Shown here piece after piece: positions 1 through 64,000 of a stretch of 64,000 nt of DNA. This stretch comes from Azolla caroliniana (Eukaryota > Plantae > Polypodiophyta), in the NCBI GenBank assembly GCA_043228905.1, contig JBHGNT010000015.1, positions 17,298,001 through 17,362,000 of the forward strand, given 5' to 3'. Made by a program: the position numbers and the translations under genes. The notes beneath the pieces are model-generated. The model searched no databases and was not told the origin of the DNA. It saw only the letters and a program-made list of their open reading frames with translations. The stretch's first letter is position 1. Each line of letters begins with the position of its first letter.

Positions 1-6
1 TCTTCG

Positions 7-3000
7 CTAGATATGCTTCGTCTGGGACTGGTAGGCCGCATTCTTAGCAAGATGGATGGCACTTTGACTGTCGCAATAGAGTCGGTATTCATCTTGCCGG
101 ATACCGAGCTCTCCGGTGAAGTCCTTCATCCATAATATTTCCTTGCCGGCTTCCACAACTGCCATGTACTCCGCCTCCGTGGTTGACAATGCAACCGTCT
201 TCTGCAGCCTTGACTGCCACGAAACAGCTGGGGGTATCCACATCAGCCGACATGTCCGAATCGGTGAAATCGTCAAGTTGAGGTTTTCCGGAGCCGAATT
301 GGAGACACATATTTGAAGTGCCCTTCAAATACCGGAGTATCCATTTGACCACATTCCAGTGCTCCTTGCCGGGATTGCTCATAAACCGGCTCACCACTCC
401 GACTGCGTATCCTATATCCGGTCGGGCACACACCATTGCGTACATCAAGCTCCCGACGGCAGAGGCATATGGAATCTTCATCATATCCGCCTTCTCTGCT
501 TTCGTCTTCGGGCTTTGCTTACCGGATAGCCTGCAGTTTGCTGGAAGTGTCGATCCGACCGGTTTCGCATCTGACATGTTGAACCCAAGTCTTTCATTGA
601 GAAGGTCCGGTTGAGAGCCTTCTTCAACATCCATATTTTGGCTTGGTCCCGTCCGACGATCAACATGTCGTCCACGTACAGAAGGAGTATCAGGAAGTCG
701 CCTCCTTCGAACTTCTTGACAAACACGCAGTGATCGGCATGCATCTTGTGGTACCCTTGATCGGTCATGAAGGAATCGAACTTCCGGTACCATTGCCGGG
801 GAGCCTACTTCAGTCCGTACAGGCTCTTCTTCAACTTGCATACCAGGTGCTCCTTTCGTTTCTCCACAAATCCCTCCGGTTGCTGCATGTAGATCTCCTC
901 TTCGAGGTCGCCGTGAAGGAATGCCGTCTTCACGTCCAGCTGCTCTACCTCGAGGTCCATGCTCGCCGCTATACTCAGCACCGTCTGGATGGAGGTCATC
1001 TTTACTACCGGGGCAAATATCTCGTCAAAGTCCACGCCATTTTTCTGCTGGAACCCCTTCACCACGATCCTGGCTTTGTATCTCGGGGGGTTGCCGGCAT
1101 CTCCCGGTTTCAACTTGTACACCCACTTGTTTCGGAGTGCCCGCTTTCCTTTTGGCAACTCCACCAATTCGTACGTATGGTTCTCATGCAGGGAATCCAT
1201 CTCATCCTACATGGCACTTAACCATTCGCGGTTGTGGGCGTCATCCTTCGCTTCTTCGAAGCTTTCCGGCTCCCCCTCATCGGTCAGCAGAACATGCTCT
1301 GCATCCGGAAATCTCCGGGGCGCCCTTCTCTCTCTAAGTGGATATCTCCGTCTTCGGGATTCGGTAACCGGCTCCTCCATTTGCTCTTCATCCGAATCCG
1401 ATTCGGGGTCTTGGCCGGTTCCGGTTTCAGCTTCCTCTACTTCTTCTTCAGCCTGTTCGGTATCCTCACCGTAACCGGCTGGTCCCTTCAGTGCTAACCG
1501 GTCTCTTGCCGGTTGGGTCTGCTCATCGTAGAGTCGATCCTTATCGGTCGACTCGGAGTTCATTATCTTCTTCTCCGACTCCCAGTCGGCGAGCGTCTTG
1601 TCCTCCATGAAGATAATATCTCGACTCCGGAATACCTTCTTGTCGACCAGGTCCCACACTCGGTAGCTGAACTCATCGTCACCATAACCGAGGAATATGC
1701 ATGGCCGGGTCTTTGGATCTAACTTTCCTCTCTGGTCCTTAGCTACATGCATGTACGCGAGACACCCGAACACCTTCAAATGCCGGTAGGATACTTCCTT
1801 ACTGGTCCACACTCTCTGTGGCGTGTCTCCGTCCAAGGGTACTGAGGGTGATCTATTTATCACATATGTCGCCGTCAACAATGCCTCAACCCAAAACTTC
1901 TTGGGTAATTTTGCATGCGCTAGCATACTCCGGACCCTCTCCATTATGGGCCGATTCATCCTCTCGGCCAGTCCGTTTAGTTCCGGCGTCTTCGGCACGG
2001 TAAATTCGAGCGGCAGTACTCCTTGAACTGCCCCCGGTATTCTCCTCCGTTATTTGCTCGAACCGCCTTCAGCTTCCGACCGGTTTCTCTTTCCACTCTC
2101 GCGTGGAGCTCTTTGAAGACGGATAGCACCTGATCCTTCGTCTTCAACGGTGTGGCCCACAGCTTCCGGCTGTGGTCATCTATGAACATCACGAAGTACT
2201 GCGCTCCGGCATGTGACTTCATGTCTACTTGACACACATCCGTATGCACCAACTCCAGTGGTGCATTACGTCTCATCGGTGGCCTTGGTCGGAAGGAGTT
2301 CCGGTTCTGCTTACCGGCCAAACAATCAGTGCACTTCTCTAAGTGTACGTTCTTCACTGGAATGAGGTTGTCGTTTGCAAGCCTCTTTATCCCCTTCTCG
2401 CTCATATGACACAACCTCTTGTGCCACAGCTCACCGACAGTGTCGGATGCCACGTTCACTTCTTCCGGGCATAGCTGGGCATTCATCAGGTATAACGTGT
2501 TTACCTTCCCGGCCCGAGCCACAATCAGGCTCTCTTTGCTGAACTTCATGACACCGTTCCGGATGCTACCCATGTAGCCTTCATCATCTAGCCGACCGAC
2601 TGATATCAGGTTCAGACGAACCTCCGGAACGTGTCGGACATCCTTCAGCAGCAACTTGCATCCGGTTGGTGTTGTCAGCCACACATCTCCTATGCCGACA
2701 ATTAGGCATGTACCTTCATTCCCCATCCAGACACAACCGTGATCACCGACTGCGTAGAATGAGAAGCATTTCCGGTCCGGGGTAAGGAGGAACGACGCTC
2801 CGGAGTCTACCACCCAGGTCATCTCGTCGCCGGCAAGGTTTATCTCACTCTCCTCGGTGATGAGCATCAACTCTTCTTCACTTGCCGCGATTGCCGTTGT
2901 TCCCTTCCGGTCCGGCCCCCTCCGGTCTTTACCGTTCCGGTCCGGGGTCTGCTTCGCATTGGTACCGTCGGTTTCCTTGTCTTTTCGGAAATGCCGACAG

Positions 3001-3731
3001 TTCTTTTGGAAGTGTCCCGGCTTGCCACAATAGAAGCAAGTAGGCCTTCCCCTTGACTTTGACCGTGTCCCTGACTTCTCCTGGTTCTGGGGACTACGGT
3101 TTCTATGTCTTCCGTGTTCCGATTCGGTAAGGAGCGCTTTGGAGTCGGAGCTCGTATCTTTATCTTTCCGACGCGCCTCCTCATCTAGCAAGCTCGACTT
3201 TACTCTTGCTAGGGATAACCATTTTCCTTCCGGCCCGGCGTTGCCCAAACTGACAACCATCGTCTCCCAGCTATCCGGGAGGGAACCGAGCAGGAGTAGC
3301 GCTAGTACCTCATCGGCGAGAGGTACTTCCAATGAAGTTGGCTGGTGGATCAGCCCCTGGAAGGCATTCATGTGCTCTGCCATGTTGGAGCCATCTTGGT
3401 ACCGGAGTCTTACTAGCTTCTGGAATACCGAAACCTGATTAACTGCATTTTTGTTTTGAAACATAATGCCGATCTTCTCCCAGAGCTCATGAGCCTTGCT
3501 CTCTTCATTGAAGTTGTTGTATAGGCTCATGTCGATGAAGCACCGTATGTACGCCGTTGTCTTCATGTGCATCACCTCCCATATTGTGGCGTCGATCTTG
3601 TCCGGTCTCTTGTCCCCGAACTGAACCGGTAACCAAAGATCTTTAACCACGAGCATGTCCCTCATCTTCGACTTCCACATTGAATAGTTGGAGCCGGTGA
3701 GCTTGAACATGCCGCCAAATGATTCGTCCAT
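7..3731 (-). pseudogene. copia A gag-pol, broken by frameshifts, stops and small deletions
   Basis: ORF pieces 1977-3731, 1207-1998, 805-1200, 481-768, 89-841 and 7-276 carry consecutive copia domains in different frames. Confidence 0.93.
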
Positions 3732-3746
3732 TTTCTGTGTCGTTTT

Positions 3747-3758
3747 GCTCTAATACCA
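3747..3758 (-). promoter_or_regulatory. PBS of copia A (tRNA-iMet type)
   Basis: Minus strand TGGTATTAGAGC, one mismatch from TGGTATCAGAGC, 2 nt inside the LTR end. Confidence 0.85.
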
Positions 3759-3760
3759 CT

Positions 3761-4379
3761 TGACGGGAACTGCACGCTCCCTATACGCAACGCTCGGCCA
3801 CAACCGAGCTTAGAGTCATACATAGAAAACGGGAAATAATGAAGGACACGAAGAAGGGATGAGTACGCAGGATGTTTACGTGGAAAACCCAAACTAAGGG
3901 AAAAACCACGGCAGCCCATGGGCTGCAAACTATCACTATGTTAGAATGTACAACCATGAGTTCACGGAGGCAACGACCTCGTGCTCACAATCCTCGCCAC
4001 AGGCGGCGGACTCTCAGAAACATATTTACGAATATGTCTCTTCATCCGGTGAGCACTCCTCACCGGGCCTGCACCATCCGGCTCTCCGTAGCCGGGTACT
4101 CCTCATCTGGTTCTCACCGGGTCTGCACCATCCGGCTCTTCGAAGCCGGGTACTCCTCATCCGGTTCTCACCGGGTCTGCACCATCCGGCTCTCCGTAGC
4201 CGGGTACTCCTCATCCGGTTCTCACCGGGTCTGCACCATCCGGCTCTCCGTAGCCGTGTACTCCTCATCCGGTTCTCACCGGGTCTGTGCACCATCCGGC
4301 TCTCCGTAGCCGGGTACTCGTCATACGGTTTCGACACTGCTCTTCTCCCTTCCCATCCGGAGGGACCTGTCTCCGAACA
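3761..4379 (-). repeat. 5' LTR of copia A
   Basis: TG...CA termini. Shares GGATGTTT..ACGTGGAAAACCC and CCCATCCGGAGGGACC with the LTR at 63315-63871. Confidence 0.85.
4059..4324. repeat. 54-bp tandem repeat, about 5 copies, in U3 of the copia A LTR
   Basis: Unit CCGGGTCTGCACCATCCGGCTCTCCGTAGCCGGGTACTCCTCATCCGGTTCTCA; appears as an 18-aa repeat in the ORF track. Confidence 0.95.
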
Positions 4380-7147
4380 CATTGTTACGTCCTCCGTGGT
4401 GTCGGCCGTTTTTGTATGTTCCGGGGAGTGGGGGGGAGATTCCGCTTGGTCTGCACCGTTCTCCGTGTGGTCTGATGATAGTGTGGGCTCGTGCGGCTGA
4501 ACCTCTTGTTGTGTAGTGGTTTCGCTGTCTAGTCCTGTGGGGAACTCCGCTCGTCGGTCCTCACTATTCTCCATCGTTGTCATCTCTGGTGATCGGGCCT
4601 GAGGTTCCTCTTCTTCGTCTGTGCCCGGAATTGGCGTCGCGCTGGATTCCTCATTTGTGCGCGTGTTGCCGGCTTGTGTGATATGGTGAAATAGCTCCTC
4701 CTGGCTTTCACCAAAATCATCTAAGAGCTGCGCGAGTTCTTCGGAGTGTTGGTCCACTAGCGCACGATAGTCTTGCGCTAGGTCCTCCCGTACGGCCACA
4801 ATGCTCTCCTCATTTAGTTTATAGAAACCTCGATTGTCTTTTCGCCGGTTCTCCCAGTCCGCACGATATGCGTGTAATTCTGCTGCTTGGGTTGCCCACG
4901 CCATCCATCCTTTGTCCAGCGCCGTTTTCAATTGCGCTGTGAACCTCTCCCGATTTGTTTGGAGAAGGATCCACACGTTATCTGTGATGGCCTGGCAACG
5001 GTTACGTGCGTCTTCCATCGACTTCTGGAGATTTGCGATTTCCTGCTATTTAACCGCTGCCGCTTCCTCATATGTGGCCTTCAGGCCCACCCACAGCTGG
5101 GATTCCTTTGCATGTTGTTCTTCTAATTTCCCCATTTCATTATTTAGGCGGATTTCGAGCTGATGCCTTCTGTCTTGTTCGACCACCAACTGCTCATCGA
5201 ACCATACCTTCTTTTTTTCTAATTAGGCCCGGAGTCCCACTATGGCCACCTTCAATTTCTTCGCGTCCTCTCGTAATTGGGCGTTGTCGTCTTTTGTCCG
5301 GATGTGCTGAGCTACCTCTGTAGAGAGTTTCTCTTCAAGGGTTTTTACTGCCTTTCGGCCGTTAACCCGTATCTCCTTTTCTCTGTCAGAGGATTAGCGT
5401 AGTTCTGCTCGAAGGCGGTCAATTTCTGATTCCGCTAGTTGCACGACCCTTTTTTCTTTTGAGGCGATGGCGGTCTGCGCCTCTATTTCTTCTTTTAGGG
5501 TGTCGATGACATGGTTCGGTGGCGGGGTTGCGTGTTGCACCGTAGTCATGTGAGCTTTCAGCTCCACGATGCGTGCGTTGGCTTTTTGCAGTTCGGCTTG
5601 GGTAAGTTTAACCTTCTTCCAGACATTCTTATTTTTTATGGCCATCTCCTTGGCGCCCGTGCTGACCTTTGCTTGTTCCCGATGGACTTCGACTAGGGGC
5701 GTGCTTAAGGGGGGTATCTCCATCCCCACTCGGCGTACCCTGGCGTTCCGTTGTCTGCCGACCCTGGCGAGCCGGTCCTCATCATCGCTCTCCGTTGTTT
5801 GTGTTAGGGCGTGCTCGATCATCTGGCGTTCCGCATGCTCTTCTGTCATTCGTTGGGCGTCTTTTACCTATTGCGTTGCCAGGAACTCCATGAGCTCAAA
5901 AGAAATACCAAACTGCAAGAGGGCGCTGAAATCGTGGGCCGTATCCGGGATATCCGGATATGCCAAAACCTCGCTTTCCACCGTTAATACGGCTTTCCCT
6001 CGTTGGGACTGGGTCGTAATAATCGGCCATGGCTCCCGGATGATTTCGAAGGTGGTATTGGTTTCCGCTGCTGCGGAGCCATCGCCTTCGGTCGGTGTCT
6101 CTGTTGCCGTGGGGGCGTTTTTTACCAACCCCCGCCCATCTTTCCTATCCAATCTACGCCGTTTTGGTCTGGGGCTTTCCTGTCATGTTTCAGTGTTTGG
6201 CTCTAGGGCTGCTTCTATGGAACGTGTCGGTTGTTCCTCCTGCGCTGTCCGTGTGTCCGGCTGGTCGGTAGGGGGTGTTGTCCTTGGGTCTGGCTGGGCG
6301 GGTTGGGGTTCCTTTTCCCACTTTGGGGCCGATAACTCTGCTAACCTGTGTTTCGCGGATCGGGGTGGGGGCGTGGGTCGGCTGGGCTGCGGTGCCGGCA
6401 GGCCGCGGGGTGGAAATAGTACCGTAAGGTATTGTTGGATGATCGGCTTGAGCTTTTTGCCCGCTTGGTACGCATGCAAGCCTTCCCTTAACGTTGGCCT
6501 TGTGATGACCCCCTAGTCGACGACACGCCCTTCAAAGGTATCGATAATGATGTCCGCCTTCTGCTTAGGTATCCAAATGCGTTGACATGTACACAGCTGA
6601 CTGCTAGCAGGAACTTGGCAACTTCACGGAAGAAGGGATCCAGAATCTGCTTTGTTCTATAGGCCTTTGCGAAGGAGGAATATGGACCAAAATACCATTG
6701 CAGCGTCTCTGTAGGAGGTATTTCGAAATGTCTTTCGCCTAGTGAGGATAGGTCCAACTTCTTCCGGATGGAAGAGTTGGAGATCGTGTCGATGTTAAGC
6801 TTCCTGGCGATGTCCATGGCATTCGGGTGCGGAGGTGCTTCTGCGACCCGGATGTAACCATCCATGCGTTTCTCCACGAGCCATCGGCGTAGAGCGGTAG
6901 AGATGAAGATCGACATCTCCAGAGTAGGTTCGTGGGGAGGAGATGGGTGGTTGCGGTGAGTTGGAGCTCTGTGATCGGATGGGAAAGAAGGTGAGGGTGA
7001 GGAGCGATGGGAGTGCTGATAGCTAGAAGATGGGTTTCTGTTTTGTGCAGAAAATCTTCTGTTTCCTTCTTTTTGTGGCTTAGGGTTCATTGGGTGGTGA
7101 GCCATCGTGGTGTCGCGTGTTCTTGAACGAGGAGTTTGTGCATGCAT
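4380..7147 (-). pseudogene. Extra sense-strand ORF downstream of pol in element B (env-like position), fragmented
   Basis: Consecutive minus-strand ORFs 6488-7147, 6183-6479, 5868-6152, 5394-5849 and 4380-5018, with coiled-coil-like and acidic/Pro-rich parts. The homologous C-terminus recurs at 59147-59760. Confidence 0.75.
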
Positions 7148-7250
7148 TTAATCGTTTTAATAGTTGCTATCTTCTCCTTTTATTTTATTTTATTCATAAC
7201 GGTTATTTACAACCTATTTTTACATTATGGTACAAGAGGGGCTGTCCATT

Positions 7251-10200
7251 TTACGCTGCGGGTTCTCCGGCTTTGTCCCGTTCGGCGGTGAATGGGTTAG
7301 GTGGCGTAGGGCCTAGGTAAGGTTTGAGCCGAAACCCATTCACTTTTTGCTGTACTACTTCTCCAGCCAGCGTACCTAGTTGGAACGTGCCTTGTTCCGC
7401 TCCAGTGAAACGTAACTTCCCCGACATATGGCCCATGCGCGTTTGAAAAACTAGCACTGCTCGACCCACGGTGAACTCCTTTTCCCTTGCGTTCCAATGT
7501 CGATCCACAAACGCTTTACGCCGTCGCTGTTCCTGTTCCAACACAGCCATGCTGTGGACGCGTTTTTCCCATAGTTCGAGGAGTTGGTAGAGCCGTACCT
7601 CCTCCGACTTGGCTTCTGATAATCGGTTCCGTACCTGAATTCACAAACTAGGTAGCTGAAATTCGACCGGCATCACAGCCTCCAGTCCAAACGCTAGTCG
7701 GAACGGTGTTGACTGTATGCTTGTTTTGTAGCTGGTTCTGTACGCCCATAACGCACTCTGTAGTTTGGTATCCCAGTCCGTTCTATTTTCATTGACGATT
7801 TTCTTCAAAATGGTCTGTATGTCTTGTTGGTGGATTCTACTAATCCATTCGCCTGCGGATAATATGGCGTGCTCTTCTTATGGACTACGGTGTAAAGATG
7901 TGTTAGTTCCTGAACCACCGTATTGAGAAAGTGATTCCCTTGGTCACTGATGTGCTCGTAAAGGAATCTGGCTGTGACGGCCGCCGTATTTTCACGTAGT
8001 GCCTTTGCTTCTACCCATTTGGTGCTACCAATATGTATTTATTGCCCATACGGGCCGCCGCTAGTGTGAAGGGCCCTACAAAATCCAATCCCCACTTTTG
8101 GAAGGGGTCCTACAAAATCCAATCCCCACAAAACCGGTAATACGGGCTAGTGTGGCATCCTTGCGTCTTCTGTGGGCTGACCCATCCGTTGACACAAATC
8201 ACACTTTCTGCAATACTCGGATGCGTCCTTCTGCGTTGTTGGCCACCATAAGCCTGCTTGCCATAATTTCCGGGTTGTTATGTCACCTGCGTAATGGCCA
8301 CCTGTTGTGCCACAGTGTGCCTCCCGTAAAACTGTCCTTCTCATCCTGACGGACCCCACGTCGCCAAATGCCGTCACTTCCTTTGTGATATAAAACGCCT
8401 TTGACGAGGCAGAAGTGACAGCTAGTTGTTTCTTCTCGTCTGTGCGTAATTGTGGTGGAGGCAGTCCTGTAGTTAAAAAGTATGTCATTTCCACAAGCCA
8501 CCGGTCCTGAAAGGTCGATTCCGTTTTTTCTGCTAGTGTCGCTACCCGCAGGATGTCGGCGTTCGGAAAAACGTCGTCGTCTTTCTGTAATGTCTCCATT
8601 CTCAAGTCTGCTAAAAAAATCCACCACTGCGTGTTGCGTCCCTGGTCGGTGCTGAATTACGAAATCGAATTCCTAGAGTAGCAGCATCCACCGCGCCAAT
8701 TTCCCTGTGAGGGCTTGTTTCTCCACCAAATATAGTAGTGCCGAATTGTCCACGTGGAACGTGAATTTCCTTCCTAATAAATAGTGTCAGAATTTATTGA
8801 TGCTATAGATCATCCCTAGCGCCTCCCGCTCTGTTGTGGAATAGTTACGCTCTGCTGTTGACAATTTACGACTAGCGTAGTATACTGGCTTGTACCAGTT
8901 TGGTTCGGTGAGCTGCATTAGTGCGCTTCCTATTGCTATGTCCGAGGCGTCGACAAACATGTGGAATGGCTTCGCCCAAACTGGTGGTTGTATGACGGGA
9001 GCCTGTGTGAGCATTATGTTGAGTGCCTCATAGGCCTTATCCTCCGTTGCAGTCCATTGGAAAGGAGTCTGATGTACGACAACATGTAGCGGCGTGGCGA
9101 AGTCCGCCAAATACTGTATCATCCGACTATGCCACAGTATTTGTCCTAAAAACTGGCTAAGCGATTTTGCATTTGTTGGAGTTTTGGCTTGCGTAATTGC
9201 GGAGATCTTGTTTGGCTCGAACGCTATTCCCTCCTTGCTGACTATATGGCCTAGGAGAGTCCCGCTGATCACGTTGAAGGCACATTTTGCGGGATTCAGG
9301 CTTAAGCGTGCGGTGCGGCAACGTTCCAGGAACATTCGTAAGTGTGTAAAATGGTCTATTGTTCTCCCATATACCGCAAAGTCGTCTAGAAAAACTTACA
9401 TAAACGCCGGAATGTATTCCCCAAAGATCTCCGTAATCGTTCGTTGAAATGTTGCCGACACTGTCTTTAGCCCGAACATCATGACGACCGCCACATATAC
9501 TCCCCAGTCTGTGACAATCTACGCATACCCGTATTTTGCCGTTTTTCTTTGGGACAACCACTATCGGGCTTAGTCATGTCGCTTGTTTAACTAGCCATAT
9601 GAACCCTGCCCTCAAGAGCTTGTCAATTTCTTCTTTCACGCGGGTCGCGTAATTGGGGTTCATGCGGTAGCGGCGCTGCTGGACAGGTTTTGCGTCAGTT
9701 GCTAAATTGATCTTATGCTGATAGAACTTGGGATCTAACCCCTTCATGTCCTCGTGAGCCTAAGCGAACATATCTTTATATTCCGTGAGTAGTGCGATCA
9801 TTGTGATTCTCTGGTCCGGCCTTAATTCCTTTGCGATGGAGAGGAACTGGGGCTCCGATTCCGTACCCACATTTACTTCTTCGAGAGCGGAAGTGGTGAC
9901 TCGTCGTGAAATCTCCATTTCCCTTTGGAATGCCGCCCGTGCTCTACTGAGTTCCAATATGGCCTATGGGTTTGGTTCGTAGGGCTCGTCGTGGGGAACA
10001 GTGGCCGTGGCATATTCTGCCGCGGTTGCGATGATGTCTATTTCAAATAGAGGAATAATCCAAGGGTGTTCGTCGGGGTATGCCTCCAATTCTGCATCCT
10101 CCACCGCAACCAACATATTTATATCCTCCGCATATAACGGTGTTATAACCTTAGGTTGTGGTGTGCTGCCTTCCGTAGGTACGCGAACCTTGGTGCGGCC

Positions 10201-11684
10201 ATGCCGGAAACTGATACACTCATGTTGCCAGCTCTGCTTGATATTTGCTGTTCGAAGCCATGGTCTGCCCAGAAGCACTGGGTACGCCCCTGGGGCGTCC
10301 AATGCGAGGACGACCGTCGAGATGTCGAAGCGGTGTCCGCCCACGATGATGCCTATTTTGCGAATTAACCCCAACGGTCGCACTGAGTGGGTATCTGCCA
10401 TGCGGAGCCAGAATGGACAAGCCTCCCATTAGGAAATGCCTAACTACTCGCAAGTTTTCGAGCTAATTACATTGACGCCTGAGTTGCCATCGATTACGCA
10501 TCCAGGAACTTCCTGTCCGTGCAATATTACTGTAATAACCGGGTTGTGCTGATCCACCATCGGTGGTCCATCGCTGACGTCTGTCAGGTTTGTAGCGACA
10601 CTCGCCCCGGGTATGCCTGTCACCCGTTCTTCCATGGTTTGGCGGAAGCGTGGAACAAGTTGTAGCAGTTTTTTCATGGTTAACGTTATTTTACAGCCTG
10701 CTAACGCTTGCCAAATGGGGTCCGGACCCAGTCTTTCGTCCTCTGTTCGCTCCATTGTGTTTGCGGACTCCTTCCGCATGCGTTCCGTATTCGTCGTGTT
10801 TGCTTTTTCCAGCCACACTTGGGCTTGGCGACGTACCTCGTCTTGTGAAGCCCAATCAACCGTTTTTGTTTGTTGGCGTGTCGTGACTTGCTGCACTTCC
10901 GCCGTAATCGTATTGACAGCGGGCCCCTTCCCCTTGCGTGCTGGGCATTGTGTGGCATAATGTCCGGGGGTCTGACAAATAAAATAGTGGATGCTTGATT
11001 CACCCTTCTCGGCTCCTGGTGGTGTGTGCCGCTCCCCTGGTGCTACTTGCTCTTCGCGGTCCAACCTCGTTTGTCGGAACGTACGCGGTGGTTGCTGTTG
11101 GTTCCTTCTTTGTTGCTGGTGCCACTCATCTCCCGAGCTTTCGTCGTAATGCCGGTGATCTCGATATTGTCGTGGCTTACCACGATAACCATTGAAGTCG
11201 CCCCGTTTGTTTGTCGGCCGGTGATTCTCGTAGCGCCGACCCCCTTTGGCGTAAGTCGGAGTTCCACAGTACTCCTCGTCCTCTGGTTCGTCCTCCTCAG
11301 AATCGTTGTGATGTCGGCGATTCCGGTGGTGCCGGTCATCCTGGGGGTTGCGATCCCTATACCGTGGTCGGTCTTCCTGCCTCCTTTGTTCAGTCCGGTG
11401 TGGTGGACGCTGCGTGTCCATGTTGCGGACTGCAGGAACGGCTCTGTTCAACATATTGTATTCGCATTGGTCGACTGTGTGAGACTTCGAGTGGCAGATG
11501 GGACAGTGGATTCGCATATTGCATTCCACTGCGGAATGCCTCGAGTTCAAGAAAATCGTGCATTGGATGGCTTGACGAAACTGGCGTTCCGTGTCCTGAG
11601 GTAACGCTTGTCGTAAGGAGGACATAGAAAACCTTTCTTCCTCGTCATCCAACTCGAGCTGTAATGCACGTTCAATTACCATAT
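7251..11684 (-). pseudogene. Element B gag C-terminus, PR, RT, RNase H, INT (degenerate)
   Basis: CCHC-like knuckles (CPICHSKSHTVDQC), PR VIDGNSGVN, VVPKKNGKIRVCVD, FLDDFAVY, FVDASD..IG, ERNYSTTERE, and the integrase His/Cys zinc motif; several stops and an RT deletion near 9515. Confidence 0.92.
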
Positions 11685-11689
11685 CAGCC

Positions 11690-12074
11690 TGTAAAAAGTA
11701 GCGTGCGGAAGCAGGTATGAAGACAAAACAGAGGAAGGAAACTCAGGTTCAATGGAGAGCTTAGGCTTACACGGTATACGTGGGAGAGACAGGGAGAGAA
11801 ACAAAAAAAACTATATTCAACAATAATACTCAGTCTGTACATAAGACGTGCTCAGTGAGCACTTTTATACAAGTCCTAAAAGGACTGAACGAAGTACTGA
11901 AAGTACTTCAATGCTCATCAAGAGCTCCTACACTAACTCCCAAATATATTCCTCATGGAATATCTTTCCTAACGACCTCCTGGTTTACGCACTCGGCCTA
12001 ACCGATCGGTCCCAACTGATCCAGTCCTCGGCTTCTTCAGCCGATCCGGCCGATGTTGAGCTTGTCTCTCAACA
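11690..12074 (-). repeat. 3' LTR of copia C
   Basis: TGTAAAAAG...CTCAACA, direct repeat of 24447-24831. Confidence 0.95.
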
Positions 12075-15000
12075 CTCCCCCTCAAGCTCAACTTGAGGCT
12101 CTTCGGGATCCTCGGGCTCACAGCTCCGGTTCCTCCTGGCTTCACGCCACGCTCGCGCTCCTCGACTTGTTCGACTCTGCGCGCTTCGACCCTTCCGGTC
12201 GGCTTGTCTGCTCATGCGGCCCTTATCAGCTCTTCTGCTGTTGCGGTGTTGACGCTTCTCCTGCTGCCTTTTCTTCCGCTTGGGCCTCGGTTGATTCAAC
12301 GTGTCTGAATCAAACATCCGAACCGACTCGGCTACCTCCGATCGGTTTTCGCTCTCGTCCGAGTTGGCTGTCTCCAACTCGTCTTCGGTCTTCTGGCCCT
12401 CGATGGCGTCGTCTCCCCTATGCGTGGTTGGTTTCGGCCCTTTCCTTCGGCTGCTCCCCTTCTATCCGCTTTCAGACTTTTCCGTGGGTCCGCCCTCGGC
12501 TTCTTCAGCCGATCCGAAGTCGAACTCGACAACCGAGTCAACCGACTCGGTGGTGTTGCGGTCTCCGCTCCTTTCCTGCTGCCTTGCTTGGTCGTTCGGG
12601 ACTTTTCTCCCCCTCAAGTTTGGCACGTCGAGGTGACGCAATCCGAGCGCACCTGAGAATTGCCGCAACTTGTCCAGACCAAGAGGCTTGGTGAAGATGT
12701 CGGCAACCTACCGATCCGTCGGAACGTACTGAAGTTCGACTTCACCGGAAAGAACACGCTCATGGACGAAATGGTAGTGCACCTCAATGTGCTTGGTCCG
12801 TGCGTGGAAAACGGGGTTTTTCGCGAGCTGGATGCTGTTGAGGTTGTCGCAGTAGATCGTCGTCGGATCTGACACCTCCACTTGCAGGTCCTTAAGTAGC
12901 CGCTTCAACCATATGGCTTCGCATGTCGCGACAGCCGCTCCTTGGTACTAAGCTTCGGTGCTCGACAGTGCAACTATCGGTTGCTTCTTACTGCTCCACG
13001 CGATCGTGGCACTCCCGAGGGAGAACGTGTATCCGGACGTGGATCGGCGATCGGCGGCGTTGCCAGCCCAATCAACATCGGTGTAGCCGACTAACTGCGT
13101 GGCCGCACCGGTCCGATATAACAGTCCCCGGTCCTTAGTGCTGTTGACATACCGAAGTATGCGTTGTGCACACTGAAGGTACTCCTCGGTAGGTCGCGCC
13201 ATGAACTGACTGATCACCCCGACCGGATAAATGAGGTCGGGTCGGGTGATGGTCAAGTATATGAGGCTTCCGACAATTTGTCGGAACCTCGTCGGGTCGC
13301 ATACCTTTCCCGTATCGAGACGAAGCTTGACGGTTCTGTCCAGAGGAGTCGAGACGGACTTACAGTCGGCCATCCCGAATTTGAAGAGCATAGTCAGCAC
13401 GTAATGACGTTGGCTGATCAATATGCCTTCGGGGGTACGGATCACTTCGATCCCGAGGAAGTAATGAAGGTCCCCCAGATCCTTCATGTCGAACGATGTC
13501 GCAAGCTGGAGCTTCACGCGGTCGATTTCACCTAGGTCAGCGCCGGTGATGACCAAGTCATCAACATATAGTAGAATACTAACCGGTCCGAGTCGACCTT
13601 TCCAGATGAACAGGGAAGAGTCTGATTTTGACGTGACGAAGCCCATCCAACGCAATTGTTGCGTGATCTTCGCGTTCCAGGCACGCGGGGCTTGCTTCAG
13701 TCCGTAAAGAGACTTCTTCAGTCGGCATACTAACTGGTCCGAGTCGACCTTTCCGGATGAACAGGGAAGAGTCTGATTTTGACATGATGAAGCCCATCCG
13801 ACGCAGTTGTTGCGTGATCTTCGCGTTCCAGGCACGCGGGGCTTGCTTCAGTCCGTAAAGAGACTTCTTCAGTCGGCATACTGCCGAGGAGTTTGTTCCG
13901 GAGTGAAATCCGAGGGGCTGTACCATGTACACTTGTTCCTCAAGGTCACCTTGCAGGAACGCATTCTTTACATCCATTTGATGTAAGTGCCACCCCTTCG
14001 CCGCAGCTACTGCCAGCAAAACACGGACGATCGTCATTTTCGCGACTGGCGCAAACGTCTCATCGTAGTCGATGTCGTGTTTCTGTGCGTAGCCCTTTGC
14101 CACTAGCCGAGCCTTGTACCGGTTGACCGAGCCATCGGTGTTGTACTTGACCTTGTACACCCACCTACACCCGATCGACTTCACACCCTTTGGTGTGTCA
14201 ACCAGGTCCCAGGTCTCGTTCTCTGCCAATGCGTGCATCTCTTCCTCCATCGCGGCACGCCAATTCGCGTCTTTAGCCGCTTCTGCATAGCTCTCTGGCT
14301 CACGCACTTCCGCTACACGGGTCATGTACGCATAATGATGCGCCATGTACTCGTTGTATCCGAACTGCACAACTGGGTTCTTTTGGCGGGTGGATCGGCG
14401 TAATCTCACATTAGCCGATGTCGAGGCCTTCTCGGTCGACGCGGTCTTCATCTTTAAAGACCTGTCACCGGCTCCCTCAGAGTCGGACTCGCGTCGGTCT
14501 GACTCGTTCCTTTCCGTGCCGGAATCCGACACCTTCTTCTTCCCTTTCTCTTTGCGCGTAAGCCGTCTCCTCGGCTTCCTGCGCGGGGAATGCACGGCTG
14601 AGTCTCCACTACTCGCCAGCACTTCATCGGACTGATCATACCAACTCAGTCATCCAATCGGTCCACTTAACCGGAGTGAAATCAGACTCTCTTCGCGGGT
14701 CTCGATTTCGGGCTCATCCGGAGGCATCTCGGCCTCGCTGACCTCATCGTCAGAACACGGATTGGACTCGGGGGCTTGTACCAGGACACGGACTCGTCAA
14801 CCACAACGTCGCGGCTAACACGCGCTTGTTTGGTGCGAGGGTTATAGCACTTATAACCCTTCTGCTCGTCCGAGTAACCAACCAAGATGCACTTCTCGGC
14901 CTTTGCGTCCAGCTTCCTCCTTTTCTCCTTCGGTACATGCACATACGCAATGCTACCGAAAAACCTCAAGTGTCGCAAGTTCGGCTTCGTTCCGAAATAT

Positions 15001-16985
15001 AGCTCGTGCGCCGACACTTTGTCTCCGATCCAGTTCTGGATGTATACCGCGGTCCTCACCGCCTCGGCCCAATAGAACTTGGGCAAGCTCTTCTCCTCCA
15101 GCATTGCCCGTGCCGCTTCCACAATCGACCGGTTCTTCCTCTCGGCCACGCCGTTCTGCTCTGGCGTGTATCTACAACTGAATTTGCGCCGAATTCCCAT
15201 TTGTTGTAGATAACCGTTGAATTGACCGGAAAAGTACTCTTTCCCGCCATCTGACCGTAGGCACTTGATCTTTCGTCCCGTTTCCATTTCCACGAACCCT
15301 TTGAGGTCCCGGAAACAGTCGAAGACTTCGCTCTTCCTCTCAATGAGGTAGATCCACGTGTGCCGCGTGTGGTCGTCGATGAAGGAGACGAAGTATCGGC
15401 TCCCGCCAAGACTAACGTTTAGTGCCGGTCCCCACACATCCGAGTGTATAAGGTCGACCTTGTTCCGGCTCCGGTTTCGCTCGTTGGGGAAGGGAAGTCG
15501 GTGTTGCTTCCCGAGCTGGCAGGCTTCACAAATTTGTGCCTTTCGGCCACTAAACTTGGGCAATCCGAACACTACCTGTTTCGATTGCAGATCTTGAAGC
15601 TGCTGGTAGTTGACGTGGCCTATCCACTTGTGCCACAAGTCAATGTCCGACTCAGCTTTTTGTCCCTTCACGAACATTGTAGTGCCGCCGTTAGTGGAGT
15701 CGAGGATGAACATCCTCCCGTCTCTGCGCCCTTGCGCGATCACACGGCCTTCTTCCTCAATGAAGCACCCGAGGTGTGTAAACCGAACCTCCATCCCTTG
15801 GTCGACGATCTATCCGACCGAGACCAAGTTTTTCGTGATTGTCGGAACGTGCAACACATTCTTGAGTTTCCCTTTCTGCCCGACATGGCTAAGGGGAACT
15901 TCTCTGACATTCGCGATCGGATGCGGAGTGTCGTCTCCTGTTGCGACTACTCCAAGTTGTATCGGTTTTTCAAGGTACGAGAACCACTCCTTATGGCTCA
16001 TCATGTGGTTTGACGCGCCGGAGTCTACATACCACACCTCGTTTGGTCTCGGGGTGCTCTGTTTCATTGAGTTTGCTTCGTGTCTCGTCACGAAGACAGA
16101 CCCTTCTCCGGCTCTCCCGGAGTCTTCAGCGTAGTGCGATCGCTGTCGATTTCCCTTGTCAGTATGTCTGGAGCCGTTCCCGGAACCAGTTCTCTCCGAA
16201 TTGGCGCGCTTCTTCCAGCACTCACTTTCCTTGTGGCCTTTCTTGCCACAGTACCAACACTCCGCGATGGACTTCCCTTGCCGGTTCTCGCTTCGACTCC
16301 CCCTGTTTCCGGAGGGTTTGGAGTTGTTGTCGGCATCACTTCAGTGCCTTCTTTCTTGATCTCGTCGGCCCCCTCCATTGCGTGCCGACTCGCCTCATCC
16401 TCCACGTCCACGGGGCCTATCTCCCTCTGTGTACAACATTCTGCTGTCGGTGTGCATGCTTGTAGATGCACCCGCGTGGTTCTCCTCTACCAGGAGCATC
16501 GACTGTAAGTCGAAAAAGGACGGCGTATTCTCCCGGGTACACACAACCGTTCGGAACGCTCCGAACTTCGACGCCAAACCTCTGAGACAGATCTGGACCA
16601 TCTCGCTCTCCTCGATGTTCACCTCTATGGAGGCGAGGGAGTCGCAGATATTCTTGATCTTCGAGGTATAGTCCGCCACCGACATGTCGCGTTGTCGTAG
16701 GTTGCTCAACTCCTGTCGGAGCTGAAGCTTCCTGGTTGTGGTGCTCGCGGCGAAAATCTTCTTCAGATTTTCCCACGCACCCTTCGGTGTCTTTGCATCC
16801 CGAACATAGCTCAATAGCTGTTCGCCCACACACGATGCGAAGCAGTATAGTACCCTGCTCACCGATTGCTCCCATGACGGGAAGTCTCTGTGTGTCGATT
16901 CGGGTGCCGTGTCATTAGCTCCTTTGACATAACTCCAGTCGCCGTGCCCGAGCAGGTACTGGTGCATCTTGTAGGACCAAGACGC
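12069..16985 (-). pseudogene. copia C gag-pol (gag start at 24374-24314, beyond the G1 insertion)
   Basis: KLNRTNYA|SWSYKM across the insertion; [58 protein letters not shown]; contains frameshifts and stops. Confidence 0.93.
13576..13882. repeat. 151-bp tandem duplication inside copia C RT
   Basis: AACCGGTCCGAGTCGACC at 13581 recurs as AACTGGTCCGAGTCGACC at 13732; ATACT microhomology at the junction. Confidence 0.9.
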
Positions 16986-17784
16986 TGTCGTGAAGAAAAC
17001 CGTCCATAGGCGGAATCGGCGCACCAAGGCGTGGGAACCGGTTCTTCACGCGCGCACGCTCCGAGTTGTACATAGAAACGAATTGAGAGGATAATCGGCA
17101 GGAACGGGCCCTAACTCAAGTGGAGACAAAGACCGCGCGAACAGTCTTTTCGGTCGCGCGCGCGAACTGTACGAGTCGGCGGCGTAACTACGCGGATCCG
17201 TGAAAAACGGAGCGGATCCCTGTCCAAAAGGGACAGGGAATAAAGCTGACACGACGGCCTGTTCGTCGGCCTATATAAGGAGCGGGAAAGAGCTGTTGCA
17301 GGGATCTGGCGCGGAGAGGACGAAGTGCTGTCGGACCGTTTCTGGACGCTTCGCTCCCTCTGTTTCCTTCCTTCTTGAGCTCCAAAGCTTTCTGTGCAGG
17401 GTTCCGGGGAGGCTCGCGCTGTTTCGAGGAACGCCCGAGTGCTTCCGGCAGCACCTCCGACCTGCTACCCCCCCCCATTTCCCCGTTTGTGCGTCGAAGC
17501 GAACAGGCATCGGCATCTGTTCGCCGGCCTGTTCGGTTGCAACCAACCTGTGCCCCATCGGGGGTTGTAGTCGTGTTAGCCATTTTGTTAATACACATAT
17601 TTAGTCATTCGCATCCGTCTGTGTCGGTGTCTGTTCGCGTTCTCCGTGCTGAAGGGCCGTGTCCCTGCGTATCCCCGGTCCTGCGTAGCCGGTTCTCTCT
17701 CTTTCTCCTCCCTCGCTTGCTCTTTGGTTCGAGACCCCCGCGGTCCCGCCTCTATTCCACACGCACTTGCGTAATATCTCGACA
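16986..17784 (+). repeat. 5' LTR of G1
   Basis: TGTCGTGA...TCTCGACA; TATA-like CTATATAAGG at 17271-17280. Confidence 0.96.
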
Positions 17785-17788
17785 TCTT

Positions 17789-17806
17789 TGGTGAACCCGA
17801 CGTGAA
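17789..17806 (+). promoter_or_regulatory. PBS complementary to tRNA-Trp
   Basis: TGGTGAACCCGACGTGAA is the reverse complement of the 3' 18 nt of plant cytosolic tRNA-Trp(CCA) as I recall it (...TTCACGTCGGGTTCACCA). Confidence 0.88.
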
Positions 17807-17828
17807 AGAGGCGGCAGAAGAGCAGAAG

Positions 17829-19955
17829 ATGAGGGGGTCGGATCTCGCAGAGGCCATGGCTTCGGCCGTGGATCGGATCGTAAACGCGCGCGAGGGTACC
17901 GGTGCCCTCGACAGAGCTATTGAGGCGGTCGTCGGCACGATCGGCCGGTTCGATGGGAGGGATGCCACGAAGTATCTGGCGTCCTACGGTGCAGAAATGT
18001 TGATGCGGGACATTCCGGAAGAAAGGCGTCTTGCCGGTTTTCCCCGAGTGGCAATGCCGAGCATCCATGCGGAGGTGCTCGAGGTGCGGGCGGAGAGCCG
18101 TACCTGGGAGGAGTTCGAAGGTCGGCTCCTAGAGAAATACGGGCTGGACGACGCGCTCCGGCTTTCGAAGCGAAGGTTCATGGAATGGGTGGAGTCCCCG
18201 GGGAAGGGAAGAAACGCGTCGGCACTCCTCCGGGAGTTCGAGGAAAACTTTGCGCGCCTTTCGGCGCTCGACCGAACCATCCTGGACACGAGCCGGGTCT
18301 TGCTGTTTGTCAAGTCGGTCGACGAGCGGGATCGGGAGCAAGTGGGCCTCCTGCTGGAAACCGAAGACGGGCTCACTACCGACTGGGCGGCTGTCAGGAA
18401 GGTCTGTGGCCGTTTCGACAAACGGCGAGAATGGGCGGATAACGGGGCGACTGGGTCGGGCTCGGTCGCAGCAAGGAAGCTCGAACCAGCGCCACAGGTG
18501 CGCAAGGAAGAGACCCGGGAGTGGTTGGAAACCGGTTCGGCTTCGACCGGCGTAGTCAGAGGCTCAACCGGAGGAGCGGCGCTGGAGGAATTGACGAAGG
18601 CGATAAAGGACCTCCAAATCGCGCAGGCCCGAAGGGAAGGAGGCGAACCGGCTCGTGACCGACGGCCGGCGGCAGGAAACAGGTGCATGTGGTGCGATGA
18701 AGTCGGCCACGTTCGGAAGGACTGCGGCGACTTCGCGGAGGCGCTGAGGGACCGGGTGGTGTACCTGTGGGAAGGACGGGTGCATGCCAGCGACACCCGA
18801 AGGGCCCTGAGCCGAAACGACGGAAAGGGTGGTATGAAAAGGTTGATGGAAGAGGCGGCGGCCCGACACGCGGAATCCGTCCACTACTCGGCGTCGGCCG
18901 GCATTCGAGTCGGGGGCGGCGAGGCCCGAAAGGAAAGCAAAGCCGGATTCTGGCCGACGATGCTGGAAGGCCTTGCCGGTGCAGGGCTTAAAAGGGAGGA
19001 ATCGGACCGTGCGGAGAAACGGGTACGGGAGATGACCGGGTGGAGCGACCCGGTCGAGGAAAGGACGGGCTTCGTGGAAGCCGCTTGCCGGAACTACGAG
19101 GCTCTGGTAGAAGAGAAGCGGGTGGGAAAACCCGGGACGACCGGGCCCTCACAACGATACGAGACCCGGTCCGGGCCACGACGGGACGAAGCCGGCAGGG
19201 CCGGTACGCAAGATAAACCCCAGAAGGGCGGGTACCGTCTGGGGACGGAGATAGAAAGAACCACGGACTTACGAAAGGTCCTGGAGGAACGGATCCTCGA
19301 CAGCAAGGTGGAGCTGTCGCTACGGGAGGTGCTTGGAATCGCCAAGAAGGAGTTCCACGACTCCATCGTGGACTTGGTGAAACGGAAGAGGCTGTCAACG
19401 GAGACAGAACCGGAAAGACCGGTGGAAGTGCGGACGACGCACCTAGACGACATGGCGCTGGGAGACGAGTGGGCGGAAAGCCACTATTCGAGACCGCACT
19501 GGGCCCGAGCGACCACGGAAACCCCGGTGAAGATCGGCGATGTCCAGGAACCGGTGATAGCTTTGGTGGACCACGGATCGGAGATCAATTTGATGTCCAT
19601 GGACTTCTATAAGAAGGGCAAATGGCCGATCAACACCAAGCACGGGTGGAAAATAAGGGCAGCAACGCGCGCCACCGAGGAACTGCACGGGGCCTGTCCG
19701 AATGTGCGAGTCAAGATCGGCGACGTCGAGATTGACCAGCACTTCTTCGTGCAGGAGACATCTTTGCATCCGGTCATACTGGGAGAGCCGTACATCACGG
19801 CGGCGCGAATGGAGACCAAGGTGCTGGACAATGGTTCGGCCTATGCGCGGGTCAAGAGCCAGGACGGCCGCCATTCGGTCCAGTTTTTGACGGTTAGGCC
19901 GAACCACGAGCGTAACCGCGACTCCCTCGGTTCCGATAACCGAGAGGATTTTTAG
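17829..19955 (+). CDS. gag: G1 ORF1: Gag with CCHC knuckle plus aspartic protease
   Basis: Open frame 17802-19955, first ATG 17829; CMWCDEVGHVRKDC; LVDHGSEIN and VILGEPY protease motifs. Confidence 0.92.
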   Translation: MRGSDLAEAMASAVDRIVNAREGTGALDRAIEAVVGTIGRFDGRDATKYLASYGAEMLMRDIPEERRLAGFPRVAMPSIHAEVLEVRAESRTWEEFEGRLLEKYGLDDALRLSKRRFMEWVESPGKGRNASALLREFEENFARLSALDRTILDTSRVLLFVKSVDERDREQVGLLLETEDGLTTDWAAVRKVCGRFDKRREWADNGATGSGSVAARKLEPAPQVRKEETREWLETGSASTGVVRGSTGGAALEELTKAIKDLQIAQARREGGEPARDRRPAAGNRCMWCDEVGHVRKDCGDFAEALRDRVVYLWEGRVHASDTRRALSRNDGKGGMKRLMEEAAARHAESVHYSASAGIRVGGGEARKESKAGFWPTMLEGLAGAGLKREESDRAEKRVREMTGWSDPVEERTGFVEAACRNYEALVEEKRVGKPGTTGPSQRYETRSGPRRDEAGRAGTQDKPQKGGYRLGTEIERTTDLRKVLEERILDSKVELSLREVLGIAKKEFHDSIVDLVKRKRLSTETEPERPVEVRTTHLDDMALGDEWAESHYSRPHWARATTETPVKIGDVQEPVIALVDHGSEINLMSMDFYKKGKWPINTKHGWKIRAATRATEELHGACPNVRVKIGDVEIDQHFFVQETSLHPVILGEPYITAARMETKVLDNGSAYARVKSQDGRHSVQFLTVRPNHERNRDSLGSDNREDF

Positions 19956-22900
19956 AGAGGGCTGCCAAGGCGTGGGGCCGCGACAGTCCGGACACCCCGG
20001 GAAAACCCCACACCTGTACGATAAAACCGAAGAAACCTTGTACCATAGGTAGGGAATTTTTGTTCTCCGACAACGGAGCGTGTGCGATGGTCGGCATCGC
20101 CGGCCGAGAGAAAACAAAGACGGAGGCGAGACTTCGAGCGTGCGGAGTTCTCGGCCCGGACGAGGAAATCAACGGAGCCGTGGAGGCGGTCTCATTCGAC
20201 GACACCTTGGGAATGCTGGGAAAGGTAGTCGAAGAAGGCCTTAACGACGACCGGACGATACCGGTGTGTTCCGAGGAGATGTACGAAGTCATCGCGGACT
20301 TCGGTCGAGGGCTCGAGTCAGTTCGGACGGCCCACGTAAACACCAAGTACAAGACTGTGGACCGGAAGGTAAGGCCAGTAGCGGCACCCTTACCGGAGGA
20401 CAGCGCGTCGAGAATCAAAGGGGTTGCATCAGACCCTAGTCTACGAGATCCGGCCTGCATAGGGCACACCTTCATTGACGAGACGCTCCGAGAGCTCAAA
20501 ATCGGTGGGGGCGGGTTCCTACTGCCGGCGGAGGAAGACCGGTTTCGGAGAATGCTCGGAAGGCACGGGAAAGCCTTCGCATTCTCGCCGGAGGAAATCG
20601 GGTGCGTTGACCCGACGATCGTGGAGCCGATGGTGATATTCACGGTACCGCATGTACCATGGAATCTCAAGCCAATCCCGGTTCCGAGAGCTCACATCCC
20701 GAAGTTGATGGAGCTGCTGAGGCAGAAAGTTGATATGGGAATTCTCGAGCCGTCGAGCGCCCCATATTCGAATCGATGGTTTACCGTACCGAAGAAAAAC
20801 GGTTCGCTGCGCTTCATCCAGGACCTGCAGCCGGTCAATCGAGTGACCATTCGGAACGCAGGAATCGGACCGACCATAGACGAGTTCGCGGAGGCCTTCG
20901 CCGGAAGGTCAATTTACTCGGTCGGGGATCTATACTCAGGGTACGACCAGTTCCAGCTGGCCGTGGAGAGCAGAGACCTTACGACGATGCGAACTCCCCT
21001 CGGCCTAGTTCGGATGTGTACACTGCCGCAAGGAGGGACCAACTCGGTGGCCCACATGGTGAATGCGATGAACAAGGTTCTGAGGGACTGTGTCCCGGAC
21101 ATTACCATGCCGTTTCTGGACGACATCCCGATCAAGGGATGCCCGGTGGAAGAAAAGGACGAGACGATCGGGCCGGACGGATGCCGGCGATTCGTGGCGA
21201 CGCACGTCGACGACTGCGAGAAGGTGCTGCAAAGGCTAGAGGATGCGAGGCTCACCTTCTCCGGGGAGAAGTCGGCCTTCGGGCAGTCAGAAATCATGGT
21301 GGTCGGACACCTGTGCGGACCATATGGCCGGAAACCGTCTCCGGCGAAGGTAGAAGCCATCTCCGCGATGAAGCCCGACTGCAGCTCGGTCACGGAAGTA
21401 CGGAGATTCCTGGGGGCATGCGCGTTCTACCACATATGGATCCCGCATTACGCACACGTCGCGGAGCCACTGTACGGGTTGCTGAAAAAGGGGCGAAGGT
21501 TCGAATGGCTAGACAAGCACGCGGAATCGGTCCGGAAGCTGAAAGAGGCCCTTGCAGCGGCACCGGCACTCCGGAAGGCGGTTTACGGGAAGGGTACCCC
21601 GGTATTCATAACGGTGGATACCAGTCCGACCGGGATCGGATGGGTCGTGAACCAGGAAGACGAGGACGGCAATCGGTTTCCGATCCGATTCGGCGCGAAA
21701 GTCCTCAGTGAACGGCAGCGAGGGTACGCCCAGGTTAAACGCGAACTCTGGGGTATTGTTTCGGCGGTTAAGGCCGACAAAGACTACCTGATAGGGACGG
21801 AAGTGATCATCGAGACGGATTGCCTGCCGATTCTCGGTATGGTTTCCGGATGCGCGACTCCGGACCTGGCGATGCTCAGGTGGATAGCGTACATCAAGTC
21901 CCTGGACCCGGAAATACGACACATTTCCGGGAAAGACAACGCCATGGCCGACATGCTTTCGAGGGCGAGGTTCGACGACGAGGGCGGCATGGTTTCGGAA
22001 GACGAAGAAGTCGGCGTGGATTTCTTCGAGGCGGCATACATAACGACCGACGGGATGAGCACTCCGGCGCTTAACGAGTTCGACGCGAGCAAGTACGACG
22101 GGGAATGGCTGCAGATCGGCGGGTTTTTGAAGACGATGACGCCCGATGCGTCATGGACGAAGGACGAGGCCAACCGGATCCGGAAGAAAGCATATCGATT
22201 CTTTCTCCGAGATGGGCATCTATGGAAGCACCCGAAGAAGAGGGACGGCGTCCCGCTCCGAGTGGTGGCGATGAAGGAAGAACAGGAGGAACTGCTGACG
22301 GCCTACCACGACAGCCCTTGGGCTGGACACCGTGGAACATGGGCTACGTTTGAGAAACTAAAGGGGAAGTATTGGTGGCCGGGGCAGTACCGGGACGTGC
22401 ATCGGTTCGTGACAACTTGCGGGAGCTGTCAGATGCACTCCATAGTCCGACATCGGGACGAGCTTCACCCCACGTACCCTCCGACCATCCACTTCAAATG
22501 GATGGTAGATCTGGTGACGATGCCAATGGGGGTAGGACAGATGCGGTACCTGGTCCTAGCGCGGGAGGATCTGACGAACCAAGTGGAAGGCCGGGCCCTT
22601 CCAAACAAAACGACCGCGGCCGTATGCCGGTTCCTAATCGAGGACGTGATATGCCGGTACGGGTGCGTCGGGAAGATCGTGGCTGACCGAGGGGAGTTGG
22701 ACGCCGAAGAAGCCGCGGAGCTGTTCGACCGGCTGGGAGTCCAGCTCTCGCTCACCACTGCGTACAATCCGGAGGCGAATGGAAAGGTGGAGCGCGGACA
22801 CGGACCGATCGTCAAGGCGTTGGTTCGGGCATGCGGAGGCCGAGCCGGTGACTGGCCGCGGCTGCTACCTTATGCTTTGTGGGCAGACCGGACCACGCAC

Positions 22901-23443
22901 AGTTCGGTAACCGGGTACATGCCGACGGAGCTCATGTTCGGCCAGACGCCGATCATGCCGATTGAACGGACGATCTCCTCGTGGGCAACGGTCGACTGGA
23001 GGGACGAGATGAGCCGGGAGGAGTTGTTGGTCGCACGTATACGACAGCTCGAGCGGAGGCCGGAGGACGTGGCACTGGCTACGGAGAAGCTCCGGGTGGC
23101 GAGGACAAAGAACAAAGCCCGGTTCGACCGAACGCACCGGCTACGACCGAAGAAAATCGAAGAAGGTGACTGGGTGCTCGTCTACGACAGCAGCCTCGAC
23201 AACCAGCACCGAGCCACACGGAAGTTCGCACGAAGGTGGTTCGGGCCTTACGTGGTACGGAGCGCCAATGACAATGGGACATATCACCTGGCGGAACTTG
23301 ACGGCACGAGAATGGCGATACCGGTTGCAGGGAAGCGGATCAAAGCGTTCAAGAAGCGACACGACGACGAGCCAGACCCGGCTCTCCTGGTCGGTAGTGA
23401 CGAACGATCCGAAAATGAAGAAGAACCGACGGGCGAGGAATGA
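19952..23443 (+). CDS. pol: G1 ORF2: RT, RNase H, integrase; probably reached by -1 frameshift
   Basis: The -1 frame is open from the slippery site to TGA at 23443. Motifs PKKNGSLRFIQDL, DLYSGY, LPQG, FLDD, VDTSPTGIG, H..GH..C..C, YNPEANGKVER, W.GPY. No chromodomain. Confidence 0.93.
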   Translation, partial: LERAAKAWGRDSPDTPGKPHTCTIKPKKPCTIGREFLFSDNGACAMVGIAGREKTKTEARLRACGVLGPDEEINGAVEAVSFDDTLGMLGKVVEEGLNDDRTIPVCSEEMYEVIADFGRGLESVRTAHVNTKYKTVDRKVRPVAAPLPEDSASRIKGVASDPSLRDPACIGHTFIDETLRELKIGGGGFLLPAEEDRFRRMLGRHGKAFAFSPEEIGCVDPTIVEPMVIFTVPHVPWNLKPIPVPRAHIPKLMELLRQKVDMGILEPSSAPYSNRWFTVPKKNGSLRFIQDLQPVNRVTIRNAGIGPTIDEFAEAFAGRSIYSVGDLYSGYDQFQLAVESRDLTTMRTPLGLVRMCTLPQGGTNSVAHMVNAMNKVLRDCVPDITMPFLDDIPIKGCPVEEKDETIGPDGCRRFVATHVDDCEKVLQRLEDARLTFSGEKSAFGQSEIMVVGHLCGPYGRKPSPAKVEAISAMKPDCSSVTEVRRFLGACAFYHIWIPHYAHVAEPLYGLLKKGRRFEWLDKHAESVRKLKEALAAAPALRKAVYGKGTPVFITVDTSPTGIGWVVNQEDEDGNRFPIRFGAKVLSERQRGYAQVKRELWGIVSAVKADKDYLIGTEVIIETDCLPILGMVSGCATPDLAMLRWIAYIKSLDPEIRHISGKDNAMADMLSRARFDDEGGMVSEDEEVGVDFFEAAYITTDGMSTPALNEFDASKYDGEWLQIGGFLKTMTPDASWTKDEANRIRKKAYRFFLRDGHLWKHPKKRDGVPLRVVAMKEEQEELLTAYHDSPWAGHRGTWATFEKLKGKYWWPGQYRDVHRFVTTCGSCQMHSIVRHRDELHPTYPPTIHFKWMVDLVTMPMGVGQMRYLVLAREDLTNQVEGRALPNKTTAAVCRFLIEDVICRYGCVGKIVADRGELDAEEAAELFDRLGVQLSLTTAYNPEANGKVERGHGPIVKALVRACGGRAGDWPRLLPYALWADRTTHSSVTGYMPTELMFGQTPIMPIERTISSWATVDWRDEMSREELLVARIRQLERRPEDVALATEKLRVARTKNKARFDRTHRLRPKKIEEGDWVLVYDSSLDNQHRATRKFARRWFGPYVVRSANDNGTYHLAELDGTRMAIPVAGKRIKAFKKRHDDEPDPALLVGSDERSENEEEPTGEE

Positions 23444-23501
23444 AGACGGGCCGGTTTTCTCCGTCCCAACTCTCTTGGCGCATACCGGAGGATGCGCGGT
23501 T

Positions 23502-23514
23502 AGGTGGGGGCGGA
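23502..23514 (+). promoter_or_regulatory. Polypurine tract of G1
   Basis: AGGTGGGGGCGGA directly before the 3' LTR; the same sequence precedes the G2 3' LTR. Confidence 0.8.
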
Positions 23515-24313
23515 TGTCGTGAAGAAAACCGTCCATAGGCGGAATCGGCGCACCAAGGCGTGGGAACCGGTTCTTCACGCACGCACGCTCCGAGTTGTAC
23601 ATAGAAACGAATTGAGAGGATAATCGGCAGGAACGGGCCCTAACTCAAGTGGAGACAAAGACCGCGCGAACAGTCTTTTCGGTCGCGCGCGCGAACTGTA
23701 CGAGTCGGCGGCGTAACTACGCGGATCCGTGAAAAACGGAGCGGATCCCTGTCCAAAAGGGACAGGGAATAAAGCTGACACGACGGCCTGTTCGTCGGCC
23801 TATATAAGGAGCGGGAAAGAGCTGTTGCAGGGATCTGGCGCGGAGAGGACGAAGTGCTGTCGGACCGTTTCTGGACGCTTCGCTCCCTCTGTTTCCTTCC
23901 TTCTTGAGCTCCAAAGCTTTCTGTGCAGGGTTCCGGGGAGGCTCGCGCTGTTTCGAGGAACGCCCGAGTGCTTCCGGCAGCACCTCCGACCTGCTACCCC
24001 CCCCCATTTCCCCGTTTGTGCGTCGAAGCGAACAGGCATCGGCATCTGTTCGCCGGCCTGTTCGGTTGCAACCAACCTGTGCCCCATCGGGGGTTGTAGT
24101 CGTGTTAGCCATTTTGTTAATACACATATTTAGTCATTCGCATCCGTCTGTGTCGGTGTCTGTTCGCGTTCTCCGTGCTGAAGGGCCGTGTCCCTGCGTA
24201 TCCCCGGTCCTGCGTAGCCGGTTCTCTCTCTTTCTCCTCCCTCGCTTGCTCTTTGGTTCGAGACCCCCGCGGTCCCGCCTCTATTCCACACGCACTTGCG
24301 TAATATCTCGACA
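23515..24313 (+). repeat. 3' LTR of G1
   Basis: Near-identical direct repeat of 16986-17784. Confidence 0.96.
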
Positions 24314-24446
24314 ACGCGTAGTTGGTTCTGTTGAGCTTCTTTGTTGGAAGCGAGCTCACCATGCCTCTATCCATCGTTCTTCTTGTTCTTCTTCGTCAAG
24401 TTGTGTCGGCTGCAGAGAGGTTCTCAACCCTCGCACTCTGATACCA

Positions 24447-24831
24447 TGTAAAAAGTAGCGTGCGGAAGCAGGTATGAAGACAGAACAGAGGAAGGAAACT
24501 CAGGTTCAATGGAGAGCTTAGGCTTACACGGTATACGTGGGAGAGACAGGGAGAGAAACACAAAAAACTATATTCAACAATAATACTCAGTCTGTACATA
24601 AGACGTGCTCAGTGAGCACTTTTATACAAGTCCTAAAAGGACTGACCGAAGTACTGACAGTACTTCAATGCTCATCAAGAGCTCCTACACTAAATCCCAA
24701 ATATATTCCTCACGGAATATCTTTCCTAACGACCTCCCGGTTTACGCACTCGGCCTAATCGATCAGTCCCAACCGATCCGGTTCTCGGCTTCTTCAGCCG
24801 ATCCGGCCGATGTTAAGCTTGTCTCTCAACA
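24447..24831 (-). repeat. 5' LTR of copia C
   Basis: Direct repeat of 11690-12074, adjacent to the Met PBS at 24435-24446. Confidence 0.95.
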
Positions 24832-24836
24832 CAGCC

Positions 24837-25526
24837 GTTTCCCCTTTCATGCTATTGTTGTTGAGCGTTGCTCGGATGGGCCGGCGTAATGCTGCCAGAA
24901 ATGTTTCTCGAGCCTCGTCCTCCGCGGGGCTTCGTTCCAGTTTCCATCGTAAATTTTGGAAACGTAAGTTGAAGTCTGCTATCGTCTCGATCGGCAGTTG
25001 CTTAATTGTATAAAACTGCCCGAGAATTTCGCGTTGTGGAACCCTCCGATGGAAGAACCGTAAGAAAGCGGACTGTAGCTGATCGAAGGTTGTTATGGCT
25101 GGTAAATCCATCTGTGAATGCCAAAAAGCCGCACACCCATCTAATGTTAATCCGAACTCCGTCATTTTCGACTGGTGTGCCACCGCCTCGAAGAGGCTCT
25201 GCGCATTCCAGACATTCAGGAACATGCGAATATGAGTTGCGGCGTCGGTTTTGCCGTTAAAGCGGGGTAGGCAAAGGCCATAGTGGGAGCTACGACGGGT
25301 TGGGAAAGACCACAAGGTGGCTGTGGTGAGCATGGTCTCCACGTCTCGTCGAGGTGTTGGAAGAGCGACGAATCCCCTTTATAATCACGGGAGGTAGTAC
25401 TGAAGTCGCTGAGGCGCGGCTTTTGCCGTGCGTGTTCTTCTGCCTAGCGTGTGAGAGACCTTGTGATTGGCCGGTCTTGTCGTGTGGGTTCCCTGGGGCG
25501 TCTGTGGCTAAACATCCATTCGTCAT
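24837..25526 (-). pseudogene. Element B gag N-terminus
   Basis: LPRFNGKTDAATHIRMF...FGLTLDG..A.W..F..L...FL..F retrotransposon gag pattern; similar to 46487-46954. Confidence 0.85.
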
Positions 25527-25548
25527 TGTTCATCTGTGAGAAAACACA

Positions 25549-25565
25549 GATCACCGGGTGTGCCA
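25549..25565 (-). promoter_or_regulatory. Probable PBS of element B (tRNA-Arg-like, degenerate)
   Basis: Minus strand TGGCACACCCGGTGATC, 4 nt from the LTR; resembles the TGGCACGCCC type of Arg PBS. The tRNA identity is tentative. Confidence 0.55.
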
Positions 25566-25569
25566 AAAG

Positions 25570-26011
25570 TGTTGCCGATTAGGAACACGGTCCGCGGTCA
25601 GTCCGTCGACCTAGACCTAAAAGTGGGTGTTGAACAACGAACAGGTGTTTAAGCGTAATGCATAGGGGAAGAATCCCTGTAACCTATCAGTGCATAAGGG
25701 AGACGACTACAACTGAATCCCTATCACGGGTTACACTTACGTACTTACACGCTTAGGTATTCAAGACACACACACAGTGAATTAGCCGTAGCTATACACA
25801 TGAAATCAAAGAAGATAGAATTCTATTATCAGGCGTTTCTTTACATTCCCCAAAATTACACGCACCTCTATCAGAGGTTTTCTGCCCTTTATATACGTAG
25901 GGTCTATTTAGCCGTTCACGCTTCTTGCGTGAACCGTTACATGCGTTATGCTCTTATATAATTTCTTATTCCTACGCTTTTGTCTGTCGGTTACTATTCA
26001 GGCGGACAACA
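25570..26011 (-). repeat. 5' LTR of element B
   Basis: TGTTGCC...GGACAACA; homologous along its length to 58694-59099. Confidence 0.9.
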
Positions 26012-29000
26012 GTGAGATACAAAAAGTATTTTCTGTTGTAACCGCCGGTTGGCAAAGGTATAGAGCTCGACGTCGTTGCCTCCGAGTCTCTCGTTGTAAC
26101 CTTTTTCTTCTCATAGTGATAGTTGGAGTCTGTGGGTTCCCATGGTTTTTCCCTATTAGGGTTTTCCACGTAAACATCTAGTGTCATCTCATATTGTGTA
26201 AGTGCATTAATCGTATTTCTGTTTTATGCTTTCTTCCATTAAGTGATTGAGACTCGGTTGTGGCTGAGCACTATTCCACACAAACTGGTATTAGAGCAAG
26301 GTTCTAAACCTTAAAGAAAATGGAAGCGTCATTCAGAAGCATGTTCAAGCTCACCGGCTCCAACTACCTAGTGTGAAAGTTGAAGATGAGGGACATTCTC
26401 GTGGTCAAAGATCTTAGGCTGCTGGTACAGTTCAGGGACAAGAAACCGGACAAGACGTGGCCATGACGTGGGAGGTGATGCACATGAAGACGACGACATA
26501 CATCCCGTGCTTCATCGACATGAGCCTATAAAACAATTTTAATGAAGAAAGTAAGGCACACAGGCTTTGGGAGAAAATCGGCACCATGTTGGAGAGCAAG
26601 AACGTCGTAAATCGGGTTTTGGTATTCCAGAAGTTAGTGAGACTCCGGTACCAAGGCGGATGAGGATCCAACATGGTGGAGCACATGAATGCATTCCAGG
26701 GGCTCATAAATCAAACAACCTTGGTGGAAGTACCTCTAGCCGAAGAGGTACTTGCGTTGCTCCTACTCGGTTCCCTCTCGGATACTTTGGGCAACGCCGG
26801 GCCAGAGGAAAACAATTGTCCCTGGCAAGGGTAAAATCAAGCTTGCCAGAAGGACCGAGAGTTCAGAACTGATCTGAAGGCCTTGGTCACGGAAGATGAC
26901 AATAACCGGGGAAGAGGCCGAAATCAGAGTCCCCAGAACCGGGACAAATCGGGGACGAGGTCGAAGTCAAGGGGGAGGCCCACATGCTTTCATTGCGGAA
27001 TGCCGGGGCACTTCCCGAAGAATTGCCGAGACTTCCAGAAAACCAAAGGGGGATCTGACATTCTGGAACCAAAGAAGATTTCAGACAGGAGAGGAATGTC
27101 AACGATCGAGACAAGTGAAGAAGAACTGTTGCTAATCACCGAGGAGAGTGAGTTGCATCTTGTCAACAACAAAATGACATGGGTGGTGGACTCTAGAGCG
27201 CAGAAGTGCTTCTTATCGTACAAAGCCAGAGATCATGGTTCTGTCCGGATGGGTAATGAAGGTGCATGCCAAATTTTCGGCATATGAGACGTGTGGTTGA
27301 TGACGTCAACCAGGTGCAAGTTGCTGCTGAAGGATGTTCGACACGTTCCGGAGGTTCGGTTGAACCTGATATCAGCCGGTCAGCTAGATGATGAAGGCCA
27401 CACGGGTAGCATCTAGAACGGAATCATGATGTTTTGCAAAGGAAATGTGATTGTGGCTTGAGCCCGAAAGATCAACACGTTGTACCTGATGCATGCCTGG
27501 ATTTGCCGAGAAGAAGTGAATGTGGCATCCGACAATGCCGGTGAACTGTGGCACAAGAGGTTGTGCCACATGAGCCAGAAAGGGATGCAGAGACTTGCCG
27601 AGGATAACCTCATTCCGGAAGTGAAAGACGTGCAACTTGAGAAGTGCATCGACTTTTTAACCGACAAGCAAAACCGAACCTCCTTTCGGACAAGACCACC
27701 GATGAGATGGAATGCACCGTTGGAACTTGGGCATACCGATGTATGCCAAGTGGACATGAAGTCAAATGCTGGATTGCAATACTTCGTGACATTCATAGAC
27801 GACCACAACTGGAAGCTGTGGGTCTCACCGCTTAAGACGAAGGAACATGTATTATCCGTCTTCAAGGAATACCATGCGAGATTGGAAAGGGAAACTGGCC
27901 GGAAGCTGAAAGTGGTTCGAGCGGACAACGGAAGAGAATTTCGGGGGTAGTTCAAGGAGTACTGCTGGTCGAAGGGAATCTGGCTCGAATTCACCATGCC
28001 GAAGACACCAGAGCTGAATGGATTGGCCGAAAGGATGAACCAGACCGTGATGGAGAGAGTCTGCAGCATGTTGGCACATGCTAAGCTACCCATGACATTT
28101 TAGGCTGAGGTGCTAATGATAGCGATGTACGTGATAAACAGATCACCCTTAGCACCCTTGGACGGAGACACACCACAAAGATTATGGACTGGTAAAGACT
28201 TCTCTTACCGGCATTTGAGGGTGTTTGGTTGTCTTGCGTACGTGCATGTTGCGAAGGACAAGAGAGAAAACTTGGATCCGAAGTCCTGGCCATGCATATT
28301 CCTTGGATATGGCGATGATGAGTTCGGGTACCGAATGTGGGATTTGTTCAACAAGAAGGTCTTCCAGAGTCGAGACATAGTCTTCATGGAAGACAAGAAC
28401 ATTGCCGACTGGGAGTCAGAGAAGAAGATAGTGGACTACGGGTTGACCGACAGAGATTGGTCGAAAGACACAAGGACCCATCCAGCCGGAAGCCGGATGA
28501 CACTCGAAGAACCGGCCTGATGACAAGAAACCGAACCGGAGAAGACCCGGAATCGGACACTGGAACCAGACAAGACCCCGAATCGGATTCAGATGAAGAA
28601 CAAATGGAGGAGCCGGTGGCCGAAGACCAAGGAAGAAGATATCCCCTTAGCGAGAGAAGAGCCCCTGGAGATTTCTGGATGTAGAGCATGTGTTGCTGAT
28701 CGACGAGGGGGAGCCGGAAAGTTTCGAAGAAGCCAAGAGAGACATGCACAACCGCAAGTGGTAAAGTGCCATGCAAGATGAGATGGATTCCCGACATGAG
28801 AACCACACATATGAATTGATGGAGTTGCCAAAAGGAAAGAGATCACTCCGGAACAAGTGGGTGTGCAAACTGAAACCAGGAGACACTGGAAATCCACCAA
28901 GATACAAAGCCTAGATAGTGGTGAAGGGGTTCCAATAGAAAAAGGGAGTGGATTTCGACGAGATCTTTGCCCCGGTACTCAAGATGTCAGCCATCCGGAC

Positions 29001-29461
29001 CGTGTTAAGCATAGCGGCAAACATAGACCTTGATGTAAAGCAACTAGAAGTCAAGACGACGTTCCTACTTGGAGACCTCGATGAAGGGATCTACATGCAA
29101 CAACCAGAGGGATTCGTGAAGAAAGGGAAGGAGCACCTGGTGTGCCGGTTGAAGAAGAGCTTATCTAGACTAAATAAAGCTCCCCGGAAATGGTACCGAA
29201 AGTTTGACTCCTTCATGACCGACCAAGGATACCACAAGACGTAGACCGACCACTGCGTATTGTGGCTGTCACAGGAGAAGTACGTGACAAAGGTACTTCA
29301 AAGGTTCAACATGTTGGATGCTAAGCCGGTCGGGTCGACACTTCTGGCAACTTTGATGATGAAAATCCATATAGAGGAGAACGGGTCGGACATGCTGACC
29401 AAGGTGCCGTCAGTCGACAAGCTGGACGTGTGTAGGAGACGAATCGGATTGACAAGACATT
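26012..29461 (+). mobile_element. Degenerate Ty1/copia D, same family as A; 5' LTR interrupted by B, 3' end lost
   Basis: LTR remnant 26012-26282, PBS TGGTATTAGAGC 26286-26297, and gag-PR-INT-RT fragments collinear with A (RPPMR.NAPLEL.HTDVCQVDMKS). Many stops; internal deletions near 29260 and 29355. Confidence 0.92.
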
Positions 29462-29690
29462 TGCAACTTTGATTCTATTTCGATTCTAGTTGTGAGAGAA
29501 TTATCTAGTTTGTGTTTCCATGAGTTTATAAATGCACACATATCCTCTTCTTCTTGCATCTTTAAAATTACTAATGAGTTTAGAGTCATGACTTTCGAAT
29601 TAGTTCTTCAAGTCGATCCACATGGCGTTTGCAGTGCAACAATTTCTGATCGTGTTGGCTTGCTGGTCTTCCAAATTCGACATGATTTCT
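29462..29690 (-). pseudogene. copia-type gag fragment
   Basis: Minus-strand translation gives IRNCCTANAMWIDLKN and KMQEEEDMCAFI, resembling copia gag. Confidence 0.5.
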
Positions 29691-29724
29691 AGGTTTGTTG
29701 CTAGATCTTTTTCTTCCCATGCAG

Positions 29725-32700
29725 GGTAGTTTGGTTTTGACGTGTTGAGTTGTGTCTTTGTGCCCTCAACTACTGGCCAAAACGGTATTCAAAGAAGGAA
29801 CTTGAGGAAACATCACCGAAATATACACTCAAGCCAATTCAAGTGGCTAGGGTTGGAACGTAGACGACGATGTGATGCCTAATCTCAAGAGATTATTGAG
29901 AAAGTGGATTCATTTTGGGCAAAAAATACCCGTGTCTCGCCAAATAAGAAGGACATGTGTAGACAACGAATAAGTCAGGGTAAGTACCAGATTCACCCTA
30001 GACACTTCTTGGAGATGATAGAGGTATTCCATTTTTTTATATCAATTCACATTTCATAAATTTTTGTTTTGACCAAGTGTATATTAATGTTTGCTATATA
30101 TATTGGTTGATGTAGGCTGAATTGTACATGAACTTTAAAGACCAACATCCAAGCTTGACTGTTGGATTCCGCAAGTTCCAAGGTTTGAAACCATATTATG
30201 TTAGAAAATTAAATGAGAGGAATACATGTTGTTATGTGTACCACGTGAAGATGGACATGTTAAGGCTTGGAGTGAATGCAATGCGTACTGATTCTAAGGG
30301 TATACACGGGAAATTATGTGTTTGCACTTGGGAGGTTTGTAGACCAAATGGGGAGGATAATAGGTGTAATGCACGAAACATGACTTATGCATCCGTTTCT
30401 AAGTTATGGAGGTCTTGTGTTTGTGAAAAAGAGCCATCATGTGAGTGGCATCGTCGTACACGTCTTTTAAGAACATGTAAGGTTTGTCTGCTACCATTAT
30501 TTTCTAGGCAGGAGCATGATTTGGGAAACAGACATATTGTGAAGTGGAAATATTTAGAGAATGTGACTGAAAGTATTGGCAAGGGACTTGTAACTAAGCG
30601 TATCAAGGAAGTATATAAGGAGACATGTGCTGCTACCCTTGTCTCAGAATTTAAGAAACAACTTGGGGAGTTCATTCCACATAACTTTCGGAGTTATTGG
30701 CAAAATTCACAGTTCAAGGAATGTATTAATAACTTACCAACGGGTGTCATCATATTCGTTGTTATTGACTTTGCAGAAAACTATACATTTAAAGTTGAAA
30801 ATGAGGTTCAATCAATGCATTGGTACAATGATCAATGTACAATATACATATTTTCTATTGGAGACAAGACAGTGAGTTACATAAGAAATTAATATTTTAC
30901 ATTTCAGATGATAAAAAGCATGATACACTATTTGTTCAACATTGTTTTAAGCTTCACCATGTAGATTTATTGTCTCTAGGGTTTAGCTTTAACCGTCATT
31001 GGGTTTGGTCTAATGGTGCTGCCTCGTAGTTTAAGGCGGCACGATCGTTCTACTTTATCGCCAGGTAATTTTTAATCCATATGTTTAGTACTTATAATGC
31101 AATGTCTAAGGAAGAAATTCTTGTGTTAGTGCATGCATACTAATTATGTTTGTAACTATTCAAATACAGTACTATTCAAATGGATGCATGCATACTAATT
31201 ATGTTTGTAACTATGTTAAGTGTTCTTGATTGATCACATAGTACCATCCTGTCACATGAATCTGTGTTTATTATCTTTTAATCCATGTGAAGTGTTCTCC
31301 ATAGACACATTGTACTATGTTGTGTGTTGTATTTGTACTAAATTAGTATTTATTGAAGGATGTAAAGTACTCGTTTTGTACTCATAGTATTGGCCATTCT
31401 GAAGAGTTTGTATTAAGTATCTTTTAGTCCATGTTGAGTGCTCTCCATGGACACATTGTATTGTATTGTGTGTTGTATCTGTACTAAATCAGTATTTATT
31501 GAAGGATGTAAAGTACTTCTTTTGTACTCATAGTATTGTCCGTTCTTAAGAGTTTGTACTAATTATCTTTTAATCCATGTTGAGTGTTCTCCATGGACAC
31601 ACTATATTGTACCGTGTGTTGTATCTATACTAAATCAGTATTTATTGAAGGATGTAAAGTACATGCCTTGTACTCATAGTACTGTCCTATATTGAAGAGT
31701 TTGTACTAATTATCTTTTAATCCATGTTGAGTGTTCTCCATGGACACATTGTATTGTACTGTGTGTTGTATCTGTAATATATAAGTATTTATTGAAGGAT
31801 GTAAAGTACATGTCTTGTACTCATAGTACTGTCATATATTGAAGAGTTTGTACTAATTATCTTTTAATCCATGTTGTGTTCTCCATGGACACATTGTACT
31901 GTGTTGTGTATTTTATCTGTACTAAATCAGTATTAATGGATGCTAAGTACTGTTGGTTGACAACATAGTACTATTTATCTTTTAATTAGTGTAGAGTGTT
32001 CTCCATGGATACGTTGTGCTATGCTTTGTTTTATATTTGTACTAAATCAGTATTAATGGATGTATAGTACTCTCGATTGACAACATAGTACTAATGTTTG
32101 TTGGAAACCTAGGATACAAAAGCAGGTACTTCTCCTTATTCAACATTCGTATGCAATGGAACTACTTCGGGTCTGGACATGGAAAAGGAGAGCATGATGG
32201 CGCGGGGGCTGTGATCAAACGTGCCCTTACAAGTGAGCAGTTGGATAATAATGGTGCTAAGTTACAAAATGCACATAATGTTGTGGAGTGGCTAACATGG
32301 AAGATGTCAAATGATGGTAAGAACAGATTGTTTGTTGAGGTTCGCATTGATGAGGTCGATAGAACTAAATCATATGGTTGTAAAACCGTGAAAGGCACAC
32401 GAAGCACCCATTGTGTATTAGGGTTTAGCTGCAAGGACACAACACAATTGTTACTCCGTACTTTATCATTCTTTTGTTCCATGTGTATAGATGAATCTTG
32501 GGATAAATGCATCAACCTATCAATCGTGGAGCCTTGGAAGCTACAGAAGCTTGAGCCTGAACGACAAGATGATATTGAAGAGGATGCACATTCAAACGAT
32601 ATTGTATACTACAACCAACATCAAGACTTGGCAGTTTTATTGGAAGTTGGAGATCATTTTGCGTTGCTCAAATCTCCTCAGAATGAAGATTTAGAAGACT

Positions 32701-33011
32701 ACTACATTGTGGTGTGCAAGCAAGGAAAGAAATTATTGAAAGAAGTGGTGAGGGATGGATGGGGCAACATGTTCAATGTTGGTGAGTCTGTCGTGTATGG
32801 AAACTATTATGCAAAGTTCCCGCAATGCAAGAACACATATGCATTACTAAAAGATGCACCCATCGCAATAATCTACATTGCTGCCATTCTTGCGATCAAG
32901 TTCAATATGACTCAAGCAAAGCACAAGGTTAAGGGATACAACACTGTCTACAAGGTCCCCCAAGAGGTTCATGAGCACATATTAGGGGAGGTCTCTCTGT
33001 TTAATGCTTGA
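29725..33011 (+). pseudogene. Intron-containing DNA transposase pseudogene, Sola2-like
   Basis: Exons about 29725-30023, 30116-31064 and 32126-33011, joined in frame by GT-AG introns 30024-30115 and 31065-32125. Motifs RVSPNKKD, RNTCC..H, VIDFAENY, QSMHW, SDDKKHD, WS(N)GAAS*FK, WNYFGSGHGKGEHDG, C..C. Superfamily call is from motif memory. Confidence 0.65.
31272..32093. repeat. 146-147-bp tandem repeat in transposase intron 2
   Basis: TATCTTTTA starts at 31272, 31418, 31564, 31711, 31858 and about 31976; four full units and two shorter ones of about 118 bp. Confidence 0.92.
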
Positions 33012-33489
33012 AAGTTACCCTATTAATACATTGTAGTTGGCAACTCAAAAACATCCGCTTGTAGTTCACTATTTGATGTATCGATATATTATTTTTGATG
33101 ATTGACAAATGAATCGATATATTTCGTCTTTCTTCTAAAGTGTTTAGAGTATTTATTGAGCTTCTTTTGAAAGTGTTCATGGTAATTATAGAGTTGCTTG
33201 TTTCTATGGTTTAGGGTGTGAAGTCTTCAATACTTAGTAGCATCAATATGGCCCAAACTTATTCAACTATCAATACCAGTAGTCTAATCCCTATTGTGTT
33301 AAGTCTCTATTCGACTCTGACTATGTGCAGTCAAGGAGACCATACTTTGCAAGTATCAATATACATATTAGTTTAGTACTAATGTCAATTGTAAGTGTTC
33401 ACTAATACATAGTAGTCTCCCGAAGTATCTCAGTTAGACGGATACATACATCTTATTTTAGTACTAATATGAATGTCAAATTGTTCCCT

Positions 33490-34233
33490 ATTACATTCAT
33501 GGCTGCATGACAATTGAAAATAGAATACATTCTCATTCTCTACAATTAGCAATATAGAATTTCACATTACACTACAACACTACAACACTAGATGAGTGAT
33601 TTGATCTTCACAACATTTCACAGGGGCAATTTAGACAGTACGCTAGTAACAGTTCAATTGTAGTTCAACACAATCATGGCTGCATGACAATTAACAATAG
33701 AATACATTCTGATTCTCTACAATTGGCAATATAGAATTTCACATTACGTTAACAACACTAGATGAGTGAACCAGAGTTAGTACAACATTTCACATTAGCA
33801 ATTTAGACAGTATTTTCGTATACCAAATAGTTCAAGTTCAGACATCACTAACAGTTCAGCTATAGTTCAAGTACAATTGAAAGACAATCATGCACCATTT
33901 CACAATTTCGCCAATCTTGTAATGCGCTTGTTATTGGTGCCAGTTTTTTGTGATTTTACATTCTTCTTTATCTTAAAGCCTTTAGGTATCCGCTTACTAA
34001 GTGACACTTCATCATCTCACATTAGCAATTTAGACAGTATTTTGGTATACCAAATAGTTCAAGTTTAGAAATCACTAACAGTTCAGCTATAGTTCAAGTA
34101 CAATCAAAAGACAATCAGGCACCATTTCACAATTTCGCCGATCTTGTAATGCGCTTGTTATTGGTGCCAATTTTTTGTGATTTTACATTCTTCTTTATCT
34201 TAAAGCCGTATCAGCTTACTAAGTGGCACTTCA
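33490..34233. repeat. Two adjacent local duplications (about 180 bp and about 225 bp)
   Basis: TCATGGCTGCATGACAATT near 33497 and 33674; CACATTAGCAATTTAGACAGTATTTT near 33791 and 34018. Confidence 0.8.
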
Positions 34234-34876
34234 TCATTAGAGGCATCAAAGATAGGTGTGGATGTACGGGCACCTTGTACCAGTGGCCATCTTGAGAGAG
34301 AAAATGTGTTTTCTACAACTGCAATGCTTGTACACACATCCACAAAGGTACTGTTGATAGTCAAATTATCACTCATCTCCTGTACACACATCCACAAAGG
34401 TACCGCTCGTTTCGACTTCATTGGATGTGTCGATTTCTTCAATCGACTCAGCTTCCTTTTTCTTCTTGTCTTTGGATGCTTCTCCAGTGCCTTTACCTGT
34501 TCTGCCGATTCCTATTCCGGTTCTCCCCCTCAAGTGCGACATGTCAAGATGTTGTGGCCCAAGCATCTCCGAAAAGTATTGCAATTTCTGTAATTTCTTT
34601 GTAATTTCTATCATTTCTGTAATTTCTTTATAATTTTTTTAATTTCTATGTCATTTCTTTGTAATTTTTGTAATTTTTCTTTTATTTGCTCTATAATTTC
34701 TGTAATTTTTCTATAAAGGTTGTAATTTCTTTAACTTTTCTATAATTTCTATCATTTTAAAATGATTCGTGTAATGTCTATACACACATACTAAGCTATG
34801 TAGTACAAAATTTATATGCACAAAAATTACAATAAATAGATTTTGCTATTTACGTTTTACATTAATTTAGGAACTA

Positions 34877-35204
34877 ATGGGTAGACAAAAAGGCCTAGAG
34901 TGGGAACATGTTCTAATTCAAGTAAAGAATGCAACAAGAACACATTTGATGAAATCCAAATATTGTAATCATGTCTTTGTTGGTGGCCCTCATCAAATTA
35001 GGGCCCATATATTGGGAATAAGAGGATGACATGATTGAGAAAGAAAATGATGAAGAACGGTTATTGGTGTTGCAAAGTGAACCAGAAGCACAAGAAGTTG
35101 ATGAAAATGAGAGCCTCACCAATGTGATAGCTTATCTTGATGATAATGCACAAGATGAGGATAATGATTTTGAAGATGATGATATCACCTTGACTGAAGA
35201 TTAG
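34877..35204 (+). pseudogene. hAT-like transposase relic (BED zinc finger joined to an acidic C-terminal tail)
   Basis: MGRQKGLEWEHV...KYCNHVFVGGPHQIRAHILG followed directly by an Asp/Glu-rich tail, implying an internal deletion. Confidence 0.6.
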
Positions 35205-35389
35205 GAATGTTCGTTTTGATGTAACACCTCATTGAGATTTTTTTGAAGACTAGGCATTTTGGATAGTTGTTATTAGAATTTACGAAAAAAAGCATATTGT
35301 TATTAAGAAGGTAATGTGTTTTGTTTTTGCAATTTTTAAAAATTTTTTTACCTTGAAAAAATATTTATCCAACTTTCAATATCATTCTT

Positions 35390-36462
35390 GACCATCATCT
35401 CACCTTGAAAGTTGCCCATGTTTGATGCTCCGTCTGTAGCTCTTGGATCCTTTCTTGTAGCCCAATTGCAGCAATTTGGCTAAAGCTATTACTTTTTCCG
35501 TTTCGCTGACACCTCATTTAAGCATTTCCTCAATGTAAATCTTCAGAAATCTTGTTAAATTCATACCTTCGATGATTCTTACTCGTGCGAGAGTATTTTT
35601 GACGGATTTGTAGATGCTTGATATCATCCCTTCCTCCCGCATCATTCATTCCATTATCATACACAAAAGTCTCATTTGCTCATCCATTTTTCCTTGTTGC
35701 CGCCTTCACATCAGGTTCACCAAATATGTTGGGGTAGTTGTGGTTCGTGCGGTGAAGTCACAGGGACTAATGTTAATGGGAGTTTGAGCAAATTTTTATA
35801 AGGATTGTGCGACGATGTCACAAAGATTAAGGATAGAAGGAATAAGAGTTAAAAGTAATGTGTGTGAGAGAGAGACGAGCATAGATAAGACACAGAGACA
35901 ATGTATGATTTACGAAGCAAGAGTATACTATATGAACATGATTTATATTAAGAATACAAGATTTACCAAGTCTACAATGCTTGATCACAAGATAAAACCT
36001 TTCTCTACCAAATTTTGGATTGAACCCTCGACTTCAACTTCAACTTCAACTTCTAAACACAAGACACTTCCCATATGAGCTAACTTCTTCTTATTGATTT
36101 TTATTTTCTGATTTCCTCTTGATTGATTCCTTATTTTTTCTTGATTAATCCCTTGATTCCTTGCCTCTCTTTATAGGTTCTCTCATGCATATGATTCATG
36201 AGGGTGCATGGCATGCATGATCGTCATTTGGCGCACATGCGTTACATGTGATGCATGATAGCCATCATGCTCATCTAAGCTCTAATGTATGAAAATAGAC
36301 ATGCCATAAGTATGATGATCAAAATATAATTATAGAAAATACTTATTTTAATGGTATATACTTTGTACTTGGTATGTAAGGTTATGGGTTCAAGTCTCTC
36401 AAATGTTACTCAGTACAATATTCAAGTTTATCTTTATATCGTGAAGCAATTTCTTCATGACA
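35390..36462 (-). mobile_element. Old relic of the G1/G2 lineage: LTR about 35727-36462, Trp PBS, gag N-terminus
   Basis: Minus strand begins TGTCATGAAGAAA (G1: TGTCGTGAAGAAA). PBS TGGTGAACCTGATGTGAA at 35705-35722. Gag-like EGMNLTRFLKIYIEEML resembles G1 DGRDATKYLASYGAEML. Confidence 0.72.
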
Positions 36463-37471
36463 ACGTGAAGTGTTGTGACTTGCCTAGTTGGTCTAGAAAG
36501 TCGTCAAGTCGAGGGAGCGGATATAGGTAATGTATCGCCACCTTATTTAACTGCCGAGAATTGATGTAGATTTAAATGGCAAAATTTGATGTGAAATTGA
36601 ATGTACCATCTCTTAGAAAATATAAGGAAAATAATACAAATTGTGAAATAAAATAAATAAATAAATAAAACAATTATGACCCTAATATGAAGAGTCATAC
36701 GAACAGTTACACCTGTAAATAAAAGGACACATTTGTCCTATAAGAATAACAATACACGCTGTCGTGAAGAAAACCGTCCAAGGGTGGAATTGGGGCACCA
36801 AGGCGTGGGAACCGGCTCTTCACGCACGTGCGCGCCAAGTTGTACATAGAGGCGAATTAGGTACCTAGGAGGATCGAAGTGGTTAGATACGGTAGGTGGG
36901 AATTTAATGCCGAACGGCTCCTTCCTGACCGATAAAAGGAGGAGGACGGGGAGACACAAAGGATCGCGCGGAGAGGACGAAGTGCTGTCGGACCGATTCT
37001 GGACGCTTCTCTCTCTGTTCTCCTTCCCTTTTTCTCCATAGCTTTTCCTGTGCAGGTTTTCGAGGAGGCTCACGCTGTTTCGAGGAACGCCCGAGTGCTT
37101 CCGGCAACACCTCCGACCTGCTCCCTTTTGTGCGACGCAGCGAACAGGCATCGACATTTGTTCGCCGGCCTGTTCGGTTGTAACCATCCTGTGCCCCATC
37201 GCAGGTTGTAGCTTCTTGATCAGATATTTGCTTATATATATATATTCGTTTGTTTGCGTCTACCTGTGTCGGCTCTATTTGCGTTCTCTGTGTTGAAGGG
37301 CCGTGTCCCTGTGTATCCCCGGTCCTGCGTAACCGGTCCTCTCTCTTTCTCCACCCTCGCTTGCTCTTCGGTTCAAGACCCCCGCGGTCCCGCCTCGTTT
37401 CTATACGCACTTGCGTAATATCGCGACATCTTGGTGAACCCGACGTGAAAGAGGCGGCAGAAGAGCAGGAA

Positions 37472-39597
37472 ATGAGGGGATCGGATCTTGCAGAGGCCAT
37501 GGCTTCGGCCGTTGACCGGTTAGTAAACGCACGCGAGGGCTCCGACGCCCTCGACAGAGCCATTGAGGCGGTCGTCGGTACAATTGGCCGATTCAGCGGA
37601 AAGGATGCCACGAAGTACTTGGCGTCCTACGGTGCAGAGATGCTGATGCGGGACATTCCGGAAGAAAAGCGTCTTGCCGGATTTCCCCGAGTGGCGATGC
37701 CGAGCATCCATGCGGAGGTGCTCGAGGTGCGGGCGGAGAGCCATACCTGGGAGGAGTTCGAAGGTCGGCTCCTAGAGAAATACGGGCTGGACGACGCGCT
37801 CCGGCTTTCGAAACGAAGCTTCATGGAATGGGTGGAGTCCCCCGGGAAGGGAAGAAACGCGTCGGCACTCCTCCGGGAGTTTGAGGAAAACTTTGCGCGC
37901 CTTTCGACGCTTGACCGAACGATCCTGGATACAAGCCGGGTCCTACTGTTCGTCAAGTCGGTGGACGAGCGGGATCGGGATCACGTGGGCGCCCTGCTGG
38001 AAACCGAAGACGGGCTGACGACCGACTGGGCGGCGGTTAAGAGAGCCTGCGGCCGTTTCGACAAACAACGAGAATGGGCGGATAACGGGGCGACCGGGTC
38101 GGGCTCGGGCGCAGCAAGGAAGCTTGAACCGGCGCAGCCGGTGCGAAAGGGAGAGACCCGGGAGTGGTTGGAAACCGGTTCAGCTTCGACCGGCGTGATC
38201 AGAGGCTCGACCAGAGGAGCTGCGCTGGAGGAATTGACGAGGGCAATAAAGGACCTCCAAATTGCACAAGCCCGCAGGGAAGGCGGCGAACCGGCTCGCG
38301 ACCAACGGCCGCAGCGGAAAACAGATGCATGTGGTGCGACGAGGTCGGCCACATTCGGAAGGACTGCGGCGATTTTGCAGAGGCGCTGAAGAACCGGGTG
38401 GTGTACCTGTGGGAAGGCCGGGTGCACGCCAGCGACACCAGAAGGGCCCTAAACCGAAACGACGGGCGAGGAGGAATGAAGAGACTGATGGAAGAGGCGG
38501 CGGCCCGACATGCGGAAACCGTCCACTACTCGGCGTCGGCCGGCATTCGGGTCGGGGGCAGCGAGGCCCGAAAGGAAAGCAAAGCCGGATTCTGGTCGGC
38601 GATGCTGGAAGGACTCACCGGTACGCGGCTGAAAGGGGACGAAGCGGACCGCGCGGAGAAACGGGTCCGGGAGATAACCGGGTGGAGCGACCCGATCGAG
38701 GAAAAGACGGGCTTCGTGGAAGCCGCCTGCCAGAACTACGAGGCTCTGGTAAAAGAGAAGCGGGTGGGGAAAACCGGAACGACCGGGCCCTTACAACGAT
38801 ACGAGACCCGGTTCGGGCAACGACGGAACGAGGCCGGCGGGTCCAGTGCGCAAGATAACCCTAGGAAGGGCGGATACCGACTGGGGACGGAAATAGAGAG
38901 GACCACGGACCTGCGGAAGGTCCTAGAAGAACGGATCCTCGACAACAAGGTGGAGCTGTCATTACGGGAAGTGCTAGGAATCGCCAGGAAGGAGTTGCAC
39001 GACTCCATCGTGGACTTGGTGAAGCGGAAGAGGCTGTCAACGGAGGTAGAACCGGAAAGACCGGTAGAGGTGCGGACGACGCACCTAGACGACATGTCGC
39101 TGGAAGATGAGTGGGCGGAGAGCCACTATTCGAGGCCACACTGGGCCCGAGCGACCACGGAAACCCCGGTGAAGATCGGAGATGTCCAGGAACCGGTGGT
39201 AGCTTTGGTGGACCACGGTTCGGAGATCAACCTAATGTCCATGGACTTCTACAAGAAGGGCAAATGGCCGATCAACACCAAGCACGGGTGGAAGATACGG
39301 GCGGCGACGCGCGCCACCGAGGAACTGCACGGGGCCTGCCCGAACGTGCGGGTCAAGATCGGCGACGTCGAGATTGACCAACACTTCTTCGTACAGGAGA
39401 CGTCCTCGCATCCGGTAATATTGGGAGAGCCGTACATCACGGCGGCGCGAATGGAGACCAAGGTGCTGAATAACGGTTCGGCCTATGCAAGGGTCAAAAG
39501 CCAGGACGGGCGCCATTCGGTCCAGTTTCTGACGGTACGGCCGAACCGCGAACGTAACCACGACTCCCTCGGTTCCGAAAACCGAGAGGATTTTTAG
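37472..39597 (+). pseudogene. gag: G2 gag-protease with one frameshift near 38310
   Basis: ORFs 37250-38389 and 38164-39597 together are collinear with G1 ORF1. Confidence 0.9.
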
Positions 39598-42500
39598 AGA
39601 GGACTGCCAGGGCGTGGGGCCGCGACAGTCCGGATGCTCCGGGAAAACCCCACATCTGTACGATAAGACTGTGTACAATAGGTAGGAAATTTTGCTTCTC
39701 CGACAGCGGAGCATGTACGATAGTCGGCATCGCCGGCCGAGAGAAGACAAAGACGGAGGGGAGACTTCGAGCGTGCGGAGTTCTCGGCCCTGACGAGGAA
39801 ATCAACGGAGCCGTGGAGGCGGTCTCCTTCGACGACACCTTGGGAATGCTGGAGAAGGTAGTCGAAGAGGACCTTAACGAAGACCGGACGATACCGGTAT
39901 GTTCCGAAGAGATGTACGAAGCCATCGCGGACTTTGGTCGGGGGCTCGAGTCGGACCGGACGGCCCGAGTAAGCACCAAGTACAAGACTGTGGACCGGAA
40001 GGTAAGGCCAGTCGCGGTACCCTTACCGGAGGGCAGCGAGTCGCGAATCAAAGGGGTTGCATCGGACCCCAGCTTACGAGATCCGGCCTGCATAGGACAC
40101 ACCTTCACCAACGAGACACTCCGGGAGCTCAAAATCGGTGGGGGCGGGTTCCTACTACCGGCGGAGGAAGACCGGTTTCGGAGAATGCTCGGAAGGCACG
40201 GGAAAGCCTTCGCATTCTCACCGGAGGAAATCGGGTTCGTAGACCCGACGATCGTAGAGCCGATGGTGATATTCACGGTACCGCATGTACCGTGGAATCT
40301 CAAGCCAATTCCGGTTCCGAGAGCTCACATCCCGAAGTTGATGGAGCTGTTGAAGCAGAAAGTTGATATGGGCATTCTCGAGCCGTCGAGCGCCCCGTAT
40401 TCAAACCGATGGTTTACCGTACCAAAGAAAAACGGATCATTGCGCTTCATTCAGGACCTGCAACCGGTCAATAGGGTGACCATTCGGAACGCAGGGATCG
40501 GACCGACCATAGACGAGTTCGCGGAAGCCTTCGCCGGAAGGTCGATTTACTCGGTTGGAGATCTATACTCAGGGTACGACCAGTTCCAGCTAGCCGTGGA
40601 GAGCAGAGACATTACGACGATGCGAACTCCCCTCGGCCTAGTGCGGATGTGTACGCTGCCGCAAGGAGGGACCAACTCGGTGGCCCACATGGTGAATGCG
40701 ATGAACAAGGTTCTGAGGGACTGCATCCCGGACATCACCATGCCGTTTCTGGACGACATCCCGATCAAGGGATGCCCGGTAGCAGAGAAGGACGAGACGA
40801 TCGGGCCGGACGAATGCCGGCGATTCGTGGCGACGCACATCGACGATTGCGAGAAGGTGCTGCAAAGGCTAGAGGATGCGAGGCTCACCTTCTCGGGGGA
40901 GAAATCAGCCTTCGGGCAGTCGGAAATCATGGTGGTCGGACACTTATGTGGGCCATATGGCCGGAAACCGTCTCCGGCAAAGATAGAAGCCATCTCCGCG
41001 ATGAAGCCCGACTGCAGCTCGGTCACGGAAGTACGAAGATTCTTGGGAGCATGCGCGTTTTACCACATATGGATCCCGCATTACGCACACGTCGCGGAGC
41101 CGCTGTACGGGTTGCTGAAGAAAGGGCGAAGGTTCGAATGGCTTGACGAGCACACGGAGTCGGTCCGGAAGCTGAAGGAGGCTCTTTCGGTAGCACCGGC
41201 GCTCCGGAAGGCCGTCTACAAGAAGGGCACCCCAGTATACATAACGGTTGACACGAGTCCGACCGGAATCGGGTGGGTCGTCAACCAACAAGACGAGGAC
41301 GGCAATCGGTTTCCGATCCGATTCGGTGCGAAAGTCCTCAGTGAGCGGCAGCGAGGATACGCCCAGGTTAAACGCGAACTCTGGGGTATCGTTTCGGCGG
41401 TAAAAGCCGACAAAGACTATCTGATCGGGACAGAAGTGATTATCGAGACGGATTGCCTGCCAATTCTCGGCATGGTTTCCGGATGCGCGATGCCGGACCT
41501 GGCGATGCTCAGGTGGATAGCGTACATCAAGTCCCTGGACCCGGAAATACGACACATTTCCTGGAAAGACAACGCCATGGCCGACATGCTTTCGAGGGTG
41601 AGGTTCGATGACGAGGGCGGCATGGTTTCGGAGGACGAAGAGGTCGGCGTGGACTTCTTCGAGGCAGCATACGTAACAACAGACGGGACGAGCACTCCGG
41701 CGCTTAACGACTTCGACGCGAGCAAGTACGACGGGGAGTGGCTGCGGATCGGCGGGTTCTTGAGGACAATGGCGCCGGATGCGTCATGGACGAAAGACGA
41801 GGGCAACCGGATCCGGAAGAAAGCGTACCGGTTCTTTCTCCGGGATGGCTATCTATGGAAACACCCGAAGAAGAGGAGCGGCGTCCCGCTCCGGGTGGTG
41901 GCGATGAAGGAAGAACAGGAGGAGCTGTTGGCGGCCTACCACGACAGCCCTTGGGCTGGACACCGTGGAACGTGGGCCACGTTCGAGAAACTAAAGGGGA
42001 AGTACTGGTGGCCGGGATTGTACCGAGACGTGCGTCGGTTCGTGACGACTTGCGAAAACTGTCAGATGCACTCCGTAGTCCGACACCGGGACGAGCTTCA
42101 CCCTACGTACCCTCCGACCATCCACTTCAAATGGATGGTAGATCTGGTGACGATGCCAATGGGGGTAGGACAGATGCGGTATCTGGTCCTAGCACGGGAG
42201 GATCTGACGAACCAGGTGGAAGGCCGGGCCCTTCAGAACAAAACGACCGCGGCCGTATGTCGGTTCCTAATCGAGGACGTGATATGCCGGTACGGGTGCG
42301 TCGGGAAGATCGTGGCTGACCGAGGGGAGTTGGACGCCGAAGAAGCCGCGGAGCTGTTCGACCGGCTGGGAGTCAAGCTCTCGCTCACCACTGCGTACAA
42401 TCCGGAGGCGAATGGAAAGGTGGAGCGCGGACACGGGCCGATCGTCAAGGCGCTGGTTCGGGCATGCGGAGGCCAAGTCGGTAACTGGCCGCGGCTGCTA

Positions 42501-43076
42501 CCTTATGCTTTGTGGGCAGACCGGACTACGCACAGTTCGGTAACCGGGTACATGCCGACGGAGCTCATGTTCGGCCAGAAGCCGATCATGCCGATGGAAC
42601 GGACGATCTCCTCATGGGCAACGGTCGACTGGAGGGACGAGATGAGCCGGGAGGAGTTGTTGGCCGCGCGTATACGACAACTCGAGCGGAGACCGGAGGA
42701 CGTGGAGCTGGCTGCGGAGAAGCTCCGGGTGGCGAGGACAAAGAACAAAGCCAGGTTCGACCGAACGCACTGGCTCTGACCGAAGAAGATCGAGGAAGGT
42801 GACTGGGTGCTCGTCTACGACAACAGCCTCGACAACCAGCACCGGGCTACACGGAAGTTCGCGCGGAGATGGTTTGGGCCGTACGCGGTACAAAGCGCCA
42901 ACGACAACGGGACGTATCACCTGGCGGAACTCGACGGCACGAGAATGGCGATACCCGTGGCTGGAAAGAGGATCAAATCCTTCAAGAAGCGACACGACGA
43001 CGAGCCAGACCCGGTTCTCCTGGACAGCAGCGACGACCGGTCCGAGACCGAGGAAGGACCGATGGGCGAAGAGTGA
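39594..43076 (+). pseudogene. pol: G2 pol (RT-RH-INT) with a premature TGA at 42777-42779
   Basis: Highly similar to G1 ORF2; CGA to TGA change, with the frame continuing to 43076. Confidence 0.92.
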
Positions 43077-44768
43077 AAGCGGGCCGGTTTTCTCCGTCCC
43101 AACTTAATTTGGCGCATACCGGTGGATGCGCGGTTAGGTGGGGGCGGATGTCGTGAAGAAAACCGTCCAAGGGTGGAATTGGGGCACCAAGGCGTGGGAA
43201 CCGGCTCTTCACGCACGTGCGCGCCAAGTTGTACATAGAGGCGAATTAGGTACCTAGGAGGATCGAAGTGGTTAGATACGGTAGGTGGGAATTTAATGCC
43301 GAACGGCTCCTTCTTGACCGATAAAAGGAGGAGGACGGGGAGACACAAAGGATCGCGCGGAGAGGACGAAGTGCTGTCGGACCGATTCTGGACGCTTCTC
43401 TCTCTGTTCTCCTTCCCTTTTTCTCCATAGCTTTTCCTGTGCAGGTTTTCGAGGAGGCTCGCGCTGTTTCGAGGAACGCCCGAGTGCTTCCGGCAGCACC
43501 TCCGACCTGCTCCCTTTTGTGCGACGCAGCGAACAGGCATCGGCATCTGTTCGCCGGCCTGTTCGGTTGTAACCATCCTGTGCCCCATCGCGGGTTGTAG
43601 CTTCTTGATCAAATATTTGCTTATATATATATATTCGTTTGTTTGCGTCTACCTGTGTCGGCGTCTATTCGCGTTCTCTGTGTTGAAGGGCCGTGTCCCT
43701 GTGTATCCCTGGTCCTGCGTAACCGGTCCTCTCTCTTTCTCCACCCTCGCTTGCTCTTCGGTTCAAGACCCCCGCGGTCCCGCCTCGTTTCTATACGCAC
43801 TTGCGTAATATCGCGACAACGCCAGAAAAGAGCCAGAACAATTTCTAAATTAAACAAATTCATCTTTCGATCTCTCTCTAAATTTCTACATGGTATCAGA
43901 GTAGGTTCCCTATTCTACCATAGAAAAATCAGAGAACGGCATGTAGATCAAACTCTCTGCACAGAAACAATAAATCACAGAATAGGCTAGAACTTTTTAC
44001 CCTCTTCTAAGACTTGCACACACATGTTTTTTTGAACAAATAATCTTTCATAGCAATGGCTCATGCAACACCTTCATCCCAAAACTTTTCGTATAGAAAA
44101 ACAAAAATTAGCAAATTGAATAACACAAATTATGGAGTCTAGAGTAGCAAAATGATTCTCCTTTTCAATAAGCCAACTTTAGTATCACTATATTTTTTTT
44201 CTCTCGCACCGTTCACAACCATGTGTAGGGTTGCCCTCTTTGCAGCAAGTTTGTCTATGATCTCTACACCTTTCACTAAGTCTAGGGATGACTTCATAGA
44301 CTATACAATCTCTTCTAAAACACATTGGTCCCTAAATTTTATTCTCCCCATGTTTTTATTCAAACGTTAATGGTGTAACACTCTACATATAATATCCATA
44401 TGATCCTCTTCACCAAATCTCTTCGTTATTTCTACCAAATAACGGACTATGTGAAGAACCACTCGTCTCTTGGTCCTTTCAGATATACATGAGTTACTTG
44501 ACAACTCACCTCATTGGGGATCCCCATTTGGTCACTAGATTTATCCAAAAAAATTAAGTGTCTTGCGAGAGTAGTTAATGTTATATAGTCTACACTAAGA
44601 AATCACAATCAAATGTTTTTAAATGCGGCTTGCAAAGTGAGAAATAATTCGTTTTGGACATTAGAATTATCAATCAAAGATGACAATTATCATTTCTTTA
44701 TACACAAATTTCTAAAAATGAAAAAATTTAGTACTGAAAATGAAAAAATAGTTCGGAAATTTAGTACT

Positions 44769-45030
44769 GGAAAGGAACCTCCAATGGTGGAGGGAGCGTT
44801 TCAAATCTATGCGATATGCCGCCTCGATTTGGTGGAAGGAACCTCCAATGGTGGAGGGAGCATTAAATCTATCTGATATGCCGCCTTGATTTGGTGGAAT
44901 GAACCTTCAATGGTGGAGGGAGCCTTGAATCTGTGTGATATGCCGCCTCGATTTGGTGGTAGGAACCTCCAATGGTGGAGGGGGCCTTGAATCTGTGTGA
45001 TATGCCACCTCGATTCGGTGGAAGGATCCT
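44769..45030. repeat. 62-bp tandem repeat, about 4 copies
   Basis: GGAACCTCCAATGGTGGAGGG-like starts at 44774, 44838, 44900, 44962, with a degenerate one at 45024. Confidence 0.9.
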
Positions 45031-45574
45031 TGCCTCGGTGGAAAAAGCCTCAAATCACCGCGAGATAAACTGCAATCAATGGAAGAAGCAAGAAAATCAT
45101 TCTCGAAGAAGTCACTATTGGCTATTATAAGAGGTCTCAGAACAGTCTCTAATCCTCAACTCAAACCCTAAAATAGAAACCCTAACAAAACAAGAAATCC
45201 TCAACTCAAAACCAGAAACCTGACATGGATGTTTGAGATATGCTCCCTAAACCCTAACAAACCTCTTACATTGGAGGAAAACTAGAAACCTGACATGGAT
45301 GTCTCAGATCAAGAGCTCAAAGGGATAGAGGAAGAGGAGTAAGAGGAGTTGGTTTGAGGGGAAGCGCCAAAAACGACGTGAGGGGAAAATAGCCCCCAAA
45401 ATGGAAAGATCATCTCCTCACGTGTTCCCCCCACTCCTTGTCTTAAATGACACTTGTATTACACTCACCCCACTCCCCAAAATTGATAGATTTTTTTTCT
45501 CAATTATTTAGTACTAACAGTATCGAAAGGACTGACATTTTTTGTGGCCAAAAACAGTACTTTTCTAGTACACC

Positions 45575-47624
45575 ATAGCGTGCTTCCACCCTAGTGTCCT
45601 GTTTTATTACATTTAAAGCAAGTAATCGAGGCTTATTTTCTAGATTCCCCTTGCTTGAAGTGACCCGATTGAGCTTGACGGGGAGGGTCATCTCGGGGCG
45701 GTGTGTCATATTGTTGTGCTCTGCGATGATCATCCCATAGCTCAGGGCGACGATTATCCGTCCCACGGTGATCTCGACGCCGATTGTCTGAGGGGCGCCG
45801 ATTATTGCCTTGTTGGCAATTATTGTGACCATGATTATTCTAGGGATGCCTTACCTCATGCCATCGGTCGGGATGGTATTTAGACTCATATTTGTCATCA
45901 CAATCATAGTCATAACGATAATGATTCTTAGATGTTCTATAGCGGTCCTCCATTGGCCGGTAACGATCTTCCGCCAACCAATAACGATCGTTGTAGTGAG
46001 GTCACTCGGCGTCCCAAAGTGAGGCGGCGGTCTAGTGCGATCATCATGTCAGGGGCGATCGTGGCAAAGCTCAATCTGTCGAACTGGGACGGTAGCAGTG
46101 CGGTTTAACATGTTGTACTCGCATTGCTCAACTCTGTGAGCTTGGGAATGGCAGATTGGGCAATCTGGTCAGAGGGCGTAGTCTACTATCGAGTGGCCGG
46201 GATTCAAGCACGTGGTGCATTGTATAGCTTGCTGGAATTGGGCTTCCTCTGTTGTCGGCAAGGCGCCATGGGGAGAGATCATGGAGAAGGAGTTGTGGTT
46301 TTGGGCCTTGTCCATGGCGAGAACTCGATCGACAACTTGCTTGATCGTTTGTTGAGAAAAGTCGACGAGAGCTAATGTAGTTCGAAGGGGCTCGGTGAGG
46401 AAAGTTTCTTTTAGGTGATCAATTGAGACATCCTGAGGTAGTTATTGTGGGATCGCCTCATGAGGCGCTTGCGCGATAACGTAGAACTAGCAGAGTAGTT
46501 CCTGCTTGGGTATCTCCTGATGGAACAGACGGAGGAAGCGATCTCGGATGACTTGAAAGGAAGCGAACTCCCCCAAATCGTGCTGGGAGTACCAACGCCC
46601 TATTGGCCCATCGACGGATAAAGCAAACTCCACGATTTTGGATGATTTGGCCTTGACATCGGCCAAGCGCTGTGACACATGGTTTGCTTTCCATGTGGAC
46701 AAGAAAGATCTAACATGCGACTCTGTATCAGTGCCATCTGTGTATCTTGGATACGGATATGACATCGTGTCGAAGTCAGGGTCTTTTGGTAGCGCCGGTA
46801 AGAGGTTGTCTTCCTTTTGGTTGACTTCGGAGGTGCTACTAGGCGAGGTGGGGTCAGGACCCGCGGTTGAGTGGGCGTCTGATGCCGGTAGCGATGATTG
46901 CTCTGTGAGAGTTGAGTCAGTAGTGTTGTCTGCTTGTTTGGGACGTCGGGACATTAGCCGAGTGCATGTGCCTCTGGGGGCGTTGTTATGGTGACTGCAT
47001 GTTTCTCCTATGCATTGTTCGTTGTGGCCTCACAGCATGAGCCGAGCATGCCAAATTGTGTTACTCCTTCTTGGAAAACACCTTCAATTACTTCTCCTGA
47101 GTAATTGGGTCAAGGAATCATGGTGCGTAGAGACTTGTGCCCCGAGCCAAATCGGATCACTCTCGAAAGAGAGAATGGTACTCAAATGAATCGGCGACAA
47201 CCGATTCATAACACTAATTTCACAGATCGAACATAGGTATATGAAAATAGATAGATTTGAGATAGAAACAATGATTTCCCACAAGGTATAATAGCATACA
47301 ATACAAGAACATTACACTACCGAGTAAACTCAGTATAGTACTCACTCACTCATCCCAGTTTAAGCTTAGTGCTCTACGGATTTAGTCTACGATCTCTATG
47401 GTTTTTCTATATGATCCTCTCCCTATGTGTTCGCCACTTCCTCAATTATATAGCTTTTCCATGACTCGCCACTTTCCCAACTACTCCCTCCTTGATCTTC
47501 AGCTTTTACGTTCGGCTATTTGTAATCGGCTTCTTTTGGTCCTTTCACATTCGTCCCCGCGTCTTTTCCACTCTTGTCATACTCGTTCCTTTCACGCTTT
47601 GTCCTTTCTGTCCCACTGGTAACA
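45575..47624 (-). mobile_element. Truncated gypsy related to B: 5' LTR 47059-47624, PBS, degenerate gag
   Basis: TGTTAC...GTAACA termini; TGGCATGCTCGGC PBS-like at 47041-47053; ORF 46487-46954 (YPRYTDGTDTESHVRSFLSTW) resembles B gag. Confidence 0.8.
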
Positions 47625-47704
47625 GGTAGAATGTTACTTTATTCTCTCATCATAAACTCACAATATATCCTACATTCTTCACCTTGAGGATAAATATTGC
47701 TTGA

Positions 47705-47775
47705 TTGCACTGATCTACATAGGCAATGCCCAATAGATTTCAAGTCTATTGCCTTAACCCCTTGCCAAGTCAATC
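47705..47775 (-). pseudogene. tRNA-Ser(UGA)-like pseudogene, T-arm decayed
   Basis: Minus strand GGTTAAGGC ATAGA-CTTGAAA-TCTAT TGGGC: D-loop end, paired anticodon arm with TGA, and start of a long variable arm. Confidence 0.6.
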
Positions 47776-47812
47776 ATATAGATGGGTTGACATTGGTTTT
47801 AGTTAGTGTTTT

Positions 47813-48390
47813 TGATATCTGTGGGACAATAAGAGTAAAGTGTGAAAGGGGACGAGTAGGTCAAGTGTGAAAAGATCAAAGAAGTCGAGCACTAGCAGTC
47901 GAGGGGAAAAGTAACCGAAATGCAAGTAGCCGTAAACATAGGCCAAGGATCATGAGAAAGTAGTTGGAACACGCCGATGAAGGAGAGAATTATATAAATC
48001 GTGAAGGGGCACACACAACATAGGGGATACAGAAGATACATCTGATTCAAGCTAGAGTGACTGAGCTTAGAAATCTAAATCGGTATTGAGAGAGCGATTG
48101 ATACCGATTATACTCAGTTTGTACTACCATTGTATTATCTATTTAGTAATCAATTACATATACTTTTTGGGTCCATCTTTGTGCCTGTCTCATTTTCAAT
48201 TCCATTTTCAATTGTGCTATTTGTTCTATAAGTCGTGAGTATGAATCGGTTTTGGCCGATTCTCGAAGAGTCCAAACCAGAAGGGTCTAACGTTTCAGCC
48301 CTACCTTAGACTCTTACGCAACCACAATTCCTTGACCTGATTACTCAAGAGGAGTAATCGAAGGTGTTCCCCCCCAATAAAGGAGCAACA
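47813..48390 (+). repeat. Solo-type LTR related to 47059-47624, opposite orientation
   Basis: Ends ATTCCTTGACCTGATTACTCAAGAGGAGTAATCGAAGGTGTT...GGAGCAACA, the reverse-complement homologue of 47059-47120. No TSD recognised. Confidence 0.78.
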
Positions 48391-48529
48391 ATATTATTAA
48401 CCATCAACAATTTGCTTGCTTTCCTCAATTTACAATAGATTCACCATTCTTGACCTCAAAGATAAATATTAAGTTCTACCTAGAAAGACAAAAAATTGAT
48501 ACAAATCACTTTTTACATTGGAAACATGT

Positions 48530-48611
48530 ACTGACGATAGGATTCAAACCCACATAAGGAATGCCCAACAAAGTTCAAGTCTATTGCCTTACCCCCTTGA
48601 CAAAGCCAAAC
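48530..48611 (-). pseudogene. tRNA-Ser(UGA)-like pseudogene, second copy
   Basis: Minus strand GGGTAAGGCAATAGACTTGAACTTTGTTGGGCATTCC...GTGGGTTTGAATCCTA. Confidence 0.6.
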
Positions 48612-48869
48612 ATATAAATAGCTTTCAAACTCAAGAAACCTAGACAAGATCTATAATCCCCTCTTTCTATTCGACATAAGATTCATAAATGTTGTGAATG
48701 AGTGAATCTAGGGCTTGGACAACCCTAAATTCATTTCGAGAATCTTAGACGATTAGGGTCATCCACTTTATTCTATTTACATATAAAAAGAAAACGAAAA
48801 AGAAAAAGAAACTCAAAAAAAAAAAAAAGTTTTTGGGGAGAAATTCAAAACATTTCTTTTCCTTTCTCT

Positions 48870-49175
48870 ATCATGATATAGCATGGTATGGCTTTAAAAG
48901 GATTTGAACCCATAACCTTATGTCACATGGGTTGAAGTCTTACCATTAAGCTATACTTGTAATACAAAAATTATTTTTTCCATTTAATATTTCACTTAGG
49001 AAATCCATGTAAATTCTAGATTTCTCTGGAACATTCTAGAAATGTTAAGAGTATTCCTAAGCCACTATAAAAAGAGGCACATGGCATTATTGAGAGCCAA
49101 ATCGGTTCAATGCCAGTCATCAGCCTCCTAGCTATTCTTATATATTCTCTTCATATAATATATATCTTTTGTTAT
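48870..49175 (+). repeat. LTR fragment of the chromovirus family at 59762-60179, cut by element H
   Basis: Reverse-complement similarity to 59900-60179 (CACTATAAAAAGAGGCACA, CCAAATCGGTTCAA.GCCAGTC, GCCTCCTAGCTA). Confidence 0.8.
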
Positions 49176-49775
49176 TGTTTCAGACATGACCATATAATAT
49201 TCCGTGGTGAGAATTTACTGTAGTATTCTATACATGTGGATAAGTGTGAGGGTTAAACGAGAGTGTAAAGAAGGGGAGGGATTTAGAAAACCCATTAGGC
49301 CAAGTGTGAACTTGCCTGCGGGGCCTTCAGTATTGCTATAAATATGAGGCCTAGCTACCCTCATTTCATCATAACTTGACTACGTCGAGACTCTGTTTCA
49401 TGGTGGTTCCACTCTTGTAGCGAGCGCGCCAGCACCAGCACCCTTCTTTCTCTCTCTCATTTCTATCTATCTATCTTTTATCCTTATCATCTGCTTGCTT
49501 TAGATCATAACTCTAACTATTGGTATCAGAGCTTATGGTTCTAATGTTTCTTTTGTTGGTTTTGTCTTCTTGATGGATGGTGGGCGATCAACATGCAGTC
49601 GACCTTGTTCCAAACATCAATAAACAAAGGAACTTCAGTAATCTTTCTTGTTTTTTTTCTATTTCTTCTTCTCCCATCTAATCATGTATATGGTCAATAT
49701 GAAAAAAAAAATCGTTGATTCAATGATGTTGTAGTGGTAATTAATTGGTTGTATAAAATATTTACATATGTCTAT

Positions 49776-50019
49776 GAGGTCAATACCTCATTTGACATAT
49801 ATTTAATATGTGATTAGTGTCGTATGCATATGAGGTTAATACCTCAATTGCATATTACGTTCACATACATATGTTATGTATGCGTATGAGGTCAATACCT
49901 CGATTTTTTGTAAATGATATGTGTTTGGTGTGGTATGTGTAAGAGGTCAATACCTCAATTGCGTATTACGATTAACCCTTATTATTGGATGTTTCGTGTG
50001 CATAGAGGGTATATGCCTC
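49776..50019. repeat. Five regularly spaced palindromes GAGGTYAATACCTC in the leader of H
   Basis: Starts at 49776, 49832, 49888, 49943 and a variant at 50005. Confidence 0.85.
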
Positions 50020-51064
50020 GATTACATGTCTCAATTTCATCATATGTTGGCTATTTGATGTTATGATTTTTTTAATATACGCATATGTGGTAATGTGTAT
50101 ACGTATTTGATCGTATATATGTGATAAATAAACATATGTATATTTGATATTACGTGATCTTTATATTGACTGTTGTCCTTTTTGGGGAAAGGATCTTAGT
50201 GGCCGTCCTAACGTTTTTGTGAGAATGGCGTAGTCACCATCCTTTTTTCAACAATTTTTTTGTTGACATCCCCGTTGGTCATTTCGATTTCGTTACGTAG
50301 CACAATGATGGTGAGAACGTAGGGCTTGACCCACTTCATGTGAGGTCGCTCCTAGGACACACATATCCAACATCCCTCCCTCATTACATGGATATGATGC
50401 CACCATGAGATCATTCTTACGAAAGGCATTCGTAATGACGTAACCATGTGATGGGCCTCGTGGGCCTACTACGAAAAGAGGGCTCATTTGGCTTGACCAT
50501 TAGGTTGCACTTTGGCGTATGCCATCGTAATTATGAGACTTGAGGTTAGGTAACGTACCAACATAGTTTGGGGTAAACGAGAGGGAAATAAGGACTCTTG
50601 GCATATATGTTTCTTTTAAAAAAACATATATGAGCAAATGCCTCGCATATCTCTTATACGCATAAAACATTCAACATTCAACACGAGCAACCTATTTGGT
50701 TAGCTCAAGTGTTTAATGCATTCGTTCTCGAGGTCTCGAGTTCAAATATGACCAAGACCATACAACATTGTTGATACATATCACTATAATACATATTTAG
50801 ACTTTAGGTCTAAGTGCACTTCGGGGTACTTGTAATAGGACTTAAAGAGCCGAAACCACATACGTGAGCACAGAAACATAGTTTATTGTTAACATTTTTT
50901 TCGTGCATAAACTATTCATGACGCGAACATACATGGTTGAGCCTCGGGGAGCCGCCATGAAAAAAATAGATATAGAGATCAGGGAAAGACATTCATTTGT
51001 CACCCCCATGGTTTTTAAAACACCTTTGTGTTACCATAGTAATCTTGAACCTCATCTCATATGT

Positions 51065-51773
51065 TGTCGTGCCTTTTGGCTCCAGATCGTTGCATGAATC
51101 GGGTGGGAGCCACTGAGGTTTTTGGACTAGGAGAAAAGAAAATTCTAAGGCAATTTAGAATATGAAATATATTGTAAGACAGAAAGATATAAGATATGAA
51201 AAACTCGTGAATCCCACGATTATATTATATTAATCAACCCTTGTAAAATAAGCAACAACCCCCATACATCTTTCTCTCCTCATATAAGGATGGAACAAGC
51301 TAATCATAGCTTCATGCTTTTTCTAAAGTGTTTATGCACACTAAATGTGCATGAGTTTCCTTTTTACACTATGCTTTTATTTCCTAAATATAATGTTCAT
51401 GCTCGCTAGATGTGCACGAGTCATTTTTTATTGGTGTACATTTTTCTTATAAATAAAGTATTCACGCATTCTAATGCATGACTTACCTTTTAATAAAGGT
51501 GGGCGTAAATAAAGGTCTTATACGTATTAAATCTATATTTAGAACACTTAGGATAAGTTAGTACAATGGTAAGGTTGGGGTTGAGGTACAGGGTTCGAAT
51601 CTTGCCCTATGCACGTAATAAATATTTTTAATATTTTATTTTATTTATTATACGTACTTTAAATCGGATATAGTATTTTACATATTTCACGTAGTGTGTG
51701 ATTCACACTACGACAACGTCTACAGGGGTATTGATGTGAGATCATGATATCAATTACCGTGAAGATCATGACA
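51065..51773 (-). repeat. LTR-like sequence (TGTC...TGACA)
   Basis: First 240 bp or so match 54537-54780; terminal inverted repeats; cuts the G3 pol at VPWNLK. Confidence 0.65.
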
Positions 51774-54536
51774 CTTCAGGTTCCACGGCACATGGTCAAT
51801 CGTGAAGATCACCATCAGCTCCACTATCTTCGGATCAACGCACCCTATCTCCCTTGATGTGAATGCAAGTGCTTTTCCATGTGGTTCCAACATCCCACGG
51901 AATCGTTCTTTTTCATTTTGTAAAAGGAAACCACCTCCACCAATCTGAAGTTTCTTCCGGGTCTCATCCGTGGAGGCATGTCCGATATCCACGGACTTCC
52001 AAAGTGTCAAATATTCCGAGACTTCTTTCCTCTTTTGTTCGCTATTGGCGGGTAGTAGTCCCGCGGCCGGTTTCACCTTCTTCTCCACGGTCTTGTATTT
52101 CATACTTACCATTGCTTCTTCTTTGCGGAGTGCATCCGACCCCATTTTCGCAATGATCTCGTACATCTCGACCGATTCCATCGGAATTACCCGGTTTCCC
52201 TGGCTTGTATCTTCCGCGAGCTCTTCAAGCCGTTGTAGTGTGCTCCCATAGAACACTTCTTCGATTATTCCCACGATTTCTTCGTCTTCTTTTATTATTG
52301 ATGCCAACCGCAACTTATCCTCTACTTTTCGGTATTCTTTCGTCTTTCCTCCGATTACGGCCGTGTACGTAGATGCCCCATCCGGATCGATTCGTACTTG
52401 TTTTGCCCCGAGAGTTTTCTTCCTGTGTGGGGTATCAGGGCTTCTCGGACTATCACTTCCCCACTCCGCAACCGTCCGCTCTAAAAATCCATCCTTGTTT
52501 GGGACAAGAGCTCTCTCTTGTTCCTTTCATGATTTGCCGGCACCGTTAGGAATTGGACGGATTTCCCTCCGCTTTGGCTCCGAATTCGTGCGAAAGCCGC
52601 ACCACTATCAAGCACCTTCGTCTCCATTCGTGATGCCGTGATAAATGGTTGCCCGAGGATCACGGAGTGTGAGACCTCTTCTTGTACGAAGAAATTTTGG
52701 TTGATCTCGACATCCCCGATCTTCACCGTCACATCCGGACAAGCCGCAAATAGATCTTCCGTTGCTTTAGTGGCTTCATGGATCTTTCATCCATGGTTAG
52801 TTTTTATAGGCCACTTCCCCTTCCGGTAGAACTCCTTGGACATCAAATTGATCTCCAATCCGTGATCAATCGATGCTAGCACGGGCTCTTTGATGTTGCC
52901 GATTCGGACCGGAGTCTCCGTAGTTGCACGTGCTCAGTGTGGCCTTGTGTAGTGGGAGTTCGGTATTTCGTCCTCCACTTCGGTGTCATTCATTAAGACA
53001 TTATTTGCATTCACCCTTGGAGCATTTTCCTCCGTACTTTGTCTTTTTCTCTTCACGAGATCCACAAGAAGATCGTGGAACTCCTTCTTAGCTATTCTGA
53101 GTAGTTCCCGAAGCGAAAATTCTACCCGACTATCGAGGATTCTCTCCTCGAACACCTTTTTCAAGTCCGTTTGTTGTTCTATGTCCGAGGCGAGCTTGAA
53201 TGCCGGAATTGTCTTTTCTTTTCCCTTCCCTCCGGAGCTCCAGCTTTCCGGTGTCTTTGATGGTCCGGTTGCATCATCCGTGCATTGTCATTTTTCATCC
53301 ACAATCACTTCATGCAATTAACATAGCGCATGTACGCTATTCTTATCTACGGGGCACTCCCATCCCATAGCTTCCCGGATACATTCCGCAGCGCTTCGGA
53401 TTTCATCATGTTCGGCTTTCTTCAAAATTTCTAGCACTTCTAGCCAAAAAGACGTCTTTGTTGTAGATGACTCCCCGACACGTATTCCCGCGGTTGTTGC
53501 ATAATCACTTTTTGCCGCTATTTCCTCTTCGAGGACCTTCTTCATGCCACCTTTCCAGAAGTTCGGTCGGAGTGGCTTCCGAGAGTCCATCGAATGGATC
53601 TGATTTCCCTCGTAATAGATAAGATCACGTCGTGATGCCTCCTTGTGCGCGTTGCAATCCCTCTGATCATGTTCGATGCTATTGCACCATATGCACCGAC
53701 GGTCCATATAATTGGAGCTTGTGGGACGGTCATCCGACTTCTTTACCATCGCGATTTTTAGATTCTCCATTTCTTTCAGCAACTGCTCTACCGTGGTTGC
53801 GTCGATTCCCTTCTCGGTCGTAGTCTCCCAAGCCCGCGATTGATAGTCTTCCGATCCGGATCTCGGTTTCAGAATCGGTTCCGAAACCCTCTTTTCTTCG
53901 TTGGCAAGGCATTGCCCCCTCTTTGTGTATCGCACGACGATATCCTGCACGCTTTCCCATGTTTCGGTGAGGCCACTCTCAGTAGTCGTGTCCTCTAGAA
54001 GCACTCCAAGATCCTTCCGGTCTCGGACGTCTACAGTTCGTAAGAACATGATAACTTTGTTCGGTGAGAGGATAGCTTGATCTCTCGCAGACAACCTCCT
54101 GAACCGACTCTCGAATGCCGAAAACAAATCGAGGACCTTCATCCCCTTGTCTGACGTTTCCCCCCAATCCTCAAATCCTCTCCGCGTTGCCTTGGAGGAG
54201 TCCTCGATAGCGAACGTGGTCTTCAGTGCCTCTTCAAACGCTTCCCACGTCGGATTTTGTTGTCGTAGCCCGTGGATAGTTGCTTGAAGCCCATCGGTAG
54301 CCACCCGGTTGAAGGATGTCACTTACAGTCCTTCCGAAATCCCGCACCGTATCATTTCCGCCTTGTAGTCCTGAAGATAGCGTGATACGTCATTTCCGTT
54401 GAATTGCCCGATCCGTTGCACGAGCCGCTCTACTACCGCCGCTATCTCCGACATCGCACGTTGTTCTTGAAGCATCCACTCGAACATCATCATCATGTTG
54501 TTAGCCTCCGGTTGATTTCCATCTCCTTGCCACCTG
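51774..54536 (-). pseudogene. G3: diverged gag-PR and 5' pol fragment of the G1/G2 lineage
   Basis: IGQFNGNDVSRYL, RCIWCNSIEH, ERILDSRVEFSLRELL, IDHG.EIN, KYKTVEKKVKP, FTIDHVPWNLK; multiple stops. Confidence 0.9.
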
Positions 54537-54888
54537 TGTCATGCCTTTCGGCTCCGGATCGTTGCATGAATCGGGTGGGAACCACTGAGGTTTTTGGACT
54601 AGGAGAAAAGAAAATTCTAAGGCAATTAAGAATATGAAATATATTGTAATAAAGAAAGATATAAGATATGAAAAACTCGTGAATCCCACGATTATATTAT
54701 ATTAATCAACCCTTGTAAAATAAGCAACAACCCCCATACATCTTTCTCTCCTCCTTATATAAGGATGGAACAGGCTAAGCATTTCTCACAAATACAAAAT
54801 TTCCTTAGTTCAACTGCTCATCAGAAGTCCGAACTTCGGCAATCTCAAAGTGCTCTCAAGGCACGTGTCATTAGTTTACAACGTGACA
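54537..54888 (-). repeat. LTR-like sequence sharing one end with 51065-51773
   Basis: TGTCATGCC...CGTGACA; TATA-like CCTTATATAAGG near 54753. The right boundary is tentative. Confidence 0.6.
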
Positions 54889-55485
54889 CTAATAGACCCG
54901 ATGAGCATTAGGGGGAACCATCATTTGTCATAAAGCCATTTACGGGAGAAAAAAAGGAAAGAACCGAAACAGCAATCTGCACGTGGTTGGGCCGATGGGA
55001 GTCTCATTTTGAGTTCTATCCCACACCAAATAGGACAAAGATTGCATATGTCGACCGAGATCTAGGGGGTAAGGCCGCCACCTGGTGGCGTGGGCTCCGA
55101 ACTTTGGGGAAATTGCCCGATACCTGGACAGAATTTGTCACAGTTTTTAAGGGCCAATTTTTGCAACCTCCCTCTCGGACCAAGGCAACACAAGCTTTAA
55201 TGAACCTCTCTAGCAGGAAGTTTTCCTCGCTAGAAGACTATGTTCACCATACTAGAACCCAAATCAAAAAATCGGGTCTAGAAGGGGACAATTGGTTAAT
55301 AGCTTCTTTTGTCAATGGCATCCCCAATTCGGACTATCACTGGATAGTGCATGATAAGGATACAAAATCCTTCGAAGAGGCCGTTGAAATAGTTCTTCGC
55401 TATCAACACACTTCGAAGAAGTACCATAACAAACCCAATGAAACGCTCGGGATTAAGCAGTCGCAATTCACTGGGAAACACAAGA

Positions 55486-57043
55486 GACCCAACAAATTCA
55501 TGGATCACGATTGTAAGTGACAACATCTTTATTGTGTATTCTACAAAAAGAAGGGTCATACAAAAGAGTAATGTCGAAAGCTCCAACGAAAAGAGCACGA
55601 CAGCAAAGCAAAAGCTGCAAACCATAAAGGTCAGATTCCTAATGTCCTTGAGGTCTATACACATCATTTAAGTAATTGTAAATGTTCTTTCCCTCACTAT
55701 GTATTGGGACCCAATGATTTACTACGTGCAAACGGGTATATCACGGACCCAACAAATTCATGGATCACGATTGTAAGTGACAACATCTTTATTGTGTATT
55801 CTGCAAAAAGAAGGGTCATACAAAAGAGTAATGTCGAAAGCTCCAACGAAAAGAGCACGACAGCAAAGCAAAAGCTGCAAACCATAAACGTCAGATTCCT
55901 AATGTCCTTGAGGTCTATACACATCATTTAAGTAATTGTAAATGTTCTTTCCCTCACTATGTATTGGGACCCAATGATTTACTACGTGCAAACGGGTATA
56001 TCACGGACCCAACAAATTCATGGATCACGATTGTAAGTGACAACATCTTTATTGTGTATTCTGCAAAAAGAAGGGTCATACAAAAGAGTAATGTCGAAAG
56101 CTCCAACGAAAAGAGCACGACAGCAAAGCAAAAGCTGCAAACCATAAAGGTCAGATTCCTAATGTCCTTGAGGTCTATACACATCATTTAAGTAATTGTA
56201 AATGTTCTTTCCCTCACTATGTATTGGGACCCAATGATTTACTACGTGCAAACAGGTATATCACGGACCCAACAAATTCATGGATCACGATTGTAAGTGA
56301 CAACATCTTTATTGTGTATTCTGCAAAAAGAAGGGTCATACAAAAGAGTAATGTCGAAAGCTCCAACGAAAAGAGCACGACAGCAAAGCAAAAGCTGCAA
56401 ACCATAAACGTCAGATTCCTAATGTCCTTGAGGTCTATACACATCATTTAAGTAATTGTAAATGTTCTTTCCCTCACTATGTATTGGGACCCAATGATTT
56501 ACTACGTGCAAACGGGTATATCACGGACCCAACAAATTCATGGATCACGATTGTAAGTGACAACATCTTTATTGTGTATTCTGCAAAAAGAAGGGTCATA
56601 CAAAAGAGTAATGTCGAAAGCTCCAACGAAAAGAGCACGACAGCAAAGCAAAAGTTGCAAACCATAAACGTCAGATTCCTAATGTCCTTGAGGTCTATAC
56701 ACATCATTTAAGTAATTGTAAATGTTCTTTCCCTCACTATGTATTGGGACCCAATGATTTACTACGTGCAAACGGGTATATCACGGACCCAACAAATTCA
56801 TGGATCACGATTGTAAGTGACAACATCTTTATTGTGTATTCTGCAAAAAGAAGGGTCATACAAAAGAGTAATGTCGAAAGCTCCAACGAAAAGAGCACGA
56901 CAGCAAAGCAAAAGCTGCAAACCATAAACGTCAGATTCCTAATGTCCTTGAGGTCTATACACATCATTTAAGTAATTGTAAATGTTCTTTCCCTCACTAT
57001 GTATTGGGACCCAATGATTTACTACGTGCAAACGGGTATATCA
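55486..57043. repeat. 260-bp tandem array, 6 near-identical copies, from the gag knuckle/PR junction of H
   Basis: GACCCAACAAATTCATGG at 55486, 55746, 56006, 56266, 56526 and 56786; the ORF track repeats every 260 bp. Confidence 0.97.
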
Positions 57044-58693
57044 ATGGATCTCCCATACCAATGTTCCAGCCACATTTCAACAAGAAATGAATGACATTTT
57101 CCGAGAACAACTTGGAAAATTTGTCATTATTTTCTTGGATGATATTCTAGTTTATAGTCGTACATTACAAGAACATGCTAAACATGTCCGCTTTGTTTTA
57201 CAAACATTGCGCGACAAGCAATTCTACGCGAAGATCTCAAAATGTGAGTTCTTCAAGAAATCAATTACTTATCTTGGACATCTCATAACCGAACGAGGAG
57301 TTGAAATTGATCCTTCTCGCATGGAGAAAATCAAACTTTGGCCCACTCTTCAGAATATTCGAGAAGTTCGATCATTCCTTGTTTTTGTTAGGTTTTTGCG
57401 GAAATCCCTTCGTAATTACTCCTAGTTGACGACGTCATTTACTGATCTTCTAAAAGGTCAAACGCGTAAGTCTACAAAACCTATTGTGTGGAATGTTACA
57501 CTAGACCTCACCTTTAAGGAACTCAAGGACCTGGTGTGCAAGGCTCCTTCACTTCTTTTACCTGATCCTTCAAAACCTTTTGAAGTTGAAACCGATGCAA
57601 GCGATTATGCTATAAGTGTTTTCTTATAGCAAGATGGTAAACCAATAGCATTCGAGAGTAAGAAACTTGATTCTGCTCAATCTCGGTATACGGTTCAAGA
57701 AAATGAATTATTTGCAGTTATACATGGCGCCATTATCTTTATAGAAATCGTTTTGTGGTAACTACAGGCCGCGAGTCCTTGAAATATTTTTGTGACCAAC
57801 AAGACCTAAAAGGTCGTAAGGCACGATGGGTTGATCTCATCTAGGACTTTGATTTTTCCATACGATATCGTAGAGGTTCAATGAACACTGTCGTTGATGC
57901 ACTAAGTTGCATCCGTGAAGTTCACATGCTTAGCTTCACTGAAATAACATCATCGCTTTATGATCACCTTCGAGGAAAGTATCTTGATGACGGTTATTTT
58001 GCGAAATACTGGGCAATAGTTGAGTCTGGAATTGACACCACCACATCTTTAAAGGAATCCTTCCGCATTGCTAACGGTCTACTTTACTATAATGGGAAGG
58101 TTTGTGTTCCAGATTTTCCTGAGATCAAAAGGAGAATTCTTTTTTAATGCCATGATGCACCCTCTATGGGGCACCCTGGAACACATCGCACACTCATTCT
58201 CATCTCCACTCAATTCTATTGGCCTCAGATGCACCCTGACATACATAGCTATGTGACTAATTGTCACCAATGTCAAGTTAACAAAGTTGAGCGACTTAAA
58301 GCTAAGGGACTTTTACATCCCTTGGACAATCCCAATAATAAGTGGGAAAGTATATCCATGAATTTTATTGTTAGCCATCCTCGCACCCAAAAAGGCCATG
58401 ATGCCATCTGGGTTGTGGGTTGGGTTTTAAAGAGGGGGGGAGTATGTTACGAGCATGACCATATAATATCCCATGGTGAGAATTTACCATAGTATTCTAT
58501 ACACGCGTATAAGTGTGAGGGTTAAACGAGAGTGTAAAGAAGGGGAGGATTACTTTTAATCCTCGGGATTGAGACAACCCATTAGGCTAAGTGTGAACTT
58601 GCCTGCGGGACTTGGGTATTGCTATAAATATGAGGCCTAGCTACCCTCATTTCATCATATCTTGACTACGTCGAGACTCTGTTTCCTGGTGGG

Positions 58694-59761
58694 TGTTGCC
58701 GTTTAGGAACACCGTCCGTGGTCAATCCTTCGACCTAGACCTCAAGGTGGGTGTGGAACAACAAACAGGGGTTTAAGCGTAATGCGTAAGGGGAGACCCC
58801 TGTAACCTTTCCGCGTATAAGGGAAGACGGCTACACTTACGTACTACCACGCTTAAGTATCCAAGACACCAACACTGAATTAGCCGCAGTTATACACAGA
58901 AAATCAGAGAAGATAGAATTAGGCGTTCTTTACATTCCCAAAATTACACACACCCCCATAAGAGGTTTTTTGCCCTTTATATATGCAAGGTCTAATTAGC
59001 CGTTCACGCTTCCTGCGTGAACCGTTACATGCGTTATGCTCTTATATAGTTTCTTATTCCTACGCTTTTGTCCGCCGGTTACTATTCCAACGGACAACAC
59101 TTGACACGCCTATGGGACAGTGCCTTTGCACATCGGACCCATCCCGTTAATCTTCTTCCAAAATGGCCCGAATGTTCGGCTCTGTTGTGGTGTCCTCGTC
59201 TGGAGGTGATGTAGGGCCCGTAGGTGCATCGTGGTGCGGCTCCTCTACTTGGTCGGCCTGGTTTCTCCCGGAGTTGTCGCCATGTGCAGGTGGTCCGGGT
59301 ACGGTGGGTTCTTCTTGAGTTAGTGGGTTGGGCTCCACCGTTGGCGTGCTTGCAGTCGGCTGTAGCTCAGCCTCCATTGTTACGTCCTTCGCGCTGTTGG
59401 CCATTTTTGTATGTTCCTGGGAGTGGGGCGGAGATTCCGCCTAGTCCGCACTATTTTCCGCGTGGTTTGATGATGGTGTGGGCTCATGCAGCTGGACCTC
59501 TTGTTGGGTAATGGTTTCGTTGTCTAGTCCTGTGGGGAACTCCCCTCGTTGGTCCTCGCTATTCTCCCCCGTTGTCATCTCTGGTGATCGGGCCAGAGGT
59601 TCCTCTTCTTCGGTTGTGACCGGAATTGGTGTCGCTTTGGGTTCCTCGTTTGTGCGTGTGTTGCCGGCTTGTGTGATCTGGTGAAATAGCGTGTTGTCGG
59701 CTTGTCCAGCGCCGTTTTCAATTGCGCTGTGAACCTTTCCCGGTTTGTTTGGAGAAGGATG
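58694..59761 (-). mobile_element. 3' end of another B-family gypsy: 3' LTR 58694-59099 plus end of the extra ORF
   Basis: LTR homologous to 25570-26011; 59375-59760 homologous to 4380-4970 with an internal deletion near 59690; ORF stop at 59147. Confidence 0.88.
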
Positions 59762-62700
59762 TGTTAGGAACAGTACGAAGACAGAGAAGGAATTAGTACT
59801 AAAAGAAGTATTAGTACTAAGAGAGGTGAAGAACTCTCGAGAGAAGGAAAGAGTGAGTGAGAGGGAGGGAGAGAGAGAGTGTGTGATGATAAGAAGAGAT
59901 ATATATTATATGAAGAAAATGTACAGTAGCTAGGAGGCTTAAGACTGGCGTTGAACCGATTTGGTTCGAAATAATGCCTTGTGCCTCCTTTTATAGTGTT
60001 CTACGGAATACTCTTGAAGTTTCTAGAATGTTCCAAAGAAATCTGGAATATACATCAATTTTCTATAATAAAACATAAATGAAAATAATATTTTACGTAT
60101 TACAATGTATAGTCTAATGGTCAAGAGCTCGACCCATGTAGCATAAGGTCATGGGTTTGAGTCTTGCCATATCATGACACTATCCCCCCATTAAAATGAC
60201 GAGTGTAACGAGTCGTTTTGGATTGAGGACCCGGTTTTTCTGGATATTGACGATGGAAGTCTTCAAGAAGAGCACGAGCATTCGTGACATTCTCTATCGG
60301 TTCCCAAGTACGCTCACTGGGACTATATCCTAGCTAATCGACTAGATAGTAGAGCTTGTTGCAAACAAGCTTGGAATCAAGGATGGCGGCAACCTCGTAC
60401 TCAGGTCCATCTTCAAGCTCAATCGGGGGTGGAGGTTGTGTAATACGTCCTGGGATGGTGCTCTCTTGATAGGGTTCAAGGAGAGAACTATGAAACACCG
60501 GATGTATCCGAAGTTGTGGAGGTAGATCAAGACGAAAAGAGACATCATTAATCTTTCCTATAATATAGAAGGGACCTAATCGCCGATAATCCAACTTCTC
60601 GCATGGGCGAGTAGTCTTGATGTGTCGTAGGAGTAGCCATACCCGATCTCCAATGTTAAAACTAGATGGGAGTCGATGACGATCCGCATAAACCTTGTGT
60701 GTTTCTTGAGCTTGTTGGAGATGAGTAGATAAATCCGCTTGTATCTTGCGTAACCTCTCCAAACGATCCTCTGCCCAAGGATTTGTGGACACCTCTGGGG
60801 TTTCAAGTACACACCACTGGGGGTGACATCCCGTATAAGCATAAAATGGTGTAACTTTAGTGGATGCGTGGATAGAGTTGTTATAGGAAAATTCGGCGAA
60901 GTGGAGAATATCTGCCCAGTTATCCTGATGATAGCTAAGAAAGCACCGCAGATACTGCTCCAGCGTTTGATTGGTTCGTTCGGCTTGGCCGTTGGTTTGT
61001 GGGTGGTAGCCGGAGGAGAGGTTACAAGTGACCTTGAGCATGTTAAAAAGGTGCTTCCAGAATTTTGACACGAACTGGGGTCCACGGTCGTTGATGATAC
61101 TATCGGGAAGTCCATGATGCCGACATATTTCATGCATGAAAATTACTGGAAGATCTGTGATGAAGTCTAGAGCAATGGATTGCCACGGCTTGCTTGGAAT
61201 TGGTAATGGTTCTAATAAACCATATGGATGATGCCTTGGCATTTTCGCTCTGCAGCATGTATCACAAGTCCGAACAAAATCTTCGACAAATTGTCGCATA
61301 CAGGGCCACCAGAATGATCGTTGTACTAAATGTAGCGTTTTAGTACTACCAAAATGCCCAGCTGTATATGTGTCAAGACAGTTTTGTACTACTTGAAGGC
61401 GGCAAGAACCATTAGGAACATACAAAAGCTCTTTAAAGAAGAGTAATCCATCATGGTATTTGAATTGCCGATAGTCCGTACCTGGTGGTTGCGACTGTGA
61501 ACACGACCCTCGAGAGGGATCAATTTGTGCTAGTATAGCTTGGGCGAACACATCTGTCTTCAAGTCTTCGTGTATGGTATCCGTAACGCGGGAATCCATG
61601 GGCATGTCAAAGATCTGTGTTGCTTGTAGTCGTGCCGGTCCCAAGATGACTTGTTTTTGGTTATCGAAAGCTGGCTCGCCGAGACGGGGTGCTAGATACG
61701 AACGCCGTGATAATGCATCTGCCTTCCCTTGGTGCTTCCCCGGACGATATGTAATTTTGAAGTCGAAACGCGTGAGGAAGTGGGCCCACCGAGCTTGACG
61801 TCGATTCAACACACGAGCATCCTGAAAGCAGGCAAGGTTCTTGTGGTCACTAAATACGGTGACCGGATGAGAGGATCCCTCCAGAAAATGCCTCCATTGC
61901 ATAAAAGAATCCACTATTGCCAATAGCTCCTTATCATGAATTTCGTAGTTGATTTCGGCGGCGTCAAACTTGCGTGAGTGAAAAGCCACAGGATGTAGCT
62001 TCTCATCATTCCCCTGTTGTGACAAAATTCTCCCCAATGCAAAATCCGATGCATCAGCTTCGATAATGAATGGTTTTTCCGGATCGACATGAGCTAGAAT
62101 TGGAGCCAATGTAAATGCCTTTTTAAGACTCTCGAAATACATGTCCGTTTCTTCAGAACAGATGAACGGTTGTCCCTTCCTGGTAAGTTGTGTGAGAGGT
62201 AGAACAATCTTTGAGTAATCTTGTATGAACTTCCAGTAAAAATTGGCAAAGCCTAGGAAGCATTGCACATCCCGCACCGAACGCGGAGTCTACCATTCTA
62301 CCACTGTTTTGACCTTAGCTGGGTCCATGGAGATGCCTTTTGACGAAATGATGTAGCCGAGAAATTCCACTTGGTTGCACCCGAAACTACATTTTTCCAG
62401 CTTTGCATACAAACCATGTTCTCGAAGTCGTTTTAGTACTAATAGTACATGAGAATCATGTTCTTCTTGGGTCTTTGAATAAACCAGTAGATCATCCAAA
62501 TAGATGATCAAACAATCATCCAATAGATCTCGGAATATATCATTAGCCATGTGCTAGAGGACTGTCGGCGCATTAGTGAGGCCGAACGGCATGACCGTAC
62601 ACTCAAAGTGCCCATATCTAGTGCAAAACGCGGTCTTCCATTCGTCTCCTGGTCGGATCCGTACGAGGTTATATGCTCTCCCCGTAAGTCGATCTTCGTG

Positions 62701-63314
62701 AAGAACCTGGCACCATTGATCCGTTCTAAAAGACTAAGATAAGGGGAAGAGCATACCTATTCCTGATTGTAACCTTATTCAGGCCACGGTAATCTACAAC
62801 GAGACGAAACGATCCATCCTTTTTCTTGACGAAGAAAATGGGCACGCCGGCTGGAGATTTCGAATGCCGAATGAAACCATTTTCCAAATTCTCCTCTATG
62901 TAGGCCCGAAGGACTTCCAGCTCGGTTGGTGACAAATTGTAGATCGGTCCCCATGGCGACTCTTTTCCCGGTTGTAAATCGATGGGGCAATCGTACGGTC
63001 GATGATGAGGAAGTGTATTGGCTTGTACTTTATCGAAAACATCGGCGTAATGACGATACTTCTCGGGAAGTTGAACGGTGGATTCTTCTTTAGTGGTGCT
63101 GGAGGGGTTTACTGATATTGCAAAGAGGAACATTTCCTCCTTGTGCCCTTCTTTACGCAACTGATGTAGCGAAATGGTTGCCATCTTCTGAGTTGACCCT
63201 TGGGTTTGTCAACACCGGATTTCTCTTGTTCTCCAATCTATGTCTGGGTTATGTAACTCGAACCACGGCAATCCTAAAACTATGGGATGTTTTGGGATAC
63301 TAATAATATTAAAT
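59762..63314 (-). mobile_element. Chromovirus (Tcn1-like) gypsy: 3' LTR 59762-60179, PPT, RT-RH-INT-chromodomain; cut by a copia at 63315
   Basis: [55 protein letters not shown], and chromodomain EYEVAAILDSK..YYLVD*LGY..TWEP. PPT TGGGGGGATAG at 60180-60191. Confidence 0.92.
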
Positions 63315-64000
63315 TGTTGAACACAGTGCTCGGCCACCACCGAGGAATAGGATCAACTTACAGAAAACAGGAAATACAAAATGCACAAAGACAATAGAGA
63401 GAAGAGTACACAGGATGTTTTACGTGGAAAACCCTAAGTGGGAAAAACCACGGGAGTCCTCAAACTCCAACTATCACTATAAACAGAGATGTACAATGGT
63501 GAAGCTACAAGGCAACAACCCTGAGCTCACTGTCTTCGCCACAGGCGGCGGTAATACACAGAGGCAACGACCTCTTCGTCTCTCTCTCTCTCTCTCTCTC
63601 TCGGCTGCTCACTTAGCTCCCTCTAAGTGGAAAACAGAAAGATGAGCAACAACAACAAATTGTTTGCCCTAAGTCATATTTATACACATATGACTTTCGG
63701 GCTATTTACAAATATAGCCTCAAGGGCCCTTGGCAAACATATTCACAGATATGTCCCCGCATCCGGATCTCTTCTCCGGGTACATTCGTCATCCGGCTCC
63801 GTAGCCGGGGTCTTCGTCATCCGGCTTCCGAACATCTGACCATCCCATCCGGAGGGACCGTAATCCCAACAAACTTCCCCTTCACTTCGGCATGGGATGT
63901 CTTTCCAGTCCAACCCTCTTCCGGCATGCTTCCAGCTTGTCGGGTGTGAGCACTTTGGTCAGCATATCTGACCCGTTCTCGTCCGTGTGGATCTTTGTCA
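63315..64000 (-). mobile_element. 3' end of an A/D-family copia: 3' LTR 63315-63871, PPT, RNase H C-terminus
   Basis: TGTTG...CAACA termini; PPT TGAAGGGGGAAGTT at 63872-63885; KIHTDENGSDMLTKVL; (CT)n near 63580-63602. Confidence 0.9.

Follow-up and report, generated by a model that had tools for sequence, protein, structure and literature searches.

Why do several LTRs at this locus carry tRNA-type A-box/B-box pairs that face away from the elements they belong to? The window, by which we mean the whole 64-kb stretch of DNA analysed here, is a nest of LTR retrotransposons, and a sequence-only reading had placed four such pairs in it. Their coordinates and letters were all as that reading had given them (Table 1).

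Box pairs and the LTRs that carry them

The window was scanned with generic box patterns, the textbook motifs TRGYNNARNGG for the A box and GGTTCRANNCY for the B box, in an untuned search with an A-to-B distance of 30–60 and at most one mismatch over both boxes. Exactly four pairs were found in the 64 kb (modules 1–4); 40 block-wise dinucleotide shuffles run with the same settings contained 0.175 pairs on average and never more than two. At two mismatches the window contained 11 pairs versus 4–8 per shuffle (eight shuffles), so that the weaker pairs are mostly noise. The modules had been attributed to several different LTR families. More than one family was indeed involved, but modules 1 and 2 lie in copies of a single LTR family (82% identical), and the number of families is therefore three.

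Table 1 Coordinates of the modules and of the elements that carry them.
Feature	Position	Strand	Remarks
Module 1	60110–60164	+	A box 60110–60120, B box 60154–60164, 44 nt apart; antisense to LTR
Module 2	48900–48953	-	Both boxes at consensus, spacing 43 nt; B box followed at once by TTTT
Module 3	51559–51602	+	Both boxes match consensus, 33 nt apart in window copy; T run 22 nt past B box
Module 4	36344–36397	+	B box matches consensus, A box decayed in window copy, 43 nt apart
3' LTR, chromovirus family	59762–60179	-	418 bp; module 1 at LTR positions 16–70
TATA-like box, chromovirus 3' LTR	~59988–59996	-	114 bp past A box
8-bp inverted repeat	60131–60157		60131–60138 with 60150–60157, 11-nt loop; replaces anticodon arm, pairs with T-arm side
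Polypurine tract	60180–60192	-	Directly precedes LTR start
pol reading frame	60334–62289	-	End of RT, RNase H, integrase, SH3 of Tf2 type, chromodomain-like tail interrupted by stop
Older chromovirus LTR copy with module 2	48869–49173	+	Older subfamily; ends ~49174 at Met-primed LTR of another family
LTR 3, solo LTR, Phygy-like	51065–51715	-	651 bp; 4-bp duplication ATGT/ACGT; inserted in another repeat
Shortened coding element, LTR-3 family	51774–54782	-	5' LTR piece 54537–54782, 95% to 51065–51307
LTR 4, 5' LTR, older Trp-primed Phygy-like family	35727–36462	-	736 bp; flank ACGT
Trp-type primer site of LTR 4	~35705–35722	-	Like that of young elements

In all three families the A and B boxes are 42–44 nt apart in most copies, and the A box, an AGGT variable loop and the T-loop of modules 1, 2 and 4 stand in tRNA register (43–44 nt). 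Module 1 has one C-to-T change in the B box of the window copy and retains a tRNA-type variable loop in register. The short spacing of module 3 is due to a 10-nt deletion at 51582/51583 in the window copy; most other contigs supply the missing letters, restoring a spacing of 43. Module 4 had been described as having a weak A box, which is correct for the window copy but is not the state of the family, as many other copies restore the consensus (loose ends do so in 12 contigs of run X1 and 20 of run X3). A 17-nt match reported between modules 2 and 4 was likewise present and consists mostly of the tRNA variable loop and T arm, yet it depends partly on copy-specific changes: most other LTR 4 copies have G at position 36384, and the family majorities differ at two letters of the match. 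Position 60150 is C in nine of the 11 chromovirus copies described below.

The modules had been placed within about 220 bp of the LTR 5' end, pointing outward; the measured distances were 16–157 bp, and the orientation was antisense to the element in all three families. Among 16 LTR stretches delimited in the window, four contained an antisense pair with one mismatch or none, and a sense pair with fewer than three mismatches was found in none. A TATA-like box follows the A box of the chromovirus LTR after 112–114 bp, on the side of the opposite strand; the corresponding distance in LTR 4 is 168 bp. The Met-primed LTR contains, at 49302–49249 (minus strand) and ~128 bp from its start, an antisense pair at a spacing of 43, with no mismatch in the A box and two in the B box; the pair has no tRNA variable loop and is possibly a decayed fourth case or a chance occurrence. 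The 5' termini of LTR 3 (51680–51715) and LTR 4 (36437–36462) each contain a short inverted repeat with an 8–9 bp stem, and short inverted repeats were also seen by eye in several distant chromovirus LTR starts.

The closest relatives of the chromovirus protein have a chromodomain (PF00385), and the named ones are from fungi, vertebrates and Closterium. According to the sections of PMC6317226 on these elements, the Tcn1 clade has a chromodomain after the integrase and is related to the fungal and vertebrate Tf1/Sushi elements, and the Tcn1 and Phygy clades have been reported from moss and club-moss. From this protein kinship we infer that the carrier of modules 1 and 2 is probably a Tcn1-like chromovirus.

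A metagenome scan with the chromovirus yielded 13 loci, 10 of which hold its LTR (L008, L009 and L013 are without one), and all 10 LTRs carry the unit. The copy set comprised these 10 loci and the two window copies minus L002, which is identical to L001 over the LTR; in the alignment, the unit was present in 11/11 distinct copies. The A-to-B distance was 42–44 in nine of them, whereas L011 had lost its A box by deletion and that of L007 was broken. Both boxes were perfect in four copies, and seven had one or more box mismatches; in the L001/L002 type, which is deeply covered, the A box has a single mismatch. Four or more T directly follow the B box in all six older copies. In the young group this T run has been lost through a short deletion, and there is none inside the LTR. 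The chromovirus protein had no match when searched against viral contigs alone. An alignment search recovered 3 and 23 distant loci (28–55% identity), in which no box pair was found after the chromodomain, a weak negative because several of these loci end before or shortly inside the LTR.

For module 3, the LTR-like stretch had been delimited as 51065–51773. Its real end is 51715, and the stretch is a solo LTR flanked by a 4-bp duplication. The minus orientation formerly deduced for it was borne out by purine-rich loose ends behind 51715 elsewhere and by the gag behind the sister LTR at 54537; in other copies the complement of the purine tract continues past 51715, and at empty sites the left flank runs directly into 51716. 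The coding element of the LTR-3 family is 42% (gag) and 45% (pol) identical to a young Trp-primed element. Coverage of module 3 by contigs was deep in four runs, which carry four organism labels. Depth peaked over the B box and T arm in all four runs and was equally high over the box-free U3 part at 51488–51544, and contig depths for LTRs 3 and 4 are not copy numbers. No B-box variant occurred among the 40 of 48 variants listed for LTR 3, and the A-box variants listed were at 51561 (a fixed position, in a minority) and at 51563, 51564 and 51566, so that three of the four fall on tolerant positions. A 24-letter pattern over the T arm of module 3 had no match in viral or prokaryote-genome contigs. 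A weak tRNA-like unit with three box mismatches was observed at 50701–50749 (plus strand) in the repeat that hosts the solo LTR.

For LTR 4, all four runs (three organism labels) had contigs that span the module and the LTR start. The summed depth in run X1, a measure of contigs and not of copies, was 34,566 over the B box versus 3,678 just upstream of the A box (~9-fold). A few contigs had the module region tandemly repeated among the 40 of 229 variants listed.

Phygy elements prefer an NCGN target, as described in the pages of PMC6317226 that concern them. A 4-bp duplication of this kind was found as ACGC/ACGC twice in related young elements, as ATGT/ACGT at LTR 3 and as ACGT beside LTR 4; the carriers of modules 3 and 4 share this feature and the lack of a chromodomain, and an assignment of both as Phygy-like would fit. 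Together with the Tcn1-like chromovirus, they suggest a moss or a comparable non-seed plant as the probable host. Two very young, GC-rich, Trp-primed Phygy-like elements (16986–24313 and 36760–43818), with LTR pairs 99.9% and 98.5% identical, are also present in the window; they have ACGC duplications, and their CpG is not depleted. No module was found in the LTRs of these two. Other repeats include six head-to-tail 260-bp copies with 99% identity at 55486–57043, within a gypsy gag-pol region, and DNA-transposon-like reading-frame fragments at 30100–33000, which are split by a 146-bp tandem array at 31270–31934 and had no Pfam match.

Nature and origin of the units

The units are not functional tRNA genes, since ARAGORN found 0 genes in the window and the Rfam tRNA scores lie below the cut-off of 29. 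Module 2 scored 15.3 bits and the copy at L010 14.7 bits, and modules 1 and 4 had no match to the Rfam tRNA model. Module 4 passed ARAGORN only at a lowered threshold, where predictions under 90% are noise (at least 40 in the window). No 5S rRNA-derived sequence was matched in the Rfam scans, and the boxes are tRNA-type. Free tRNA-derived SINE insertions were likewise rejected, because the units occur in sister LTRs of all three families. The sequence-only reading had itself named private SINE insertions, absent from the LTR families, as the outcome that would overturn it; in fact every chromovirus copy had the unit, and in other copies of LTRs 3 and 4 it was joined to the LTR.

The acceptor and anticodon stems are gone from the units and the cloverleaf is lost, with the boxes near consensus. 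By contrast, decayed tRNA-like copies nearby keep their stems and show box mismatches. Worn tRNA-derived A/B units are thus fixed family traits in three LTR families from two distant Ty3/gypsy lineages. The proposal that unrelated LTR lineages carry tRNA-derived heads held, with one chromovirus family and two Phygy-like families having them as fixed traits.

The anticodon-arm/core-spacer region showed no likeness between the three families, with which an independent capture by each would be compatible. A common origin of the three units was rejected on the same lack of core-spacer similarity. The spacers of module 2 and of a unit in L012 gave p = 0.006, as one pair among 28. An origin by primer read-through was also rejected, as the sequence that follows the module 4 B box does not match the Trp primer site of its own element; read-through would, moreover, be expected to put the copy behind U5 and not in U3.

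Other tRNA-like pieces were found beyond the modular LTRs, at 48528–48610 in the window, twice in L012 and in L013. The first (minus strand) is a decayed tRNA-Ser(TGA)-like copy with a long variable arm, which scored 19.7 bits with Rfam and was called by ARAGORN at a lowered threshold; a second Ser-like copy without a T arm lies at 47717–47783 (minus strand) inside a duplicated repeat. L013 contains a tRNA-Arg(ACG) gene or young pseudogene at 1046–1118 (39.6 bits). In L012, DNA of the same host, an A/B unit at tRNA spacing (4992–5045, plus strand) ends 17 nt short of a contig end resembling an LTR start, in which case the unit is antisense, and another at tRNA spacing (639–584, minus strand) lies in an LTR-like stretch of ambiguous orientation and may be sense.

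Candidate roles and constraint on the boxes

Because the unit faces away from the element, it cannot make genomic RNA as in Cassandra or, as proposed, in Helenus. The T run after the B box (+0 in the older chromovirus subfamily, +22 in LTR 3) would keep a transcript short and inside the LTR; in these two, the unit is unlikely to be an antisense promoter that reads outward. If there is neither genomic RNA nor RNA reaching into the flank, an effect on DNA or chromatin remains. We tentatively favour the reading that the units are kept as a landing site for TFIIIC and TFIIIB by which the adjacent Pol II promoter would stay open despite silent chromatin in the flank, while rating it at somewhat under an even chance.

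Under such a scheme, a tRNA gene or tRNA-derived SINE head would have entered the U3 of a founder element, and ordinary reverse transcription would have copied the captured unit to both LTRs. TFIIIC on the boxes would place TFIIIB; given the outward direction of the unit, TFIIIB would then come to lie in the interval from the A box to the TATA box. A unit in the 5' LTR would separate the promoter from host chromatin, the position at which a barrier would be effective, and in copies with a T run behind the B box any RNA made is predicted to be a short by-product. The landing-site reading draws support from the same orientation and place in 3/3 families and from the retained tRNA spacing and variable-loop/T-arm register. 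Yeast tDNAs act as chromatin barriers. In Leishmania a gene is driven by divergent tRNA-like boxes adjacent to it, as set out in the sections of PMC4950102 on that gene, and those of PMC8136502 on tRNA-derived B2 SINEs describe them as mobile chromatin boundaries.

Boxes maintained for such a role had been expected to be more conserved than the flanking U3. In the chromovirus LTR, parsimony changes per site, which include tolerated transitions and decay after insertion, were 1.25 at fixed A-box positions and 0.89 at fixed B-box positions versus 0.76–1.02 elsewhere. Between the young and older groups, which were defined by eye, changes had occurred at 0/12 strictly fixed and 4/10 tolerant box positions (P = 0.029, post hoc), and 50 core-U3 sites likewise had no diagnostic young-versus-older change. 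The outcome is mixed: subfamily changes avoid the fixed positions, yet the overall rate is no lower. Intact boxes without stems are no proof of selection in the LTR, because SINE heads lose their stems before capture and such a state can be inherited. The module is not needed to transpose, since the young Phygy-like and the distant chromovirus LTRs lack it. We lean towards constraint on the boxes, for which the sequences are only suggestive.

These observations also bear on the alternative that the units are neutral passengers, abundant tRNA-derived pieces that inserted where U3 begins, an AT-rich and tolerant region, in a few founders and were amplified along with them. In that case the backward bias would reflect the removal of sense insertions that disturbed the element's transcript. 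Passengers would explain why the boxes change no more slowly overall, why box mismatches are so frequent among the chromovirus copies, why young and successful Phygy-like LTRs do without the unit, and why tRNA-like pieces also occur outside the modular LTRs. They would not explain why subfamily changes avoid the fixed box positions, why all three families keep tRNA spacing, or why the unit persists across several organism labels and diverged subfamilies while the adjoining U3 of LTR 4 turns over. We regard this alternative as a real but doubtful possibility.

For the chromovirus, selection might instead act on a hairpin that the genomic RNA or the cDNA forms next to the polypurine tract, where U3 begins; the hairpin would have arisen from the captured tRNA piece and would keep the B box mainly through its overlap with the stem. 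Variation within the unit is lowest in the 8-bp stem, with 4.0 private departures per 100 cells versus 7.8 at fixed box positions, 97.5% of cells are paired in 10 chromovirus copies, and the distant chromoviruses in which short inverted repeats were seen by eye at the LTR start are module-free. Its covariation, however, did not exceed that of shuffles (161 of 500 reached the observed level), and a hairpin leaves unexplained the A box and also the units of LTR 3 and LTR 4, where no such stem was seen. Taken together, we consider it improbable that the hairpin was the selected feature.

It is more improbable still that the units are small Pol III genes whose antisense RNA of 60–90 nt acts on the element's own RNA, for self-damping, as a silencing decoy or as a packaging aid. 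The T runs of the six older chromovirus copies and of LTR 3 do complete a promoter-terminator unit, but the young chromovirus group and LTR 4, where no run of four T occurs inside the LTR, lack one, and the transcribed spacer is unconserved between the families.

Finally, tRNA-gene mimics could attract tRNA-targeting retrotransposons to insert alongside. An apparent copia-type 3' LTR end lies ~6 nt upstream of the tRNA-Arg gene in L013, possibly a tRNA-targeted insertion, and an LTR starts ~36 nt upstream of the Ser-like piece near 47775. None of the four window modules, however, has an insertion at a fixed short distance upstream, and attracting other elements would bring the carrier no benefit; we consider this idea far-fetched.

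Comparison with known systems and significance

The closest known system is Helenus (TRIMp3), in which a tRNA-derived sequence with boxes A and B lies inside the LTR, as it does here (sections on TRIMs in Kojima 2024, PMC10886601). The same sections describe the Helenus elements as non-coding TRIMs of 311–1263 bp that are thought to be transcribed from the Pol III promoter. By contrast, the chromovirus family has pol and the LTR-3 family has gag and pol, LTR 4 being known from its LTR and Trp primer site, and the carriers keep a TATA-like box. In the Helenus LTRs examined in the supplement of that paper (PMC10886601), including Helenus-1_SMo, the unit is sense, whereas it is antisense at the U3 start in 3/3 families here. 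The families in the window thus differ from Helenus in two features, being no TRIMs and having a promoter that does not face into the element. A backward unit in protein-coding families with a TATA-like box cannot make the element's own RNA as in TRIMs.

Cassandra, another TRIM, also resembles the present case in having an internal Pol III promoter in both LTRs of a plant LTR element; as summarised in PMC10886601, however, its promoter is 5S-derived, the element is non-autonomous and the promoter drives its own transcript, whereas the units here are tRNA-derived and face away from the element. The Leishmania U2 snRNA gene needs the divergent tRNA-like A/B boxes upstream of it, the arrangement with the tRNA gene alongside being head-to-head; in the sections of PMC4950102 on this arrangement, the unit adjoins a Pol III gene on a host chromosome, whereas here it adjoins the Pol II promoter of an LTR, with an effect that is only proposed. 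In tDNA barriers and mouse B2 SINEs, tRNA-type promoters mark chromatin-state boundaries and can be mobile. Those are host genes or, for B2 (PMC8136502), free SINEs, while the units here are a fixed part of the LTR.

We found no literature on an antisense tRNA-like A/B unit in autonomous plant LTRs, most subscription journals, Repbase entries and bioRxiv supplements lying outside the scope of the search. B2 boundaries work with CTCF, a protein that is not known from plants. According to Kojima 2024 (PMC10886601), in the part that concerns tRNA-like LTR components, 'not a few' Repbase LTRs hold such parts, with only TRIMs analysed, so that the raw phenomenon may already be recorded there. Known Pol III promoters in LTRs come from short non-coding TRIMs, where they make the element's own RNA; the tRNA-type unit here lies backwards in protein-coding LTR families.

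In its widest form, the landing-site reading would mean that autonomous LTR elements of two distant lineages in one non-seed plant group repeatedly gained an outward tRNA-gene mimic, which recruits the Pol III machinery as an anti-silencing barrier and seeds thousands of mobile TFIIIC sites; this we think unlikely. Even if they are neutral, the units would inflate tRNA-pseudogene predictions and add many potential TFIIIC sites. If they are selected, they would represent a simple cis strategy of plant retrotransposons against silencing and would permit a direct test of whether tRNA-type promoters are chromatin barriers in plants, for which the same genome offers families with and without the unit as well as copies with intact and broken boxes.
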